Origin: an uncultured Dehalococcoidia bacterium
Lineage (GTDB): Bacteria > Chloroflexota > Dehalococcoidia > Lucifugimonadales > UBA1123
Assembly: GCA_958296105.1 (NCBI GenBank)
Contig: OY282441.1
Location: 405,800 to 469,799 of the forward strand
Reading direction: 5' to 3'
DNA length: 64,000 nt
The position numbers and the translations under genes are program-made. The notes below the pieces were generated by a model, which ran no database searches, was not told the origin of the DNA, and saw only the letters and a program-made list of their open reading frames with translations. Of this stretch, positions 1 to 64,000 are shown piece by piece (position 1 is the stretch's first letter; the number at the start of each line of letters is the position of its first letter).

Positions 1-137
1 CTGGCGTCCCATATTCGGCTGCCCTCGCCCCGCTCGATCACCAGATCGTAGCTGACGTTGCCCAGGTTGCCACCCGGCAGCGTCGCATGGGCGCGCTGGA
101 TAAGATTCCGTTCTCTGTCCGACTGTACGCGAGTCAT
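1..137 (-). CDS. class-III PLP aminotransferase, N-terminal fragment running off the window edge
   Basis: Reverse translation from ATG (137-135) gives MTRVQSDRERNLIQRAHATLPGGNLGNVSYDLVIERGEGSRIWDA, a typical N-terminus of GSA-aminomutase/acetylornithine-aminotransferase-type enzymes. AGGAG lies 6 nt upstream. An in-frame ATG at 182-180 with a duplicated AGGAG is an alternative start. Confidence 0.5.
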   Translation of the reverse strand, partial: MTRVQSDRERNLIQRAHATLPGGNLGNVSYDLVIERGEGSRIWDA

Positions 138-375
138 TCTCAACTCCTGAAACTGGGTGTGCGCCGCAGGCTCGACAGCCATTCCCGACTCCTGAAGCTG
201 GGCGCGCGCAGGGCTTGGCGGTCGGCGAGATTATACCAGAGAACGCCCCAATCGTCTGTTATGCTGTAAGCTCGATGCTGGACAGTCGCCCTTCGACCGT
301 GACGCCACAGCCATACCCGTTCGCGGGCGCGACCCCATCCCGGAAATCCGCCAATCTGGAATCTGGCACACCCGC

Positions 376-381
376 TATAAT
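376..381 (+). promoter_or_regulatory. possible -10 box (TATAAT) upstream of pepA
   Basis: Perfect TATAAT 30 nt upstream of the pepA ATG. No convincing -35 was seen. Confidence 0.3.
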
Positions 382-410
382 GAAACTGTTTCTGCACGGG
401 AGGAGAGCGA

Positions 411-1940
411 ATGAAGATATACGCAGTTCATGGAAATATATCCGAGCGCGAGGATGCGGCCATCGTGGTCAACCTCTTCGAGGGCGTCACTGACCCCGGC
501 GGCGCGACAGGCGCGGTGGATGCCGCGCTCGGCGGCGCTGTCAGCGATCTGATCGCCGAAGGCGACGTCAGCGGAAGCAGGGGAGAGCATACCCTGATCT
601 ATACGCTCGGAAGGCTGCCAGCCAAGCGCGTGGTCATAGCAGGGCTTGGCGACCAGAGCTCGTTCGGCGCCAACGAGGCCAGAGACGTCCACGCAGGAGT
701 GGCGAGGCTCCTCAATTCCAAAGGCGTTCGCAGCTACTCCACCGTGGCGCACGGCGCGGGAGCGGGCGGCATGGACGCATCCGCCGCGGGCCGTGTGGCT
801 GCCGAGGGAATCGCGCTCGGCCTCTACTCGTTCGACAAGTACAAGTCCGCCGCCGCCCCGTCGTCTCTGGAGTCTGTCGCCATAGTCGAGTTCGACCGCG
901 ACCGGGTCGGCGCGATAGGGGAGGGCGCTTCAGACGGCGTCGTGGTCGCGGACGCTGCCAACCTCGCGCGTGAGATGGGTAACGAACCCGCCAACTACAT
1001 GACCCCCACGCGCATGGCGGAGATCGCCCTCGAAGTCGCCCAAGAGTCGGGCATGGAGCTTACGGTGCTGGAACGCTCGGACATCGAGCGCCTCGGAATG
1101 GGCGCTCTGGCGGGAGTGGCGCAGGGCAGCGAGGAGCCTCCCAAGTTCATCGTGATGCGATACCATGGCGACCCCGAAAACCCGGAGAACAACCTCGCGC
1201 TTCTGGGCAAGGGCATCACGTTCGACAGCGGCGGCTTGGATATCAAGTCCGCGTCCGGAATGCTCACCATGAAGAGCGACATGTCCGGCGGGGCGTGCGT
1301 CATCGCCGCGATGAAGGCTATCGGCGCGTTCGAGCCTAAGATCAACGTCTGGGCAATCGTCCCCGCCACGGAGAACATGCCCGGCCGCCGCGCCCAGCGG
1401 CCGGGAGACGTCGTCCGAGCCATGAACGGAAAGACCATCGAGATAGGCAACACGGACGCCGAGGGCAGGCTCGTCCTCGCTGATGCCATGTGCTACGCCG
1501 TCGAGAACCGCCTGACCAGAATAGTGGACGTCGCCACCCTGACCGGCGCCGTCCGCGTGGCGCTGGGAGACGCAGCCACCGGCATCTTCGGGAACGATCA
1601 GGCATGGATCGACCGGATAGTCGATGCGGGCGCGGCGGTGGGGGAGCGCATGTGGCAGCTGCCAACCTACGACTCGTACAAGTCCGACTACCGCAGCGAC
1701 ATCGCCGACATCAAGAACACCGGAGGCGCGGGAGCGGGAGCGATAGCCGGAGCGCTCATCATAGGCGAGTTCGCCGCGGATTCCAGCTGGGCGCACCTCG
1801 ACATCGCCGCCACCACCAGAACGACGAGCGCAAGGGGAATCAACCCGAAGGGATCTACAGGCGTTCCTGTCAGAACGCTGGTCGAGCTTGCCATGAGCCT
1901 AGCTGTGGACGAACAACCTAAGAAAACCGCAAAAGCATGA
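411..1940 (+). CDS. pepA: leucyl aminopeptidase (M17 family)
   Basis: 509-aa ORF with the M17 signature NTDAEGRLVLADA and GITFDSGG. GGGAGGAG Shine-Dalgarno lies upstream of the ATG. Confidence 0.95.
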   Translation: MKIYAVHGNISEREDAAIVVNLFEGVTDPGGATGAVDAALGGAVSDLIAEGDVSGSRGEHTLIYTLGRLPAKRVVIAGLGDQSSFGANEARDVHAGVARLLNSKGVRSYSTVAHGAGAGGMDASAAGRVAAEGIALGLYSFDKYKSAAAPSSLESVAIVEFDRDRVGAIGEGASDGVVVADAANLAREMGNEPANYMTPTRMAEIALEVAQESGMELTVLERSDIERLGMGALAGVAQGSEEPPKFIVMRYHGDPENPENNLALLGKGITFDSGGLDIKSASGMLTMKSDMSGGACVIAAMKAIGAFEPKINVWAIVPATENMPGRRAQRPGDVVRAMNGKTIEIGNTDAEGRLVLADAMCYAVENRLTRIVDVATLTGAVRVALGDAATGIFGNDQAWIDRIVDAGAAVGERMWQLPTYDSYKSDYRSDIADIKNTGGAGAGAIAGALIIGEFAADSSWAHLDIAATTRTTSARGINPKGSTGVPVRTLVELAMSLAVDEQPKKTAKA

Positions 1941-2326
1941 TATTCGGACACATAATCAGCGCCACCTGACGATAATACATGCGAGCGTCCACACGGCAGA
2001 GGCCTGTCGAAGGCGGACTGTCCATCGAGCCGAGAATCTCGGGCGGCATACCCCTCGAACACGTGACCATCCCGCAGTAGGGGAATCGCGCCGAAGGGAT
2101 CCACAGGCGCGCTTGGTCAGAATGCTGGTCGAGCTTGCCATGAGCCTAGCTGTGGACGAACAACCTAAGAAAACCGCAAAAACATGATATTCGGACGTAC
2201 AATCAGCGTCGCTTGACGATAATACATGTGAGCGTCCACCCGGCGGAGGCCTGTCGAAGGCGGCTGTCCATCGAGCCGAGAGTCTCGGATGGCATACATC
2301 TCGAACACGTGACCGTCCCGCAGCAG
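1834..2326. repeat. tandem direct duplication, 2 x ~246 bp, containing the last 107 nt of pepA plus downstream sequence
   Basis: Unit 1 (1834-2079) and unit 2 (2080-2326) align end to end with scattered substitutions and one 1-nt indel. Both start with GGGGAAT, and a third GGGGAAT begins at 2327. Confidence 0.9.
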
Positions 2327-2422
2327 GGGGAATTCGAGAAGTACATCGGCACCCATCGCCTATGGGACAGTTAGCTGCCTCGAACGCCCTAGATTGAACT
2401 GACATTGGCCTTGTGTTAGTAT

Positions 2423-2782
2423 TTGTTCAATCCATATGGAGGCCCCAGCCTTGTGACATCCCCTTCACGGTGGACCTTCATCACCAATCACGGCCTCGTT
2501 CTCAGCTACATCTCGCACAACTCCACCAGCACGGCTCGCGAGATCGCCCAGTACATCGGCGTAACCGAGAGAACCACTCACAAGATCATCTCCGACCTCG
2601 AACAGGCGGGGTACATCACCAGACGCAGGCGAGGGAGAAGGAACGTGTACAGCGTCGATCCCAACCTGCCCCTGCGCCACCACACCAAGAAAGACGTGAT
2701 CGTATCCGAGCTTCTGGAGGCGCTGACTAGCCGCGACCTCCATGAGATCATGGAGACGTCCAGCAACGACTCATCCGCCTGA
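2423..2782 (+). CDS. winged helix-turn-helix transcriptional regulator (MarR/ArsR-like)
   Basis: Segment STAREIAQYIGVTERTTHKIISDLEQAGYITRRRRGRRNVYSV is a classic wHTH. A GTG at 2453 preceded by GGAGG is a plausible true start. Confidence 0.7.
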   Translation: MFNPYGGPSLVTSPSRWTFITNHGLVLSYISHNSTSTAREIAQYIGVTERTTHKIISDLEQAGYITRRRRGRRNVYSVDPNLPLRHHTKKDVIVSELLEALTSRDLHEIMETSSNDSSA

Positions 2783-2964
2783 ATGGATTCCGCGCAGTCT
2801 TTACGGGGAATCGCAGTCAGTCCGCTTCCTCTCACGCAGACGCTTGCGGGGCAAGCAGTGAGACGAGCGCGAATCGCAATCGAGAGCTGCCTATCCGTTG
2901 GTCGGAGAGCTTTGGGGCGGTAGAACCGCGCCGCGCGCGGAACGGCTGCCTTCCTCACCCCTCG

Positions 2965-2994
2965 TTGACCCTCTCGAACGTAGGGTGCTAGAAT
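2965..2994 (+). promoter_or_regulatory. sigma70-like promoter for tRNA-His
   Basis: TTGACC (2965-2970), 18-nt spacer, TAGAAT (2989-2994), ending about 15 nt before the tRNA. Confidence 0.5.
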
Positions 2995-3008
2995 TTCCGT
3001 GTGGCAGT

Positions 3009-3084
3009 GGTGAGCGTGGCCAAGTGGCAAGGCGCCAGGTTGTGGCCCTGGAGATCGGGGGTTCGAATCCCCTCGCTCACCCCA
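3009..3084 (+). tRNA. tRNA-His (GTG)
   Basis: Cloverleaf read by hand: extra G-1, acceptor GTGAGCG/CGCTCAC, anticodon loop TTGTGGC, T arm GGGGG-TTCGAAT-CCCCT, encoded CCA. Confidence 0.9.
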
Positions 3085-3188
3085 CCATCTTTCTAGCTCT
3101 CTCACGTCTATCCAACGGCCATCGGAATATCCGCCGCCGGGATATCTGATTGACGCCAAGCGGCCCCTACCGCAAGGAGGGTACCCAA

Positions 3189-4319
3189 GTGCCATCTGGA
3201 TTCGCCTCTGTGGACATCCTGCGTTCTGGAGATCCGCACGGTAACCGAATGGTCTTGCGCATGACCACCCCGACCGAACAGCCCATTCACGCTATCGGCG
3301 TCCCGCAGGACTGGCCATCCCGCACAGGCCCAACGTGGTGCTACGTGTTCGAGAACGAGGGCGTAACGCTGGTGGACCCCGGCGCGCAAGGCTCTTTCGC
3401 CGAGCTTCGGGACGGCCTGAGAGTCGCCGGATACTCGGTCAGAGACATAGACCGCGTTATCGTCACCCACGGCCACTCCGACCACGACGGATCGACCGCC
3501 GAGCTGGTGGACTCGGCAGACGCGCAGCTGTGGGCGCACCAGATGTACGCCGCCCTGATCGCCTACAATCCCTGGGAAGTCCAGAACCGAGACGCCTCCC
3601 CCGTTCACGCCGAGATGAACAGAGTCGTCTCCGGAAACATGGATCGTCGAAGCCACTCATTCGCCGCGCGAAACAGCAGATACGTAGCCGCCCGAAAGGG
3701 GCTGACCGTACACCGCGAGGTCGACGACGGGGACAGGGTGGGTGATCTCGCCTTCATCTACGCTCCGGGACACTCTCCCGATGAGTTGTGTCTGACTCTG
3801 GACGGTGTGGTCTTTACAGGAGATCACGTCCTGCCGGAGATTACGCCCCATCCGACCACCAAAGCGGGCTACTCCGATCACGTGGCGCAAGACATCCCCG
3901 CAAAGTTCAGCGACTCCTCCCGCTCGTATGGACTGGAAGCGTACATGAGATCGCTCAAAACCGTCCTAGATCTCGGCGAGGAGCGCGCCGTTCTTCCGGC
4001 GCACCGTCTGTTCAATCGCGGCAGGTTCAACTTCGTTTCCGTGAACAGGGCAGGCGAGGTCATAAATCATCACGGGCGGCGCTTGGATCAGATTCTCCAG
4101 CGCATAGACGACCGCCCCGCCGGTCTCGAAGAGGTGACGCGCGGCGTGTTCGAGCGCCGCAAGCTCAGCGGCGGCAATCTGTTCATGGCGCTCTCCGAGG
4201 TGGTGGCGCACGTAGAGGTGCTGCAAGACTTCGGAGACGTGGAGTTCACCGATGAAGCCATGCTGAGACGCACAGGCACGAAAAAGTTTCGCTCTTTCGT
4301 CCAAGAACTGGTAAACTGA
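3189..4319 (+). CDS. MBL-fold metallo-hydrolase
   Basis: HxHxDH motif (VTHGHSDHDG). GTG at 3189 is preceded by AAGGAGGG. The ORF track opens at 3150. Confidence 0.85.
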   Translation: MPSGFASVDILRSGDPHGNRMVLRMTTPTEQPIHAIGVPQDWPSRTGPTWCYVFENEGVTLVDPGAQGSFAELRDGLRVAGYSVRDIDRVIVTHGHSDHDGSTAELVDSADAQLWAHQMYAALIAYNPWEVQNRDASPVHAEMNRVVSGNMDRRSHSFAARNSRYVAARKGLTVHREVDDGDRVGDLAFIYAPGHSPDELCLTLDGVVFTGDHVLPEITPHPTTKAGYSDHVAQDIPAKFSDSSRSYGLEAYMRSLKTVLDLGEERAVLPAHRLFNRGRFNFVSVNRAGEVINHHGRRLDQILQRIDDRPAGLEEVTRGVFERRKLSGGNLFMALSEVVAHVEVLQDFGDVEFTDEAMLRRTGTKKFRSFVQELVN

Positions 4320-4350
4320 TATAGGCTTCCCCTGAGAAGCCAGCAAATGG

Positions 4351-4426
4351 GCGCCCGTAGCTCAGTGGATAGAGCACTGGTCTTCGGAACCAGGTGTCGC
4401 GGGTTCGAATCCTGCCGGGCGCGCCA
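4351..4426 (+). tRNA. tRNA-Arg (TCG)
   Basis: Acceptor GCGCCCG/CGGGCGC, D arm GCTC-AGTGGATA-GAGC, anticodon loop CTTCGGA, T arm GCGGG-TTCGAAT-CCTGC, encoded CCA. Confidence 0.9.
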
Positions 4427-4434
4427 AGCTCCAT

Positions 4435-5337
4435 CTAGCCATCCTCCGACCAGAAAGCCACACCAACCATTCCCGGCCCTATGTGCGCGCCCATGACGGG
4501 CGTGAACTCCGCATCGAACAGCTCCGCGCAGTCGAATTCGCTTTCGATCATGGCGCGAAGAGTTGCGGCCTGCTCCTCGGCGTCGGCGTGCATGACGATG
4601 GCGTGTACGCTGCCCCCGCCGATCCTGTCCGCCATCAGCCGCGCCATTCTGTATACAGCGCGCTTGCCCGTTCGCGGCCTCGCCAGCCCTCGAACCTCCG
4701 AACGGCGCAGCTCGAAGATGGGCTTCAGCTTCAGGAGGGACGCCGCCATCTGAGCGATCCCAGACACGCGCCCGCTCTTCCACAGGTGATATAGGGTGTC
4801 CACGTATGCCAGCAGCCGAACTCGTTCGCGCGTCCGGCGCGCTGCGGCTTCCACTTCGTCTATGCTCGCGCAGCCGCTCGCCGCCTTCAGCGCCTCCCAT
4901 GCGATCAGCCCCTCGCCGCCCGCTGCGCTCTGAGAGTCCAGCACTCGTATGTCGAAACCGTCCGAGACCTCCTGAAATCGTTCGCGCGCGATCTCGGCGG
5001 ATATTCTCGTGGAGCTGAACGTGTCCGACACCGTCACGCATAGAATGGACTGTGCCACTTCCGCAGCGGACGAGAACGCCGCCAGAAAGTCGCCCGGGGT
5101 CGGGGCGGAAGTACTCGTCCGTCCCGCGCTCAGACGCTGCACCTTGTAGAACTCGGCCGCGTCTATGTCCTCGCCGTCTCGGAAGGCGTCGTCTCCTATG
5201 TGAAGCAGCATCGGAACCACGAAAGTCAGGGGGTGAGCATGAAATCCGTCGGGCGCGGATGCCGCGCTGTCCACCACGATGGCGACCTTGCCCGCCGGAT
5301 GATATGCTCCCAAACGACATGGTGTCATCCTGTCCAT
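4435..5337 (-). CDS. DegV family fatty-acid-binding protein
   Basis: N-terminus KVAIVVDSAASAP and the overall pattern (TSAPTPGDFLAAF) are typical of the DegV family. Confidence 0.85.
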   Translation of the reverse strand: MDRMTPCRLGAYHPAGKVAIVVDSAASAPDGFHAHPLTFVVPMLLHIGDDAFRDGEDIDAAEFYKVQRLSAGRTSTSAPTPGDFLAAFSSAAEVAQSILCVTVSDTFSSTRISAEIARERFQEVSDGFDIRVLDSQSAAGGEGLIAWEALKAASGCASIDEVEAAARRTRERVRLLAYVDTLYHLWKSGRVSGIAQMAASLLKLKPIFELRRSEVRGLARPRTGKRAVYRMARLMADRIGGGSVHAIVMHADAEEQAATLRAMIESEFDCAELFDAEFTPVMGAHIGPGMVGVAFWSEDG

Positions 5338-5440
5338 TGCGCCGTGATTATGTTACGGCGAGCTTGGATCGTCAACCTAGAGCCAGCGCAATTCGCCCCG
5401 CCAACAGATCCCGTGCCTACTCGAATAGCCAGCCCAGTGG

Positions 5441-6478
5441 ATGAACATGAGCGCGCCTGCCGATGGGATGGGCGACTTATCGGCATCGAACGGCGACCGT
5501 GTGATACGATTGCTTCATACCAATCGCCACGTCACCTTTGGGACGAGGATAGACATGACTACGAAACCAGTTGTCAGCCCCGCCGCGCCTAAGCGGTACG
5601 GCCCGGATTTCCAACTGCCCGATCCGCCGAGGCCTTACGATATGAGACAGCGCGCTCAGTTCAAGCGCTTCGACAGCGCATTGGACGCACACTTCGCCGA
5701 CCGCCCGGATGTCCTCGTCTGCGGAGAGGGATACCTGCGGCTCGACGGCTATGACAACGCCGAGGTGTTCATCCCCGACTGCGTGGTCGCGTTCGGAGTG
5801 GATCCTGACTCCATAGTCGCGCGCAACGGCTACATCATAGACGAGGTGGGAAAGCCCCCCGACTTCCTGATGGAGGTGGCGTCCAGAAGCACGGGCAAGC
5901 GCGACTACACGATCAAGCGCGAGAGCTACGCCCGAGACTACCAGGTGCCGGAGTACTGGCGCTTCGACGAGAGCGGCGGGCGCTGGCACGACGCGCCGCT
6001 GGCTGGCGACACGCTGGTGGAAGGGGAGTACGTCCCCATACCGATCCGGCGGAACGAGGACGGTGTTCTGTGGGGACGCAGCGAGGTGCTGGGTCTGGAC
6101 GTGTGCTGGGACAATGGACGCCTGCGCTTCTACGACCCAGACGCTGGCAGGTATCTTCCGGACGCCGAGGAGATGAGGCGCGAGCTGGACTCCAAGAGAG
6201 CCCGAGCATACGCTGAAGGCATCCGGGCAGATGCCGCCGAAGCGCAGCGCGACATGGCAGAGGTCCAGCTGGATTCCGAAGCCGCCAGAGCCAACACAGC
6301 CGAAGCTCAGCGTGACGCAGCCAGAGCGCAGAGAGACGCAGACAGAGCCAAGCGAGAGGCAGCCGAAGCCCAGCGTGACGCCGCTAGAGCCAAGCGAGAC
6401 AATGCCAGAGCGCAGAGAGACGCAGCCGAAGCCGAAGTCGAGCGACTCCGTGAAATGCTCCGCCGCCTGCGCGAATAG
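5441..6478 (+). CDS. Uma2 (DUF820) family endonuclease with a C-terminal heptad-repeat tail
   Basis: Core PDFLMEVASRSTGKRDYTIKRESYARDYQVPEYWRFD matches the Uma2 PD-(D/E)xK core. The tail has about 10 heptads of A-E/R-A-Q-R-D-A. The true start may be the internal ATG (MTTKPV). Confidence 0.7.
   Translation: MNMSAPADGMGDLSASNGDRVIRLLHTNRHVTFGTRIDMTTKPVVSPAAPKRYGPDFQLPDPPRPYDMRQRAQFKRFDSALDAHFADRPDVLVCGEGYLRLDGYDNAEVFIPDCVVAFGVDPDSIVARNGYIIDEVGKPPDFLMEVASRSTGKRDYTIKRESYARDYQVPEYWRFDESGGRWHDAPLAGDTLVEGEYVPIPIRRNEDGVLWGRSEVLGLDVCWDNGRLRFYDPDAGRYLPDAEEMRRELDSKRARAYAEGIRADAAEAQRDMAEVQLDSEAARANTAEAQRDAARAQRDADRAKREAAEAQRDAARAKRDNARAQRDAAEAEVERLREMLRRLRE
6228..6450 (+). repeat. 21-nt (7-aa) tandem repeats inside the Uma2 gene
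   Basis: AEAQRDM AEVQLDS EAARANT AEAQRDA ARAQRDA DRAKREA AEAQRDA ARAKRDN ARAQRDA AEAEVER. Confidence 0.85.
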
Positions 6479-6559
6479 CGCGCCAGCCGCTCCCATGCCA
6501 ATCGGCGCGATTGAACGCCCGTCCAGCGCTGATGTAGAATTCAGGCTAGGAGAGGGCCT

Positions 6560-7768
6560 TTGGTGTCGGAGACAAACTTCATAGGCAGGCTGAGACACAT
6601 GCGAGACCTCGGTCCCGATGAGGCCGAGGCCAGCCGCGCCATCGCTGCAAGCCTCGCCGGAGCCTTGGCCAAAGGCGGATTCCAGCGCCTCGATACGCCA
6701 GTGCTGGAGCGGACGGACATGTTCATCAGAAAGTCCGGCGGAGAGATAGCGGGCAGCCTCTACGCCTTCTCCGACCCCGGCGGCGTCAGCGTCAGCCTGC
6801 GGCCCGAATTCACCCCGTCCGTCATCAGGTGGTTCATCGAGAACGTTCGCCAGCCTTGCGGTTCGTACAGGTACCGCTACTCTGGGCCTGTGTTCAGATA
6901 CGGCGGCAGCCGCGGAGCGAGATTTCGCCAGTTCCATCAGGTGGGCGGGGAGCTGATCGGAACTCCCGGTTCTGCGGGGGACGTCGAAATCCTGCGCGCC
7001 GCGCTCGACTGCCTGGAGTCCATAGGAGTCTCCGGCTGCCGCCTGCGCCTCGGCCATCTCGGAGTCGTCCGCGCGCTGGTCTCCTCTCAGAATCTGTCCA
7101 AGCCGCTGCAAATGTTCGTCATCTCCAATCTGGAAGATATCGGAGGACGCGCCGACTGCCTGGCTCGCTTGGGTGAGAAGGCCGCCGCCGCCGGACTCGT
7201 CATCGAAAATTCCAAAGATGCCGTGTACGCTCAGCCCATCGCCGACAGCTCCGTACCCGCGCTCGACGCGCTTGGACACTCGATATCCGGGCCGACTGGC
7301 AGAAGGACATCCGAGCAGATACTGACACGGCTCTTCCGCCGCATGGGGCAGGCTTCCTCACGGGCCGACTTCTCCGCCGCTATCGAGAACGTGGCGCGCC
7401 TCGTCTCTGCCACAGGCTCCGCCTGCGAAGTGGCAGCCCACGCCAGAACAGTCTTCGAGAAGTGCGGCGCGCCCTTGGACCGCGTCGAGGAGCTGGAATC
7501 CACCCTGTCCAATCTCCGCCGCGCAGGGGTGGACGAGTCCGCCATCCAACTCGATCTCTCGTTCGTCAGGGGGCTGGCATACTATACGGGAATCGTCTTC
7601 GAGTTCACGGACGGGGAGGGCGCGAGTGAGCATCCGCTCGGCGGAGGCGGCAGATACGACGATCTGGTCAGGGCGTTCGGCGGCGCGGACGTTCCAGCCT
7701 GCGGATTCGCTCTGAACGTGGACGAGCTAGCCGCCCTGCCGCCCGCGCCGAAGGTGGACGATGACTGA
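6560..7768 (+). CDS. hisZ: ATP phosphoribosyltransferase regulatory subunit (HisRS paralog without anticodon-binding domain)
   Basis: Class-II aaRS motifs are present (RPEFTPSV, YRYRYSGPVFRY, GGGGRYDDL). The protein ends about 35 aa after motif 3. It overlaps hisG by 8 nt (ATGACTGA). Confidence 0.8.
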   Translation: MVSETNFIGRLRHMRDLGPDEAEASRAIAASLAGALAKGGFQRLDTPVLERTDMFIRKSGGEIAGSLYAFSDPGGVSVSLRPEFTPSVIRWFIENVRQPCGSYRYRYSGPVFRYGGSRGARFRQFHQVGGELIGTPGSAGDVEILRAALDCLESIGVSGCRLRLGHLGVVRALVSSQNLSKPLQMFVISNLEDIGGRADCLARLGEKAAAAGLVIENSKDAVYAQPIADSSVPALDALGHSISGPTGRRTSEQILTRLFRRMGQASSRADFSAAIENVARLVSATGSACEVAAHARTVFEKCGAPLDRVEELESTLSNLRRAGVDESAIQLDLSFVRGLAYYTGIVFEFTDGEGASEHPLGGGGRYDDLVRAFGGADVPACGFALNVDELAALPPAPKVDDD

Positions 7769-8753
7769 CTCGACTCTGAGAATCGCGCTGCCGAGCAGCG
7801 GCGCGCTCCATGATCCCTGCATGTCGTTCATGCGCTCGTGCGGTCTGCCGGTGTCACGCACCAACAGCCGCCGATACATCGCCTCGGTCGACTCGATCCC
7901 AAACACGACCGTAATGTTTCAGCGAAGCTCGGACATCACCTCGATGGTCGATGAGGGTACGGTCGATCTCGGCATAATCGGAATGGACCAGTTCATGGAG
8001 AATCGCAGAGAGGACGGCGATACGAGGGTCGCCATAGACAGACTCGGCTTCGGCAGAAGCAGCCTCGTCCTCGCCGTTCCCGATTCGTGGGTGGACGTGA
8101 CATCCATCTCGGATCTGGCAGACATCTCGGTCGAATTCAGGAGCGGAGGACACGATCTGAGAGTGGCCACCAAGTATCCCCGCCTCATCCAGCGCCATCT
8201 GCTTTCGCACGGTGTCAGCTACTTCAGCTTGGTCAATTCCAGCGGAACGCTCGAAGCCGCCCCTGCCATGGGTTTCGCAGACATCATAGGCGATATAACC
8301 GAGAGCGGAACCACTATCCGCGAGAACCGTCTGAAGCAGATAGACGGCGGAACGGCCATCACCTCCGAAGCCTGCGTGATCTCGCGCCGCATGAGTCCAG
8401 ATCGAGACTGCGGGAGGCTGGCTGCGGCAAGGCTGATGCTGGAGATGATGGAAGCCCACCTAGGCGCGCGCAGCTGCGTCAGCGTCACCGCCAACATGAG
8501 GGGCGAGACCGCCGAGGAGCTAGCCGAGTACGTACTCAGGTACGAGGACATCTCCGGGCTGCGCGGCCCAACCATCGCCAGAGTCTTCGCTCCGGACGGG
8601 CTGGACTGGTTCTCCGTCACCGTGATCGTAGAGGAGAGTCGGCTCATGGTCGCAGTCGACCGCCTGCGCAAGATCGGAGGCATCAGCGTAACCGTCTCCA
8701 AACCCGACTACGTGTTCCAGTCCGAGTGCAAATCCTACGCCCGCCTCATCTGA
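7761..8753 (+). CDS. hisG: ATP phosphoribosyltransferase, long form with HisG_C domain
   Basis: LRIALPSSGAL N-terminus. The C-terminal segment VSVTANMRGETAEEL...GPTIARVF...WFSVTVIVEESRLMVAVDRLRKIGGISVTV looks like the regulatory HisG_C domain. Confidence 0.9.
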   Translation: MTDSTLRIALPSSGALHDPCMSFMRSCGLPVSRTNSRRYIASVDSIPNTTVMFQRSSDITSMVDEGTVDLGIIGMDQFMENRREDGDTRVAIDRLGFGRSSLVLAVPDSWVDVTSISDLADISVEFRSGGHDLRVATKYPRLIQRHLLSHGVSYFSLVNSSGTLEAAPAMGFADIIGDITESGTTIRENRLKQIDGGTAITSEACVISRRMSPDRDCGRLAAARLMLEMMEAHLGARSCVSVTANMRGETAEELAEYVLRYEDISGLRGPTIARVFAPDGLDWFSVTVIVEESRLMVAVDRLRKIGGISVTVSKPDYVFQSECKSYARLI

Positions 8754-8781
8754 GAGGGGAGCGGCCAGAATCGAGCGCGCA

Positions 8782-9528
8782 TTGCCCAACATTCCGTCGC
8801 ACATACAGCTTGCGGTCACAGCGGCGTCCCAGCTGCGCCACCGAGACATCGAATCCAATCTCGGATACTTCTATCTGGGTTCCACGTCGCCAGACATACG
8901 CGCCCTTACGCGAAGATCGCGCGCCGAGTATCACTTCGTGGAGCTGGACTTCCAGACGATTGGCTCAGGCGTCGAGACGATGTTCGCCGCGTACCCCGAT
9001 CTTATGAACGCGGCGGAACACGACGGCCCCACACGCGCATTCGTCGCCGGATACATAACTCATCTGCTCGCGGACGAGTCCTACATCGTCAGGATGTTCA
9101 GGCCTTACTTCGGAGAGGCGGGCGTGTTCGAGGACAAGACGCTCGCCAAGGTGTGGGACCGCGCGCTCCAGCTAGATTTCGACCGACAGGTTTGGGACGA
9201 CGTGCGCCGCCGCGTGGCAGACGCATCTATGGACCCCGCCAACGTCAGCGTTCGCTTCCTGCCGCAGGACGATCTGCACAGGTGGAAGGAATGGGTGTAC
9301 AGGGTGGTGGACGGCGGCTTCTCATGGGAGCGGCTGCGCTTCATGGCGCGCAGAATCGCCGCAGGGGACGAGCGCCATCCTGCCCACCGCCACGCCGAGG
9401 AGTTCATAGAGTCGGTTTCCGAGTCGCTCGGCTCACTGTACGATCTGGTGCCTCGCGCGCGCGTCGAGGAGTTCGGGGCCGAAGCCGTCGAGACCATAGC
9501 CGCCTCGCTCAGGAGATATCTGTCGTGA
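8782..9528 (+). CDS. hypothetical metal-hydrolase-like protein (zinc-dependent phospholipase C-like fold suspected)
   Basis: MPNIPSHIQLA...FYLGSTSPDI...GYITHLLADESYI resembles PF00882-like bacterial proteins. This is from memory only. Confidence 0.45.
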   Translation: MPNIPSHIQLAVTAASQLRHRDIESNLGYFYLGSTSPDIRALTRRSRAEYHFVELDFQTIGSGVETMFAAYPDLMNAAEHDGPTRAFVAGYITHLLADESYIVRMFRPYFGEAGVFEDKTLAKVWDRALQLDFDRQVWDDVRRRVADASMDPANVSVRFLPQDDLHRWKEWVYRVVDGGFSWERLRFMARRIAAGDERHPAHRHAEEFIESVSESLGSLYDLVPRARVEEFGAEAVETIAASLRRYLS

Positions 9529-10847
9529 GGATCGTACACGGCGCGCCCGATGCCATGCGCGTCCTGTCGGAGGGCAGGCGGCTCGACCTCGCGTCCGCGC
9601 CGCCCGTCGTCCTCGAAACTTCCGAGCGCGTCTTTGGGAAACGTCTGACACCCCTGGAGACTGTGGCGAGGGTCATAGACGCCGTGCGCCGAGACGGAGA
9701 CGAAGCGGTCCGCCACTTCGCCCTGTCGTTCGAGGGCCGCAGCCAGTCCGCGCTCGAAGTGCCTTCCGATGAGATGGATTCCGCCGCGCGCAATCTGGAT
9801 CCCGCAGTCGCCGAGGCGCTGGCGCTGTCCGCAGACAGGATACGCAGATACCACGAATCTTTCATGCCGCGCGGCTGGATGGACTTCTCCGCCGGCTACG
9901 GCGCGCTGTGGACTCCGTGCGAGCGGGTAGGGGTGTACGTCCCAGGCGGAAGCGCCCCGCTGCCTTCCACCGTGCTGATGACCGTCATCCCTGCCAGGGT
10001 GGCGGGCGTCTCGGAAGTCATACTCTGCTCGCCCGCCAGAGATGGAGGGCTGCCCGATCCCGTCGTGCTGGCGGCAGCCAGTATCGCGGGCGTAGACCGC
10101 GTGTTCGCCATCGGCGGCGCGCAGGCTATCGCAGCCATGGCATACGCCACCGAGACCGTCCCCCCCGTGGATATGGTGTGCGGCCCCGGAAATCTGTTCG
10201 TCACACTAGCCAAGAAGCTGGTATACGGAGACGTTGGCATAGACGGGCTATACGGCCCTACCGAGACGCTGATCATCGCCGACGGATCGGCGAACCCAAC
10301 GCTGTGCGCCGCCGACATGCTCGCGCAGGCGGAACACGACGCAATGGCTATGCCCGTCCTCGTCTGCACCTCCTCGCCGCTGGCTCAGCAGGTGGCGGCG
10401 GAGATCGAAGCCAGGCTCGAAAGGCTCAGCCGCGCTTCGGTGGCGCGCGCCGCGCTGGAAGGGCAGGGCTGCATCGCCGTCGTCAGCGACTTGGACGAGG
10501 CGATCCAGCTTGCAAACCGGTTCGCGCCTGAGCATATGTGCTTGGCTGTGGAAGACCCTTGGAGATGGGTGGGCAAGGTCAGGAACGCGGGCGTCCTGTT
10601 CCTCGGAGAGTTCTCACACGAGGTTCTCGGCGACTACGTGGCTGGCCCAAGCCACGTCATGCCCACGTCCGGCACGGCGCGGTTCAACTCCGGCGTCAGC
10701 GTCCACACCTTCCTGAAGGCGATTCCAGTGGTAGCCATAGACGAAGAGCAGTCGCTCGCCTTGTCCGAGAGCGCGGCGATCATAGCCAGGGCCGAGGGTC
10801 TGACCGCACACGCCGAAGCCGCCGAGATCAGGCGTGAACTGGCGTGA
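9525..10847 (+). CDS. hisD: histidinol dehydrogenase
   Basis: VGVYVPGGSAPLPSTVLM, GPGNLFV and QAEHD motifs. The GTG at 9525 overlaps the preceding stop. The longer ORF-track N-terminus (from 9153) is an Arg-rich artefact. Confidence 0.95.
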   Translation: MRIVHGAPDAMRVLSEGRRLDLASAPPVVLETSERVFGKRLTPLETVARVIDAVRRDGDEAVRHFALSFEGRSQSALEVPSDEMDSAARNLDPAVAEALALSADRIRRYHESFMPRGWMDFSAGYGALWTPCERVGVYVPGGSAPLPSTVLMTVIPARVAGVSEVILCSPARDGGLPDPVVLAAASIAGVDRVFAIGGAQAIAAMAYATETVPPVDMVCGPGNLFVTLAKKLVYGDVGIDGLYGPTETLIIADGSANPTLCAADMLAQAEHDAMAMPVLVCTSSPLAQQVAAEIEARLERLSRASVARAALEGQGCIAVVSDLDEAIQLANRFAPEHMCLAVEDPWRWVGKVRNAGVLFLGEFSHEVLGDYVAGPSHVMPTSGTARFNSGVSVHTFLKAIPVVAIDEEQSLALSESAAIIARAEGLTAHAEAAEIRRELA

Positions 10848-10905
10848 TTAGCATGTATTTTGTGTTACAGCTTGCTGCTAAAAGCAACCTAAGGAGCCTA
10901 ATGGA

Positions 10906-12261
10906 ATGAACAACCGCGAAATCGTCAGGCGCGCCAGAGACGCCGGAGTCCAGCTCGTATCGTTCTTCTACTGCGACAACGGGGGAACCATTCGCGGCAA
11001 GGCGACTCACGTCTCTGGCCTCGAAGGAAGACTGAACTCAGGAATCGGCTTGACCCTGGCGATGCAGGCTTACACCAGCATGGACGATCTTCAGGTGATC
11101 CAAGGAATGGGGCCTGTCGGCGAAGTCAGGCTGATACCCGACCCCGACACGTTCACCATCCTGCCCTACGCTCCCAAACGCGCTATGATGCTGGCGGATC
11201 TGGTAACGACCTCGCGCCGCCCCTGGGAAGCCTGCCCCAGAGATTTCCTGAAGCGCGCGCTGGCAAGAGCCGAGTCGCTGGGTCTGACCATTCAGGCTGC
11301 CATGGAACCGGAGTGGTACCTGGCAACGAAGGAAGAGGATGGATTCGTCCCTTTGGACGAGAGTCTGGACAACGCCAGCATCGGATACACCTTCGCGCAG
11401 GACGTTATAGACGACGTCATAGAAGCGCTCGAAACGCAAGGCTTGCGCGTGCAGCAGTACTACGCTGAGCTGGGACACGGCCAGCAAGAGCTGAGCATCG
11501 AACATACAGATGCGCTTCGCGCCGCCGACAACCACATCATATATCGAGAGACCGTGCGCAACGTGGCATATCAGCACGGTCTGTTCGCTTCGTTCGCTCC
11601 CAAGCCGTTCCCCGATCAGGCGGGCAGCGGCTGCCACATACACCTGAGCGCCTGGGACGGAGACGGAGCCAACAACCTGTTCTACGACTCGACGGACTAT
11701 CAGAACATCAGCGCGCTGGCGTACCAGTTCATAGCGGGCGTAATGGAACACCTGCCCGGCCTGATTGCTCTGACGTGTCCGAGCATGAACAGCTACAGGC
11801 GGATTTCGCCCGGCTCGTGGGCGCCCGCATTCACCTGCTGGGGTCCCGACAACCGCGAAGCCGCGCTGCGCATACCGTCTCTGTTCTGGGACGCGGAGAT
11901 GGCTTCGACCAACCTCGAATACAGGACGGTGGATTCCAGCTCCAACCCGTACATCGCTCTGGGCAGCGTCATAGCCGCCGGCTTGGACGGGATAGAGCGC
12001 GGTCTGCGCCCAAGTGAAGGGCAGCGTCTGGACGTGGACCCCACCAGCCTGACGACGGAGGAGCTGGAAAGACGAGGCATCCGCCGCCTTCCGTCCTCGC
12101 TGAAGGAAGCCATCTCCGAGCTGGAGGCGGACACCACTCTAACGGACGCTATGGGGGAGCAGCTGGCGAACTCGTACCTGACCGTCAGGCGCGCCGAGTG
12201 GGATATGTTCTCCCAGCGAGACGCCGAATTCGAAATAAGACACCACTTCTACAAATACTGA
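10906..12261 (+). CDS. glutamine synthetase family protein (GlnA-like / gamma-glutamyl-amine ligase type)
   Basis: GS beta-grasp and catalytic domain pattern (FFYCDNGGTIRGK, GSGCHIHLS, NSYRR, RIPS). Confidence 0.8.
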   Translation: MNNREIVRRARDAGVQLVSFFYCDNGGTIRGKATHVSGLEGRLNSGIGLTLAMQAYTSMDDLQVIQGMGPVGEVRLIPDPDTFTILPYAPKRAMMLADLVTTSRRPWEACPRDFLKRALARAESLGLTIQAAMEPEWYLATKEEDGFVPLDESLDNASIGYTFAQDVIDDVIEALETQGLRVQQYYAELGHGQQELSIEHTDALRAADNHIIYRETVRNVAYQHGLFASFAPKPFPDQAGSGCHIHLSAWDGDGANNLFYDSTDYQNISALAYQFIAGVMEHLPGLIALTCPSMNSYRRISPGSWAPAFTCWGPDNREAALRIPSLFWDAEMASTNLEYRTVDSSSNPYIALGSVIAAGLDGIERGLRPSEGQRLDVDPTSLTTEELERRGIRRLPSSLKEAISELEADTTLTDAMGEQLANSYLTVRRAEWDMFSQRDAEFEIRHHFYKY

Positions 12262-12334
12262 GCCGGGCAAGACACCCCCAGCTCATAGGGAAGACGGGAC
12301 ACGGGTTCCCACACGCCCGCACAGGAGGCGACCA

Positions 12335-13429
12335 ATGCCGCAGAAGCGAGCAACCGATCTGATCAGGCCGCATCTGGCCTCGGTCCAGACATACCAGCCG
12401 GTAGATCCCCCAGAAGTGCTGGCAGCGCGCGCGGGAATTCCGAGGGAGTCCATCGTAAAGCTGAACGGGAACGAGAACCCATACGGCCCATCTCCAAAGG
12501 CTATGGAAGCCGTGTCCGAGGCGGAGCTGCACATATACCCGGACCCGTTCCAGCGCAGGCTCAGGGCGGCTCTCTCGGACTACACAGGGTTGGCCCCAGA
12601 CAACATCATCGCGGGCGCCGGAAGCGACGAGCTGATAGACCTGCTCTTTCGGCTGTTCATCGAGCCCGGCGACTCCATACTGGACTGCGACCCCACCTTC
12701 GCCATGTACGCCTTCTGCGCCAGAGTCGCCGGAGGCGAGCTGAGGCTGATCCAGCGCGGCGAGCTTTTCCAGATAGACCTGGACGCCGTTCGCTCCGCCA
12801 TCGACGAGAACACCAAGATCATATTCATCAGCTCTCCGAACAACCCCACTGGCAATCTGGCTGCGGAAGACGAGGTTCGCGCGCTGCTGGACACCGGCCT
12901 GATAGTCGTCATAGACGAGGCGTACTTCGAGTTCAGCGGCGAGACGGTCGCTCCGCTCGTCCACGAGTACGACAATCTGGTCGTCCTTCGCACCATGAGC
13001 AAGTGGGCGGGGCTGGCAGGCCTTAGAATCGGGTACGGAATAATGGACAGCGGCTTGGTCGACCACATCGTAGACATCAAGTCGCCCTACAACGTCAACA
13101 TCGCCGCCGAAGCCGCCGCGCTCGCGTCTCTGGACGACAGGGATTACCTGCTCGGAAACGTCCAGCGCATAGTCGAAGGCAGAGAGCGGATGCACGACGC
13201 GCTAACGGCCATGGACGGCGTGAAGCCCTGGCCTTCACATGGCAACTATATTCTGTGCCAGATGGACTGCCCCGAACGCGCTCAGGATATGTTCGACCAG
13301 CTCGCCAGTCGGGGCATCTTCGTGCGCAAGTTCGGCTCCGACCGCCTCCGAGACTGCTTCAGGGTTGCGATAGGCACTCCGTCCGAGAACGCCGCCTTCC
13401 TGAACGCCGTTGGGGAGATTGCCCGATGA
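12335..13429 (+). CDS. hisC: histidinol-phosphate aminotransferase
   Basis: KLNGNENPYGPSP, SPNNPTGN and the RTMSKWAGLAGLRIGY PLP-lysine motif. Confidence 0.9.
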   Translation: MPQKRATDLIRPHLASVQTYQPVDPPEVLAARAGIPRESIVKLNGNENPYGPSPKAMEAVSEAELHIYPDPFQRRLRAALSDYTGLAPDNIIAGAGSDELIDLLFRLFIEPGDSILDCDPTFAMYAFCARVAGGELRLIQRGELFQIDLDAVRSAIDENTKIIFISSPNNPTGNLAAEDEVRALLDTGLIVVIDEAYFEFSGETVAPLVHEYDNLVVLRTMSKWAGLAGLRIGYGIMDSGLVDHIVDIKSPYNVNIAAEAAALASLDDRDYLLGNVQRIVEGRERMHDALTAMDGVKPWPSHGNYILCQMDCPERAQDMFDQLASRGIFVRKFGSDRLRDCFRVAIGTPSENAAFLNAVGEIAR

Positions 13430-14031
13430 CGCCAGCGCCCAGGAGCGCGCGCCTAGAGCGCGACACCGCCGAAACCCGCATCTCCGTATCACTGAACATA
13501 GACGGGATGGGCGAGTATCGGCTGAGCGCAGCCAACGGCATGTTCGAGCATCTGCTCGCCCAGCTGTCGCGTCACGGGCTGATGGACCTGAACGTTTCTG
13601 CCAGCGGCGACACCGAAGTCGGCCTGCACCATCTGGTAGAGGACGTCGGCATCGTTCTCGGCCGCGCGCTGGCGGAGGCGGTCGGAGACGGCGCTGGAAT
13701 AAGGCGCGCCGCGCACACCTTCATGCCTCTGGACGAGACCCTCGCGCTGACGGCAGTGGACTTCGGCGGAAGGGGATACTCGGTCATAGACGCGGACATC
13801 GGAGACAGCGATCTGGGCGGGCTGTCAGGAGACCTGATACGCCACTTCTTGGAATCGTTCGCCAGAGAGGGGCGATTCAACCTGCACGTTCGCCTAGTCA
13901 CTGGCTCGAACAACCACCACAAGGCCGAGGCGATCTTCAAGAGCCTTGCCAGATCCCTGCGAGACGCACTGGAACCGGACCCCCGAAGGGCTGGCGCCGT
14001 CCCAAGCACCAAGGGGACGATTTCAGGGTAG
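13426..14031 (+). CDS. hisB: imidazoleglycerol-phosphate dehydratase
   Basis: RDTAETRISVSLNIDG and HHKAEAIFKSLARSL. The ATG overlaps the hisC stop (ATGA). Confidence 0.95.
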   Translation: MTPAPRSARLERDTAETRISVSLNIDGMGEYRLSAANGMFEHLLAQLSRHGLMDLNVSASGDTEVGLHHLVEDVGIVLGRALAEAVGDGAGIRRAAHTFMPLDETLALTAVDFGGRGYSVIDADIGDSDLGGLSGDLIRHFLESFAREGRFNLHVRLVTGSNNHHKAEAIFKSLARSLRDALEPDPRRAGAVPSTKGTISG

Positions 14032-14310
14032 GGGAGGTGTTCCGAGAGAACGATGGACGGGCTGCGCCGCCTCGATCTCGAAGGTGTAGTCCTCGATGAT
14101 CGGGTTTGCCAGCAGCTGGTCGCACATGGATGACACGCTGCGCTTGGCGGATTCGACGTCATCGCCGTCCAGCCTGATCTCCATGTACTTGCCGGCGCGA
14201 ACGTCCGCCACGGAGTCGAACCCCAGCTGGCGCAGTCCGCCGCGAATCGTCAGCCCCTGCGGATCGTTGACGCTCGGCTTCAGCTTGATATAGACCTTCG
14301 CCAGAAGCAT
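14023..14310 (-). CDS. purS: phosphoribosylformylglycinamidine synthase subunit PurS
   Basis: KVYIKLKPSVNDPQGLTIRGGLRQLGF is the PurS signature. Its 3' end overlaps hisB convergently by 9 nt. Confidence 0.9.
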   Translation of the reverse strand: MLLAKVYIKLKPSVNDPQGLTIRGGLRQLGFDSVADVRAGKYMEIRLDGDDVESAKRSVSSMCDQLLANPIIEDYTFEIEAAQPVHRSLGTPPLP

Positions 14311-14314
14311 CGGT

Positions 14315-15001
14315 TCACCTGGGCACCCTGTATTCGGGAGCGTTGGGCGAGCTTTCGTGGGCTGACATGAAATCCCTGATCCTCTGCTCGTCGAACTCCT
14401 CGAACTTGTCGATGAACGTCCACGCCGTAAGCGCGATTCGGGCGTCCATGTCAGGGTATGGACTCATCAGCAGCTTGGCGCCGCGCTCCGTTCCCTCGTT
14501 CACCAGCTCGGTCAGAGACGCCACCAGATCATCGCAGCCGTCCGGGCAGTCGTAGTGTACGTTGACGTACCCATGTTCGAGATTGTGCAGCAGCACCTCG
14601 TCTTCCAGCGCATCCTCGTAGATTCCCCAGCGAGCGGGGGCGAGCGGAATGTCGTAGTGCCACCCTGAAGTGGCGGGCTTGGAGTTGTAGGCTTCGTGAC
14701 TTTCGCCGGGCTGGACGTGAGTCTGTCCCTGGTCCGCAATGCGAAGGCCGGGGCCGTCCGGTCCGCCGCCTCTGAACAGGCTGTCCAGCGGCAGGCCGGG
14801 CAGGAACAGGGACGCTATCAGCAGGGAGGCGATGAGGATGACCAGCGCGCCCCCACCGTACCTGTATATTCGCCTTCGCCTGTCGCGTCTGGCGCGCCGC
14901 GCCGCCCGCGCCTGAGTCGCGCTCATTCTCGATCTGGATCGTCTCGATGCTGATGCCATTTCGCTCGTACCGTTTCCACTGGTTCTTATGGAGATGTGCA
15001 A
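14315..15001 (-). CDS. DUF3105 domain membrane-anchored protein
   Basis: Arg-rich N-terminus, one TM segment (ALVILIASLLIASLFL), then GWHYD...LLHNLEHGYVNVHY, typical of DUF3105. Confidence 0.7.
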   Translation of the reverse strand: MHISIRTSGNGTSEMASASRRSRSRMSATQARAARRARRDRRRRIYRYGGGALVILIASLLIASLFLPGLPLDSLFRGGGPDGPGLRIADQGQTHVQPGESHEAYNSKPATSGWHYDIPLAPARWGIYEDALEDEVLLHNLEHGYVNVHYDCPDGCDDLVASLTELVNEGTERGAKLLMSPYPDMDARIALTAWTFIDKFEEFDEQRIRDFMSAHESSPNAPEYRVPR

Positions 15002-15085
15002 GATGGAGTCGGACGGCTAATGACCATCCGCGCCGCGCCGCACTGGATATCCCGTCGTCTACGCTGCCGTCATCTGCGCTGGCTA

Positions 15086-15964
15086 TTAGTCTAGCCGTCG
15101 CCCCGTCAGCTTGGAAAATGCCTCGAAGTATCGCTCCGCAGTCTTTTCCACCACGTCCGCCGGAAGCTCGGGCGCGGGCGGCTCGTGGTCCCACCCGAAG
15201 GCGTCGAGCCAGTCGCGCACGAGCTGCTTATCGTAATTCGGCTGGGACTTGCCCGGCTCGTAGCCGTCCGCGTCCCAAAAGCGGCTCGAATCTGGGGTCA
15301 GCAGCTCGTCTATCAGGATCAGCTCGTCGTCCACGACGCCGAACTCCATCTTGGTGTCGGCGATGATTATGCCTCTATCGCGCGCGAAGTCTCTGGCGAA
15401 CTCGTACACCGCTATGGTGGTGTCTCTCAGCTTCTCCGCCGTCTCCAGCCCGACCATCTCCACCACTTCGTCCCAGCTCATATTCTCGTCGTGGCCCACC
15501 TCCGCCTTCGTGGTGGGTGTGAACAGCGGCTGCGGAAACGGATCGCCCTCTCTCATGCCGCTGGGCATGGGGCGATCCTGCACCGTTCCGGCTCTGCGAT
15601 ACTCCGCCCACGCCGAGCCTGTGATGAAGCCTCGAACCACGCATTCGACGTCTATGCGCTCTGCCTTCTTTACGACCATCGCGCGTCTGGCGATCTCTTC
15701 CGGAATGTCCAGATCCGCTCGCTCGGACGCCATCTCTATAAGGTGGTTGGGAACGATGTCCGAAGTGCGCTCGAACCAGAACCGCGATATCTGGTTCAGC
15801 ACCGCGCCCTTCTCCGGAATTCCCGTAGGCAAGACCACGTCGAACGCAGAGATGCGGTCCGTAGCCACCATCAGCAGCGAATCTTCGTCCACGGCGTATG
15901 TGTCCCTCACCTTGCCGCGATAGAGCAGGCCGGGCAGGTTGGTCTCTCGAATCGTAGTCGTCAT
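15086..15964 (-). CDS. purC: SAICAR synthetase
   Basis: LLYRGKVRDTY, ATDRISAFD and IIADTKMEFG. Confidence 0.95.
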   Translation of the reverse strand: MTTTIRETNLPGLLYRGKVRDTYAVDEDSLLMVATDRISAFDVVLPTGIPEKGAVLNQISRFWFERTSDIVPNHLIEMASERADLDIPEEIARRAMVVKKAERIDVECVVRGFITGSAWAEYRRAGTVQDRPMPSGMREGDPFPQPLFTPTTKAEVGHDENMSWDEVVEMVGLETAEKLRDTTIAVYEFARDFARDRGIIIADTKMEFGVVDDELILIDELLTPDSSRFWDADGYEPGKSQPNYDKQLVRDWLDAFGWDHEPPAPELPADVVEKTAERYFEAFSKLTGRRLD

Positions 15965-16000
15965 AGTGTCATGTCCATCCTGCGGTTGAATGTTGGGGTG

Positions 16001-17293
16001 TCAGCTCAGGCCCGCGCGCTCGAATATATCGTCCACGAACCTGACGTAGTAGCCGTAGTCGAACAGGTCGTCCAGCTCGACGTTCTTCATGTGGCTCAGC
16101 ACGGTGGAGTCGCTCCTGACGAGCTCGCGGAAGTCGGAGTCTTCGTCCCATGTTCGCGCCGCGTTCACCTGCATTACCTTGTAGGCGTCCTCTCGGCTCA
16201 TCCCTCTTTCTATGAGCGCAAGCATCAGGCGCTGAGAGAACAGCAGTCCGCGCGTAAGCTCCATGTTCTGTTTCATGCGATTTGGATATACCCTCATGCC
16301 CGCTAGAACTCCGGTGAAGAGATCCAGGCTGTAGTCCAGCGCCATGCAGGCATCGGGCAGAATCAGCCTCTCGGCCGAGGAGTGGCTTATGTCGCGCTCG
16401 CCCCACAGCGCCATGTTGTCCAGCGCGGTGATCGAGTGTCCCCTGATGAGTCGGGCGAGTCCGCAGACACGCTCGCTCAGCTCGGGGTTGCGCTTGTGCG
16501 GCATCGAGGACGAGCCTGTCTGCCCCTCCGAGAACGGCTCCTCGACCTCTCTGATCTCGGTGCGCTGGAGTCCGCGTATCTCTGTGGCGAACTTCTCAAG
16601 AGACGACGCGATGACGGCGAGCGTGGATACGAAGCTGGCGTGTCGGTCTCGCTGGACGACTTGGTTGGACACCGGGGCGGCGGCGATTCCAAGCCGCTCG
16701 CACACCCGCGCCTCCACACTGGGCGGGACAGTAGCGTGCGTTCCCACGGGTCCGGATATCTTGCCCACTGCGATCTCGTCTCTGGCGTGGCTCAGCCGTC
16801 TCCTGTTGCGGCGCATCTCGTCCCACCACAGCGCCAGCTTCAGCCCGAACGTGATCGGCTCGGCATGGACTCCGTGCGTGCGCCCCATCATCAGCGTGTC
16901 TTTGTGTTCGCGCGCGCGGCTGCCGAGAACGTCTATGCAGCGCGCGATCTCGTCGTCCAGAGCGTCCGCCGCCTCCGCCAGCTGCAAGCTGGTTGCCGTG
17001 TCCCAAACATCGCTGGTCGTCAGCCCCAGGTGAAGCCACCTGCCCTCTGGTCCGAGCTGCTCGGTGATCGAACCGAGGAAGGCGGTCATGTCGTGTTTGG
17101 TGACGCGCAGAATCTCGGCTAGGCGCTCGCCGTCGTAGCTCGTGCCGCGCAGCTTCGCCATGTCTTCCGGCGGGATCACGCCCGCCTCGGTCCACGCCTC
17201 GCACACCGCCAGCTCGATCAGAAGCCACTTGTCGTACTTGCTCTCGTCAGACCAGACCCGTTTCATTCTGGGTCGGGCGTATCTCTCGATCAT
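16001..17293 (-). CDS. purB: adenylosuccinate lyase
   Basis: Fumarate-lyase signature GSSSMPHKRNP with the typical PurB N- and C-termini. Confidence 0.95.
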   Translation of the reverse strand: MIERYARPRMKRVWSDESKYDKWLLIELAVCEAWTEAGVIPPEDMAKLRGTSYDGERLAEILRVTKHDMTAFLGSITEQLGPEGRWLHLGLTTSDVWDTATSLQLAEAADALDDEIARCIDVLGSRAREHKDTLMMGRTHGVHAEPITFGLKLALWWDEMRRNRRRLSHARDEIAVGKISGPVGTHATVPPSVEARVCERLGIAAAPVSNQVVQRDRHASFVSTLAVIASSLEKFATEIRGLQRTEIREVEEPFSEGQTGSSSMPHKRNPELSERVCGLARLIRGHSITALDNMALWGERDISHSSAERLILPDACMALDYSLDLFTGVLAGMRVYPNRMKQNMELTRGLLFSQRLMLALIERGMSREDAYKVMQVNAARTWDEDSDFRELVRSDSTVLSHMKNVELDDLFDYGYYVRFVDDIFERAGLS

Positions 17294-17425
17294 GTTTCAG
17301 TCCAGTCTCCCTTGAGAGGCGCAAAAGGCCCTTTCCCAAGCCTGTGACATCGCGCCGCGCTGCGAGGTGGGGGAGTGATCTCACACATCACTTCCGTATC
17401 CTCGACTCCTGCGAAAGTCGCGCCT

Positions 17426-17884
17426 TCAGCGGCTTCTGAGGCTTTCGCGGTAGTCGTCATACGATTTGCGAATGGCTTCGTGCTTTCCGCCCAGTATCTG
17501 CGCCGCTAGGAAGGCGGCGTTGCGCGCGCCCCAGCTGCCCACCGCTACACACGCCACAGGTATTCCGGGCGGCATCTGCGCGATGGCGTACAGCGCATCT
17601 ATTCCCTTGAGATCGCTGGACGGTATCGGCACGCCGATTATCGGCAGTGTGGTCCACGATGCCAAGACCCCCGGAAGACCCGCCGAGCCGCCGGCGCCGG
17701 CGATGATGACCTCGATTCCGCGATCCCTCGCGCTCATGCCGTACTCTCGCACCCTGTCGGGCGTGCGATGCGCCGACATCACCTCTACTTCGTGGTCGAT
17801 TCCGAGCTGATTCAAGACTTCGACAGTCGGCTCCATGGCCGGCCGGTCCGAGCTGCTTCCCATCAGTACGCCTGCGAGCGGCAT
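17426..17884 (-). CDS. purE: N5-carboxyaminoimidazole ribonucleotide mutase
   Basis: VLMGSSSD, SAHRTPD and AGGSAGLPGV. Confidence 0.95.
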   Translation of the reverse strand: MPLAGVLMGSSSDRPAMEPTVEVLNQLGIDHEVEVMSAHRTPDRVREYGMSARDRGIEVIIAGAGGSAGLPGVLASWTTLPIIGVPIPSSDLKGIDALYAIAQMPPGIPVACVAVGSWGARNAAFLAAQILGGKHEAIRKSYDDYRESLRSR

Positions 17885-17893
17885 TCGTTCACC

Positions 17894-19150
17894 TCAATCC
17901 AGATTGGCGATGTCTGTTCTATAGTAGGCGTTGGCGAAGCGCACTTCGGCCGCCAGCCTGTACGCATCCCGCCGCGCCTCTGATATTGTAACGCCGCGCG
18001 CCGACGCGGTCACCACGCGCCCGCCCGACGTGACGACCTTGCCCTCTTGCAGCCGCGTTCCTGCGTGGAAGACTATTCGCCCGTCCGACGGCGGCGGCGC
18101 GCCGCTCAGCTCGAAGCCTGTTTCGTACCCGCCCGGGTAGCCGTCCGACGCCATCACGACGCCGACCCAGCAGTCGGACGACCAGCGGATCGTCTGCTCG
18201 CTCAGCCTGCCTTCGGACGCGGCGAGCGCGATTTCCAGCAGGTCCGACTCCAGACGCGGGAGAACCACCTGCGCCTCCGGGTCACCGAGCCGGCAGTTGA
18301 ACTCGAACACCTTTGGGCCGTCCGAAGTCAGCATGATCCCCGCGTACAGAACCCCGCGGAACGGGCATCCCATCTCAGCCATCTGTCGCGCCACCGGCTC
18401 CAGTATACGCTGTCGGACGTTCGTTTCGATCTCCGCGTTCCAGAATGGCGGTGGGCTGTAGCTGCCCATGCCTCCGGTGTTGGGGCCTAGATCGCCGTCC
18501 AGCGCGCGCTTGTAGTCGCACGCCACGGCCATATTAGACACATAGCTACCATCCACAAACGCAAAAACGCTGATTTCCTGTCCAGTCATCCACTCTTCGA
18601 TGAGAACCGTGTCTCCAGCGTCGCCGAATGCGCGCTCCTCGAACATCGTCCTGAGCGCGCGCTCCGCCTCGTCTCTGCCCGGCGACATCACGACGCCTTT
18701 GCCCGCCGCCAGCCCGTCGGCCTTCACCACGTAGGGCGGGTCTGCGGTCTCCACGTATGCGAGCGCGTCGCGCAGGCTGTGGAACACCCGCGCCCGCGAC
18801 GTCCGAACGCCGGCCGCTTCCATCACCTGCTTGGCGAACGCCTTGCTCGCCTCGATCCGCGCGGCCGCTCTTGTGGGGCCGAACACGCGCAGCCCCTCGG
18901 CTTCGAAGCAGTCCACTATGCCAGCGGCAAGCGGAGTTTCTGGGCCTACGATGGTGAGATCAACGGACTGCTCGACAGCCAGCTTCAGCAGGCCGTCCAA
19001 GTCTTCCGCGCCCACGTCCATGTTCGTCCCAAGCGCGGCTGTCCCCGCGTTGCCGGGGGCCGTCAGGATTCTAGGCTCGAGTCGGCTTGCCGAGACTTTC
19101 CACGCGATGGCATGTTCCCGCGCGCCGCTGCCAACTATCAGGACTTTCAT
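17894..19150 (-). CDS. purD: phosphoribosylamine--glycine ligase
   Basis: MKVLIVGSGAREHA and the ATP-grasp pattern GPNTGGMGSYSP. Confidence 0.95.
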   Translation of the reverse strand: MKVLIVGSGAREHAIAWKVSASRLEPRILTAPGNAGTAALGTNMDVGAEDLDGLLKLAVEQSVDLTIVGPETPLAAGIVDCFEAEGLRVFGPTRAAARIEASKAFAKQVMEAAGVRTSRARVFHSLRDALAYVETADPPYVVKADGLAAGKGVVMSPGRDEAERALRTMFEERAFGDAGDTVLIEEWMTGQEISVFAFVDGSYVSNMAVACDYKRALDGDLGPNTGGMGSYSPPPFWNAEIETNVRQRILEPVARQMAEMGCPFRGVLYAGIMLTSDGPKVFEFNCRLGDPEAQVVLPRLESDLLEIALAASEGRLSEQTIRWSSDCWVGVVMASDGYPGGYETGFELSGAPPPSDGRIVFHAGTRLQEGKVVTSGGRVVTASARGVTISEARRDAYRLAAEVRFANAYYRTDIANLD

Positions 19151-19218
19151 GTCTCAGTCCAGACCCTCGATTCTCCAAGACTGCCCACGCTTCCACCGTG
19201 TGAAAGCGGTTGGCATGT

Positions 19219-20877
19219 CTATTCCCACTCTATCGTTCCCGGTGGCTTGCTCGTTATGTCGTACACCACGCGGTTGACCCCGGCGACCTCGTTGGATATT
19301 CGGCTCGACATCCTTGCCAAGACTTCGTAGGGCAGACGCGCCCAGTCCGCGGTCATGGCGTCGTCGCTTGTGACTGCGCGAATGGCTATCACGTCTCCGT
19401 ATGTTCTGAAGTCGCCGGTCACGCCCACCGAGCGCGAGCCTGTCAGCACCGCGAAGCACTGCCACATCTCACGGTAGAGACCGTTTCGCTCGATCTCGTC
19501 CATCACGATTCGGTCGGCGGCGCGCAGCGTTTCCAGCGCGGAGCGCGTAGCCTCTCCGACTATCCTAATCGCAAGGCCGGGTCCGGGGAACGGCTGGCGG
19601 TGAACTATCTCTTCGCTCAGGCCCAGCTCCAGCCCAACGTCTCTCACCTCGTCCTTGAACAGGTATCTCAGCGGCTCGACCAGGTCCATTCGCATATGCT
19701 CTGGAAGGCCGCCAACGTTGTGGTGAGACTTGATCTTGGCGGACACTTCATCGCCCGGCGACTGGCTTTCTATGACATCGGGATACAGCGTACCCTGCGC
19801 CAGATAGTCCACCTCTCCGAGCCGCGCCGCCTCCTCCTCGAACACCTCGATGAACTCCTCGCCTATGATCTTGCGCTTGGCCTCCGGGTCGGTCACGCCT
19901 CGGAGCGCAGACAGGAAGCGCTCCGAGGCGTCTACATAGGTCAGATTCATGGACATGTGCCTGCCGAACGTCTCGCGCACGCGCTCAGGCTCGCGGTGGC
20001 GCAAGAGACCGTTGTCGACGAAGATGCACGTGAGTCTGTCGCCAATGGCGCGATGCACGAGCAGGGCAGCCACAGCCGAATCCACTCCCCCCGAAAGCGC
20101 GCAGATCACCCTGCCGCCGCCGACCTGAGCGCGAATGGATTCTACCGTCTCGTTAACGAAGTTTCCGGGCGTCCACGAGCCGGAGCATCCGCAGACGTCG
20201 AACAGGAAGTTTCGTATGAGCTGCCTGCCTTCGACAGTGTGGACGACTTCCGGGTGGAACTGGATTCCCAGCCTGCCGCCGCCGTCTCCGAGCGCGGCTA
20301 TGGGGGAGTTGTCCGTATGCGCCAGCGCTGAGAAGCCGGACGGCAGCTCGGCTATGTTGTCGCCGTGACTCATCCAGACCTGCGAGCTGGAGGACATGCC
20401 GCGAAAGATCGGCGCGTCGCTGACGCTCTGGCGCAGCTCCGCGTAGCCGTACTCCCTGCGCGAAGCGGGGGCAACCTTTCCCCCAAGCTGGTGGACCATC
20501 GCCTGCATACCGTAGCATATGCCCAGCACGGGCAGACCCGATTCATAGACCCACTCCGGAGCAAGGGGGGCGCCATCCTCGTAAACGCTCGCAGGCCCGC
20601 CCGAGAGTATGACGCCGCGCGGACTCAGGCGCTCGACGGTCTCCCAAGGGGCGGTGTGGGGCGCAAGCTCGCAGTACACGTTCGATTCTCGCACCCTGCG
20701 CGCTATCAGGCGCGAGTACTGCGAGCCGAAGTCGATGATGACGACCGTCTCCCTAGACGGGGCAGGCTCGGCGGTCCGAGGACGCGCCCTTGCGACCTCG
20801 CTCGTATGTGTCTCCCCATCCAGTCGGTCACTGGCCGAATCTGTACGGATGGGGGATTCCGAGTAAGTGGAAGGCAT
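19219..20877 (-). CDS. guaA: GMP synthase (glutamine-hydrolysing)
   Basis: GATase ([23 protein letters not shown]), SGGVDS PP-loop, C-terminal PPGTIEWE. It carries an extra N-terminal extension of about 45 aa, so the start is uncertain. Confidence 0.95.
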
Positions 20878-21152
20878 GAGTGCGGTCGGACTTCAGGTTA
20901 ACGAATCCGCAACGCTTGGGTCAAGATTGGAAGCGTCAGCGCAGCCATAGGCCCAGCTGGAAGACGGCGTGATCGTCACAGGCGCTTCGCCAAGCGCCGA
21001 TGGTGGATGCTGACGTGGGAGGGAAATGAAGAGCGGCGGCCCGCCTTCTCCGAGATCGTCGAGTGTGGCGAATACAGCGTCGACCCCCCAGAGGGGTGTA
21101 CAGTATCGAAGGCGCGTCTCGGCTGGGAAGGATTCGCCGACCGATTTTTCGC

Positions 21153-21533
21153 TTATCCGAAAGGCTTGGGACGCGGTACGGGACTGATGAGATGGCCGCT
21201 CTCGCTGTCTCTCGACGTGTTGGCGATATTCTCAGTTCGAGTTATTAACCAATATACGACCGTATTACCAGTGTCAACGCTGTAATAGACCGTTTTGTTA
21301 GCCTGTTTATCCACTTTAGACATACCACGACGGCCTTTTACTTCGAAGACGCTGCTGAGCTTGCCGCCTCGCTCCGGCAGCTCGGATCGCCAATCGAGTC
21401 TTGCAAGCTCTTTACGCTTGTGTTTGCTATTGGGCTGTCGATTGCCCTCGCCCGGCTTCTCGATCGCATCGAAGGCTTCAGAACAGAACTCCGATGCCCT
21501 GTCTGCGCTATACTGAATAGCGAGATTCCACAT
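21153..21533 (-). CDS. hypothetical ORF across a low-GC patch
   Basis: Open frame only. No recognisable family and no Shine-Dalgarno. Confidence 0.2.
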   Translation of the reverse strand: MWNLAIQYSADRASEFCSEAFDAIEKPGEGNRQPNSKHKRKELARLDWRSELPERGGKLSSVFEVKGRRGMSKVDKQANKTVYYSVDTGNTVVYWLITRTENIANTSRDSESGHLISPVPRPKPFG

Positions 21534-21553
21534 TCGCGCAGGAGGGAAAGCGC

Positions 21554-22195
21554 ATGTCGCATATCGAATCGAGCTCCGCCGTACTGTCTGCGTGCGTCGA
21601 GCGGGCAGCGCGGATACTCCGCGAAGACGGCGTTATCGCTGCTCCCACCGATACCCTCTACGGGATACTGGCGAACGCGCTCAGCGAGCGCGCCGCCGCC
21701 AAGGTGTTCGCCGCCAAGCTGCGCGCAGACTCCAGCCCGCTCCCCATATTCGTCTCGGAAATCGAAGATCTGTCCGAGTACGGGAGAGACGTTCCCGACT
21801 TCGCCTACCGCCTTGCGTCGGAGTTCTGGCCAGGGAAGCTGACCATCGTCGTTCCCAAGTCCGAGCGCGTCCCCGCTCTGGTATCCGGAGGACTGGACAC
21901 TGTTGGAATGCGGATTCCCGGCCACCCCGTCCCCAGGTCGATAGTCTCTGCGCTCGGCGCGCCCGTCACCGCTACCAGCGCGAACGTGAGCGGGAGCGCG
22001 CCGATGACGTCCGCCTCGGACGTGGCGCGCGAGCTGGGCGGTCGGCTCAACCTCGTGTTCGACGGCGGCCAGCTCGCGCCTTCGCCGCCGTCAACGGTCA
22101 TAGATACCACCGTCACGCCGCCGAAGATACTGAGAAGCGGCGCGATTCCGCTCGAGCGCATCGAGCGAATGACAGGCGTATCCCTAGACGTGTAG
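21554..22195 (+). CDS. tsaC: L-threonylcarbamoyladenylate synthase (TsaC/YwlC/Sua5 domain)
   Basis: APTDTLYGI, PGKLTIVVPK, VGMRIPGHP and ATSANVSG. AGGAGGG lies upstream. Confidence 0.85.
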   Translation: MSHIESSSAVLSACVERAARILREDGVIAAPTDTLYGILANALSERAAAKVFAAKLRADSSPLPIFVSEIEDLSEYGRDVPDFAYRLASEFWPGKLTIVVPKSERVPALVSGGLDTVGMRIPGHPVPRSIVSALGAPVTATSANVSGSAPMTSASDVARELGGRLNLVFDGGQLAPSPPSTVIDTTVTPPKILRSGAIPLERIERMTGVSLDV

Positions 22196-22227
22196 AATCC
22201 CATCCGAACCCACCCTTTCCGATCCAG

Positions 22228-23256
22228 ATGCAAGGTGAGAACTTGGTTGCGCAGCCCCTCATCCACGAATACAGCCTGATGGTGGACGACGAGCTGAAGC
22301 GTGTGGTCTCAGGCCGCGCCCTGCCGCTCTACTACATGATGGAACACCATCTGGGTTGGGGGACTGCGGACGACCCAGCCCCCTCGCCGAAGCTCAGGCC
22401 GCTCGGCGCGCTTTGCGTCGCCAGCTGCGGCGCGCTCGGCGGGGACGCCGCAGCCGCGCTGCCACTCGCCGCCTCGATAGAGCTGGTCCAGAACTTCTGC
22501 GACATCCACGACGATATCCAGAGTGGAAGGGTGGCGCGAGACGGTCGAGATACCGTGTGGTGGAAGTGGGGTCCGGCGCAGGCGATCAACGCCGGAGACG
22601 GAATGCACGCGCTGGCGCGGCTGGCGCTTCTCGGCCTTCGGGACATCGGGTTCGAGTCCGACGCCGTCTTCGATGCGGTCAGGCTGCTGGACGAAGCCAG
22701 CCTAGCCACCTGCGAGGGGAGGTTCGCGGACCTGGAGGCGCAGGAGCGCTTGGACATGACTTCGGACGCATATCTGAGCATGGCTGCTGCCAAGACCGGC
22801 TCCCTGTGGGCGGGCGCGATGGAGTTCGGCGCGCTGGCGGCGGGCGCGGATGGCCAAGCCAGAAAGCAGCTCGCCGAGGCCGGAGCGAAGCTCGGGGCTG
22901 CGCTGCAGATCGGCCAAGACACTCGCCATCTGCTGGACGCTTTGGGCGGCAGCGCGCCACCCTCCGAGGACTTCATGAACAAGAAGAAGATGTATCCAGT
23001 AGTCCTAGCCTTCGAGATGGCCTCTCCCTCACAGCGAAGGCGGCTGGGAGACTACTACTTCAAGCGCGTTCTGGAGCCGTCCGACCTGCGCGGCCTATCC
23101 GCCATGGTCGAGGAGACAGGCGCATTGGACAGGGCGGAGCGTGCCGCGAAGTCGCTGATGGACGATGCGCTCGGCGCGCTGAGGATCGGGGCGGGTGCGC
23201 TCGGCGACACGGATGAGATCGAGAACGTCATTCGCCAGATTTGCAAGGTGGGCTGA
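22228..23256 (+). CDS. polyprenyl synthetase family protein with degenerate Asp-rich motifs
   Basis: Fold-level pattern AASIELVQNFCDIHDDIQSGRVARDGRDTVWWKWGPAQAINAGD. The second motif reads LQIGQDTRHLLD instead of FQxxDDxxD. Confidence 0.7.
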   Translation: MQGENLVAQPLIHEYSLMVDDELKRVVSGRALPLYYMMEHHLGWGTADDPAPSPKLRPLGALCVASCGALGGDAAAALPLAASIELVQNFCDIHDDIQSGRVARDGRDTVWWKWGPAQAINAGDGMHALARLALLGLRDIGFESDAVFDAVRLLDEASLATCEGRFADLEAQERLDMTSDAYLSMAAAKTGSLWAGAMEFGALAAGADGQARKQLAEAGAKLGAALQIGQDTRHLLDALGGSAPPSEDFMNKKKMYPVVLAFEMASPSQRRRLGDYYFKRVLEPSDLRGLSAMVEETGALDRAERAAKSLMDDALGALRIGAGALGDTDEIENVIRQICKVG

Positions 23257-24452
23257 TGCCTCGCAAGAAGAGCCTGCGAGATGTTCCCTTCGAGCCGGGC
23301 GCGCGTGTCATCGTCAGGGTCGATTACAACGTTCCGCTCCATGCGCGCACCCGCGCCATCTCGGACGACAGCCGCATCCGCGAATCTCTGCCGACCATTC
23401 GCTATCTCAGAGAGCGCGGCTGCCGCGTTGCGCTATGCTCCCACTTGGGAAGGCCCAAAGGCAGAAGGGACGAGGCGCAGAGCCTGAAGCCGGTGGCGCG
23501 CCGTCTGTCCCAGATGCTGAGCGGCGAAGCGCGCTTCGTGGAAGATTGCGTGGGAGACGAGGCAGAGGCGGCGGTCGAGAGCATGGCGTCGGGCGAAGTG
23601 TCCTTGCTGGAAAACCTGCGCTTTCACCACGGCGAGGAGTCCAACGACCCCGATTTCGCCCGAAGTCTGGCGCGGCTGGCAGACTATTATGTCAACGACG
23701 GCTTCGGCGCCGCCCACAGACGGCACGCCTCCACCGCTGCCATAACCGATCTCCTGCCCTCCGCGGCGGGCTTTCTCATGGAGCGCGAGATCGAGGCGCT
23801 CAGGCAGGTCACGGAACGCCCGCGCCACCCCTACGCGGTCGCCATCGGCGGCGCGAAGGTCGCAGACAAGATAGCGGTCATTGAAAACCTGTTCGAGAAG
23901 GTGGACACGTTTCTGATAGGGGGGGGCATGGCTGCATCGTTCCTCTCTGCCGCAGGCGCGATTCCCTACGCGGCGGGCGTGGACTGCCAAGACGTGAAGC
24001 TGGCGAGCCATATCATGGATCTGGCCGATGCTCGGGGGGGCGAGATCGCGCTGCCCACGGACGTCGTCGTCAGCGACAGGTTCGCAGCCGATGCCGAGCC
24101 GATGACGGCGCGGGTAGGGGAGATTCCACCGAGCAGCAGCATCATGGACATCGGCCCGCAGACGGTGCGGGAGTACCGCGACAGGCTTGCACAGGCTGGA
24201 ACGGTGGTGTGGAACGGCCCGATGGGAGTTTTCGAGTGGGCGCGATTTGCGCAGGGAACGCGCGGCATAGCCCACGCAATCGCCGATCTCGACTCTGCCT
24301 ACAGTGTGGTCGGCGGTGGATCGACCGCCGACGCCGTGAGGTCGCTTCATCTCGCAGGCCGATTCTCGCACGTGTCCACCGGCGGCGGCGCGACTCTCGA
24401 ATACCTAGAGGGCAGGGATCTGCCCGGCATCGCCGCTCTGCCGGACGTGTGA
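23256..24452 (+). CDS. pgk: phosphoglycerate kinase
   Basis: RVDYNVP, SHLGRP and GGGDS-type C-terminus (VVGGGSTA). The ATG shares 1 nt with the upstream stop. Confidence 0.95.
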   Translation: MPRKKSLRDVPFEPGARVIVRVDYNVPLHARTRAISDDSRIRESLPTIRYLRERGCRVALCSHLGRPKGRRDEAQSLKPVARRLSQMLSGEARFVEDCVGDEAEAAVESMASGEVSLLENLRFHHGEESNDPDFARSLARLADYYVNDGFGAAHRRHASTAAITDLLPSAAGFLMEREIEALRQVTERPRHPYAVAIGGAKVADKIAVIENLFEKVDTFLIGGGMAASFLSAAGAIPYAAGVDCQDVKLASHIMDLADARGGEIALPTDVVVSDRFAADAEPMTARVGEIPPSSSIMDIGPQTVREYRDRLAQAGTVVWNGPMGVFEWARFAQGTRGIAHAIADLDSAYSVVGGGSTADAVRSLHLAGRFSHVSTGGGATLEYLEGRDLPGIAALPDV

Positions 24453-24458
24453 CACCCC

Positions 24459-25664
24459 ATGATCGACTTCCCGTTTCTCAGCGACATATGCCAGCCGACC
24501 GATTCGCGTATCGTTCTCCTCGTGGTGGACGGACTCGGAGGCCTTCCGCATCCCGATACGGGCATGACCGAGCTGCAAACCGCGCGCACGCCCAATCTCG
24601 ACAGTCTCGCCGCTCGAAGCGTATGCGGGGTGACGACGCCAGTCGCGCCCGGCATCACTCCCGGCAGTGGCCCCGGACATCTGGCGCTGTTCGGCTACGA
24701 TCCCATGAAGTACGTGATCGGGCGCGGTGTCTTGGAGGCGCTCGGCATCGGCATGGACCTCGGCCCTAATGACGTGGCCATCCGCTGCAACTTCTGCACG
24801 GTCGACGAGCGCGGACGGCTGACTGATCGCAGGGCAGGGAGGATCCCCTCCTCGGAGTCCGCTCCTCTGGTCGAACAGCTGGCGGCTATCACCATCCCCG
24901 GAGTCGAGGTCATTGTACGGCCCGTTCAGGACTATCGCTTCGTGGTCGTGTTCAGGGGAGACGGGCTGAGCGAGGACGTGGCGGATACCGACCCGCAGCG
25001 GGTTGGTATCGAGCCGCTCGATCCGATGTGCAAGACGGCCGCCGCTTCATACACGGCGGACGCGGCGCGGCGCTTCGTACAGGCTGCGCGCGACCTGCTC
25101 GGCGCGAGACGAACGGCAAACATGATCCTGATGCGTGGTTTTGCCAGCAAGCCCGACTGGCCTGCGTTCGGCGACCGATACAAGCTCACCCCCGGCGCGG
25201 TCGCGGCATATCCGATGTACAGGGGGCTGGCAAGCCTCGTTGGTATGGACGTCGTCCCAACGGGCGACGACTTCGACGCCGAGATCGAAACGGTCTCTAG
25301 CCATATGGACGACTACGATTACGTCTTCCTGCACTACAAGCCCGCAGACACCGCAGGAGAAGATGGGGACTTCGACGCCAAAGTTCGCTCGCTGGAATAT
25401 CTCGATATGCGTATTCCGGCTTTGCTGGATCTTGGGGCGGATGTCCTAGCGGTGGCAGGCGACCACTCGACCCCCTCGACTCTTGGCGCGCACAGCTGGC
25501 ATCCGGTGCCGGCGCTGATCAGCTCCGACTCCACACGACACCTAGGCGCACCCGAATTCAGCGAGAGGGCGTGCGCAGCCGGCTATATCGGACACATCCC
25601 AGCCTCGTCCCTGATGCTGCATCTGATGGCACATGCGGGTAAGCTCGACAAGTTTGGAGCGTAA
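24459..25664 (+). CDS. apgM: cofactor-independent phosphoglycerate mutase, archaeal (ApgM) type
   Basis: LLVVDGLGG, DRRAGRI and GDHSTP motifs. It sits between pgk and tpiA. Confidence 0.85.
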   Translation: MIDFPFLSDICQPTDSRIVLLVVDGLGGLPHPDTGMTELQTARTPNLDSLAARSVCGVTTPVAPGITPGSGPGHLALFGYDPMKYVIGRGVLEALGIGMDLGPNDVAIRCNFCTVDERGRLTDRRAGRIPSSESAPLVEQLAAITIPGVEVIVRPVQDYRFVVVFRGDGLSEDVADTDPQRVGIEPLDPMCKTAAASYTADAARRFVQAARDLLGARRTANMILMRGFASKPDWPAFGDRYKLTPGAVAAYPMYRGLASLVGMDVVPTGDDFDAEIETVSSHMDDYDYVFLHYKPADTAGEDGDFDAKVRSLEYLDMRIPALLDLGADVLAVAGDHSTPSTLGAHSWHPVPALISSDSTRHLGAPEFSERACAAGYIGHIPASSLMLHLMAHAGKLDKFGA

Positions 25665-25699
25665 CTTTCGGCTGGATTATAAAATCGAGATATTGATAT

Positions 25700-26461
25700 A
25701 TGTCGTCTTTGACCATCATCGGCAATTGGAAGATGAATACCACCCCATCGACGGCCCGGATCCTTGCGGCTGAAATCCGTGATCGGCTGCGCACGGACGG
25801 AGAGACTGATACGCTCGTCGTACTCTGTCCGCCTGCCATCGCTCTCGAATCCGTCTCAGGCGCGCTGAACGGCTCCGGGATCGCTGTGGGCGTGCAGAAC
25901 ATCTATCCGTCGACCAGCGGCGCGTTCACTGGGGAGGTATCCCCGCAGATGGCGCGAGAGCTCGCCGAGTTCGTGATAGTAGGCCACTCCGAGCGGCGCG
26001 AGCTGTTTGGAGAGTCGGACGAGTTCGTTGGCAGGAAGGTCGCCGCCGCGTCCGAAGCCGGGCTGAGGCCCATACTCTGCGTCGGCGAATCCCTCGATAT
26101 CAGAAGGTCTGGTCACGCCGAGCGGTTCGTATCCGATCAGCTGCTCGAAGGCGTGTCCCGCTTGGACAACGCCTCCGGTCTCATAGTCGCATACGAGCCG
26201 GTCTGGGCAATCGGAACCGGAGAGTCGGCTACCCCGGAGATTACGCAGATGATGCTGGCGACGCTCCGCCACGCTCTGGTCTCTCGATTTGGGGAGCAGG
26301 CCGCTTCCGTGCCGCACCTTTACGGGGGGAGTGTGAACGCCGACAATATCCGCGACCTCGTGCGCCAACCCGACATCGACGGCGCCCTGATCGGAGGCGC
26401 TAGCTTGTCTGCCGAGTCGTTCGCGGCGATAGTCAAGAACGCGGCTGAAATTTGCGCCTAG
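25700..26461 (+). CDS. tpiA: triose-phosphate isomerase
   Basis: GNWKMN, VGHSERR, AYEPVWAIGTG and GGASL. Confidence 0.95.
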   Translation: MSSLTIIGNWKMNTTPSTARILAAEIRDRLRTDGETDTLVVLCPPAIALESVSGALNGSGIAVGVQNIYPSTSGAFTGEVSPQMARELAEFVIVGHSERRELFGESDEFVGRKVAAASEAGLRPILCVGESLDIRRSGHAERFVSDQLLEGVSRLDNASGLIVAYEPVWAIGTGESATPEITQMMLATLRHALVSRFGEQAASVPHLYGGSVNADNIRDLVRQPDIDGALIGGASLSAESFAAIVKNAAEICA

Positions 26462-26656
26462 CGCGCGCTTCGAGCTGACAATCCCGGACGGCGAGCGGAT
26501 GGGATCACAAGACTGACAGGGTAGGGCAAATCGGGCAGTCGCTCGCCCTGAATCTGTCGAAGGATGTCTGAGCTTTCGGGCTTCGGCCCGCGCTGGAACG
26601 ACCTTGTCAGCGCTGGAGGTAGGGGAGTGGGCGACGCCGCGGAGACCCCCAAGCAC

Positions 26657-27610
26657 ATGGATTGCGACGAGGTGCGCCGTGATCGGCTGCTCGTCATCGT
26701 CGGCCAGACAGCGGTCGGCAAGACCGAGATGGCTCTGAGGCTAGCCGAGCGACTGCCCATCGAGGTGATAAGCGCAGACAGCAGGCAGGTCTATCGTCTC
26801 ATGGATATAGGGACCGCCAAGCCTGCGCCGGCGCAGCTCGCGGAAGTGCGCCACCACCTGATCGACGTCGTGGATCCAGATGACGAGTTCAGCCTAGCCG
26901 AGTTCGTATCTGCGGCAAAAACAGCAATCGAAAACGCAAATCTAACAGGAAAACTGCCTGTTTTGGTGGGAGGAACAGGGCAATACGTAATGGCTGTTCT
27001 GGAAGGATGGAACGTTCCCACCGTGCCTCCGAACCCCGAGCTGAGGCGGACGCTCGATGATCTGATGCGCTCGGACGGCCTGCCTCCGCTGGTCGAGCGA
27101 CTGCGCCGCCTTGATCCTGTCGCCCTGCAAACGGTCGATATCAAGAATCCGCGTCGTGTGATCAGAGCGATCGAGCTGGCTGTCGCCGGACATCGCCGCG
27201 CCGAGCGGCGCGCCCCGAATAGGAAGCCTGCTTTCGACTCTCTGGTCGTTGGACTCCACATGGAGCGTCCCGATCTGTACCGTCGAATAGACGACCGAGT
27301 CGAGCGGATGATCAGCCAAGGGTTCGTGGAAGAGGTGGAAATGCTTCTGGATTCAGGTTACGATCGTACTCTGCCATCCATGTCCGGCATCGGATATCGT
27401 GAGCTTGCGGACTACTTGGCGAACCGCTCGGACCTCGAACACGCTGTCAGCAGGACCAAGTTCAGAACCCATCGCTACGCGCGGCAGCAGTCGAGCTGGT
27501 TCAGGAGAGACGACCCCAGAATCGAGTGGTCAGAAGTATCGGAGATGGATTCAGCGCTCGAGGTCGCGCATACTTGGGCAAGCGCGCGCGGCAGGCACAT
27601 AAGCAATTAA
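26657..27610 (+). CDS. miaA: tRNA dimethylallyltransferase
   Basis: GQTAVGKT P-loop, ISADSRQVYR and GGTGQY. The ORF track opens at 26564; the ATG at 26657 gives a normal length. Confidence 0.9.
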   Translation: MDCDEVRRDRLLVIVGQTAVGKTEMALRLAERLPIEVISADSRQVYRLMDIGTAKPAPAQLAEVRHHLIDVVDPDDEFSLAEFVSAAKTAIENANLTGKLPVLVGGTGQYVMAVLEGWNVPTVPPNPELRRTLDDLMRSDGLPPLVERLRRLDPVALQTVDIKNPRRVIRAIELAVAGHRRAERRAPNRKPAFDSLVVGLHMERPDLYRRIDDRVERMISQGFVEEVEMLLDSGYDRTLPSMSGIGYRELADYLANRSDLEHAVSRTKFRTHRYARQQSSWFRRDDPRIEWSEVSEMDSALEVAHTWASARGRHISN

Positions 27611-27629
27611 GTTTATACAGGAGTCAGAG

Positions 27630-28472
27630 ATGCGCTTTGCCAAGCTCCACGGGGCGGGAAACGACTACATATACATGGACGCACGCGGTCAGGAACGGGA
27701 CTGGAACGAGATCGCCAGACGAGTTAGCGACCGACACTTCGGCATCGGCGCTGACGGCCTCATACTTCTCAGAGAGTCCAATTCCGGGGACGCCAAGATG
27801 CAGATGTTCAATGCCGACGGCTCCGAGGGGATGATGTGCGGTAACGGTATTCGCTGCTTTGTGCGTTTCGGTTTGGATGGTAACGCTCTCGATTCTGCCT
27901 TGAATTCCTTTGATATCGAGACAGCCTCGGGCGTGCTGAAAGTTCGCCCAATCTGGGAGAACGGCGAGATGAGCCGCGCTTCGGTCAGCATGGGAGCGCC
28001 AATTCTCGCACCCTTGGACATTCCCGCAGCCGCTCCCAGTGGGTTGGATCGCCTCATCGACCACCCGCTGACAGTGAGCGGAGACGAGATACTGGTGAGC
28101 TGCGTCTCCATGGGAAATCCCCACGCGGTGCACTTTTTGGACACCCCCGTCGAAGAGTACCAGCTGACAGTCATCGGGCCAGTCGTCGAACGTCACGCCA
28201 TGTTTCCCGACCGCGTGAATTACGAGATTGTCAATGTCCTAGACCGCGACCGAATCAGAGTGAGGGTCTGGGAACGCGGATCGGGCATCACCTTGGCGTG
28301 CGGCACAGGCGCGTGCGCCGCTGTGGTGGCAGGGAGGCTGAAGGGCCTGCTGGATGACAGTGTGGCAGTGGAGCTGCCCGGAGGAGAGCTGCTCGTGTCA
28401 TGGCCCGGCGAAGGCGGAGTCGTACTCGAAGGTCCGGTTGCGCGAGTGTTCGAGGGAGAGTGGCCGGACTGA
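27630..28472 (+). CDS. dapF: diaminopimelate epimerase
   Basis: FAKLHGAGNDY, NADGSEGMMCGNG and ACGTGACA. Confidence 0.95.
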   Translation: MRFAKLHGAGNDYIYMDARGQERDWNEIARRVSDRHFGIGADGLILLRESNSGDAKMQMFNADGSEGMMCGNGIRCFVRFGLDGNALDSALNSFDIETASGVLKVRPIWENGEMSRASVSMGAPILAPLDIPAAAPSGLDRLIDHPLTVSGDEILVSCVSMGNPHAVHFLDTPVEEYQLTVIGPVVERHAMFPDRVNYEIVNVLDRDRIRVRVWERGSGITLACGTGACAAVVAGRLKGLLDDSVAVELPGGELLVSWPGEGGVVLEGPVARVFEGEWPD

Positions 28473-29020
28473 CGGCTCGAATCGGACGAAATTCTGGTCT
28501 TTTGAGTCTAAGTTAGCTTGCTCCGAGAGCAACAATGCAACACCCAAGTTCGACTGTTGCCGTCTGTCTCCCGGATCACTTCTCGATGATCCGAAGGCAG
28601 TGGAAGGCGGATACAGTATGAGAGATTTACCAAACTACGGATGCCAGAAGTGAACTATTCCGACCGAATCACCCTGTAAGTTATGGAGTACGTCCGCAGA
28701 GACCCATATGACCGACTCGATTGTGGAGAGCTTGGAAAGCGGGCTGTGGAGGCTGTATGCTGTATTTTAGTTTCGGTTAGCTATGTAGGGACGACCGAAT
28801 CCAGCGCCGATTTGTCTTCGGCGCCTGGCCAACTCCGACAGCCCGATTCTTGAGTCGGAATCTTGGCGTGGTCAAGTATGTTAGCCTCATTGCGCGGAAT
28901 CCTGAACCACTCTGAGGGCGTGTTTTCGTCCAGTCCTGTGTCTCGTCCAGAGCTTTTCTTTACCTTGAGCGCAGGTTGACTTACCATGTAATCATCGCCC
29001 AATTCTCACTGGGAGCAGCC

Positions 29021-30190
29021 ATGAATTTCGCAAGCCGCGTGCAGAAAATACCACCGTACCTGTTCGTAGAGATCAGCAGAAAGATCGCGCGCAAGCGCGA
29101 GGAGGGCATCGAGGTCATATCGTTCGGGATCGGAGACCCAGATCTGGAGACTCCCGCCCCAGTCATAGAAGTCCTGCGCGAGACCGCAGGAGACTTGCCC
29201 AATCATCGCTATCCCGAGTCGGAGGGCCTGCCGGAATTCAGGAAGGCGACGGCGGACTGGTATCAGAGGCGCTTCGGCATCTCCCTTAACCCCGACGCCG
29301 AGGTCATCTCTCTGATCGGGGCCAAGGAGGGCATTGGACACGCCGCCTTCTGCTTCATAGAACCCGGCGACATAGCCCTGGTACCCGATCCCGGATATCC
29401 TGTCTATTCCGTTGGCACCTGGTTCGCAGGCGGCGAATGCCACTGGATGCCACTCAAGGAGGAGAACGGCTGGCTGCCCGATCTGGACGCGATACCCGTG
29501 GACGTGGCCAAGCGCGCCAAGGTGATGTGGCTCAACTATCCCAACAACCCCACCGGCGCCATCGCAGACTTGGGCTACTTCAAGCGCGTCGTAGAGTTCG
29601 CCAAGTCATACGATATAGCCGTCCTTCACGACGCCTGCTACACCGACGTCACCTTCGACGGCTACAGGCATCCGTCTTTCCTGGAAGTCAGCGGCGCGAT
29701 GGACGTGGGCATGGAGTTCCACTCCCTCTCCAAGACCTACAACATGACCGGCTGGCGGCTCGGAATGGCGGTTGGGAACGCCGAGATGATCAACGCCCTT
29801 CTGGTAGTGAAGTCCAACCTCGACTCCGGCGTTCCACAGGCAATCCAGCAGATGGGCATAGAGGCCTTGAACACGTCCGACGACTGGATAGACGAGCGCA
29901 ACGCCATATACCAGAGGAGAAGGGACAAGGTGCTGGCCACGCTTGCGGATATCGGCCTCGAAGTCGATCCGCCGAAGGCGAGCCTGTACGTGTGGGCGCG
30001 AGCGCCGGAGGGGTTTACCAGCGGTGAATTCGCCGAGCAGCTGCTCGACCAGTGCGATATAGTGGTCACGCCGGGAGCGGGCTACGGCGCGCACGGAGAG
30101 GGCTACATAAGGTTCTCGCTGACCATCCAAGACGATCTGCTGGAGGAGGGCCTGAAGCGCCTTGCCACGTGGAGCGGATCGCAGAGCTGA
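29021..30190 (+). CDS. dapL: LL-diaminopimelate aminotransferase-type class I aminotransferase
   Basis: IPPYLFVEI, GIGDPD, NYPNNPTG and SLSKTYNMTGWRLG, adjacent to dapF. GGGAG lies upstream of the ATG at 29021. Confidence 0.7.
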   Translation: MNFASRVQKIPPYLFVEISRKIARKREEGIEVISFGIGDPDLETPAPVIEVLRETAGDLPNHRYPESEGLPEFRKATADWYQRRFGISLNPDAEVISLIGAKEGIGHAAFCFIEPGDIALVPDPGYPVYSVGTWFAGGECHWMPLKEENGWLPDLDAIPVDVAKRAKVMWLNYPNNPTGAIADLGYFKRVVEFAKSYDIAVLHDACYTDVTFDGYRHPSFLEVSGAMDVGMEFHSLSKTYNMTGWRLGMAVGNAEMINALLVVKSNLDSGVPQAIQQMGIEALNTSDDWIDERNAIYQRRRDKVLATLADIGLEVDPPKASLYVWARAPEGFTSGEFAEQLLDQCDIVVTPGAGYGAHGEGYIRFSLTIQDDLLEEGLKRLATWSGSQS

Positions 30191-31373
30191 CGGACGCCCA
30201 GAGGGGCAGAGGAGTATCACCATCGCAAAGAGACTGAAATCCACCAGACCCAGACGCGAGCGCGCGATTCTGGTGAGCGTCACGCCCAAACGGGGACGGC
30301 AGCTGTGGCATCCCCGCGACTCGCTCGACGAGCTGGCAGAGCTGGCGAGAACCGCCGGCGCGATGGTCGTCGAGCGCATGGCGCAGCGCGTGGACCGTCC
30401 CACGCATACATACGTAGGGAAGGGCAAGCTGGAGGAGCTGAAGCGCGCGTGCGCGGATCTGGACGTCGAGACGGTGATCTGCGACGACGAGCTGACACCC
30501 ACCCAGCAGCGCAATCTCGAAGACAGCCTGGACGGGCGCAAGGTGATAGACCGAACCGCGCTCATCTTGGACGTGTTCGCATCACGCGCTCGAACCAGAG
30601 AGGGACGCCTTCAGGTGGAGTTAGCCCAGCACGAGTACCTGCTGCCAAGGCTGGCGGGGCAGTGGACGCACCTAGAGCGTCTCGGCGGCGGCATCGGCAC
30701 CAGAGGGCCGGGCGAGACCCAGATCGAGACGGACAGACGACTCGCGCGCGGCAGAATCCAGAAGCTGAAGTCCGAGCTGGAAGGCGTGCGCCGCAGCCGC
30801 AGACTGCGCCGCTCTAGGCGCGCGTCCAGCGACATTCCCGTCGTCTCGCTCGTAGGCTACACCAACGCGGGCAAAAGCACGCTGCTGAACAGGCTGACCA
30901 GAGCGGGCGTCAGGGCAGAGAATCTCATGTTCTCGACCCTGGACCCTGTGACTCGCCGAATCCAGCTGCCATCCGGCAACCCTGCGCTCGTCACGGACAC
31001 GGTGGGATTCATCCACAAACTCCCGACAGCCCTCGTCGCCGCGTTCCGCGCGACTCTCGAAGAGATCGTCGAATCCTCGCTGATTCTGCACGTCGTCGAC
31101 GCGACTCACAGGAACGCGCTCGAACAGATCATCGTGGTCGATTCGATTCTCGACGAAATTGGGCTGGACGACATCCCGACGATCATGGCTCTGAACAAGT
31201 CCGACCTGCTGGACTCCGAGACCAGTCTTCCTGATCCGTCCAGCAGGTTCGCCGCCGGTGTCCGGGAGGGAGTGCTGGTCTCCGCGCTGACAGGGGACGG
31301 AATCGAAGACCTGCTCCAAGACATAGACGCACAGCTGCATCCCACACCGACCAGAGCGGCAGCGGCGATTTAG
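30162..31373 (+). CDS. hflX: GTPase HflX
   Basis: HflX N-domain (DELAELARTAG, ALILDVFA) and G domain (GYTNAGKST, DTVGF, NKSD). Confidence 0.9.
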   Translation: MPRGADRRADGRPEGQRSITIAKRLKSTRPRRERAILVSVTPKRGRQLWHPRDSLDELAELARTAGAMVVERMAQRVDRPTHTYVGKGKLEELKRACADLDVETVICDDELTPTQQRNLEDSLDGRKVIDRTALILDVFASRARTREGRLQVELAQHEYLLPRLAGQWTHLERLGGGIGTRGPGETQIETDRRLARGRIQKLKSELEGVRRSRRLRRSRRASSDIPVVSLVGYTNAGKSTLLNRLTRAGVRAENLMFSTLDPVTRRIQLPSGNPALVTDTVGFIHKLPTALVAAFRATLEEIVESSLILHVVDATHRNALEQIIVVDSILDEIGLDDIPTIMALNKSDLLDSETSLPDPSSRFAAGVREGVLVSALTGDGIEDLLQDIDAQLHPTPTRAAAAI

Positions 31374-31717
31374 AGTCAGCCGCACACGGGCCGAGCCACA
31401 CCCATACCATCGTCGGCACCACGGCGATGGTTGGGCAGATTCGGGTTGCGGCCGGCACGCCCGCAGTCGTTCGCTCTGAGCCGTCCGCCAAGCTCACCCA
31501 AGCCTTGCCGAAGGATGTTAGATTCCTCTCCGCCGCGTCGAGGATGGCTAACCCCGGACCGCGAAAGGGGAGTAAAGAGGCGTCTCTTCGCATCTCGTAG
31601 TTGGTTCGCACTATAAATGTTATGTAAATTACAGGGTGGAGGAAAAGGGCTGCGCCGCCGCTGCTTTACATAATAGAAGTCACACAGCGCGCCTCCGTCT
31701 GGTCGTCCTGATTCTGC

Positions 31718-32219
31718 CCGGACGCGATCAGCGCGGTCATCAGGCTGGAAAAGAGACTGGCGCTCCGAGAGTGACCGACCGCCGTGATGCTTCCCGAGAG
31801 ATCTCTTACTGCCGAAGCTCCATCGTCTTCTTGGCCATAGAGTACGACGGTTCGCCGTCCCAGCTGGACGACCGTGGCTCCGAGCGCTGCCCACGCTCTG
31901 GCTGTCTCGTCAGTAATTCGAGAGCGTTCCACCAAGCCAGACGAACACGCATCCGCGAGCCGTCCGAAGCGCGAGCGACTCCGAAACGAGCGCAGCGCCG
32001 GCCAGATCCGCAGAGACCGCCGGAACCCCCAGCCCGCGCACGAGGTCGAGCGACTGCGCGCCTGCGCGGTCGTCGCCGTCCGCCACCACCAGAACCCCGC
32101 GGCGTTCGTCTTCGGCAGCGCACCCACCCGCTGCCCCTGTATCTCGCTTCGTGGAATCCGGGGCGCGGACTCGGACGCGCTCTCAGGAGCTTCAGCCTCC
32201 CGCGTCCCCTCCACAACCA
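31718..32219 (-). pseudogene. orphan partial copy A of the 3' ~0.5 kb of the downstream-facing wHTH/TIR-like gene
   Basis: Aligns to 32382-32928 of the intact gene. Relative to it, copy A has a 7-nt deletion after ...SASESAPR, a 1-nt insertion plus 24-nt deletion at ...TLSNY, and a different C-terminal end. Confidence 0.85.
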
Positions 32220-32230
32220 ACGCCGCGTAG

Positions 32231-32334
32231 TCAGCCCACGCTCACCTTGATGATGCCGGACGCGATCAGCGCGGTCATCAGGCTGGAAAAGAGACTGGCG
32301 CTCCGAGAGTGACCGACCGCCGTGATGCTTCCCG
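32231..32334 (-). repeat. orphan copy B: last ~104 nt (including stop) of the same gene
   Basis: Near-identical to 32363-32466. Encodes ...GSITAVGHSRSASLFSSLMTALIASGIIKVSVG*. Confidence 0.85.
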
Positions 32335-32362
32335 CTTATGAGATCCACCGAGCGCCACGTCG

Positions 32363-33421
32363 TCAGCCCACGCTCACCTTGATGATGCCGGACGCGATCA
32401 GCGCGGTCATCAGGCTGGAAAAGAGATTGGCGCTCCGAGAGTGGCCGACCGCCATGATGCTTCCCGAGAGATCCTTTACTGCCGAAGCCCCATCGTCTTC
32501 TTGTCCATAGAGTACGACGGTTCGCTGTCCCAGCTGGACGACCGTGGCTCCGAGCGCTGCCCACGCTCTGGCTGTCTCGGGTCCGAAGCCCTCGCCAGTC
32601 TCGTCGTAATTCGAGAGCGTTCCACCAGGCCAGACGAACACGCAGCCGCGAGCCGTCCGAAGCGCGAGTGCGAACGACTCCGAAACGAGCGCAGCGCCAG
32701 CCAGATCCAGATCCGCAGAGACCGCCGGCACCCCCAGCCCGCGCACGAGGTCGAGCGCTTCCATGCCTGCGCGGTCGTCGCCGTCCGCCACCACCAGAAC
32801 CCCGCCGCGTTCGTCTTCGGCAGCGCGCCCATCCGCGTCCCCTGTATCTCGCTTCGTGGAATCCGGGGCGCGGGGCGCGGACTCGGACGCGCTCTCAGGA
32901 GCTTCAGCTTCCCGCGTCCCCTCCACAACCAGCGCCCCCGACCTATCCGCGATTATCTCAGCGAACAGCCCGTTGCGCCTGATTATTCTCAAGCACTCCT
33001 CGGCCAGCTCTGCATGAACCCCGAGCTGGCGTGTGAGCGTGTTGGCGGCGTACACGTCCTCCGGCATCCGCTTGCCCTCGTATGCCTCGTAGAAACTTCT
33101 GAAGACATCGGGCGCAAGCGCGGCTTGGCGAATCGCATCGGATCGCTCCTCGAAACTGGTGGGCGCAGTCAGCATTTCGCCGAGATCGGTCAGCTCTATC
33201 AGCACGTCGCTGTGCGACCCGATGGTCAGGCCGTACTTCGAGGATGAGTTGAGCTTCTGAATGAACGCGCTGCTCTTGACGGACGTTCCGAGAGACTCCG
33301 CCAGCAGACCGGTCTCCACGGGCCTGCCGCCGTTCACCTCTTGGATAGTCTCGGATATGGGGAGAACATCCTGAAGCGAGTGAGTCGGATACGGACGGTT
33401 GAGCCTCGTTCGCCTTGCCAT
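32363..33421 (-). CDS. uncharacterised protein: N-terminal wHTH-like modules, acidic linker, C-terminal Rossmann/TIR-like (CAP12-like) domain
   Basis: ATG at 33421 has GGAGAG 7 nt upstream. The C-terminal pattern VLVVADGDD...CVFVWPGG...ARAWAALGATVVQLGQRTVVLYGQ resembles the bacterial TIR-like nucleotide-binding fold. This is from memory and is a weak call. Confidence 0.55.
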   Translation of the reverse strand: MARRTRLNRPYPTHSLQDVLPISETIQEVNGGRPVETGLLAESLGTSVKSSAFIQKLNSSSKYGLTIGSHSDVLIELTDLGEMLTAPTSFEERSDAIRQAALAPDVFRSFYEAYEGKRMPEDVYAANTLTRQLGVHAELAEECLRIIRRNGLFAEIIADRSGALVVEGTREAEAPESASESAPRAPDSTKRDTGDADGRAAEDERGGVLVVADGDDRAGMEALDLVRGLGVPAVSADLDLAGAALVSESFALALRTARGCVFVWPGGTLSNYDETGEGFGPETARAWAALGATVVQLGQRTVVLYGQEDDGASAVKDLSGSIMAVGHSRSANLFSSLMTALIASGIIKVSVG

Positions 33422-33900
33422 GAAACAACTCTCCACTTGGGTTTCTGGATATTCTAGTTTCTGTTTTCTGAAAACATATACGGTATTCACAAGTATAACA
33501 TACGCCTGAAAAGCCGATTTCACGGTATGTTTCACTAATTTCAGAAATACATGCAGACTTCGGCGAAAGCTCGTCGGCCGCCATGCGCGCCGGTCTGGGA
33601 TGCTCAGCGGCGGCGGATGTTCGGCAGAAGAATCAGGACAGGTCGGACAGGATTTAGGATTTCATCAGGGCGCTTTTGTCCTGTCGACACGCCCCGACTT
33701 TGCGGAAAGACGAGGCGGCGGCTGGGCGAACGAACCGCATTCGAGCGCCCCCGAAGGCTCTGCCCTCATACGAAATCTCTCATGCAGCCTGCGCAGCGAG
33801 CGATAACATGGTCGAGGAACGCCTGCGAAGTCGAAACGGAGCCGAGAGTTCGGAGAATTGGGATGTACGATTTATGTCAACTAGGTGTTAGAATGGCATC

Positions 33901-35256
33901 ATGTATATTCAGAGATACGCACCTCCACACACTCGCCCCAAGTCCCGGACTGCCATGGCTGCGTTCGGATTGCCGGTCCTTGTAGCCCTCGTTCTGCTGC
34001 TCGTCTCCTGTACGAGCGGCGCCGGGGACGTGGCGACGCCGGCGGAACCATCGCCTCAGACTCAGTCCGAGAAGCCCGCTCAGGCTGGCGAGCCGTCTTC
34101 GGATTCGTCGCAGCCCGCAGACCCGTTCCTTCTCCCCACCGCCCTGCCCGCCGTTCCGATGAACGTGCCCGATCCGGTCCCCGAAGACTTGGCTACGCTC
34201 TGGGAGGTGTGGTCACTGGTATCCGAACAGCACGTTGACCGCCAGCAGTTCGACCCGGCTGAGTTCGACGAAGCGGCGATCAGGGGCTTGCTCCGCGCCA
34301 TCGGCGACCCACACACCCACTACGTCCCGGCCGAAGCCTTCCAGATAGAGAACCAAGACATCTACGGCTCGTTCGAGGGCATCGGCGCGAACGTGCAGAT
34401 GAGGCCGGACGGAAAGCTGTTCATCGTGGCGCCGATCAAAGACGGCCCCGCTGAGAAGGCCGGACTGCGTCCCGGAGACCTCATCCTAGAAGTCGATGGC
34501 GAGTCCATAGAGGGACTGAGCCTTCTGGAAGCGGTGAACAAGATACGAGGACCGAGGGGGTCTGAAGTGGTGCTGCTCGTGCTGCACTTGGGCGCAGGCG
34601 AGGAGGTGGAGCTGTCCGTGGTCCGCGACACCATTCCCCTGCCGAGCGTTCTCGTCCGCAGCCGTGCAGAAGACCGCTTCGCGCACATCCGCCTCACCAC
34701 CTTCTACGCGAACACGCCGGAGAAGCTGGCGGAGGCCATACGCCAAGAGCAGGCGCGGGGCGCGGAGGGCCTGATCCTAGATGTCAGGGACAACCCGGGC
34801 GGTCTGCTCGACAGCGTGGTGGAGGTGGTCAGCATGTTCATAGACGATGGCTTGGTACTCTATCAGGTGGACGGCGCGGGACGGCGCTCAGACCTCAACG
34901 CGCGCGGCTCGGGGACGTTCTCGGATATCCCGCTCGTATTGCTGGCAAACGAGGGCAGCGCGAGCGCGTCCGAGATACTCACGGGCGCGCTCCAGGACCA
35001 CCAGCGCGCGCCTGTCGTCGGCGCCAAGACCTTTGGCAAGGGCAGCGTCAACATCCTGCGCCGCCTCAGCAACGGCGGCGGCATCTATCTGACGTTCGCC
35101 AAGTGGTACACGCCCAGCGGACGCCTGATCGAGGGCAACGGCCTCGAGCCTGACCACGAGGTCACGTCCCGAGACAGGCAGAAGGCGGAGACGTCCCAGT
35201 TCGAGAAGGCGGTCGAGGTCATGGAGAGCCTGATCCGCGCGCCCGGGGGAGCATGA
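33901..35256 (+). CDS. S41 family C-terminal processing peptidase with PDZ domain
   Basis: PDZ segment (PAEKAGLRPGDLILEVDG) and the S41 catalytic motif (NEGSASASEILTGALQD...GAKTFGKGS). Signal/TM sequence at the N-terminus. Confidence 0.9.
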   Translation: MYIQRYAPPHTRPKSRTAMAAFGLPVLVALVLLLVSCTSGAGDVATPAEPSPQTQSEKPAQAGEPSSDSSQPADPFLLPTALPAVPMNVPDPVPEDLATLWEVWSLVSEQHVDRQQFDPAEFDEAAIRGLLRAIGDPHTHYVPAEAFQIENQDIYGSFEGIGANVQMRPDGKLFIVAPIKDGPAEKAGLRPGDLILEVDGESIEGLSLLEAVNKIRGPRGSEVVLLVLHLGAGEEVELSVVRDTIPLPSVLVRSRAEDRFAHIRLTTFYANTPEKLAEAIRQEQARGAEGLILDVRDNPGGLLDSVVEVVSMFIDDGLVLYQVDGAGRRSDLNARGSGTFSDIPLVLLANEGSASASEILTGALQDHQRAPVVGAKTFGKGSVNILRRLSNGGGIYLTFAKWYTPSGRLIEGNGLEPDHEVTSRDRQKAETSQFEKAVEVMESLIRAPGGA

Positions 35257-35259
35257 GAA

Positions 35260-35730
35260 TTGAACGGCGGCGGATCATCAGCGACCATCACCACCAACCG
35301 CAGGGCGCGGTACGACTACGAAATCCTGGACACCGTCGAGGCGGGCTTGGTTCTTACGGGAACCGAGATAAAGTCGATCCGAGGCCGCAGGGTGAACCTC
35401 AGCGACTCATACGCGCGGCCGCGAGACGGTGAGATGTGGCTTCACAATCTTCACATCGACGAGTACTCCCCTGCCCACCGCAACAACCACGACCCGAAAC
35501 GCCCTCGCAAGCTGCTGCTTCACCGCGCCCAGATCCTTGACCTGACGCGCCAGATAGACCAGCGCGGCCTGACGATCGTTCCACTCCGGCTGTACATCAG
35601 GAAGCACGTCGCCAAGATCGAACTGGCGGTCGCGCGCGGCAAGAAGCGCTACGACAAGCGGCGCGCGCTCATCGAGCGCGAGCGCGAGCGCGAAGCCAGG
35701 GCCGCAATCGGCTCCGCCAGCCGACGCTAG
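35260..35730 (+). CDS. smpB: SsrA-binding protein
   Basis: NRRARYDYEILDTVEAGLVLTGTEIKSIR and LLLHRAQI. Confidence 0.95.
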   Translation: MNGGGSSATITTNRRARYDYEILDTVEAGLVLTGTEIKSIRGRRVNLSDSYARPRDGEMWLHNLHIDEYSPAHRNNHDPKRPRKLLLHRAQILDLTRQIDQRGLTIVPLRLYIRKHVAKIELAVARGKKRYDKRRALIEREREREARAAIGSASRR

Positions 35731-36003
35731 ACAAGCCAAGCCGCCTCCGTCGCCCCCGCCTTCGCATGAAGGACGCGAACGGCGACCGGTGGCGGTGAGG
35801 ATGAGCCGCCGAGCATGGATGTCTGCCGGCTCTTGTCGAGACACACACTCCTACCCTCCCCCCAACGTCCGCCGTCGTCCCTTGTATGGCGCGCCAAAGC
35901 GAAGAATATGAAGAGACGGGATTGAGCGGGGATCTACTCTACCTCCTGACTGTCCGCCCTTCTGCCGAACTTCGCCCCGTGTCTGGGCGCGCCAAAATGA
36001 AAG

Positions 36004-36035
36004 TGGCCGGCGGGAGATTCGATCCCCGCCGGCCA
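36004..36035. terminator. GC-rich hairpin, probable bidirectional intrinsic terminator
   Basis: 11-bp perfect stem TGGCCGGCGGG/CCCGCCGGCCA with a 10-nt loop. It is flanked by an A-run (aaaatgaaa) and TTTACTT, and lies between convergent genes. Confidence 0.6.
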
Positions 36036-36068
36036 TTTACTTCCGGGCATGTCTCTGTGGTGTGGAGC

Positions 36069-36308
36069 CTATGCCTGCGTCACCCGCTTGATCTCGATGG
36101 TCTCGCCCGGCGCGAGCGCCACACGCTTCACGTTGATTCCGAGCTTGAGCAGCCAGTATCCCAGCGTGGCCTTGCTCACCCCGAGCTCTTCGGCGGTGGA
36201 GGACTGCCCCCGGTCGGTCACCATCTCCGGCAGGATCTTCTCCAGCGGCTGGTGGAACCTCTCTTCGACAGCGATCATCTTCTTGGTCTTCCGCGTCATG
36301 TGTCTCAT
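36069..36308 (-). CDS. small helix-turn-helix DNA-binding protein
   Basis: STAEELGVSKATLGYWLLKLGI is an HTH. The start is taken at MRHMTRKTKK; the ORF track opens at 36368. Confidence 0.6.
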   Translation of the reverse strand: MRHMTRKTKKMIAVEERFHQPLEKILPEMVTDRGQSSTAEELGVSKATLGYWLLKLGINVKRVALAPGETIEIKRVTQA

Positions 36309-36715
36309 GCCTCCGTCTGTCTTACCTGTCTGTCTTTCGCGTTGCAACCATCCTAGTATTGCACTCATAATCCTGTCAACGTCTTTTCAAGACTTTTTCC
36401 AATAGTTCCTAGATGCTAGAAATAGTCTGAAAACTACCTGACAAGCGTAGATACTGACTGTTTCATCATTTTGCACGCTTATTTAGCGTGTAAAAATAAA
36501 ACAGGTGCGCAATCAGGCAACTTGGACGAGTCATCCCCCGCCGCCGCGACTGATACAGCACACAGCAGAGAGCCTGCGGAAAATGGCCCCGACGTTGCGC
36601 GCTGAGGCAGACGCACGGAAAATCCACGCTCTTCTTGGAAGTGAAACAGACGAAAGCCTTGCCCCAGCAGACGAGCTTGCATGAATCAGGATTTTCCGGA
36701 TTGGAGTGATGGACA

Positions 36716-36984
36716 AAGGGACGGGCGGCGAGTTGCGGAGCGGCGGTGAGACCAACAGAGCAAACAGCAGGAGCCGGCGGGCGCCGGCGCTCGACATCGG
36801 CGAGACGAGGCGCGCTGACATCCCCGAGCCAGAGACGCCGTCCCGCGCGCGCCAAGGGACGGGCGGCGAGTTGCGGAGCGGCGGTGAGACCAACAGAGCA
36901 AACAGCAGGAGCCGGCGCTCGACCTCGGCGAGACGACGAGGCGCGCTGACATCTCCGAGCCAGAGACGCCGTCCCGCGCGCGCC
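36716..36984. repeat. tandem direct repeat, 138 + 131 bp, each unit closed by an inverted terminal stem
   Basis: Units 36716-36853 and 36854-36984 are near-identical except for a 10-nt GGCGCCGGCG indel. Each begins GGGACGGGCG and ends CGCCGTCCC. Confidence 0.85.
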
Positions 36985-37127
36985 GCACGCTCAGCCTTCG
37001 ACGAGGTGAAGGACAGCGGCGGCGGGAAGCGCCAACGCAACCTGTTCCTCGTTTCCAATCATCACAGGCTCACACTCTCTCAGAGAAAAACAGCATTCGT
37101 CCACCGATGCGCCGTCGAGATAGATGG

Positions 37128-37244
37128 GCTGTGTACTGACGATGAAACTTCCCCTGTCCTTCATTCAGAGGCTAAATACTTACGGGATTGGAGAAGCTGC
37201 TGTGTACTGACTGACGCTGAAACTCCCCCTGCCCTTCATCTAGG
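37128..37244. repeat. two ~45-nt direct repeats (period 71 nt) immediately upstream of the 37293 gene
   Basis: GCTGTGTACTGAC..GAAACT.CCCCTG.CCTTCAT at 37128-37171 and 37199-37244. Each contains a short TGAA/TTCA hairpin. Confidence 0.75.
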
Positions 37245-37292
37245 TCTGCGCCATGTGCTATTGTCTGCTTGACTCTCTCCGGGGTGAAGCCA

Positions 37293-37784
37293 ATGGAAAT
37301 GATCGACAGAGTACGCCGGAACCACGCGATCGAACACGCCACAGTCGCCGCGCTGATCGAGAAGGGAGTCCGTCCACCGATGGGCGGATACTCCGTTGCG
37401 AAGGGTTTCATCATCTGGTCACGCGCCTCGGAAGACGCTGTGGCGGCGGCAAGCCAAGAGGCGCTGCGGCTGCTGAAGTCGGGCCACTCGGAGCTTGCCA
37501 TTTCACCCTACTGCGGCACCAACCTTGTCACTAGCGTACTCGTTGGCGGACTGGCCGCCGCGCTCGCGTCCGGGGGAAGGCGCGGAATCTGGCCCAGCCT
37601 GCGCGGTTCGATGGCCGCGCTGATCGCCATGTCCACACTTGGCAGGCCGGTAGGAAGGCTCGTGCAGCGCCGCTTCACCACCCTATCCGAGGTGAATCGA
37701 GTCGAGGTCGCCACGGTGCGAACCATTCTGAAACGCCCGGTCACGGTGGTATGGGTAGGTACGAATCAGGATGATGGCTTCTAG
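37293..37784 (+). CDS. conserved hypothetical protein (RRNHAIEHAT motif, hydrophobic central segment)
   Basis: Clean ORF with GGGGTGA upstream of the ATG. No family assigned with confidence. Confidence 0.6.
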   Translation: MEMIDRVRRNHAIEHATVAALIEKGVRPPMGGYSVAKGFIIWSRASEDAVAAASQEALRLLKSGHSELAISPYCGTNLVTSVLVGGLAAALASGGRRGIWPSLRGSMAALIAMSTLGRPVGRLVQRRFTTLSEVNRVEVATVRTILKRPVTVVWVGTNQDDGF

Positions 37785-38597
37785 CCCATCCCATAAATGC
37801 CTGAGCAAGATGACGATGCGCACGATATGAACGAAGTCGAGGCAGCTGCCGGCATGGTACTCATACCTGATCGCCAAGCCTGCGGAAGCTGCCCAACCAG
37901 AGGCGAACAGCCTCTCGACCCAGCGTATCCTGTAACGTCGCAACGGTCGTCCGTCCTGAGTCGTGGGCATCTTGCGATTGCGTCTGTGAGGCGCGATCAT
38001 GTCGATCCCTCTGTTATCGAGCGCAGCATCCTAGGGGGCGGCGGAGTCGTAAGCGCGATCACCGATGAGTTCGGGGCAGCTCGTCTACCAGCCTGCATTC
38101 CCAACGTGGCCTCTACGAATCTGACCTCATAAGGCGGTGTGTACGGGGAGACGGGGAGACGGGAAGACCAGAGCGGTCTGCCACTGCCATGAGCTTCGTA
38201 CCCTGCCCCGCTTGGTCTTTCCAGCCTGTTTTGGCGCTGCGAAAGTGCCGTCTATGAAACATTAGCTCAGATCGAGCCTGCCCCTGTCATGCAGGTATTC
38301 CGTCAGAGCGCAGAGGACTTGCTCCAAGGCGCCATCGTTCACCCATCCGGAAGCGACGGTGGCAGGTCTGGTATGAGGGGTATCGGTCGGGTAGATCACA
38401 CCAAGGCGCGCCTGTTCTGGGTATCCATAGAATACCTCCAGCGCCTCTCGACTCGAACGTCAAGCTCTGCCACCGTCCATCGCTTCGTCTGGGGCAGCTC
38501 GGCAAGAGGAGGACACCGCCAGCCACTGCTCATCTGTAGGGTCCACTGATCATCCTCCCAACGAGCAGATCACCACCACAGCCTATTTATGAAATGG
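37785..38597 (-). mobile_element. decayed IS5-family (IS427/IS1031-like) insertion sequence, ~0.8 kb, transposase pseudogenised
   Basis: Minus-strand fragments lie in three frames with stops. They read [59 protein letters not shown] and IAPHRRNRK...RYRIRWVERLFA...LAIRYEYHAGSCLDFVHIV. Imperfect terminal inverted repeats are CATTTATGGGATGGG and TATTTATGAAATGGC. A 10-nt direct repeat TGGCTTCTAG sits at 37775-37784 and 38595-38604. Confidence 0.8.
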
Positions 38598-38801
38598 CTT
38601 CTAGACGATTCGAGTAACCGCCTAGAAGCGCGGGGGCCATGCGGCATCGGTTCTCTGAGAGATGCCGCTCAACGGGGACTTGCGCCAAGGGACAGGGACA
38701 CCCAGCCCCGATCCAACCCATGGATGTGTGGTACACGATGGGAGAGATTGATTACTTTCCCCACCGTTGCTAAACTTGAGTCCAAACAGAGTCTGGAACG
38801 T

Positions 38802-38875
38802 GTCCCTGTAGCTCAGCTGGATAGAGCGGCTGCCTTCTAAGCAGCGGGTCGCGGGTTCGAATCCTGCCAGGGACG
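38802..38875 (+). tRNA. tRNA-Arg (TCT)
   Basis: Acceptor GTCCCTG/CAGGGAC, D arm GCTC-AGCTGGATA-GAGC, anticodon loop CTTCTAA, T arm GCGGG-TTCGAAT-CCTGC. CCA is not encoded. Confidence 0.9.
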
Positions 38876-39226
38876 CTCCATACTTGACACCCACATGATA
38901 GGCTTCATACTCACTTCCACGCTGTCCTGACGTTCGCCAATCTCCAATATAACTATCTAAATATATCGTGAATCCGACTGCGCACCACGTGATAACCCCC
39001 AACTTCAATATTGCGCATTTCCGAATATGCCATGTATATATCTTCCCAAAAAATCTAAATATCTGCATATGCGGGATGGACTGTTTCGCGTCCATCCCCA
39101 CAGTGGGAACGCGCCCCCAAACCTCTAAAGCCCCTTCAGGCGAATGGGGATATATCGGCTAGATTCATGCTCGGATCACTGGATTACGCCATCAGGATAA
39201 ATCGGGATAAGGAATAAGCTCGGATT

Positions 39227-39907
39227 ATGTTGCGCGGTGAAAGCATGAGTGGCGATAATTTCAGCGACCGTCTCTGGCAGATGGCCTCTCCGATATGGCA
39301 GGCTATCGAGCGCCACCCGTTTCTGATGGAGCTGGAAGCGGGGACGCTGCCGCTGGATAGGTTCCGATACTACGTCCTTCAGGACTATCTCTACCTCGGC
39401 GCGTTTGGACGCTCGGCCGCCGCCGCTCTGTCGCTCGCGCCCGATACGGAAACCGCTAGAAGGCTGCTGAAGCGGGTATCCACCCCGGTCGAGAGACCAC
39501 TTCACGCCGGCCTGTTCGATGCGCTCGGCGTGACACAGGATGACGTCGACTCCTGCGTACCCTCCCCCACCAATCTCGCTTACATGAACCATATAGAGGT
39601 CTCGATGCGGTTGGACGGCCTCGCCTGCGGAGTTGCCGCGCTGCTGCCGTGTCCGCGCATCTACCACGAGGTGGGCAGGATACTGAAGAAACCCGATCAC
39701 CATATCTATGAGATATGGCAGTCTTCCTACGCCGAAGGGCTGCTCGAACAGAGCTCCGCCGCGTGGTCCTCCCTCGTTGACGATATGGCGCGCGCCTCCG
39801 GCCCCGCCGTCAGGGACGGGATGGCGCAGGCTTATTTGACTAGCGCGCGCTATGAGCATATGTTTTGGACAATGGCGTACAATTGCGAGCGCTGGCCTGT
39901 GGAGTGA
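39227..39907 (+). CDS. tenA: thiaminase II / aminopyrimidine aminohydrolase (TenA family)
   Basis: [46 protein letters not shown]. The likely start is the ATG at 39245. Confidence 0.85.
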
Positions 39908-39963
39908 GCCGACAACCGTCTTACGAACAGCCGCCGGCGCCAAATCTACGAATGGAGGGCAAA

Positions 39964-41451
39964 ATGAGCCCACGCAGGTTCGCAGGAACCGTAAACGCGC
40001 CGGACTTTCCGGACGATCTCGACTGGCTGAACTCGGACAGGCCGCTGAAGATAGCGGACTTCGGCGGGAAGATCCTCATACTGGACTTCTGGACGTACTG
40101 TTGAATCAACTGCATGAATGTATTTCCGCAGTTGCGGAAACTGGAGCAGAAGTACGCGGGTGAGCTTGCCGTCGTGGGCGTTCACTCCGCCAAGTTCAAC
40201 GCGGAGAAGGCCACCGACAACGTGCGCAAAGCCATACTCCGCTACGAGATAGAACACCCCGTAGTCAACGACGCCGACTTCCGCGTATGGCAAGACTACG
40301 CAGTTCGCGCATGGCCCACGCTGATGTTCGTCGGGCCGGATGGCAGGGTCATCGGCAAGCACGAGGGCGAGTTCCCCATAGACGCGCTCGACAGCGTTCT
40401 ATCCACCATGATCGACGAGTACGACGAATACGGTCAGATCGAGCGCGCTCCCCTGCACTTCAAGCTAGAAAGTGAGAAGGAGTGGGAAAGGCCGCTGTCG
40501 TTCCCAGGCAAGGTTCTCGCCACCGAGCGCGGCCTGTTCGTATCCGACTCGAATCACAACCGCATCGTCTGGACAGACCTGAACGGCGTGGTCAAGGCGA
40601 TAATCGGTTCAGGGGAAACCGGACTGAAGGACGGGCGCGCGAACGAAGCCTCGTTCCACGACCCGCAGGGCTGCGACCTCGACTACCCCATGCTCTACGT
40701 CGCAGACACCAAGAACCACGCGATCAGGGCAATAGACCTCGAATCGCTCGAAGTCAGGACCATCGCCGGCACCGGCGAGCAGGCCAGAGGCTTCCGCACC
40801 GGCGGCGGCAACGCGCGCTTCGTTGCGCTCAACTCGCCCTGGGACGTGGAGAAGGTCGGCAATACGCTGTACATCGCCATGGCCGGCTTCCACCAGCTCT
40901 GGAAGCTCGATCTGACTGGCAGGACGGTCGGCATCCATGCGGGCAACGGGCGCGAGAGAATCACGGACGGCCCGCTGCAAAGAGCCGAGCTTGCGCAGCC
41001 GAGCGGCATAGTCAGCGACGGCAAGACCATCTACTTCGCCGACAGCGAAACCAGCTCGATCCGCCAAGCGGCCATCGACCCTATGGGTTCGGTGGATACT
41101 CTGGTCGGGCTGGACCTGTTCACCTTCGGAGACGTGGACGGCATAGGCGATCAGGTCAGACTCCAGCACCCCATCGGCATCGAGCTTTACGAGCGTGTCC
41201 TGTGGATAGCGGACACGTACAACAACAAGATCAAGCGGCTGGATCCCGATTCGCGCCTGTGCCGCGCGGCGTTCGGCTCCGGAGCGGTCGGAAGCGAAGA
41301 CGGAGACGCGGCGCAAGCCACGTTCTCCGAGCCCGGCGGAATCAGCGCCCATCAGGGCAAGCTGTACATAGCCGACACCAACAGCCACCTCATCCGAGTT
41401 GCAGATCTCGATTCCAAGCGGGTCGAGACCATCGAGATAAGGGGAACGTGA
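39964..41451 (+). CDS. thioredoxin-like domain + NHL-repeat protein with in-frame TGA (40102-40104) in the redox motif; candidate selenoprotein, otherwise a pseudogene
   Basis: ORFs 39865-40104 and 40114-41451 are in the same frame. Read-through gives [21 protein letters not shown], followed by a Trx fold and five NHL-like repeats ([76 protein letters not shown]). GGAGGG lies upstream of the ATG at 39964. Confidence 0.6.
40123..40140 (+). promoter_or_regulatory. SECIS-like hairpin downstream of the in-frame TGA
   Basis: UUUCCGC-AGUU-GCGGAAA: a 7-bp stem with a G-containing tetraloop, starting 18 nt after the UGA. Confidence 0.4.
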
Positions 41452-43514
41452 GCGCAGCGCAAATGCCCAACCGTCTTTCCTCAGAGACCAGCCCATACCT
41501 GCTTCAGCACGCCGACAACCCCGTGGACTGGTATCCGTGGGGCGAGGAGGCGTTCGAGGAGGCGCGCAGGCGCGACGTCCCCATCATGCTCAGCGTGGGC
41601 TACTCATCGTGCCACTGGTGCCACGTCATGGAGCGGGAGTCGTTCGAGAATCCCGCCACCGCCGCGCTGATGAACGAGCGCTTCGTCAACGTAAAGGTGG
41701 ACCGCGAGGAGCGGCCAGACGTGGACTCGGTTTACATGACGGCGGTTCAGGCGCTGACCGGACACGGCGGCTGGCCGATGACCGTCTTTATGACCGCGGA
41801 CGGCGAGCCGTTCTACGGCGGAACGTACTTCCCGCCTGACGACAGGGGCGGCCTGCCCGCATTCCCGCGCGTTCTGGAGGCGATCTCGAACGCTTTCACC
41901 GCCAGACGCTCGGACGTCATGTCCACCAGCAGGCAGCTCGTCGAGAGAATCGGTCAAACCTTCGCCGCAGAGCGCGGCGTCGATCCTCTGACGGACGGCG
42001 TCGCGCGCTCCGCGTTCCACACGCTTTCCAGCCAGTTCGACGGCGCATCCGGCGGCTTCGGAATTCAGCCCAAGTTTCCACAGCCCGCCACTCTCGAATT
42101 CCTGCTGCGCTGCCACGTCAGGACAGGCGCGCCCCAGCCCCTCGAAATGGTGGAGCTTACGCTGGACAGGATGGCTGCCGGCGGCATACACGACCAGATC
42201 GGGGGAGGCTTCCACCGCTACTCCACAGACGCCTTCTGGCTGGTTCCCCACTTCGAGAAAATGCTGTACGACAACGCTCTGCTTGCTTCGCTGTACACCC
42301 GCGCCTGGCAGGTGACGGGAAACGCGCAGTACGGCGCCGTGGCTCAGGGAGTCGTGGACTACGTTCTCAGGGAGATGACTTCGCCGGACGGCGGCTTCTA
42401 CTCGGCGCAGGACGCCGACAGCGAGGGCGTGGAGGGCAAGTTCTTCGTGTGGCGACCCGAGCAGCTGGCGGCGATTCTGGGCAGAGACACCGCCTCCATC
42501 GTCGCAGACTACTACGGAGTCACCAGAGAGGGCAACTTCGAGGGAATGTCCATCCTGAACGTCCCACGTCCCGCGGCGCAGGTCGCCGCGCGCCACTCGA
42601 TGGCGGAATCCGATCTGACGTCGCTCGTCGAATCGGCGAATGCCAAACTGCTGGAAGCGCGCTCGGAGCGCGTCCCGCCGATGACGGACACGAAGATCAT
42701 CACCGCGTGGAACGGGCTGATGCTGGCGGCGGTGGCGGAGGCCGCAGCCGCCTTCGACAGGTCGGACTACCTAGAAGCAGCGCGCGCCAACGCCGCGTTC
42801 CTGCTGAGCCGCATGAGTCGAGACGGGCGGCTGAGAAGGACGGACAGCGCATCCGAAAACGGCGCGATGGGATTCTTGGACGACCACTCAGCGCTCGTCA
42901 GCGGCCTGCTCGCGCTCCACCGCGCAGACGGCGACCCTGCCTGGCTGCTGGAAGCCGAAAGGCTTGCTCGGCGGACGATAGACCTGTTCCGGGACCCGCT
43001 GCGCGAGCAGCTCTTCGACACGGGGAGCGATCAGGAGAGCCTGATAGTCCGCCCGCGAGACGTGACGGACAACGCCCTGCCCTCCGGCCACTCGATGATG
43101 GCGGACGCGCTGATTCGCCTCTCCTCGATCACTGGCGACCACGATCTGCGCTCGATAGCCGCAAGCGCGCTCAGGGGCGTGCGCGGAATCATGGCGCAGT
43201 TCCCCACAGGCGCCGGTCACTGGCTTTGCGCCCTAGACTCGTATCTCTCGGAGTCGAAAGAGGTCGTCATAGTGACCGGGTCGCAGTCTTCGGACGCCAG
43301 GCCGATGCTGCGCCGCATCGCCTCGGATTACCACGCAGGGGCGGTCGTCGTTGCCGCGCCTGAGTCGGATGCAGAGCGAAGCGACTGGCCCATCTTCCGG
43401 GGTCGCTCCGCCACTGATGGAAAACCCACCGCATACGTCTGCCGCAGCTACGCCTGCCGCCTTCCCACCACCGACGCCGATACCATGATGACGGAGCTTG
43501 CGCGGCTGGACTGA
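41448..43514 (+). CDS. yyaL: thioredoxin-domain protein YyaL (DUF255 / SSP411-like)
   Basis: [22 protein letters not shown]...[16 protein letters not shown] plus a six-hairpin glycosidase-like C-domain. The GTG at 41448 overlaps the upstream stop; the ATG at 41463 is an alternative. Confidence 0.9.
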
Positions 43515-43778
43515 AGCGATTCGGAGGAGACCGTCGCGCCACAATCCCCGAACGACTCGCTCGCTCGCGCAGTAAGTGAGGCGGCTTCTGCGCCGATGAT
43601 AAGCTGCTCCAGTCGCCGAACACGAAGGCGATGCGCCAGCTGCCGCATACGCGAACGCTCCACTGAGATAGAGCGCAACGCTCATGCGCGGCGATGCGAG
43701 CGGAATCTATCTACCAAGTCGCGCCCGTGTTGCGCTGGCTCTTGGGATAATCTACTATTGTCTCTCGGAGCGAGACGC

Positions 43779-45230
43779 ATGACCTTAGATATGAATTCGA
43801 TCATCCCGCAGCTCCAAGCCGTCGTGGGCGCGGAGTACGTCATCCACAAGCCCGAAGACCTCATCGTGTTCGAGTACGACGGCTCCGTGGACCGCGCGCT
43901 TCCGACCGTCGTAGCCCTGCCGGACAGTGCCGAACAGGTCTCCGAATGCGTCAAGATCGCGGAGCGGAGCGGTCTGCCCATCGTGGCGCGGGGGGCAGGC
44001 ACGGGGCTGAGCGGCGGAGCGGTCGCCGAGCATGGCGGACTCGTGCTGGCGATGACTCGCATGACGCGCATCCTCGAAGTGGACGTGGAGAACCGAGTCG
44101 CCATAGTCGAGCCCGGCGTGGTCAACCTGCATCTGTCCGAGCAGGTCTCCAAACACGGCCTGTACTTCGCGCCCGACCCGTCCAGTCAGCGCGCCTGCAC
44201 TATCGGCGGCAACGTTGCCGAAAACTCCGGCGGCCCCCACTGTCTCGCCTACGGCGTCACCACCAACCACGTTCTCGGTCTCGAAGTGGTGTACGCGGAC
44301 GGCGGAATCGAATGGGTCGGCGGCATCCACCGCGAATCTCCCGGCTTCGATCTCAGGGGAATCATCATCGGATCCGAGGGGACGCTGGCCATCGTCACCA
44401 AGATAGCCGTCCGCCTGCTGCGCCAGCCCGAAGCGGTCAAGACGCTCTTGGCGGTGTTCAGCGAGCTGGACGACGCGAGCGCGGCGGTGTCGGGCATCAT
44501 CGGAGCGGGCATCGTTCCAGCGGCAATAGAGATGATGGACGAGCTTTGCATCAGCGCAGCCGAGGCCGCAGTTCACGCCGGATACCCCGAAGGCGCGGGC
44601 GCCGTCCTGCTCGTGGAGGTGGACGGACTCGCGGAGGCCGTGGAGGAGGAGGTCGCGGCGGTCGAGGAGGTCTGCAACCTGTACGATCCGCTCGAAATCA
44701 GGACAGCCACCGATCCGGTCGAGCGCGAAAAGCTGTGGTCCGGGCGCAAGGGCGTTCTCGGCGCGCTCGGACGTCTCGCGCCCAACTACCTGCTGGTGGA
44801 CGGCACCGTTCCAAGAACGCGGCTGGTGGAGACGCTCTCTCGAATAAAGGGCATCTCCGAGCGGACGGGATACCCAATCGCCAACCTGCTGCACGCCGGA
44901 GACGGCAACCTGCACCCCTCCGTTCTGTTCGACGAACGGAAGCCGGGAGATACCGAGGCGGCGCTGAAGATAGGCGGCGAGATACTCGAGCTGTGCGTCG
45001 AGGTGGGCGGCGTCCTGTCTGGCGAACACGGGATCGGGCTGGAGAAGCAGGAGTACATGCCGCTCATGTTCACGGACGCGGACATGGACGTCATGGCGCG
45101 GCTGAGGCCTTCGTTCTCCACGAACAACATCTTCAACCCCGGAAAGATATTCCCGACCGGGGCGTCCTGCTCGGACATCAGACAGATGGCTGCGGCGATA
45201 CAGCGCGCCGGGCCGGGCGCTTATGTCTAG
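43779..45230 (+). CDS. glcD: glycolate oxidase subunit GlcD (FAD-linked oxidase)
   Basis: ARGAGTGLSGGAV FAD-binding motif and GEHGIGLEK near the C-terminus. Confidence 0.9.
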   Translation: MTLDMNSIIPQLQAVVGAEYVIHKPEDLIVFEYDGSVDRALPTVVALPDSAEQVSECVKIAERSGLPIVARGAGTGLSGGAVAEHGGLVLAMTRMTRILEVDVENRVAIVEPGVVNLHLSEQVSKHGLYFAPDPSSQRACTIGGNVAENSGGPHCLAYGVTTNHVLGLEVVYADGGIEWVGGIHRESPGFDLRGIIIGSEGTLAIVTKIAVRLLRQPEAVKTLLAVFSELDDASAAVSGIIGAGIVPAAIEMMDELCISAAEAAVHAGYPEGAGAVLLVEVDGLAEAVEEEVAAVEEVCNLYDPLEIRTATDPVEREKLWSGRKGVLGALGRLAPNYLLVDGTVPRTRLVETLSRIKGISERTGYPIANLLHAGDGNLHPSVLFDERKPGDTEAALKIGGEILELCVEVGGVLSGEHGIGLEKQEYMPLMFTDADMDVMARLRPSFSTNNIFNPGKIFPTGASCSDIRQMAAAIQRAGPGAYV

Positions 45231-45236
45231 CGCGCC

Positions 45237-46547
45237 ATGCCGACAGATTCCCTTATGATCACCCGGCATCTGCGAACGCGCGATGACCTTGCGAGCTCGA
45301 CCATAGACGGCGTGGAGCCGATCTCGGCAGTCGCGCCGTCCAGCGAGGACGAGCTGCGCGAAGTCGTGGGCGCGGCGGATGGCGAACGCCTCGCGCTGTA
45401 CCCGCGCGGCGGCGGAACGCGCATCGGGCTGGGCGGAATTCCCGCGCGCCCCGGAATAGTGGTGGACATGACGAGGCTCAACCGCGTGGCGGCGCACAAC
45501 GCCGGAGACCTCACCGCCACGTTCCAAGCGGGGGCCAATATGCGGATGGTCGCCGAGACGCTGGCGCAGCAGGGGCAGATGCTCGCGCTCGACTCTCCCC
45601 TGCCCGCGCGCTCCACGATCGGCGGGACGCTCGCCACCGGTCTCAGCGGGGCGCTCAAGTGGCACATGGGCCACGCCAGAGATACCGTCATAGGCATGAG
45701 GGTCGTGCAGCCGAACGGCTCGGTCACCAAGAGCGGCGGCCAAGTCGTGAAGAACGTCAGCGGCTACGACATGTCCCGTCTTCACATCGGCGGACTGGGC
45801 AGCCTCGGCGTCATACTGGAAGCCAGTTTCAAGCTGACGCCGATTCCGATGTACGAGCGCACGATACTGGCATCGTTCGACTCGCTGGAAGGCGCGATGG
45901 ACGTCTCCATGAGTGTGTTCAACTCCCACGTCATGCCGCTGGCGCTGGCGTCTTTCGGAGATTCGACGGCGCGGCTCATGGACGTCGATCCCGCGCGCCC
46001 GGGATCCCACGTCGCGTTTCGGCTTGGGGGAAGGCCGCGCACGCTGGATCGGCAGGTGGATGACGTGGTGAAGGCGTGCCGAGAGGCGCGCGCGGCTCAC
46101 ATCGGCGAATCGCCCACGCCCAGACTGTGGCGCGCGATCTCCGACTTCGGATGGGACGCCGATTCCCTCCCCGATCTGGGCATGAGGATAACTGCCCTGC
46201 CCAGCCAGACGGGGGACGTCATCGCCGCAGTCGAGGGCTGCGCCGCTCCGGATATGGAAGTGGCTTGGCTGGCGCATCCGGGATTCGGCACGGTGGAAGG
46301 CGCGTGGCTTGGCGCTAGCTCCGAAGGCGCCAGCGCGGAAGACCTAATTGACATAATCTCCGAAGCCAGAAGGCGCGTCCTCACGCTGGGGGGGTGGGCC
46401 ATAGTCCTGCGCTGTCCGACTGAGGTCAAGCGCAGAGTCGACGTTTGGGGCGGCGAGCCGCGAGGGTCGAGCGTGATGCGCGAGCTGAAGGCTCAGTACG
46501 ATCCGAACGACACCATGAACCCAGGCCGATACGTGGGGGGCATCTGA
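45237..46547 (+). CDS. glcE: glycolate oxidase FAD-binding subunit GlcE
   Basis: FAD_binding_4-like N-terminus (YPRGGGTRIGLGG, VKNVSGYD). It sits between glcD and glcF. Confidence 0.8.
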   Translation: MPTDSLMITRHLRTRDDLASSTIDGVEPISAVAPSSEDELREVVGAADGERLALYPRGGGTRIGLGGIPARPGIVVDMTRLNRVAAHNAGDLTATFQAGANMRMVAETLAQQGQMLALDSPLPARSTIGGTLATGLSGALKWHMGHARDTVIGMRVVQPNGSVTKSGGQVVKNVSGYDMSRLHIGGLGSLGVILEASFKLTPIPMYERTILASFDSLEGAMDVSMSVFNSHVMPLALASFGDSTARLMDVDPARPGSHVAFRLGGRPRTLDRQVDDVVKACREARAAHIGESPTPRLWRAISDFGWDADSLPDLGMRITALPSQTGDVIAAVEGCAAPDMEVAWLAHPGFGTVEGAWLGASSEGASAEDLIDIISEARRRVLTLGGWAIVLRCPTEVKRRVDVWGGEPRGSSVMRELKAQYDPNDTMNPGRYVGGI

Positions 46548-47881
46548 TGGTCGAGGCGAAACACGGAGAGGCGCGCATAGCCCCCGATTTCCTGTTCTCG
46601 GGGCCGGACGCGCCGGAAGAGTCCGACCTGTACAAGTGCGTCCACTGCGGATTCTGCCTTCAGGCGTGTCCGACGTATCTGGAGACGGGCCTAGAAACCG
46701 AATCGCCGCGCGGACGGATCGCGCTGATGAAGGCGGTGAACGAAGAACGGATCGGCATGACGGATTCGGTAATCAGGCACTGGGACTTGTGTATCCAGTG
46801 TCGGGCGTGCGAGGTGGCGTGTCCGTCCGGCGTTCCATACGGCAGCCTGATAGAGGCGACGATGGCGCAGGTGGAGCGCCGCCGCAAGCCGGGAGCGCTG
46901 GCGCGGTTTGCGGAGAACGTGTCGCTGAACCACGTCCTCCCGCATCAGGGCAGGCTGAAGCTGCTCATGTCGGCGGCGAAGGCTTATCAGCGCTCCGGGG
47001 CGCAGTCGCTGGTTCGCAAATCGGGCGTCCTGAGACGTCTCGCGCCCTCGCTGGCGGACATGGAAGCGTCCATGCCGCGCGTGTCCTCCACCTACTTCAG
47101 CGCGAAGGGGCAGACGGTGGAGGCGGAAGGAGAAGCTCGCGCGCGGGCTGCCATTCTATCCGGCTGCGTCATGCCCTTGGTGAACGGTCCCGAGATGGAT
47201 GCGGTGGTCAGGGTACTGGCGCGAAACGGCTGCGAAGTGGTCGCGCCCGAGCGACAGGTCTGCTGCGGCGCGATCCACTCCCACGTTGGATATCTGGACG
47301 CCGCTAGGAAGATGGCGCGCCGAAACATAGACGTCTTCTCCGAAGCGGGCGTCGACGCCGTCGTGGTCGCCTCCGCCGGCTGTGGATCGCGGATGAAGGA
47401 GTACGCCCATCTTCTGCGAGACGATCCGCAATACTCGGAAAAGGCGCGGCGCTTCTCGGATATGGTCAAGGATATTCACGAATTCTTGGTGGAGCTGCCG
47501 TTCGTCCCGCCGCGCGCCGCGCTCGATTGCAGGGTCACGTATCAAGACTCGTGCCACCTCGCAAACGCTCAGCGGATAACGTCTGCGCCGCGCCGAATTC
47601 TGGACTCGATCCCCGGGATGGAGTTCGTGGAGCTGCCCAACGCGGGCCGCTGCTGCGGCGCGGGCGGCACGTATACGATAACCGAGCGCGAATTCTCGCT
47701 GCGCGTGCTGAATTCCAAGATGGACGATTTCGAAACGACGGGCGCGGACGTGCTGACGACCGCCAACCCCGGATGTCTGATGCAGCTTCAGTACGGGATC
47801 GCCGAGCGCGGCCTGCCCGCGCAGGTCAAGTACGTGACCGATCTGCTGGACGAGGCTTACAGACGTGAGAGAAGTGGCTAG
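46547..47881 (+). CDS. glcF: glycolate oxidase iron-sulfur subunit GlcF
   Basis: Two 4Fe-4S motifs (CVHCGFCLQACP, CIQCRACEVACP) and two CCG domains. The ATG overlaps the glcE stop (ATGA). Confidence 0.9.
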   Translation: MVEAKHGEARIAPDFLFSGPDAPEESDLYKCVHCGFCLQACPTYLETGLETESPRGRIALMKAVNEERIGMTDSVIRHWDLCIQCRACEVACPSGVPYGSLIEATMAQVERRRKPGALARFAENVSLNHVLPHQGRLKLLMSAAKAYQRSGAQSLVRKSGVLRRLAPSLADMEASMPRVSSTYFSAKGQTVEAEGEARARAAILSGCVMPLVNGPEMDAVVRVLARNGCEVVAPERQVCCGAIHSHVGYLDAARKMARRNIDVFSEAGVDAVVVASAGCGSRMKEYAHLLRDDPQYSEKARRFSDMVKDIHEFLVELPFVPPRAALDCRVTYQDSCHLANAQRITSAPRRILDSIPGMEFVELPNAGRCCGAGGTYTITEREFSLRVLNSKMDDFETTGADVLTTANPGCLMQLQYGIAERGLPAQVKYVTDLLDEAYRRERSG

Positions 47882-48079
47882 CAGTCGGCGGGCTTCGCAG
47901 CTCGGCTCTCTTTGTCGAGCTTGCAACGGTATGCAGACCGAGACCAAGTTAGAATGGCGACTAACGAATCCCACTTCCCCGAATGACATAAGACGTGAAG
48001 GCTGAATGTGAATCAACCGCATATCGGCAGTAAAGTTTCGGCAACAACCTAACGACAACGCAAATACAGGAGGAATATC

Positions 48080-48871
48080 ATGGATCTTGGACTTCATGGA
48101 AAAGTGGCGGTAGTCACTGGCGGAAGCGAGGGAATCGGCAAGGCGGCGGGGGCAAGCATGGCCGCCGAGGGCGCGGACGTGGTCATAGCCGCGCGAAGGC
48201 CCGACGTGCTGGACGCGGCGGCGGCTGAGATCCGCGCCGTCTCGAATCACCGCGTCTTGGCGCTTCCCACAGATATCATGGACTCAGAGCAGGTGAACAA
48301 CCTGATCGAAACGACAATGAGCGAGTTTGGACGCATAGACATCTTGGTAAACAACGCGGGGACGTCCGCAGGCGGGCCGTTCCTGAGCGTGGACGACGAG
48401 GGCTGGCAGCACGACCTCGATCTCAAGCTGTACGGCGCGATCAGAACCTCTCGGCTGGCGCTTCCCATCATGCGCGAACAGGGCGGCGGGCGTATCATCA
48501 ACGTCACCAACCTGGGCGCGAAGGCGCCTGGCGCGGCGTCCGTGCCGACCTCCGTCAGCAGAGCCGCAGGAGTCGCGCTGACCAAGGCGATGTCCAAAGA
48601 GTTCGCCGCCGACAACGTACTGGTGAACACCGTGTGCATAGGCCTGATCAAGAGCGGACAGCACGAAACGCGCTTCAGGGCGATGCGAGAGACCAATCCC
48701 GATCTGACGCTCGACCAGTTCTACGCAGACATGGGCGAGCGCGTCCCGCTCGGTCGCGTGGGCGAGGGCGCCGAGGCGGGAGACGTGATCGCGTTCCTAG
48801 CGTCCGAGCGCGCCAGCTACCTGACGGGCATCGCCGTGAACATAGACGGCGGCTCTTCGCCGGTGGTGTAA
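48080..48871 (+). CDS. SDR family oxidoreductase
   Basis: TGGSEGIGKA Rossmann motif and the NNAG motif. Confidence 0.9.
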   Translation: MDLGLHGKVAVVTGGSEGIGKAAGASMAAEGADVVIAARRPDVLDAAAAEIRAVSNHRVLALPTDIMDSEQVNNLIETTMSEFGRIDILVNNAGTSAGGPFLSVDDEGWQHDLDLKLYGAIRTSRLALPIMREQGGGRIINVTNLGAKAPGAASVPTSVSRAAGVALTKAMSKEFAADNVLVNTVCIGLIKSGQHETRFRAMRETNPDLTLDQFYADMGERVPLGRVGEGAEAGDVIAFLASERASYLTGIAVNIDGGSSPVV

Positions 48872-49053
48872 CAAGATCCAACGAGATGCGCAGGGTCGAT
48901 GGGATGCAAGGGATCCGAGTCCGCGCCACTGTGGGATGGGTTCACGGCCCGACTGTCCTGAAGACCCTGCGCATCTACGTTCGCAGCCCCCAAGTGGCGG
49001 CTGAGTGATCTCATGCCAACGAAGGGCTGGATGGTGACTGTCACCGGCTGCTG

Positions 49054-50145
49054 TCACCGGCCACTGTCCCCCACTTGCCCCCTCTGCCTCAGCGCGTGAT
49101 CGGCTAGGACGAGGGCCATCATGGACTCGACTATCGGGACGGCGCGGGGCAGAACGCATGGGTCATGCCGTCCCCTTCCCTTCAGTGTGGTCTCGTTTCC
49201 ATAGACGTCCACCGTGTCCTGCTCGCGCATTATCGTGGCTGTGGGCTTGAATCCGGCTCGGATGACGATGTTCTCCCCGTTGGAGATGCCGCCCTGTATG
49301 CCGCCCGAGTTGTTGGTGCGCGTGCGAATGCGTCCCCCTTCGCTGTAGAACGGGTCGTTGTGCTGAGAGCCGGTCATGTACGTGCCTGCGAACCCCGATC
49401 CCACCTCGAAGCCCTTGCACGCGGGCATGGACAGGACGGAGCGCGCAAGGTCCGCTTCCAGCTTGTCGAATACGGGTTCGCCCAGTCCGGGCGGCACGTT
49501 TCTGGCGACGCACTCCACCACCCCGCCGAGCGAGTCGCCATCCTTGCGCGCCTGCTGAATGCGCTCGATCATGCGCGCCGCCATGTCCGGGTCGGGGCAG
49601 CGCGCGATGTTGTCTTCGACCTCGTCGGAAGTCACCAGATTCGGGTCCACCTGCGCCTCCAGGCTCCACACGCGCTTGACGTAGGCGACTATTTCGACGC
49701 CGTACTCGGACGCCAGCCACTTCTTGGCTATCGCGCCGCCGGCGACGCGCCCAATGGTCTCGCGCGCGCTCGCCCGTCCGCCGCCCATCCAGTTGCGTAT
49801 GCCGTACTTGGCATCGTAGGAGTAGTCGGCGTGGGACGGACGATACTTCAGGCGCATCTCCTCGTAGTCTCGGCTGCGCGCGTCTCGATTCCACACGATT
49901 ATCTGAATCGGAGTGCCAAGCGTCAGCCCATCGAAGACGCCGGACAGTATCTCAGCTTGGTCACCCTCGCGGCGCTGGGTGGATATGACGCTCTGGCCCG
50001 GCCGCCTGCGATCCAGCTCGCGCTGGATGTCTTCTTCGGAGACGGGGAAGCGTGGGGGGCAGCCGTCCACCGTGACGCCCACCGCCTGCCCGTGAGACTC
50101 CCCCCACGTGGTGATCCTGAACATGTGGCCGAACGAGTTTGCCAT
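49054..50145 (-). CDS. aroC: chorismate synthase
   Basis: [23 protein letters not shown]-type motif ([16 protein letters not shown]) and RHDPCV. Confidence 0.95.
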
Positions 50146-50429
50146 AGTGAACCTCTGTATCTGCGATCTGCGCCGTCGTCCCGCGAGAGCGAAAGTCTGC
50201 CCGTTATGGTATCATCAAGGTGACGGTCATGGCATGACCGCGAAGCCACGAAGGGCTTGGATCGAACACCTGCGAGCGCCTTCCGCCTCTGGCGGCTGAG
50301 CGCGGCTCGCAATCCAGGCCCGCTTTCGCTGCCCCGCCCCACGCATTCGGTCGGCGCGTCTGCGAAGTTGAAACAGGCTCGCTCGCCGCCGTTTGCCTCT
50401 TCGGGCGTCGAACAGGTACACTCGGTTGC

Positions 50430-51812
50430 ATGAAAACCAGCTCACCCGCGTCCTCAGACGTCGAGGACGCCCCGCCGCCAGCGCAGACGGGCGGCGCGCC
50501 GGATCAGCCGCTTGGCAAGACAGCGGACAGTCCGGATAAAGACAGACCCACACGGGCGCTCCCCTCCCGGGCTCATGCGAAGCTCCCTCCCCGCGAAGCG
50601 ACGCGAGGGTGGCGACAAACCTTCTCATCGCTCAAGAACCGCGACTACCTCGTGCTGTGGCTCGGCATGATGGTGATGATGGGCGGGATGCAGATGCAGA
50701 TGCTGGCGCGCGGCTATCTGGTGTACGACCTCACAGGGTCGGCGTCGCTGCTGGGGGTCGTGAGCGCGGGGTCAGCCGTGCCGATGCTCGTTCTGGCGCT
50801 GTTCGGCGGAGCGATTGCCGACAGGGTGGATCGCAAGCGTCTCATCCAGATTGGCCAGCTTATCGTGGGGCTGCTTGCGTGTCTCGTGGGCGCGGCCATC
50901 GTGACGGGGCTGGTGCAGTGGTACCACCTGCTGGCGTCCTCGCTGATACAGGGCGCGATCTGGTCGTTCATGATGCCCGCGCGCCAAGCGATCATCCCGC
51001 AGATCGTCGGCCCGGACAGGATCGGCAACGCAATGGCGATAAACGCCGCGGGCATGAGCATGATGACGCTTATGGCTCCCGCCGTCGCAGGCGGACTCTA
51101 CGCTTGGGCAGGGCCTGCCAACGTCTATTTCGTCATCACCGGCCTGAGCGTCGCCGCTGTAATAATGACCTCGATGATCTCGCGGCCCGACCGGCCGACT
51201 CCCTCTCGAAAGCGCGACATGCTGGGCGACATCGTGGCGGGGCTGTCGTACATCAAGGGCAGCCGAATGGTGCTGGTGCTGCTGGTCATGGGACTGGCGA
51301 CTACGCTGCTGGCGTCTCCGTTCAGGATGCTCTTGCCTGTGTTCGTAGTGGACATATACGGCAGAGGGCCGGACTCCATGGGGCTGCTGGTGGCGATCAT
51401 GGGCGGCGGCTCACTGGCAGGCTCGCTCTTCATTGCCGCGCTCGGCAACTGGCGGCGGGGGATTCTGCTGATAGTCGGCGCGTTCGCGTCTGGAGCTGCG
51501 CTGCTGCTGATCGCCGCGTTCCCCTTCTACTACGCGGCGGCGGTCATCATGCTGCTGGTGGGGCTGGGAGACTCCGGACGTCGAACGATCAACATGGGCC
51601 TGATAATGGAGGTGGTGGACGACGAGTACCGAGGCCGTGTTATGAGCGTGTTCATGATGAACTTCGGTCTCATGCCGCTGGGCGTTCTGCCCGCCGGGCT
51701 GGTCATAGACTACCTGGGCGGCCAGATGGCGGTAGCCATACTCGGCTGCCTGCTGCTGGTGGTTGCCGCCGTGGTGCTGCTCACCCAGAAGCAGCTGCGA
51801 GCGTTTCAGTAG
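50430..51812 (+). CDS. MFS transporter
   Basis: About 12 hydrophobic segments and the motif GGAIADRVDRKRL between TM2 and TM3. A low-complexity N-terminus of about 60 aa leaves the start uncertain. Confidence 0.85.
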   Translation: MKTSSPASSDVEDAPPPAQTGGAPDQPLGKTADSPDKDRPTRALPSRAHAKLPPREATRGWRQTFSSLKNRDYLVLWLGMMVMMGGMQMQMLARGYLVYDLTGSASLLGVVSAGSAVPMLVLALFGGAIADRVDRKRLIQIGQLIVGLLACLVGAAIVTGLVQWYHLLASSLIQGAIWSFMMPARQAIIPQIVGPDRIGNAMAINAAGMSMMTLMAPAVAGGLYAWAGPANVYFVITGLSVAAVIMTSMISRPDRPTPSRKRDMLGDIVAGLSYIKGSRMVLVLLVMGLATTLLASPFRMLLPVFVVDIYGRGPDSMGLLVAIMGGGSLAGSLFIAALGNWRRGILLIVGAFASGAALLLIAAFPFYYAAAVIMLLVGLGDSGRRTINMGLIMEVVDDEYRGRVMSVFMMNFGLMPLGVLPAGLVIDYLGGQMAVAILGCLLLVVAAVVLLTQKQLRAFQ

Positions 51813-51942
51813 AGGATGGTCGAGAAACGGGGCGGCAAATCCCGCAAGTGGCGGCGAGTGGGACGCAAACCCGATGCGCGGGCGACCGGCCTCGCGCCGG
51901 TGGCTGTCTTACGAACGAACCACCGACGCTTGGGGAGATGCC

Positions 51943-52737
51943 CTACTGGGCGTTGGCAGTCTCCATCTCGCGCGAGACGCTTTCTAGCTCGGCCACGGCG
52001 CCTGCCACCAGAGCCGGGTTGAGCCGCGCCGCGTGGTCGGCGTAGCCAGCCCTGTCGAGCATCGCGCCCAGCTTGCCGCCCTTGAAAAGGTCGAGCGCCC
52101 AGCCTAGCGGGTCTGGAACGGCTGTCCTGTCCAGATAGAGCCGCTGATTCTTGGCGCGCGGGCCGTAGTGGTAGTGCGGGGCGCGCTCGAAGCAGTCGAA
52201 CGTCAGCAGCTCCTGCTCATCGCCCGCCACGTCGCCCAAGACGTGTATTGCCACGCCGCGGTCGTTCGACAGTGTGCGGAATTCGACTCCGAAGCGCACA
52301 GGTCCCGCTTCCAAGATGACGTCGCCGCGGTCGTGCATGACCGTCCTGCGCCCGTCTACCGCGAGCTGCCGCGCCTGCGCCTCCAAGTCATCGGTCGCCC
52401 CCGACAGGTCCATCGACCTGGCGTACTCTGCCAGCTCCGGGTACTCTGCGCGCTCGATCATCTCCGGCAGACGATTGCGGATCTGCTGGATAGTCCAGTC
52501 GAGAGAGTCGCCCTCGGTGGTCTTGTCGAGCATCAGCCTCTGGTTGCGCTTCTGCGGGCCGTAGTGGTAGTGCGGCTCGTGGTCGAAGCAGTCGAACCTC
52601 AGCAGCTCGTGTTCCTCGTCCTCGCTCACGTCGCCCAGAACGTGGATGCACACGCCCTGATCGTGGAGCAGATCGCGGTACTCGATGCCGAACTTGATCG
52701 CCCCGTCGCCTATAATCGTATCCCCTCGCTCCTTCAT
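51943..52737 (-). CDS. uncharacterised protein made of two homologous ~125-aa modules
   Basis: Both halves share FG[IV]E[YF]R.L..D.GV.IHVLGDV..DE.ELL.FDCF...PHYHYGP...NQRL.LD. No family recognised. Confidence 0.65.
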   Translation of the reverse strand: MKERGDTIIGDGAIKFGIEYRDLLHDQGVCIHVLGDVSEDEEHELLRFDCFDHEPHYHYGPQKRNQRLMLDKTTEGDSLDWTIQQIRNRLPEMIERAEYPELAEYARSMDLSGATDDLEAQARQLAVDGRRTVMHDRGDVILEAGPVRFGVEFRTLSNDRGVAIHVLGDVAGDEQELLTFDCFERAPHYHYGPRAKNQRLYLDRTAVPDPLGWALDLFKGGKLGAMLDRAGYADHAARLNPALVAGAVAELESVSREMETANAQ

Positions 52738-52799
52738 GTCGTCCTCCTCTTTGGTTGGGTTCGTTATATTATAACCTCTTGTCTGGAGAAACGGGCGCG

Positions 52800-53822
52800 C
52801 TATTCCCAGACGAATACAGGCTTGCCCGTCTTGCCGGTGTCGAACAGCCTGTACGCCTCATCTGCCTGATCGAGCGCGTACCTGTGGGTGATGAGCCTGT
52901 CCAGCGGCGCTCCCCTGTCCACTACGAAGTTGGCGGCTTCGGCGAGGCCAGCCAAGCTGAACGTCCACGAGCCGTAGATCGTGAGCTGCTTGTGTATGAT
53001 CTGGGCGCTGACGTCGAACGTGGTCGTGTTTCCCTCTCCCACGAAGCAGACCCTGCCCCAGTATCTTGCCGAGTCGACGGCGTTGATCCGCGCCTGCGGT
53101 ATTCCGGTGGCGTCCAGCGTTGCGTCCGCCCCTTCGCCGTTGGTCAGCTCTCGGATCACGGATTCGGCATCGTCTTCGGAGGCGTCGACCACGACGTCAG
53201 CGCCTAGCTCGCGGGCAAGCTCCAAGCGCTCCGGGATCATATCCACCGCAATGACCCTTGCGCCCATCGCTCGGGCGAACATCGTGGCGCTCGCCCCAAC
53301 GGGGCCCTGTCCGAATACGGCGATCGTATCTGCGCCGCTGATGCCGAGCCGCTTGACTGCATGGAAGGCGGTGCCCGTTCCGCAGGCTACCGCCGCGCCC
53401 TGATCGAACGGCAGATCGTCCGGCATCCTCACGCAGGTCGAAGCGGGACAGAGCAGATAGTCTTGGTGTCCTCCGTCTGCGGTACTACCGTATACCTCGT
53501 GGTGGTTCAGACACATCTGCGTGTATCCGATGCGGCACATGGAGCAGGCGTTGCAGCCGGTGTAGTGGTGCATCATCACCCTGTCGCCTACCTGAACCTG
53601 CGTCACACCCGGCCCGACCTCGCTTACCACGCCGCAAGGCTCGTGTCCTGCCACGTGGAGAGACCCTGTCAGCTCGGCGCGCGGCGCGCGATAGCGCTTC
53701 AGGTCGCTGCCGCACAGACCGGATGCCATCATCTTCAACAAGACCTCTCCGGGTCCGGGCTCGGGTTCCGGAAGGTCTCTCAGCTCCAGGTTCCGATCAC
53801 CGATGAATACGACGCCCTTCAA
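52800..53822 (-). CDS. zinc-binding alcohol dehydrogenase (MDR family)
   Basis: GHEPCGVV, the structural Zn Cys cluster (CNACSMC) and the GQGPVG Rossmann motif. The TTG start at 53822 is preceded by GGGAGGGGAG; the ORF track opens at 53987. Confidence 0.9.
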   Translation of the reverse strand: MKGVVFIGDRNLELRDLPEPEPGPGEVLLKMMASGLCGSDLKRYRAPRAELTGSLHVAGHEPCGVVSEVGPGVTQVQVGDRVMMHHYTGCNACSMCRIGYTQMCLNHHEVYGSTADGGHQDYLLCPASTCVRMPDDLPFDQGAAVACGTGTAFHAVKRLGISGADTIAVFGQGPVGASATMFARAMGARVIAVDMIPERLELARELGADVVVDASEDDAESVIRELTNGEGADATLDATGIPQARINAVDSARYWGRVCFVGEGNTTTFDVSAQIIHKQLTIYGSWTFSLAGLAEAANFVVDRGAPLDRLITHRYALDQADEAYRLFDTGKTGKPVFVWE

Positions 53823-53977
53823 CTCTCCCCTCCCACTGTATACCCCGTATACTCTGAATTCTAATCGCTTGGGGCGTATGCTACAATTCGGCTCACCAAC
53901 TGGCAATAGCCCTCTCGAACCAGAGACACCCTTCAATAAGCATCCCACGCCAAGCACCCCACGCCGGAGGTCTTTAC

Positions 53978-55603
53978 ATGCGCCCAATTATGGAAGTTGC
54001 CGAGGAGTTGGGGCTGAGTCGAGACTCGATCATCCCATACGGGCGGCACAAGGCGAAGATCTCGCTGGACGCCATACGCGAGGACGGCAGGCGCGGCAAG
54101 ATGGTGGTCGTCACTGGCATAACGCCCACCCCGGCGGGCGAGGGAAAGACCACCACCACCGTAGGCCTGACTCAGGCGATGGGCAGGCTCGGCAAGAGTG
54201 TCGTTGCCACGCTCAGGGAGCCGTCGCTCGGGCCGATCTTCGGCATCAAGGGCGGCGGAACCGGAGGCGGCAAGAGTGTCATAGAGCCGGATGACGAGGT
54301 GAACATCCACTTCACCGGCGACGCCCACGCCGTAGGATCGGCGCACAACCTTCTGGCGGCGCTCACGGACAACGTCGCTCAGCGCGGCAAGATCGAGGGT
54401 TTCCGGCCGGAGGGCATAACGTGGCGTCGCGTCACGGACGTTGAAGATCGCGCGCTCAGAACGATCATGACAGGCATCGGCGGCGCGAACAACGCGCCAG
54501 TGCGCGAGAGCGGCTTCGACATCGTAACCGCGTCCGAGATCATGGCGATCCTGGCGCTCTCCCGCGACCTCGCCGACCTGCGGAGACGGCTGTCTAGGAT
54601 CGTGGTCGGCTACACTGCCGAGAGCGAGCCGGTGAGCGCGGACGACGTGGGCGCGGTCGGCTCGATGATGTCGCTTCTGCGCTACGCGATTCAGCCGAAC
54701 ATCGTGCAGACTGGCGAGGGGCAGCCGGTCATCGTCCACGCTGGGCCCTTCGGCAACATCGCGCACGGCTGCTCGTCCGTCATCGGCGACAGGCTCGCGC
54801 TCGGATACGCCGACTACGTGCTTTCCGAAGCTGGGTTCGGCGCGGATCTGGGCTTCGAGAAGTTCATGCACATCAAGGCGCGGTTCAACGGGCTGGAGCC
54901 GCACGCCGCCGTCATAGTGGCGTCTGTCAGGGCGGTCAAGTACCACGGCGGGGTGAGGGCGCGCAACCTCGATGTCCCCAACGCCGACGCCGTGCGCGAG
55001 GGCATGGCCAACCTCGTCCACCTGATAGGCATGATAAAGTCTTTCAACCTGCCCGTAGTGGTGGCGCTCAACCACTTCCCCACCGACACCGCTGAGGAGA
55101 CGGCCATAGTCAAGCGCGGGGCCGAGGAGGCGGGCGCGTTCGCGGCGGTCGAGAGCAAGGTGTTCGCCGAGGGCGGCGCTGGGGGCATCGAGTTGGCGCA
55201 GGCAGTGATGGCTGCTGCCGAGCCGGACGAGCATCCGGAGATAGACTACGCCTACCCGATCGAGGCGACGCTGAGGGACAAGGTGGTCGCGCTCGCCAAG
55301 CGGGTCTACAACGCCGACCGGGTAACGTATGTCCTAGCCGCCGGGCGGCAGATGCGCCGCTTCCAAGAGCGCGGATGGGGAAACCTGCCCGTGTGCATGG
55401 CGAAGACGCATCTCTCGATCTCGCACCGCGCCGCGCTCAAGGGATGTCCGTCAGGCTACACCTTCCAGATATCGGACGTTCGGGCATCGGTGGGCGCGGG
55501 CTTCATCTACCCAATCGCCGGCAGCATCGTCACCATGCCGGGCCTGCCGGGCTCCCCCCGCCAGTTGGACGTGGACGCGAACGGGGCGATTCTGGGGCTT
55601 TAG
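53978..55603 (+). CDS. fhs: formate--tetrahydrofolate ligase
   Basis: TPTPAGEGKTTTTVGL and the PxKAKTHLS-type C-terminus (CMAKTHLSIS). Confidence 0.95.
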   Translation: MRPIMEVAEELGLSRDSIIPYGRHKAKISLDAIREDGRRGKMVVVTGITPTPAGEGKTTTTVGLTQAMGRLGKSVVATLREPSLGPIFGIKGGGTGGGKSVIEPDDEVNIHFTGDAHAVGSAHNLLAALTDNVAQRGKIEGFRPEGITWRRVTDVEDRALRTIMTGIGGANNAPVRESGFDIVTASEIMAILALSRDLADLRRRLSRIVVGYTAESEPVSADDVGAVGSMMSLLRYAIQPNIVQTGEGQPVIVHAGPFGNIAHGCSSVIGDRLALGYADYVLSEAGFGADLGFEKFMHIKARFNGLEPHAAVIVASVRAVKYHGGVRARNLDVPNADAVREGMANLVHLIGMIKSFNLPVVVALNHFPTDTAEETAIVKRGAEEAGAFAAVESKVFAEGGAGGIELAQAVMAAAEPDEHPEIDYAYPIEATLRDKVVALAKRVYNADRVTYVLAAGRQMRRFQERGWGNLPVCMAKTHLSISHRAALKGCPSGYTFQISDVRASVGAGFIYPIAGSIVTMPGLPGSPRQLDVDANGAILGL

Positions 55604-55616
55604 ACGCCGCCGCCTC

Positions 55617-55805
55617 ATGCCCAAAGTCCGAGAAGCCATGCGCTTGGTTCGGCAGGATGGGTGGTACCTTGCACGGACACGCGGCAGCCACCGCATATAC
55701 CACCATGCGCAGAAGTCGGGAAGCGTTGTGATAGCGGGTCATCCGAGTGAGGACATGAAGCCGAAAACATGGGACACCGTATTGAAACAGGCGGGCCTAA
55801 AATGA
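55617..55805 (+). CDS. hicA: HicA family mRNA-interferase toxin, cassette 1
   Basis: MPKVREAMRLVRQDGWYLARTRGSHRIYHH...IAGHPSEDMKPKTWDTVLKQAGL. This is the canonical HicA length and GSH motif. Confidence 0.9.
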   Translation: MPKVREAMRLVRQDGWYLARTRGSHRIYHHAQKSGSVVIAGHPSEDMKPKTWDTVLKQAGLK

Positions 55806-56188
55806 AGAAGACCGTGAAACTCAGGTACGCGGTAGTTTTCGAGAAAGCTCCCAACAACTACTGTGCATACGTTCCGGAGCTGCCCGGCTGCGTCGGCACG
55901 GGCAAGACTTGGGAGAAGATGCTGGCGATGATACAGGAAGCCATGGAGCTTTACATCGAAGGCATGATGGAGTGTGGCTACCGAGTTCCCATGCCGCGCA
56001 TGTCGCTCGCCAAGGCGATGGCGCACCACATATCACTGGACGATGACTACTACAACCCCGATCTTGGCATCTACGAGAAGTCTGAATATGAGGAGGAAGA
56101 GACGAGCTTCAAGTTCGTGGAGGTCGAGGTCGACCTGCCGCTGGCGAAGGTCGCCGCCGAGCCTGCGGGCGTCGGAGAGCGTCGGTAG
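55802..56188 (+). CDS. hicB: HicB family antitoxin, cassette 1
   Basis: YAVVFEKAPNNYCAYVPELPGCVGTGKTWEKMLAMIQEAMELYIEG is the HicB N-domain. The ATG overlaps the hicA stop (ATGA). Confidence 0.85.
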   Translation: MKKTVKLRYAVVFEKAPNNYCAYVPELPGCVGTGKTWEKMLAMIQEAMELYIEGMMECGYRVPMPRMSLAKAMAHHISLDDDYYNPDLGIYEKSEYEEEETSFKFVEVEVDLPLAKVAAEPAGVGERR

Positions 56189-56191
56189 GCA

Positions 56192-56380
56192 GTGCCAAAG
56201 GTCAGAGAAGCCATACGCAGGATTCGGCGGGACGGATGGTACTACGTTCGGACGCGGGGGAGTCATAGGCAATACAAGCATCCACATAAGCCCGGAAAAG
56301 TCACCATAGCGGGGCATCCGGGGGAAGATTTGTCGAAAGGCATGTTCAAAGAAATCCTGAAACAAGCCGGCATCAGGTAA
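56192..56380 (+). CDS. hicA: HicA family toxin, cassette 2
   Basis: MPKVREAIRRIRRDGWYYVRTRGSHRQYKH...IAGHPGEDLSKGMFKEILKQAGI. The GTG start lies 3 nt after the hicB1 stop. Confidence 0.9.
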   Translation: MPKVREAIRRIRRDGWYYVRTRGSHRQYKHPHKPGKVTIAGHPGEDLSKGMFKEILKQAGIR

Positions 56381-56393
56381 AGAGGAGTTCGGC

Positions 56394-56762
56394 GTGAAAT
56401 ACGCAGTCGTGATAGAGAAATGCCCAAACAATTACGGGGCATATGTTCCCGATTTGCCGGTTTGCGTAGCTGCCGCAAAGACAAGGAGCGAGACGCTCAA
56501 GTTGATCCGCGAGGGAATCGGGTATCATATCGAGTTCATCATGGAGGACGGCGACCCCGTTCCCGAACCGCGCATGTCGCTGACGGACGCGATGGTGGAC
56601 TATCTCTCCACAGGCGACGGATACCGCGACCCCGAAACTGGCGTCTATGAGAAGTACGACTACGAGGATACGGAGGTCACTTTCGTCATGGTGGAGGTGG
56701 AGGTCGACCTGCCGTTGGCGAAGGTCGCCGCCGAGCCTGCGGGCGTCGGAGAGCGTCGATAA
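56394..56762 (+). CDS. hicB: HicB family antitoxin, cassette 2
   Basis: MKYAVVIEKCPNNYGAYVPDLPVCVAAAKTRSETLKLIREGIGYHIEF. AGAGGAG lies upstream of the GTG. Confidence 0.85.
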   Translation: MKYAVVIEKCPNNYGAYVPDLPVCVAAAKTRSETLKLIREGIGYHIEFIMEDGDPVPEPRMSLTDAMVDYLSTGDGYRDPETGVYEKYDYEDTEVTFVMVEVEVDLPLAKVAAEPAGVGERR

Positions 56763-56765
56763 GCA

Positions 56766-56944
56766 GTGCCAAAAGTCAGAGAAGCCATACGCTTAGTTCG
56801 GGGTACTACGTTCGGACGCGGGGAAGCCACCGCATATATCACCATGTGCAGAAGCCGGGAATCGTTGTGATAGCGGGTCATCCGGGAAAAGACCTATCCA
56901 AAGATACATGGGACAGCATTTTGAAGCAGGCCGGTCTCAAGTGA
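56766..56944 (+). pseudogene. hicA pseudogene, cassette 3 (10-nt deletion, frameshift)
   Basis: 179 nt versus 189 nt. ...CGCTTAGTTCGG|GGTACTAC lacks the 10 nt coding the (Q/R)DGW region. Frame 0 stops after 34 codons. The old frame still reads YYVRTRGSHRIYHHVQKPGIVVIAGHPGKDLSKDTWDSILKQAGLK*. Confidence 0.85.
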
Positions 56945-56956
56945 AGGGAATTCGGT

Positions 56957-57325
56957 ATGAAGTACGTAGCGGTAATCGAGAGATGCCCAAACAATTACAG
57001 CGCATACGTTCCCGAATTGCCGGGCTGCATAGCCGCCGCAGACGCGAGGGACGAGACGATCGAGTTGATCCGCGAGGGAATCGGGTATCACATTGAGTTC
57101 ATGGTGGAGGACGGCGACCCCGTTCCCGAACCGCGCATGTCACTGACGGAGGCGATGGTGGACTATCTCTCCACAGGCGACGGATACAGCGATCCCGAAA
57201 CTGGCGTCTATGAGAAGTACGACTACGAGGATACGGAGGTCACCTTCGTCATGGTGGAGGTCGAGGTCGACCTGCCGTTGGCGAAGGCCGCTGCCGAGCC
57301 TGCGGGCGTCGGAGAACGTCGGTAG
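56957..57325 (+). CDS. hicB: HicB family antitoxin, cassette 3
   Basis: MKYVAVIERCPNNYSAYVPELPGCIAAADARDETIELIREGIGYHIEF. Intact. Confidence 0.85.
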   Translation: MKYVAVIERCPNNYSAYVPELPGCIAAADARDETIELIREGIGYHIEFMVEDGDPVPEPRMSLTEAMVDYLSTGDGYSDPETGVYEKYDYEDTEVTFVMVEVEVDLPLAKAAAEPAGVGERR

Positions 57326-57328
57326 GCA

Positions 57329-57507
57329 GCGTCCAAAGTCAGAGAAGCCATACGCAGGATTCGGGGTACTACGTTCGGACGCGGGGAAGCCACCGCATAT
57401 ATCACCATGTGCAGAAGCCGGGAATCGTTGTGATAGCGGGTCATCCGGGAAAAGACCTATCCAAAGATACGTGGGACAGCATTTTGAAGCAGGCCGGTCT
57501 TAAGTGA
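57329..57507 (+). pseudogene. hicA pseudogene, cassette 4 (same 10-nt deletion, start codon also lost)
   Basis: Same deletion junction as cassette 3. GTGCCAAAA is changed to GCGTCCAAA at the start position. Confidence 0.85.
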
Positions 57508-57519
57508 AGGAAATTCGGT

Positions 57520-57900
57520 ATGAAGTACGTAGCGGTAATCGAGAGATGCCCAAACAATTACAGCGCATACGTTCCCGAATTGCCGGGCTGCATAGCCGCC
57601 GCAGACGCGAGGGACGAGACGCTCGAGTTGATCCGTGAGGGAATCGCAGTTTACATCGAAGCTCTGATCGAGTTTGACGAGCCGCTTCCGGAGCGGCGCA
57701 TATCGCTGACGGAGGCGATGGCGGACTATCTCTCCACAGGCGACGGTTACCACGATCCCGAAACTGGCGTCTATGAGAAGTACGATTACGAGGATACGGA
57801 GGTCGCCTTCGTCATGGTGGAGGTCGAGGTCGACCTGCCGTTGGCGAAGGTCGCCGCCGAGACGGGCAGCCGCCTCGAGGTGAGCGCGGCCGGAACATAG
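57520..57900 (+). CDS. hicB: HicB family antitoxin, cassette 4
   Basis: Same N-terminus as cassette 3, a diverged middle (AVYIEALIEFDEPLPERRISL) and a different C-terminal end (AAETGSRLEVSAAGT). Confidence 0.85.
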   Translation: MKYVAVIERCPNNYSAYVPELPGCIAAADARDETLELIREGIAVYIEALIEFDEPLPERRISLTEAMADYLSTGDGYHDPETGVYEKYDYEDTEVAFVMVEVEVDLPLAKVAAETGSRLEVSAAGT

Positions 57901-57924
57901 CCATGTGAGCGCTATCCTGCGTTC

Positions 57925-59181
57925 TTGGAAAAGAGATGCGCCGTGCCAGAGTTTTTCAACGTTCGATCTCCGGCGCGGGCGCTGGCGGATTTACTGCCGC
58001 GCCTGACGCCAATCGAAGGCCGCGAGACGGTTCCGACGACCGAGGCGCTGGGGCGCATCGTGGCGCGGGACGTCCGCTCGCCAGAGGACCTTCCAACGTT
58101 CGCGCGCTCGGCGATGGACGGCTATTCGGTTCGCGCGCGCGATACGTTCGGGGCGTCCGAGAGTCTGCCTGCGCTGCTGGAAGTCGTCGCCGACATTCCG
58201 ACCGGGCAGACATCCGACATCGAGATCGGCACGGGCGAGGCGGTGGTGGCATACACCGGCGGGACGCTGGCGAAGGGGACGGATGCGGTGGTCATGGTCG
58301 AGCGAACTCAGCCGGCGGATGAGAGATCCATAGAGGTCTTGCGACCGGTCGCGCCGGGCGAGAACGTGATTCAGGTCGGCGAGGACGTTCGCAAGGGTGA
58401 GGTCGTCCTGAAAAGGGGCCGCCGTCTGCGCGCTCAGGATGTCGGCGGACTGCTGGCGCTGGGGATTGTCGAAACGGAGGTCTTGCGCCGTCCGAAGGTG
58501 GGGATAATCTCCACGGGGGACGAGCTGGCAGCGCCTAGCGAGACGCCGCCGCCGGGCAAGGTGCGCGACATCAACACCTATACCATCGCGGCGCGGGCGG
58601 CGCAATGCGGCGCGGATGCGCTCGCGCTCGGACTTTTGCCGGACGTGTACGAGGCGCAGCTGGCAGCGGCGCGCGAGGGGCTGAAGTCGGTGGACGCGCT
58701 GATCTTCTCGGCGGGCAGCTCGCTGAGTACGCGAGACATGACGGCGCGGGTATTCGATGCGCTCGGAGAACCCGGCGTGCTGACGCACGGCATATCCATA
58801 AAGCCGGGCAAGCCGACCATCGTGGCGGTTGCGGACGGCAAGCCGCTGTTCGGTCTGCCGGGCAACCCGGTATCGGCGCTGGTGGTGTTCGACCTGCTGG
58901 CCGCGCCCGCTCTCAGGGTTCTCTCTGGAGAGACGGGCCAATCACTCTCCCCTGCCATCTCCGCGCTCCTGACAGAGGACGTGCCATCCGAGTCTGGGCG
59001 TGAGGATTTTTTTCCGGTAAGGCTGTCCGAATCCGACGGCGCGGTTTCCGCATCGCCGATTTTCGGCAAGTCGAATCTGATATACACGCTGGTCGACTCT
59101 GACGGCATAGCGCGCGTTCCACCTGAATCCGGCGGATTGTATGCTGGGGAGGTCGTAGAAGTACTGATATATAAAACCTGA
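57925..59181 (+). CDS. moeA: molybdopterin molybdenumtransferase MoeA
   Basis: MoeA N/MoCF/C-domain pattern (SAMDGYSVRA, ISTGDEL, LPGNPVSA). Confidence 0.9.
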   Translation: MEKRCAVPEFFNVRSPARALADLLPRLTPIEGRETVPTTEALGRIVARDVRSPEDLPTFARSAMDGYSVRARDTFGASESLPALLEVVADIPTGQTSDIEIGTGEAVVAYTGGTLAKGTDAVVMVERTQPADERSIEVLRPVAPGENVIQVGEDVRKGEVVLKRGRRLRAQDVGGLLALGIVETEVLRRPKVGIISTGDELAAPSETPPPGKVRDINTYTIAARAAQCGADALALGLLPDVYEAQLAAAREGLKSVDALIFSAGSSLSTRDMTARVFDALGEPGVLTHGISIKPGKPTIVAVADGKPLFGLPGNPVSALVVFDLLAAPALRVLSGETGQSLSPAISALLTEDVPSESGREDFFPVRLSESDGAVSASPIFGKSNLIYTLVDSDGIARVPPESGGLYAGEVVEVLIYKT

Positions 59182-59405
59182 AGCGGTAATTTATCGCTTG
59201 TGTTAGGTATTTTGACCGACTGCGCCCGACTAGGCTCGGTCGTGCAATGTCAGAAGACTGACAAATCACCCGGATAGCCTCGATACGACGCTGAACAACG
59301 ATCACAAGAATCTGACGTATACTCTCGGTCGCTTCATCGAAGTCGTCACGCCGGATATAGACGCACCCCAAGAAAAGTCGAACCAAGAAGACGCCTGATC
59401 ATACA

Positions 59406-61352
59406 ATGCCCCACCGCCACAGCCGCCGATACTATCTCCAAGACATCCCGCTAGACGAGGCTTTGCAAAAGTATCGGCGCGCGATGGACGACGCGGGCGC
59501 GATGGAGCGGACCGATGCCGAGAGCGTCCCCGTACAGGATGCGCTCGGCAGGATAACCGCCCTGCCCGTCTGGGCGCGCAGGTCTTCGCCACACTACGAC
59601 GCGGCGGCGATGGACGGCGTGGCGGTGAGGTCGGCGGACACGGTGGGCGCGTCCGAGGTCTCTCCCCTGCCCCTCTCGATTCCGCGCAGCGCGCGATGGG
59701 TCGATACCGGAGACCCGGTGCCGGACGGGTTCGACGCCGTGATAATGGTCGAGGTGGTCACCGAGCTGGACGACTCGACCATCGAAATCAGGGCGTCCGT
59801 TCCGCCGTACAGCCACGTGCGGCCGCTTGGCGAAGACATCGTCGCCTCCGAGCTTCTGCTTCCGGAGAGCCATCGGCTGCGACCCGCCGATCTGGGCGCG
59901 TGCGCGGCTGCGGGCGTGATTGATCTTGCCGTTCGCAGAAAGCCGACCGTCGCCATCGTCCCAACCGGGTCGGAGCTGGTCGCACCCGAGCGCGAACCCG
60001 CTCCGGGTGAGATAGTGGAGTTCAACTCGCTGACTCTGGCGGGAATGCTCACGGAGTGGGGCGCGGCCCCTGTCCGCCTCTCGCCGATTCCCGACGACCC
60101 TGCACTGCTGAAGGCGGCGATGCTGGACGCGGCGCGGCGGTTCGACGTCGTCTTGATCAACGCCGGGTCTTCGGCGGGCGCGGAAGACTACACCGCTGCG
60201 ACTATCGAGGAGCTGGGCGAGCTCGTGGCGCACGGGGTGGCGATACGCCCCGGCCATCCGATAGCGCTCGGAATCGTCGAGGGAAAGCCCGTGATTGGGA
60301 TTCCAGGCTATCCCGTATCGGCGGCGGTGGCCTGCGAGCTGTTCGTTCAGCCAATCGTCGAGGCTATGCTCGGACGCCGCGCGAGCGCGAACCCCAGTGT
60401 GACCGCCACCGTCACGCGCCGAATTCAGTCTCCAATGGGCGAGGACGAGTTTCTGAGAGTCAGGCTCGGACAGGTGGGAGTCAGGCTCGTGGCAACGCCG
60501 CTTCAGCGCGGCGCGGGCGTGATAACGTCGCTAGTCAGGGCGGACGGCATCGCACTGATTCCGAGAATGTCGGAGGGAATCGAGGCTGGATCGGAGGTGA
60601 GCGTCCGCCTGCTCAAGCCCATAGAGGACACGCGCAGGACGATCGTAGCCATAGGCAGCCACGACCTGATCCTCGACCTGATGGCGAGCAAACTCGGCGG
60701 CGATGCGAACGGCGTATCTCTGTCGTCCGCCAACGTGGGCAGTCTGGGCGGACTGCTGGCGATTCGGCGCGGGGAGGCTCACGTGGCAGGCGCGCACCTG
60801 CTGGACGAAAAGACGGGCGAGTACAACGTCTCCTACATCGAGCGGTACGCCGGCGGCAAGGAGGTCGCGCTGGTGAATCTCGCCGGAAGGTCGCAGGGGC
60901 TGATGGTCGCGCCCGGCAATCCGCTCGCTGTCCGCTCGCTGTCCGATCTGGCGAGGGGCGAGGTCAGGTTCGCCAACCGCCAGCGCGGATCGGGAACGAG
61001 GATGCTCTTGGACTATCGGCTGCGGGAAGAGGGCATCAGCCCCGATGCCATCAGGGGGTACGAGCGGGAGGACTACACCCATCTGGCGGTTGCCGCTGCG
61101 GTCGAGGGCGGGCGCGCCGACGCCGCGCTGGGAATACTGCCCGCGGCGAGGGCATTCGGCCTAGACTTCATCGCCCTGTTCGACGAGCGATACGATCTGG
61201 TGATCCCAATGGAGTTCTACGAGAGCGACCTTCTCCGTCCCGCTCTGGAGCTAATCCGCTCGGATGACTTCCAGCGCGAGGTGGAATCGCTCGGCGGCTA
61301 CAGCGTCAGCGAGATGGGCAGACTTATGGGGGTGATTGGCGGCGCGAGCTGA
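59406..61352 (+). CDS. MoeA-like molybdopterin biosynthesis protein fused to a periplasmic-binding-protein-like (molybdate/tungstate-binding type) domain
   Basis: The N-terminal ~410 aa are MoeA-like (AAMDGVAVRS, VPTGSEL, IPGYPVSA). The C-terminal ~230 aa are PBP-like (IGSHDLILD...RQRGSGTR). Confidence 0.85.
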   Translation: MPHRHSRRYYLQDIPLDEALQKYRRAMDDAGAMERTDAESVPVQDALGRITALPVWARRSSPHYDAAAMDGVAVRSADTVGASEVSPLPLSIPRSARWVDTGDPVPDGFDAVIMVEVVTELDDSTIEIRASVPPYSHVRPLGEDIVASELLLPESHRLRPADLGACAAAGVIDLAVRRKPTVAIVPTGSELVAPEREPAPGEIVEFNSLTLAGMLTEWGAAPVRLSPIPDDPALLKAAMLDAARRFDVVLINAGSSAGAEDYTAATIEELGELVAHGVAIRPGHPIALGIVEGKPVIGIPGYPVSAAVACELFVQPIVEAMLGRRASANPSVTATVTRRIQSPMGEDEFLRVRLGQVGVRLVATPLQRGAGVITSLVRADGIALIPRMSEGIEAGSEVSVRLLKPIEDTRRTIVAIGSHDLILDLMASKLGGDANGVSLSSANVGSLGGLLAIRRGEAHVAGAHLLDEKTGEYNVSYIERYAGGKEVALVNLAGRSQGLMVAPGNPLAVRSLSDLARGEVRFANRQRGSGTRMLLDYRLREEGISPDAIRGYEREDYTHLAVAAAVEGGRADAALGILPAARAFGLDFIALFDERYDLVIPMEFYESDLLRPALELIRSDDFQREVESLGGYSVSEMGRLMGVIGGAS

Positions 61353-61371
61353 CTTCTGATAGTCTGGATCC

Positions 61372-62016
61372 ATGATGGGAGAGCTTGCCATACCAGATTC
61401 TGAGGTCACCGCAGTCGTGCTGGCGGGGGGGATGAGCCGTCGGCTTGGGCGCAACAAGGCGCTGGAGCCGTTCGAAGGCGAGACTCTGATTCGTCGGGTC
61501 ATCGGGCGGATGAGACAGGTCTCGTCACGGATCGTAGTCGTAGTCAACAATCAGAGCCGCGTCGCGGAGCTGAGCCTTCCAGAGGATGTTCGCGCCGTCG
61601 TAGACGAGTACCCCAGTAGTGGCTCGCTAGGCGGCATCTTCAGCGGACTCCACGCCGCATCCACCGAATGGGCTGTCTTCTGCGCATGTGACATGCCCTT
61701 CCTCGACCCAGACCTGTACGCGATGCTGCTGTCGAATCGCGCCGGCTTCGATGCGGTCGTCCCCGTCTTGGGAGGGAGGCCGGAGCCAATACACGCCGCC
61801 TACTCCCGCCGCTGTCTCAAACCTATCCGCTCGAAAATTCTTGCGGACGACCTGAAGATCGCAGGGTTCTACGACGACGTGGCAGTTAGATACGTGGAGG
61901 AGGACGAGATTCGGGCGATAGACCCTCGCCTGCTGAGCTTTTTCAACATCAACACCGAGTCCGATCTACGCGCCGCATCCGCGCTCGCGGAGAAGGAGGC
62001 CCTCCCGTGCGCGTGA
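61372..62016 (+). CDS. mobA: molybdenum cofactor guanylyltransferase
   Basis: VVLAGGMSRRLG and the ACDMPFL motif. Confidence 0.85.
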   Translation: MMGELAIPDSEVTAVVLAGGMSRRLGRNKALEPFEGETLIRRVIGRMRQVSSRIVVVVNNQSRVAELSLPEDVRAVVDEYPSSGSLGGIFSGLHAASTEWAVFCACDMPFLDPDLYAMLLSNRAGFDAVVPVLGGRPEPIHAAYSRRCLKPIRSKILADDLKIAGFYDDVAVRYVEEDEIRAIDPRLLSFFNINTESDLRAASALAEKEALPCA

Positions 62017-62285
62017 CAGTCGAGCTGTTCGGACACGCTCGGCTGGTATCGGGCGTGCGCGAGGTGGAGGCGCGGATTCCGGCGCGCGCGGACTCATCGC
62101 ATATAGCCGCGGCGCTCGTCTCCGAAGCGCCTGCGCTGAGCGGAGTAGCTGTCTCGGAAGATGGCCGCTCACTCATGCCGAGCTACACTGCGAACCTGAA
62201 CGGATTGGCTTTCATTGGCGACGAACCCGTTTCGGTATCCAGCGGAGACAGAATCTACGTGTTCTCCAGTCAAGCCGGAGGATAG
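62007..62285 (+). CDS. moaD: MoaD/ThiS family sulfur-carrier protein
   Basis: 92 aa with the MRVTVELFGHARL start and a C-terminal GG (SSQAGG*). Confidence 0.75.
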   Translation: MRVTVELFGHARLVSGVREVEARIPARADSSHIAAALVSEAPALSGVAVSEDGRSLMPSYTANLNGLAFIGDEPVSVSSGDRIYVFSSQAGG

Positions 62286-62288
62286 ATC

Positions 62289-64000
62289 GTGTACGGCTAT
62301 CACGGAGTCGTTCTGATCGTCGACCTGACAGCTCGCACCGCTCGACGCGAGCCGCTGGACGTGGATGTACTCAGGCAGTTCATAGGCGGAACGGGCCTGG
62401 CAAGCTACCTGCTCTATCGCCACTGCCCGCCCGGCGCGGACCCACTCGGCCCCGATAACCCGCTGGTATTCGCTTGCAGTCCGCTGGTCGGCAGCAGGCT
62501 GACCACTTCGAGCAAGTTCGCGGTGGCGGCGAAATCCCCTCTTACGGGAATGATCGGAGACTCGATCAGCTCCAGCTTCTTGGCAGTCGAGCTGAAGCGA
62601 ACGGGGTGCGACGCCCTGCTCATCAGGGGGCGGAGCGACGAGCCGACGCTGCTGACGATAGAAGATGGGCGGGTCGAGTTCCTGAGCGCGGCAGAGCTGA
62701 TGGGCCTCACCACGCTGGAAACTGAGCGGGACGTCAGGAACAGGCTGGGCAGGCGTTTCAGGGTGGCGTGCATAGGGCCAGCCGGGGAGAACATGGTTCG
62801 CTTCGCCAGCATAGCGAACGACGGGGGCAGGCAGGCGGGCCGAACCGGAACCGGCGCGGTGATGGGGTCCAAGAACCTGAAAGCCGTTGCGGTGAGGGGA
62901 CGCAATCCGGCTGCGGTGTTCGACCGTGACGGGCTGGATGAGATCGGGCGAGGGCTTTCGGCGAAGAGCCTGGGTCCAGCGACTGAGAAGTACAGGACGA
63001 CGGGAACGATGGCGAACGTGGCCGTGTTCGACAGGCTGGGAGCTTTGCCGACTCGCAACTTCCGCCAATCGACTTTCGAGAGCGCCGACGATGTCAGCGG
63101 AGAGGCGCTGTACCAAGGCCACTTCGTAAAGAACGCGCACTGCGCCAACTGCACCATCGGCTGCGAAAAGGTGCTGAGCGTGGGCGCGGGCGCGAAGAAG
63201 TCCACAGGCCGAATGGAGTACGAGAGCGCGTTCGCGCTCGGGCCGTTGGTGGGGGTGTCCGACAGAGAGACGGTCATACGCGCTTCACACTACTGCGACG
63301 AGATGGGCATGGACACCATCAGCGCGGGCGTGACGACAGCCTGGGCGATGGAGTGCTTCGAGCGCGGGATACTGACTCTTGACGAAACCGACGGACTCGA
63401 ACTCAGATTTGGAAACTCGAACGCAATCCTTGCATGTCTCGAATACATATCAAACAAAAACGGTAAATTAGGAACTCTACTGGCAGAGGGATCGAGAATC
63501 GCGTCTGGCATCGTGGGGCAGAAGTCGGAAGGCTGGGCCATGCACGTAAAGGGGCTGGAGATGCCGGGCTACGAGCCTCGAAGCCTCAAGACGATGGCGC
63601 TCGCCCTGGCGGTCAGCACCAGAGGAGCGTGCCACAACCGATCGTCCGCATACGAGGCCGACTTCTCGAATCGCGTCAACAGGCTGGAGGCGGACGCCGA
63701 ACGCGGCAAGATAACCGCGGACGGCGAGGACTTCTCGGCAGTGCTGGACTCGCTAATCTGGTGCAAGTTCCTTCGCAAGGCGTTCGACGACTTCTGGGGC
63801 GAATCGGCCTCCGCTCTCAACTTGGTTACGGGCTGGGACGTGACGCCGAGGGAGTTGAAGGCGGCCGGCGAGCGCATCAACAACCTGAAGAAGCTGTTCA
63901 ACATACGAGAGGGTTGGCAGCGTGAAGACGACACTCTGCCCGACCGAGTGTTGAGCGAGCGTCTGCCAGACGGCGCGGCGGCGGGTGTTGGGCTGTCCAC
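62289..64000 (+). CDS. aldehyde:ferredoxin oxidoreductase (tungsten/molybdopterin AOR family), 3' end outside the window
   Basis: Hand translation from GTG 62289 (GGAGGA upstream) gives VYGYHGVVLIVDLT..., GRTGTGAVMGSKNLKAVAV, GLEMPGYEPRSLKTMALALAVSTRGACHNRS. The frame stays open to the window end, which explains its absence from the ORF track. Confidence 0.9.
   Translation, partial: MYGYHGVVLIVDLTARTARREPLDVDVLRQFIGGTGLASYLLYRHCPPGADPLGPDNPLVFACSPLVGSRLTTSSKFAVAAKSPLTGMIGDSISSSFLAVELKRTGCDALLIRGRSDEPTLLTIEDGRVEFLSAAELMGLTTLETERDVRNRLGRRFRVACIGPAGENMVRFASIANDGGRQAGRTGTGAVMGSKNLKAVAVRGRNPAAVFDRDGLDEIGRGLSAKSLGPATEKYRTTGTMANVAVFDRLGALPTRNFRQSTFESADDVSGEALYQGHFVKNAHCANCTIGCEKVLSVGAGAKKSTGRMEYESAFALGPLVGVSDRETVIRASHYCDEMGMDTISAGVTTAWAMECFERGILTLDETDGLELRFGNSNAILACLEYISNKNGKLGTLLAEGSRIASGIVGQKSEGWAMHVKGLEMPGYEPRSLKTMALALAVSTRGACHNRSSAYEADFSNRVNRLEADAERGKITADGEDFSAVLDSLIWCKFLRKAFDDFWGESASALNLVTGWDVTPRELKAAGERINNLKKLFNIREGWQREDDTLPDRVLSERLPDGAAAGVGLS

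Follow-up and report, generated by a model that had tools for sequence, protein, structure and literature searches.

Can a TGA codon in the middle of a redox motif be read as selenocysteine (Sec), so that the two reading frames on either side of it form one gene? The question arises at a locus in the window, the whole 64-kb stretch of DNA analysed here. Two open reading frames, at 39865–40104 and 40114–41451, lie in the same frame, and the TGA at 40102–40104 is all that separates them. The sequence at 40087–40116, TTC TGG ACG TAC TGT TGA ATC AAC TGC ATG, translates as F-W-T-Y-C-stop-I-N-C-M, and reading through from the ATG at 39964 gives a product of 495 codons. The positions reported in the initial annotation for the TGA, the two frames and a downstream hairpin are all correct on re-reading of the sequence. 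As argued below, the region 39964–41451 is very probably a single gene, and its product of 495 residues a cytoplasmic selenoprotein from the NHLRC2/SOQ1 family, in which Sec would be the attacking residue of the CxxC centre. The features of the locus are collected in Table 1.

Table 1. Positions of features at the selenoprotein locus, numbered along the window
Feature	Position	Strand	Description
Shine-Dalgarno-like GGAGGG	39954–39959	+	4 nt upstream of ATG 39964; read from the sequence
Predicted selenoprotein gene, complete	39964–41451	+	495 codons; putative Sec at codon 47; stop TGA 41449–41451
Redox motif C-U-I-N-C (TGT TGA ATC AAC TGC)	40099–40113	+	Equivalent to CCINC of SOQ1 and NHLRC2
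In-frame UGA, putative Sec codon	40102–40104	+	Residue 47; TGA/Cys exchange among 80 loci
SECIS-like hairpin within the coding sequence	40123–40140	+	7-bp stem UUUCCGC/GCGGAAA, loop AGUU at 40130–40133
DUF255/YyaL-like thioredoxin-fold gene	41463–43514	+	PF03190, E=5e-76; 11 nt past the stop

Domain architecture and family

The read-through product contains a Thioredoxin_8 domain (Pfam PF13905, residues 35–129) that is followed by NHL repeats, and the NHL β-propeller spans residues ~176–494. The best match among solved structures is the lumenal region of Arabidopsis SOQ1 (Protein Data Bank code 7DJJ, E=2e-120, residues 11–494), followed by human NHLRC2 (code 6GC1, E=3e-108, residues 10–491). 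Both alignments are contiguous and run straight through the position of the TGA as DFWTYCCINCMH, where both structures have CCINC. Because the alignments read CCINC there, the TGA is placed on the second Cys of the CC pair, which is the first Cys of C-I-N-C. This bears out the initial annotation, which had named an NHLRC2-like combination of thioredoxin and NHL domains with a CCINC motif, and had put the TGA on the attacking Cys. These matches place the gene in the NHLRC2/SOQ1 family as one of its bacterial representatives, with a thioredoxin-like domain and a predicted six-bladed NHL propeller. The two domains are carried in that order on one chain, and CC(I/V)NC is found at the CxxC position with the putative Sec replacing the second Cys. 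Homologues from Pyrinomonadaceae have G-C-I-N-C at the motif, which indicates that the first Cys of the CC pair is dispensable and that C-I-N-C is the core.

Two sequence features are shared with SOQ1 and NHLRC2, namely the motif DFWTYC-C/U-INCMH and a WPT (cis-Pro) loop that is conserved among them. The window protein differs in the UGA codon, which stands where they have the second Cys of CCINC, and it has no C-terminal domain, HAD domain, membrane anchor or signal peptide. The C-terminal β-stranded domain is absent from most bacterial NHLRC2 homologues (PMC6107167), so it does not define the core of the family. All of the relatives that carry the TGA (TGA forms) are short, at ~495 residues, and end ~445–465 residues past the motif, without a hydrophobic N-terminal extension or the C-terminal domain of ~140 residues. 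Most of the relatives with a Cys codon at this position (Cys forms) have both the extension and the C-terminal domain, and 27 of 39 reach 574–637 residues. As there is no hydrophobic N-terminal extension, anchor or signal peptide, the selenoprotein is probably cytoplasmic.

Exchange of TGA and cysteine codons among relatives

Orthologues were collected by tblastn from species-representative genomes, and 80 loci were compared at the DNA level. The motif column contains TGA at 42 loci and TGC or TGT at the other 38, and neither TAA nor TAG occurs at any of the 80. The alignment of orthologues that the initial annotation had proposed as a check thus gives a clean exchange between TGA and Cys. Most of the TGA carriers are Dehalococcoidia, and the others include one genome each from Chloroflexia, Thermomicrobia, an unclassified Chloroflexota, Dormibacterota and Gemmataceae. 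Compared with the window gene, the encoded proteins are between 77% and ~52% identical.

In all TGA forms the 46 residues upstream of the TGA show conservation at the protein level (NAPDFP..L.W.NT..PL), and there are no further stops. The tblastn matches in the relatives continue across the TGA and span residues 1–494. The coding constraint of a single frame is therefore present on either side of a UGA that is itself conserved, with Cys in the other homologues, as for a selenoprotein gene. A search of 5.8 billion protein sequences gives a corresponding picture: among the 120 best clusters, 88 are truncated gene calls of ~444–446 residues whose first residue is the Met just past the motif, and the full-length proteins of the other 32 all carry W-T-[YF]-C-C-I-N-C.

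The TGA forms group together as a single clade when the sequences are placed in a distance tree, and the 42 occurrences are consequently not independent origins. The single clade suggests that Cys was replaced by Sec once and that the gene was then inherited vertically, apart from some lateral transfer.

A conserved hairpin downstream of the UGA

A hairpin begins 18 nt past the UGA, with the 5′ arm UUUCCGC at 40123–40129 and the 3′ arm GCGGAAA at 40134–40140. The spacing from the UGA to the loop is 25 nt, the stability is -8.8 kcal/mol, and the element encodes F-P-Q-L-R-K. The local fold of 67 nt is no more stable than shuffled sequence (z = -0.28). Since the fold is unremarkable by itself, the case for the hairpin rests on comparison across genomes.

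All seven pairs are formed in 38 of 41 TGA forms, whereas none of the 39 Cys forms has more than five of the seven, and the mean minimum free energy of the Cys forms at this position is -0.4 kcal/mol. The block CCG CAG TTG CGG is nearly fixed in the TGA forms, including the third codon positions. At codons +7 to +12 the third-position entropy is 0.56, 0.17, 0, 0, 0.28 and 0.66 bits in the TGA forms; in the Cys forms it is 1.0–1.8 bits. The collapse is limited to these six codons, and the codons that flank the hairpin vary freely in the TGA forms. Where the block does change, the changes are compensatory: locus L067 has CCC...GGG, L045 has CUG...CGG, and the outer pair is C...G in both L041 and L046. 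Over the 38 distinct sequences that were compared, paired cells make up 98.5% of the 7-bp helix, and four of the seven pairs have changed on both sides. When the partner columns are slid by one to three positions, pairing falls to 32–71%. None of 500 shuffles reaches the observed pairing values of the helix, a statistic that overstates the significance because the TGA forms are related and belong to one clade. The contrast between the frozen codons of the hairpin and their free neighbours is unaffected by this. RNAalifold independently predicts the same helix in the TGA forms, and among them neither the AGUU loop nor the C-G pair that closes it ever varies.

The published model of bacterial SECIS elements has a loop of 3–9 nt on a stem of 4–16 bp, a distance of 16–37 nt between UGA and loop, a G within the first two loop positions that is usually followed by G or U, and a minimum free energy of -7.5 or lower (PMC13188914 Fig. 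2A). The window hairpin (4-nt loop, 7 bp, G-U, 25 nt, -8.8 kcal/mol) passes all four published criteria, as do the elements of 39 of the 42 TGA forms and none of the 39 Cys forms. The remaining three TGA forms have weaker hairpins, at -6.5 (L033), -6.6 (L050) and -4.2 kcal/mol (L058). The initial annotation had described the hairpin as SECIS-like in general shape and had suggested a SECIS predictor as a check; the agreement with the model, the covariation and the absence from Cys forms all speak for that description. A search of 40060–40200 against the curated SECIS families of Rfam, at E values up to 10, gave no match.

As in the classical bacterial SECIS (the fdhF type of E. coli and the bSECISearch consensus), the hairpin lies in the coding sequence shortly past the UGA, it has a small apical loop with G followed by U, and its spacing and stability are inside the limits of the model. 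Its sequence is unrelated to that of the fdhF element. The key G of the fdhF loop is ~20 nt past the UGA; in the window hairpin the distance is ~27 nt. Judged by its behaviour across genomes, the hairpin is supported as a bacterial SECIS element, and there is hardly any doubt that the in-frame TGA is a conserved Sec codon with its own RNA signal.

Because it lies inside the coding sequence, the hairpin also fixes the peptide F-P-Q-L-R-K, where the Cys forms read I/L-P-D-L-K-K. This makes the locus a clear case of an RNA signal that shapes a protein.

Genetic code and selenocysteine machinery

Of the 44 window genes that have Pfam support, 25 end in TGA, which makes UGA the commonest ordinary stop codon. 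A reassignment of UGA in the genetic code is thereby excluded. Within the window, which covers 64 kb of a contig of ~3.18 Mb, ARAGORN and Rfam (at gathering thresholds) give only a tRNA-His and two tRNA-Arg and no tRNA-Sec, and Pfam scans of its ~55 open reading frames reveal no SelA, SelB or SelD. The flanks of 41 related loci likewise contain no tRNA-Sec. One of the TGA-form loci (L024) belongs to Dehalococcoidia bacterium UBA1141. This organism has 49 selenoprotein genes, which places it among the ten most selenoprotein-rich bacteria in BSepDB, a database that admits only species having at least two genes of the Sec pathway (PMC13326102); for the presence of Sec machinery, this is support of an indirect kind.

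Strict and relaxed scans of the window for in-frame TGA codons in other genes returned nothing but antisense noise and ordinary stops that separate neighbours in the same frame, and a motif-based scan of the sequences flanking the TGA-form loci for other selenoprotein genes returned noise only. The TGA at 62283 is the stop codon of a MoaD-like protein ending in GG that lies upstream of an aldehyde:ferredoxin oxidoreductase gene.

Alternative readings of the UGA

There is a small chance that the UGA is recoded to a residue other than Sec. Certain bacteria are described as having Sec-like tRNAs that carry Cys, and a SECIS- and SelB-dependent insertion of Cys by such a tRNA, or a near-cognate read-through (Trp, Cys or Arg) stimulated by the hairpin, would leave the same traces in the alignments: these indicate read-through and the importance of the hairpin rather than the identity of the residue. 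Sec is favoured by the position, which is the classic site of Sec/Cys exchange in a CxxC centre, and by the fit of the hairpin to the SelB-type SECIS model. Moreover, one organism with the TGA form is on record as using Sec in a large number of selenoproteins (PMC13326102), and there is no obvious gain in maintaining a UGA together with a costly hairpin to encode Cys.

A split gene, in which a peptide of 46 residues ends at the TGA and a separate protein of 445 residues restarts at ATG 40114, is less probable still. The ATG lies only 9 nt past the TGA, and databases hold hundreds of calls of 444–446 residues that have this start. However, the family motif includes this Met in the Cys forms as well (CCINCMH), and inspection of the sequence before 40114 finds no Shine-Dalgarno site comparable to the one that precedes ATG 39964. 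At loci L017, L032, L033, L045, L050, L059 and L067 the codon after the motif is GCC, GTC, GCG, CTG, CAT, GTT or CTC, and none of these can start translation. The split would also cut the thioredoxin fold within its CxxC centre. The initial annotation had held that neither half makes sense alone, and it is upheld on both sides of the TGA, by the coding conservation of the N-terminal 46 residues in all TGA forms and by the loss of the Met to a non-start codon in at least seven TGA-form genomes.

A pseudogene or a sequencing error, in which a Cys codon was disabled by mutation or had one base miscalled, is barely credible: one base change (TGC or TGT to TGA) would suffice and gene callers do split the gene, but the same TGA occurs in 42 genomes at identities as low as ~52%, the co-evolving hairpin is found only in TGA forms, the protein is conserved on either side, and the further disabling mutations that the initial annotation had named as a sign of decay are absent, with no other stops or frameshifts.

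Proposed mechanism

The Sec reading leads to a model in which insertion at the UGA, binding of SelB and the redox chemistry are all inferred. Translation would start at ATG 39964. As the ribosome nears the UGA at 40102, the hairpin at 40123–40140, through its AGUU loop, would recruit SelB carrying Sec-tRNA(Sec), and Sec would be inserted in place of termination. This part of the model is patterned on the known workings of Sec insertion in bacteria.

In NHLRC2 the CCINC motif is placed at the N terminus of helix α1, in a cleft that faces the propeller (PMC6107167). Sec47 of the folded window protein would occupy the same place, at the N terminus of helix α1 in the propeller-facing cleft. It may then act as the nucleophile in thiol/selenol exchange, attacking an oxidised substrate that is held by the propeller cleft, and Cys50 would resolve the selenenylsulfide intermediate.

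The neighbouring YyaL-like gene

The gene that follows encodes a DUF255/Thioredox_DsbH (YyaL-like) protein (41463–43514), and as it starts only 11 nt past the stop codon, it is probably co-transcribed with the selenoprotein gene here. A YyaL-like gene adjoins 13 of 40 TGA-form loci, all 13 from close relatives, and none of 39 Cys-form loci. No conserved operon has been found for bacterial NHLRC2 homologues (PMC6107167). The small redox operon with yyaL that the initial annotation had proposed thus holds in close relatives only, as synteny at the level of the lineage. Given this difference in adjacency, the redox operon is local to these genomes and does not characterise the NHLRC2/SOQ1 family.

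Relation to known selenoprotein families

Catalogues have since 2005 listed a predicted selenoprotein family with Thioredoxin_8 and UxxC under the name 'Thiol-disulfide isomerase-like protein' (PMC1088965, PMC9312934, PMC13188914). The window protein shares with it the Thioredoxin_8 domain and the position of Sec in UxxC, and the Thioredoxin_8/TlpA-like domain combined with UxxC that characterises the family is present. The papers on that family do not mention an NHL propeller, the CCINC motif, NHLRC2 or SOQ1 (PMC1088965, PMC9312934, PMC13188914). The comparison with the family, whose representatives are MAK15852.1 and MGB1650493.1, is by description only. The accessions in the match clusters of the window protein (MDE2688431.1, MXY46545.1, MYC06257.1 and MCY3543159.1) differ from these representatives. 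Homology-based databases may already count the window gene under the 'Thiol-disulfide isomerase-like' name.

Other UxxC selenoproteins of the thioredoxin fold, namely thioredoxin, glutaredoxin, Prx-like thiol:disulfide oxidoreductase and DsbA-like proteins, similarly have Sec in place of the attacking N-terminal Cys of CxxC, and their Cys homologues are widespread (PMC9312934). The window protein differs from them in the fused β-propeller and in an extra Cys just before Sec (C-U-x-x-C). It is very probably a UxxC selenoprotein of a well-known kind, the Sec-containing CxxC proteins of the thioredoxin fold, as a new member or possibly a new subfamily. The library that was searched yielded no literature on bacteria that connects Sec to NHL repeats, to NHLRC2 or to SOQ1. 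We consider it a tentative proposal, with somewhat less than an even chance of being right, that the TGA forms constitute an undescribed selenoprotein family, consisting of Sec orthologues of human NHLRC2 and plant SOQ1 across Dehalococcoidia and neighbouring lineages.

Implications

For annotation, the finding means that hundreds of database entries are truncated at the Sec codon and misnamed 'alkyl hydroperoxide reductase'; the GenBank entries for this gene are proteins of 446 residues that are cut at this codon and carry that name. No NCBIfam model reaches its cutoff for the window protein, and pipelines therefore keep missing the gene. The gene also adds a member to the unusually large selenoproteomes of some Dehalococcoidia (PMC13326102).

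In SOQ1, methionine sulfoxide reductase activity is reported for the C-terminal domain, which receives its electrons from the redox-active thioredoxin-like domain (bioRxiv 10.1101/2024.11.01.621559). If the tentative proposal of an undescribed Sec family is true, a core of thioredoxin-like domain and propeller would suffice for catalysis, whereas SOQ1 also needs its C-terminal domain.

NHLRC2 is essential and is mutated in FINCA disease, its biochemical function is unknown, and it was negative in an insulin-reduction assay (PMC6107167). Because of such negative assays, the redox role of its thioredoxin-like domain has been questioned, and the family proposal, if true, bears on whether this domain has enzymatic redox activity at all.

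An exchange between Sec and Cys is generally accepted as a sign that a redox cysteine is catalytic. At this locus it marks the second Cys of CCINC, which is Cys90 of human NHLRC2, as the reactive residue. The added value of the exchange is thus to single out the catalytic position in a family to which a protein of human disease belongs. If the proposed family is real, the natural exchange would be evolutionary evidence that this Cys is a catalytic redox nucleophile.

Genomic context of the selenoprotein gene

The features that surround the selenoprotein gene in the window are listed in the table.

Features flanking the selenoprotein gene and yyaL
Feature	Window position	Description
tRNA-Arg(TCT)	38802-38876	Precedes the selenoprotein gene by ~1.1 kb
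Three GlcD/GlcE/GlcF-like genes (glycolate oxidase)	43596-47881	Downstream of yyaL, same strand
Four tandem paralogous ORFs	55769-57900	HicB-like antitoxin domain in each
Molybdenum/tungsten-cofactor cluster	57925-64000	MoeA, MoeA-PBP fusion, MobA, MoaD-like, aldehyde:ferredoxin oxidoreductase

No clear protein-coding gene was found in the stretch around the tRNA gene (37785–39226). Ten related loci (L001–L010) likewise carry tRNA-Arg(TCT) upstream of the selenoprotein gene.

The YyaL/DUF255 protein (41463–43514) was compared with the NCBIfam selenoprotein model TsoB and scored 24.8 bits, far below the cutoff of 805. The match is confined to the thioredoxin-like N-terminal region and probably reflects generic fold similarity. 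The glycolate-oxidase-like trio consists of two FAD-linked oxidases followed by an Fe-S protein with CCG domains. A GlcD-like gene was detected in 3 of 40 TGA-form loci, a count that covers only the fetched flanks, whose length of 3 kb restricts the reach of the test.

The HicB-like ORFs encode proteins of 139, 122, 122, and 126 residues and are separated by intergenic spacers of ~195 nucleotides; no HicA-like toxin partner was seen for the array. In the cofactor cluster, the MoaD-like protein ends in AGG at its C terminus, and the TGA that follows (62283–62285) was rejected as a selenocysteine codon, being the normal stop of this protein. The aldehyde:ferredoxin oxidoreductase gene is incomplete and extends past the end of the window.

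TGA forms outside Chloroflexota

Two of the related loci, L045 (Gemmataceae) and L049 (Dormibacterota), come from genomes assigned outside Chloroflexota, and both have the TGA form with the same AGUU-loop hairpin. In the distance tree, they are placed within the Chloroflexota TGA clade. This nesting suggests either that the gene and its SECIS element were laterally transferred together or that the contigs were mis-binned.

Follow-up and report, generated by a model that had tools for sequence, protein, structure and literature searches.

A mosaic tandem hicA-hicB array with more antitoxin than toxin genes in the fhs-moeA spacer of an uncultured Dehalococcoidia bacterium

Four hicA-hicB toxin-antitoxin (TA) units are arranged head-to-tail between fhs and moeA in the genome of an uncultured Dehalococcoidia bacterium; two of them have an intact toxin gene and an intact antitoxin gene, and the other two have an intact antitoxin gene behind a broken toxin gene. 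We think it likely that these represent two live hicAB modules lacking a DNA-binding domain (DBD) plus two retained spare antitoxins, which are carried on the fhs-moeA transcript and form a type II array conserved in the lineage. Most work on TA modules treats them as isolated pairs, and the field has yet to settle whether orphan antitoxins have any function. Coordinates below are those of the window, i.e. the whole stretch of 64,000 nucleotides analysed from contig OY282441.1, and all features are on its forward strand.

Units, genes and gene products

The array occupies positions 55617-57900 and, as assembled, is composed of units of 575, 574, 563 and 575 bp (55617-56191, 56192-56765, 56766-57328 and 57329-57903, respectively), for which MAFFT gave a mean column identity of 84%. 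A repeat search found the four copies at start-to-start spacings of 574-575, 563-564 and 563; these two methods were used in place of TRF, which was blank on the array and whose longest period is 500. Upstream lies fhs (formate--tetrahydrofolate ligase, 53978-55603; Pfam FTHFS, 724 bits), and the array ends just before moeA (molybdopterin molybdenumtransferase, 57943-59181; Pfam MoeA_N, MoCF_biosynth and MoeA_C), for which a comparison of start regions with L039, L055 and L001 points to GTG at 57943 (MPEFFN...) rather than TTG at 57925 as the likely start. The gaps from fhs through the units to moeA are 13, 3, 3, 3 and approximately 42 nt. The GC content is 55-59% in the array and 65-68% in the flanks, as is expected of an acquired element. 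The four-cassette array is thus confirmed as a descriptive observation: the head-to-tail order with a period of 563-575 bp, proposed in an earlier sequence-only reading, was borne out by the repeat search and MAFFT, its 13-nt gap after fhs by the fhs stop (55601-55603) and the hicA1 ATG (55617), and its junction of hicB stop, 3 nt and hicA start by the internal junctions (3/3), which read ...VDLPLAK(V/A)AAEPAGVGERR, stop, 3 nt and hicA start.

HicA is a small histidine-dependent mRNA endoribonuclease. Both hicA1 (55617-55805, alpha type) and hicA2 (56192-56380, delta type) are open 62-aa frames, as had been noticed earlier, the former starting with ATG without a Shine-Dalgarno (SD) sequence and the latter with GTG 3 nt past the hicB1 stop; their products score 61.6 and 81.4 bits, respectively, to the Pfam family HicA_toxin (PF07927; cut-off 27). 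The catalytic G-S-H motif is kept in both ("TRGSHRIY" in HicA1 and "TRGSHRQY" in HicA2). In a sequence match to PDB, HicA2 was paired with B. pseudomallei HicA 6G26 (E of 1.6e-11) with the catalytic histidine position aligned: "TRGSHRQY" falls on "VTGSAHHF" of chains 6G26 and 4C26, the reference residue being His24 of B. pseudomallei HicA, which we take to be substituted by alanine in these crystal chains. HicA1 and HicA2 would be expected to be toxic, by extrapolation from DBD-containing relatives.

The toxin genes of units 3 and 4 are dead, as the earlier reading held. In the unit alignment, hicA3 (56766-56944) and hicA4 (57329-57507) are frameshifted by an identical 10-nt deletion after unit nucleotide 36, located between 56801 and 56802 in the former and between 57364 and 57365 in the latter, and hicA4 has also lost its start (GTG>GCG). 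The deletion takes out the xDGW codons of hicA3 and shifts the frame, leaving only ORFs of 34 aa and 32 aa, the latter scoring 32.9 bits to HicA_toxin; re-inserting the 10 nt in a reconstruction restores HicA sequence. From unit nucleotide 37 on, hicA4 and hicA3 are near-identical (longest exact tract, 111 nt). Since the same deletion sits inside a near-identical tract of approximately 290 nt between units 3 and 4, it is one lesion that has been copied and not two, which contradicts the progressive toxin loss previously proposed. Translation of a truncated HicA3 or HicA4 was considered and rejected: in the frame of G-S-H, no ATG, GTG or TTG precedes the motif, and the sole ORF of that frame (32 aa) begins past the catalytic histidine.

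HicB, a protein with a partial RNase H fold, inhibits HicA through direct binding. All four antitoxin genes are intact: hicB1 (55802-56188, 128 aa, alpha type; database protein P0020, 128 aa), hicB2 (56394-56762, 122 aa; P0002) and the solo genes hicB3 (56957-57325, 122 aa) and hicB4 (57520-57900, 126 aa), the last having a different tail because it abuts moeA. Their products match HicB_lk_antitox (PF15919; cut-off 27) at 38-42 bits (42.5, 37.7, 42.5 and 40.7 bits, respectively), over profile positions 1-65 only, and share pairwise identities of 50-86%. The HMM check of both families was therefore positive, and the four antitoxins are intact and mutually diverged, as had been claimed. By homology, HicB may bind and neutralise cognate HicA as a type II antitoxin.

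Sequence matches in PDB were to HicB of Y. pestis and B. pseudomallei. The AF2 model of HicB3 (pLDDT 83.8) predicts a HicB fold of beta-beta-beta-alpha...beta topology (strands 2-9, 14-18 and 21-28, helix 31-51 and strand 94-101), with a helix and hairpin inserted between alpha-1 and the last strand and, beyond that strand, a short helix and then a disordered tail. The top 13 Foldseek matches of the HicB model were all HicB structures, matched in their N-domains only, and the TM score on target length reached 0.77. Pfam, NCBIfam and the fold search revealed no DBD in HicB corresponding to the HTH/RHH of canonical classes 3 and 4, and no NCBIfam model matched the array proteins. Lengths in this HicB subfamily span 102-132 aa.

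A consensus scan of the array and the sequence just before it found neither a sigma-70-like promoter nor a terminator, which agrees weakly with the earlier remark on the lack of an obvious promoter, as the E. coli-type consensus may not suit Chloroflexota. An autoregulated promoter dedicated to the array is most likely lacking, and the array is probably read within an fhs-to-moeA transcript. The hicB1 ATG overlaps the hicA1 stop (ATGA), while in the other units hicA and hicB are separated by 12-13 nt; hicB2 starts with GTG preceded by AGAGGAG, and hicB3 has its own ATG with GAAGGGA upstream. The toxin:antitoxin ratio may thus be set at translation, with a weak or absent SD before hicA and GTG in unit 2, and with the ATGA overlap or an own SD for hicB.

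Recurrence at the same site and exchange between units

In most relatives fhs is directly followed by moeA, which is the ancestral state. A scan of genome contigs with seeds of C-terminal HicB peptides gave nothing, and the motif seed PNNYxAYVP found the relatives. At the fhs-moeA site, seven other Dehalococcoidia assemblies have at least two hic units, with up to seven HicB. L081 has seven HicB domains and three HicA; L247, at least six HicB, three HicA and one broken (split) hicA; L085, at least four HicB and two HicA; L082 and L248, at least three HicB and one HicA each; and L087, three HicB and three HicA, all toxins being kept. One HicB and one HicA each are found in L249 and L250, and L003 has a decayed single cassette with a truncated hicA and a hicB interrupted by an in-frame stop. 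The site is empty in L039 and L055, the closest by Fhs identity (89%), and in sister lineages the spacer is occupied by abrB-vapC. Among arrays with complete counts, HicB outnumbers intact HicA everywhere except in the one array with three intact pairs. The sequence-only reading had called a fourfold array with surplus antitoxins unusual; this is true of the HicB family in general, in which 75 of 80 loci contain just one HicB, and does not hold at fhs-moeA in this clade, where inspection of the related interval found multi-unit hic arrays with excess HicB to be common. In wider searches, a scan of JGI metagenomes gave mostly distant N-domain-only matches, with one full-length match at 42% and none closer, and Rfam gave nothing at E<=0.1 over 53.5-59.5 kb.

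Unit 1 has orthologues in four assemblies (L081, L085, L087 and L247) and a closely similar cassette in L248; those of hicA1 include L081_A3, L085_A2 and L087_A2, and those of hicB1 include L081_B3, L085_B2 and L087_B2. The array is old, given that orthologues of its cassette types are found across genomes. Units 2-4 belong to a different orthogroup from unit 1. Whole-cassette tandem duplication had been proposed on the basis of the junctions, and the tandem array and crossover between its units stand; a recent fourfold copying of one cassette does not, because unit 1 is an old paralogue with orthologues elsewhere and units 2-4 are of the other orthogroup.

Identity along the units is mosaic. 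In the 40-nt alignment windows at either end of the units it is 75-98% among all units, and it falls to 48-72% in mid-unit windows between units 1 and 2, which share 62-66% nucleotide identity; units 3 and 4 are chimeras with a unit-1-like hicA and a unit-2-like hicB, and in alignments the central patch of hicB4 resembles the orphan delta-prime type of relatives. The block at junction 1/2 (56110-56227), with equivalents at 56684-56801 and 57247-57364, spans the 3' terminus of hicB with its stop codon and reaches 36 nt into hicA. HicB tails are alike within one genome and different between orthologues, and because HicB1 orthologues elsewhere have other tails, the junction is a block homogenised within the genome that marks recombination history rather than a conserved signal. 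The chimeric units together with the homogenised junctions indicate unequal crossover or gene conversion. With four units, mosaic identity and a HicB copy number of 1 to 7 among relatives, unequal crossover with birth-and-death evolution, as suggested earlier, is the right framework.

Two other roles of the junction were considered and rejected. Each unit has one copy of the 10-nt palindrome AGGTCGACCT (4 found vs 0.07 expected); as an operator it was discarded because it simply belongs to the repeated coding block (EVDLP) and HicB has no DBD. RNA structure masking the hicA start gave z = -4.0 at junction 1/2, -0.6 at 2/3 and -1.7 at 3/4, and 11 junctions of relatives, with z from -2.5 to +0.8, had no structure in common.

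Selection on the solo antitoxins and competing explanations

For toxin-less HicB, dN/dS is approximately 0.2-0.5, and the bootstrap upper bound is below 1 in 14 of 17 comparisons; the set includes orphan types conserved as orphans in L081, L082 and L247, and the gamma-type copy of L085 is preceded by an N-run gap. In the window, dN/dS is 0.31 (CI 0.16-0.64) for hicB3 vs hicB2 and 0.41 (CI 0.24-0.80) for hicB4 vs hicB3, values of which part could predate the death of the toxins. Two orphan comparisons gave 0.76-0.84 with CIs spanning 1. The low ratios indicate that the solo HicB are maintained as proteins. Consistently, all solo hicB frames of the window and L081 are open, most with plausible starts, and L081, L082 and L247 have the gamma and delta-prime orphan types in one and the same order.

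We propose the following mechanism for the array of two live modules and two spare antitoxins. Exchange between the homogenised junction blocks, by unequal crossover and gene conversion, changes copy number and makes chimeras, and in this way one toxin-killing deletion of 10 nt came to lie in two units. Loss of a toxin would be cost-free, and loss of an antitoxin would be penalised while a cross-reacting HicA is still made, so that the array would ratchet towards HicB >= HicA; L087, with all three toxins kept, shows that such a ratchet is not universal. HicB3 and HicB4 would then persist as added neutralising capacity for HicA1 and HicA2. Such cross-neutralisation is plausible in view of experiments with HicAB of ANME-1, in which non-cognate HicB neutralises HicA in a manner graded by similarity (PMC13385816).

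Diversified solo HicB might alternatively be kept to disarm HicA arriving with phages, plasmids or mobile elements and not the resident HicA, like the orphan-immunity clusters beside polymorphic toxin loci. The purifying selection and conservation as orphans across several genomes would fit such a role, as would the diversity of the paralogues (50-86% identity), which is particularly marked in helix alpha-1, the HicA contact in solved complexes, the commonness of HicA and HicB families in phages (phrog_353 and phrog_497), and the proposal that orphan antitoxins are anti-addiction modules (PMC7192599, PMC7354431). We nevertheless consider it unlikely, since no close relative of the alpha- or delta-type HicA turned up on mobile elements or viruses, the scan of viral contigs gave distant N-domain HicB matches only, and a simpler need, that of neutralising the resident HicA1 and HicA2, also accounts for selection on solo HicB. 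Likewise of low probability is a related version in which cassette shuffling and toxin deletion generate a recombining bank of antitoxins that is under selection, is always expressed in a housekeeping operon and either gives immunity to phage or mobile HicA or tunes a shared resident HicA pool. Such a bank, if it exists here, would be the counterpart inside the cell of orphan-immunity gene arrays.

That the array is a snapshot of neutral birth and death is quite unlikely. It would then be selfish DNA in mid-decay, with toxin-less units that have no function and are bound to disappear and a HicB excess that reflects only which genes are safe to lose first; the completely decayed cassette of L003 at the same site, the split hicA of L247, the empty sites of the closest Fhs relatives L039 and L055 and the relaxed orphan pairs (dN/dS 0.76-0.84) are in line with this, but dN/dS is clearly below 1 in most solo HicB comparisons, the solo frames have stayed open, and the gamma/delta-prime order common to three assemblies would not survive neutral decay at dS of 0.1-0.5. 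It is very improbable that only one or two cassettes are true and that the extra units or the hicA3 and hicA4 frameshifts are products of mis-assembly or uncorrected indels: assemblies can err in a near-identical tract of approximately 290 nt such as that between units 3 and 4, but the overall divergence between units (11-34%) is easily separated by reads, the array lies within a 3.18 Mb contig, a 10-nt deletion is atypical of homopolymer error and unit 4 has a start-codon mutation as well, and since at least seven further assemblies, built from different samples by long-read and by short-read methods, have multi-unit arrays at the same site, the array is, as a type, not an assembly artefact.

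Relation to known systems

Head-to-tail multiplication of toxin and antidote genes is known from the tandem repeats of enterobacterial type I TA loci (ldr, ibs/sib and zor-orz), whose antitoxins are RNAs, and antidote genes amass without an active toxin in polymorphic toxin systems (CDI orphan modules and T6SS immunity clusters), which consist of secreted toxins and immunity proteins. To our knowledge, neither these repeats nor these immunity arrays have homology to HicAB.

Among HicAB systems, hicA1B1 and hicA2B2 are complete modules that resemble class 1 of Gerdes in having hicA followed by an overlapping or closely linked hicB, a HicA of approximately 62 aa and a HicB without DBD. They differ from it in being multiplied in tandem and in HicB length, which is 57-97 aa in the class and 122-128 aa here, outside its small-HicB definition; the extra length is explained by the inserted helix and hairpin and the disordered tail. 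Class 1 hicAB had received no experimental test as of 2023 (Gerdes, bioRxiv 10.1101/2023.12.08.570793; mBio 2024). [quoted passage not shown]

Clusters of hic genes with more HicB than HicA and tandem TA duplications are on record in TA and defence islands: Methanosarcina barkeri has two hicBA, two solitary hicB and one vapBC in a cluster (Gerdes, bioRxiv 10.1101/2023.12.08.570793), and TA islands and tandem duplications in A. fulgidus were described by Makarova et al. 2009 (PMC2701414). In contrast to these, the present array is strictly head-to-tail, of a single family and at one fixed site in a housekeeping pair, with no interleaved transposases or defence genes, with cassettes orthologous across genomes and with clear recombination between units. 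Orphan antitoxins that persist with their coding capacity kept after the toxin was lost or broken have been reported in a survey of K. pneumoniae (PMC7192599) and reviewed (PMC7354431), and chromosomal ccdA of Erwinia chrysanthemi is among the orphan or anti-addiction examples cited there. Unlike those, the orphans here share an array with live paralogous toxins and are conserved as orphans across relatives under measurable purifying selection. Orphan antitoxins, TA islands and hic clusters with solitary hicB are thus already known, and the array is made of familiar parts, real and evolving.

At a single chromosomal site, the arrays of one to seven HicB form a natural series in which pairs are intact, toxins are freshly broken or fully deleted, and orphans stay under purifying selection; the series suits direct tests of cross-neutralisation, antitoxin dosage buffering and anti-addiction. 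The spacer of a housekeeping gene pair can thus serve over long times as a landing site for differing TA families, i.e. hicAB here and abrB-vapC in the sister lineages.

Structure of the array and its products

Four hicA-hicB units, all arranged head-to-tail, occupy 55617-57900 of the window: unit 1 at 55617-56191 (575 bp), unit 2 at 56192-56765 (574 bp), unit 3 at 56766-57328 (563 bp) and unit 4 at 57329-57903 (575 bp). The sequence-only reading had proposed four such units with a period of 563-575 bp, and both a repeat search (four-copy families with spacings of 574/575, 563/564 and 563) and a MAFFT alignment (mean column identity of the four units, 84%) agree; TRF reports no array because its period limit is 500. 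The 13-nt gap and the conserved junction of that reading are also present, since the fhs stop codon lies at 55601-55603 and the hicA1 ATG at 55617, and every internal junction consists of a hicB end (...VDLPLAK(V/A)AAEPAGVGERR), the stop codon, 3 nt and a hicA start. The GC content of the array is 55-59%, about 10 points under that of the flanking genes. A per-unit palindrome, AGGTCGACCT, was rejected as a separate element because it merely belongs to the repeated coding block, and an Rfam search of the array region gave no match. The listed moeA start (57925-57945; TTG at 57925) is probably wrong, as relatives begin at a conserved MPEFFNV, corresponding to the GTG at 57943, which has GGAAAAGAG ahead of it.

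HicA1 (ATG start) and HicA2 (GTG start), both of 62 aa, match Pfam HicA_toxin with 61.6 and 81.4 bits, and HicB1-4 (128, 122, 122 and 126 aa) match HicB_lk_antitox with 38-42 bits at profile positions 1-65 only, in agreement with the families assigned earlier; no NCBIfam model covers these proteins. HicA2 matches Burkholderia pseudomallei HicA (6G26/4C26) with an E value of about 1e-11, its G-S-H motif falling on the catalytic His position, and, for HicB, the subfamily profile hits the N-domains of HicB3 from Yersinia pestis and HicB from B. pseudomallei. In an AlphaFold2 model of the window's HicB3 (pLDDT 83.8), three strands and a long helix at the N-terminal side lead into an inserted helix with a small hairpin (residues 63-87); the chain then runs through the closing strand (94-101) and a short helix to a disordered tail. 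The top PDB matches to this model are exclusively HicB N-terminal domains (TM up to 0.77 on target length). In type II hicAB modules the HicA RNase is blocked by HicB binding it directly, and, extrapolating by homology, we propose units 1 and 2 as complete modules of this type. Because no DNA-binding domain was found in the window's HicB, the cassettes resemble class 1 hicAB of Gerdes (bioRxiv 10.1101/2023.12.08.570793), in which HicB likewise lacks this domain but is shorter (57-97 aa, against 122-128 aa here); according to that paper, class 1 modules had no experimental test at the time.

Arrays in related genomes and their history

Other metagenome assemblies encode HicB homologues with 60-70% identity to those of the window, and the contigs concerned show the same locus, most of them with multi-unit arrays. 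With A and B for hicA and hicB, the long-read contig L081 carries (HicB-like~HicA fusion), B, B, A-B, B, B, A-B, i.e., 7 HicB domains and 3 intact HicA. Scaffold L247, which has the upstream ADH gene as in the window and ends before moeA, carries broken A-B, A-B, A-B, B, B, A-B... (at least 6 HicB; 3 intact HicA plus 1 broken), and scaffold L085, with an N-run gap, carries ...B, A-B, gap, B, A-B (at least 4 and 2). Contig L082 begins inside its array, ...B, B, A-B, and L248, a 1.4-kb contig cut at both ends with fhs and moeA both absent, reads ...B, A-B, B...; each has at least 3 HicB and 1 intact HicA. The GTDB species representative L087 has A-B, A-B, A-B (3 and 3), and L249 and L250, from a more distant lineage, have a single A-B each. 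Arrays of this type are thus no artefact of assembly. HicB number equals or exceeds HicA number in all multi-unit loci. Among species-representative genomes, 75 of 80 loci of the wider HicB subfamily have one HicB and L087 is the sole array, and multi-copy arrays are therefore specific to this locus and clade.

The first ORF past fhs in L081 (2115-2645) is a divergent HicB-like domain of about 115 aa fused in frame to a HicA domain without its own start (176 aa by the gene caller), and is similar to the "class 12" proteins of Gerdes, in which HicB and HicA are fused.

Neighbour-joining trees of all hicA and hicB copies gave orthogroups common to several genomes in similar order. The A1-B1 pair of the window (the alpha cassette) has orthologous pairs in L081, L085, L087 and L247 and a closely similar pair in L248; A2 and B2-B4 cluster with the moeA-proximal delta cassettes of relatives; and two orphan HicB types, gamma and delta-prime, are found repeatedly with no toxin, in L081, L082 and L247. 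The array is thus old. Whole-cassette duplication by unequal crossover, as first suggested, is supported by mosaicism as regards the crossover, but a recent fourfold duplication is not, since the orthogroups span genomes. Units 3 and 4 are chimeric, since dead hicA3 and hicA4 group with hicA1 but hicB3 and hicB4 with hicB2. HicB1-3 of the window have an almost identical C-terminal tail and junction, while HicB1 orthologues elsewhere have different tails, which indicates homogenization of the junction within this genome; combined with the mosaic profile of identity, this argues for recurrent unequal crossover and gene conversion, seeded on the junction block.

The alignment shows an identical 10-nt deletion in hicA3 and hicA4 after unit nucleotide 36, by which the xDGW codons are lost and the frame is shifted; the full HicA frame returns in both when 10 nt are put back. 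The start codon of hicA4 is also lost (GTG>GCG). Units 3 and 4 are 95-100% identical from hicA nucleotide 37 to about unit nucleotide 320 (longest exact run, 111 nt), and identity falls to 57% in mid-hicB. Since the deletion is shared within a near-identical tract, toxin loss was one event copied by duplication or gene conversion; the "progressive toxin loss" first described holds in that both toxins are dead, but not as successive stages. Truncated active HicA3 or HicA4 are not expected, because the shifted frame has no canonical start codon upstream of the G-S-H motif. In L247 (2683-3023), the first hicA after fhs is broken into two frames about 100 nt apart, an independent inactivating lesion unlike the 10-nt deletion.

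Selection on the antitoxins and a possible mechanism

By the Nei-Gojobori method with codon bootstrap, dN/dS is 0.07-0.32 for paired HicB orthologues, 0.31 (95% CI 0.16-0.64) for hicB2 vs hicB3 of the window, 0.41 (0.24-0.80) for hicB3 vs hicB4, 0.39 (0.23-0.63) for hicB2 vs hicB4, and 0.22-0.50, with upper bounds below 1, for most pairs of orphan types across genomes. Of 17 comparisons, 14 have an upper bound below 1, and the values for two orphan pairs of low divergence are 0.76-0.84, with intervals that include 1. It follows that solo HicB are maintained at the protein level, as far as pairwise estimates from small samples indicate. An anti-addiction "antitoxin bank" is compatible with these values, though no matching mobile HicA was found. 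An assembly artefact is unlikely, because the units diverge by 11-34% and independent arrays occur at the same locus in other assemblies. Both the dN/dS values and the conservation of orphan orthologues across genomes contradict pure neutral decay.

Within the array, no promoter or terminator consensus was found with sigma-70-like, E. coli-type models, which may not apply to Chloroflexota. This, the tiny gaps and a HicB without DNA-binding domain make expression on the fhs-moeA transcript most likely. Initiation signals of hicA are poor, and hicB starts either at an ATGA overlap or behind a Shine-Dalgarno sequence of its own, which would favour antitoxin excess. Recombination at the junction block could change copy number and shuffle unit halves. 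Toxin inactivation would be free, and antitoxin loss would carry a penalty for as long as the cell produces any cross-reacting HicA, so that the array would drift toward spare antitoxins still under selection. In ANME-1, experiments have demonstrated that HicB homologues cross-neutralise to graded degrees (PMC13385816).

The RNA of the unit 1/2 junction (56100-56230) folds far better than shuffles (z = -4.0), with a long helix between hicB1 tail codons and hicA2 codons 7-12 enclosing the hicA2 GTG; this fold is not common to other junctions or relatives and is probably incidental.

Orphan antitoxins occur in large numbers, and earlier work has suggested that they are remnants or serve as anti-addiction genes (PMC7192599, PMC7354431). 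A Methanosarcina island has two hicBA and two solitary hicB (Gerdes, bioRxiv 10.1101/2023.12.08.570793), and Makarova et al. (PMC2701414) described TA islands as well as tandemly duplicated PIN-associated pairs in A. fulgidus. No strict same-family hicAB tandem array with a fixed housekeeping site, orthologous cassettes and conserved orphans was described in the literature searched, which is absence of evidence only. The locus is chiefly of value because it offers a tractable natural series in which to test the role of orphan antitoxins.

The fhs-moeA site

The window's Fhs reaches at most 89% identity, with proteins from Dehalococcoidia (Chloroflexota) MAGs. Most of 80 related loci have moeA directly behind fhs with a spacer of about 15-150 bp, and this adjacency is the ancestral state. 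Reading of ORF sequences, rather than profile search, points to an AbrB/MazE-type antitoxin and a PIN (VapC-like) toxin in the spacer of the sister lineages L001 (9669-10354), L002 (9720-10408), L045 (9610-10358) and L008 (9671-10371). It likewise gave two AbrB-type ORFs (101 and 72 aa) and one VapC-like toxin (138 aa) in L013 (9927-11044), a putative second TA family with antitoxin excess at this site. In L003 the spacer contains one hicAB, in a decayed state, which begins 11 nt past the fhs stop. Because the cassettes differ and the array is low in GC, the spacer appears to be a recurrent TA landing hotspot.

The next spacer, between moeA and the second gene, a MoeA-PBP fusion, may be a second variable hotspot adjoining this site: it is empty in the window (59182-59405; GC dip, 0.53), whose relatives have variable cargo there, with an 82-aa ORF plus genes for a PIN protein and a DDE transposase in L249 (6734-8437), a NucS-like gene in L082 (2596-3861), and small unknown ORFs in other relatives, including L081 (6734-7081). 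L002, with the AbrB/VapC-like pair in its fhs-moeA spacer, has an extra hicA-hicB pair (574-989) about 7 kb upstream of fhs, with 60% and 47-49% identity to the window proteins. The HicB subfamily is also scattered elsewhere in relatives, e.g., at L088, which shares its genome with the empty-site locus L055.
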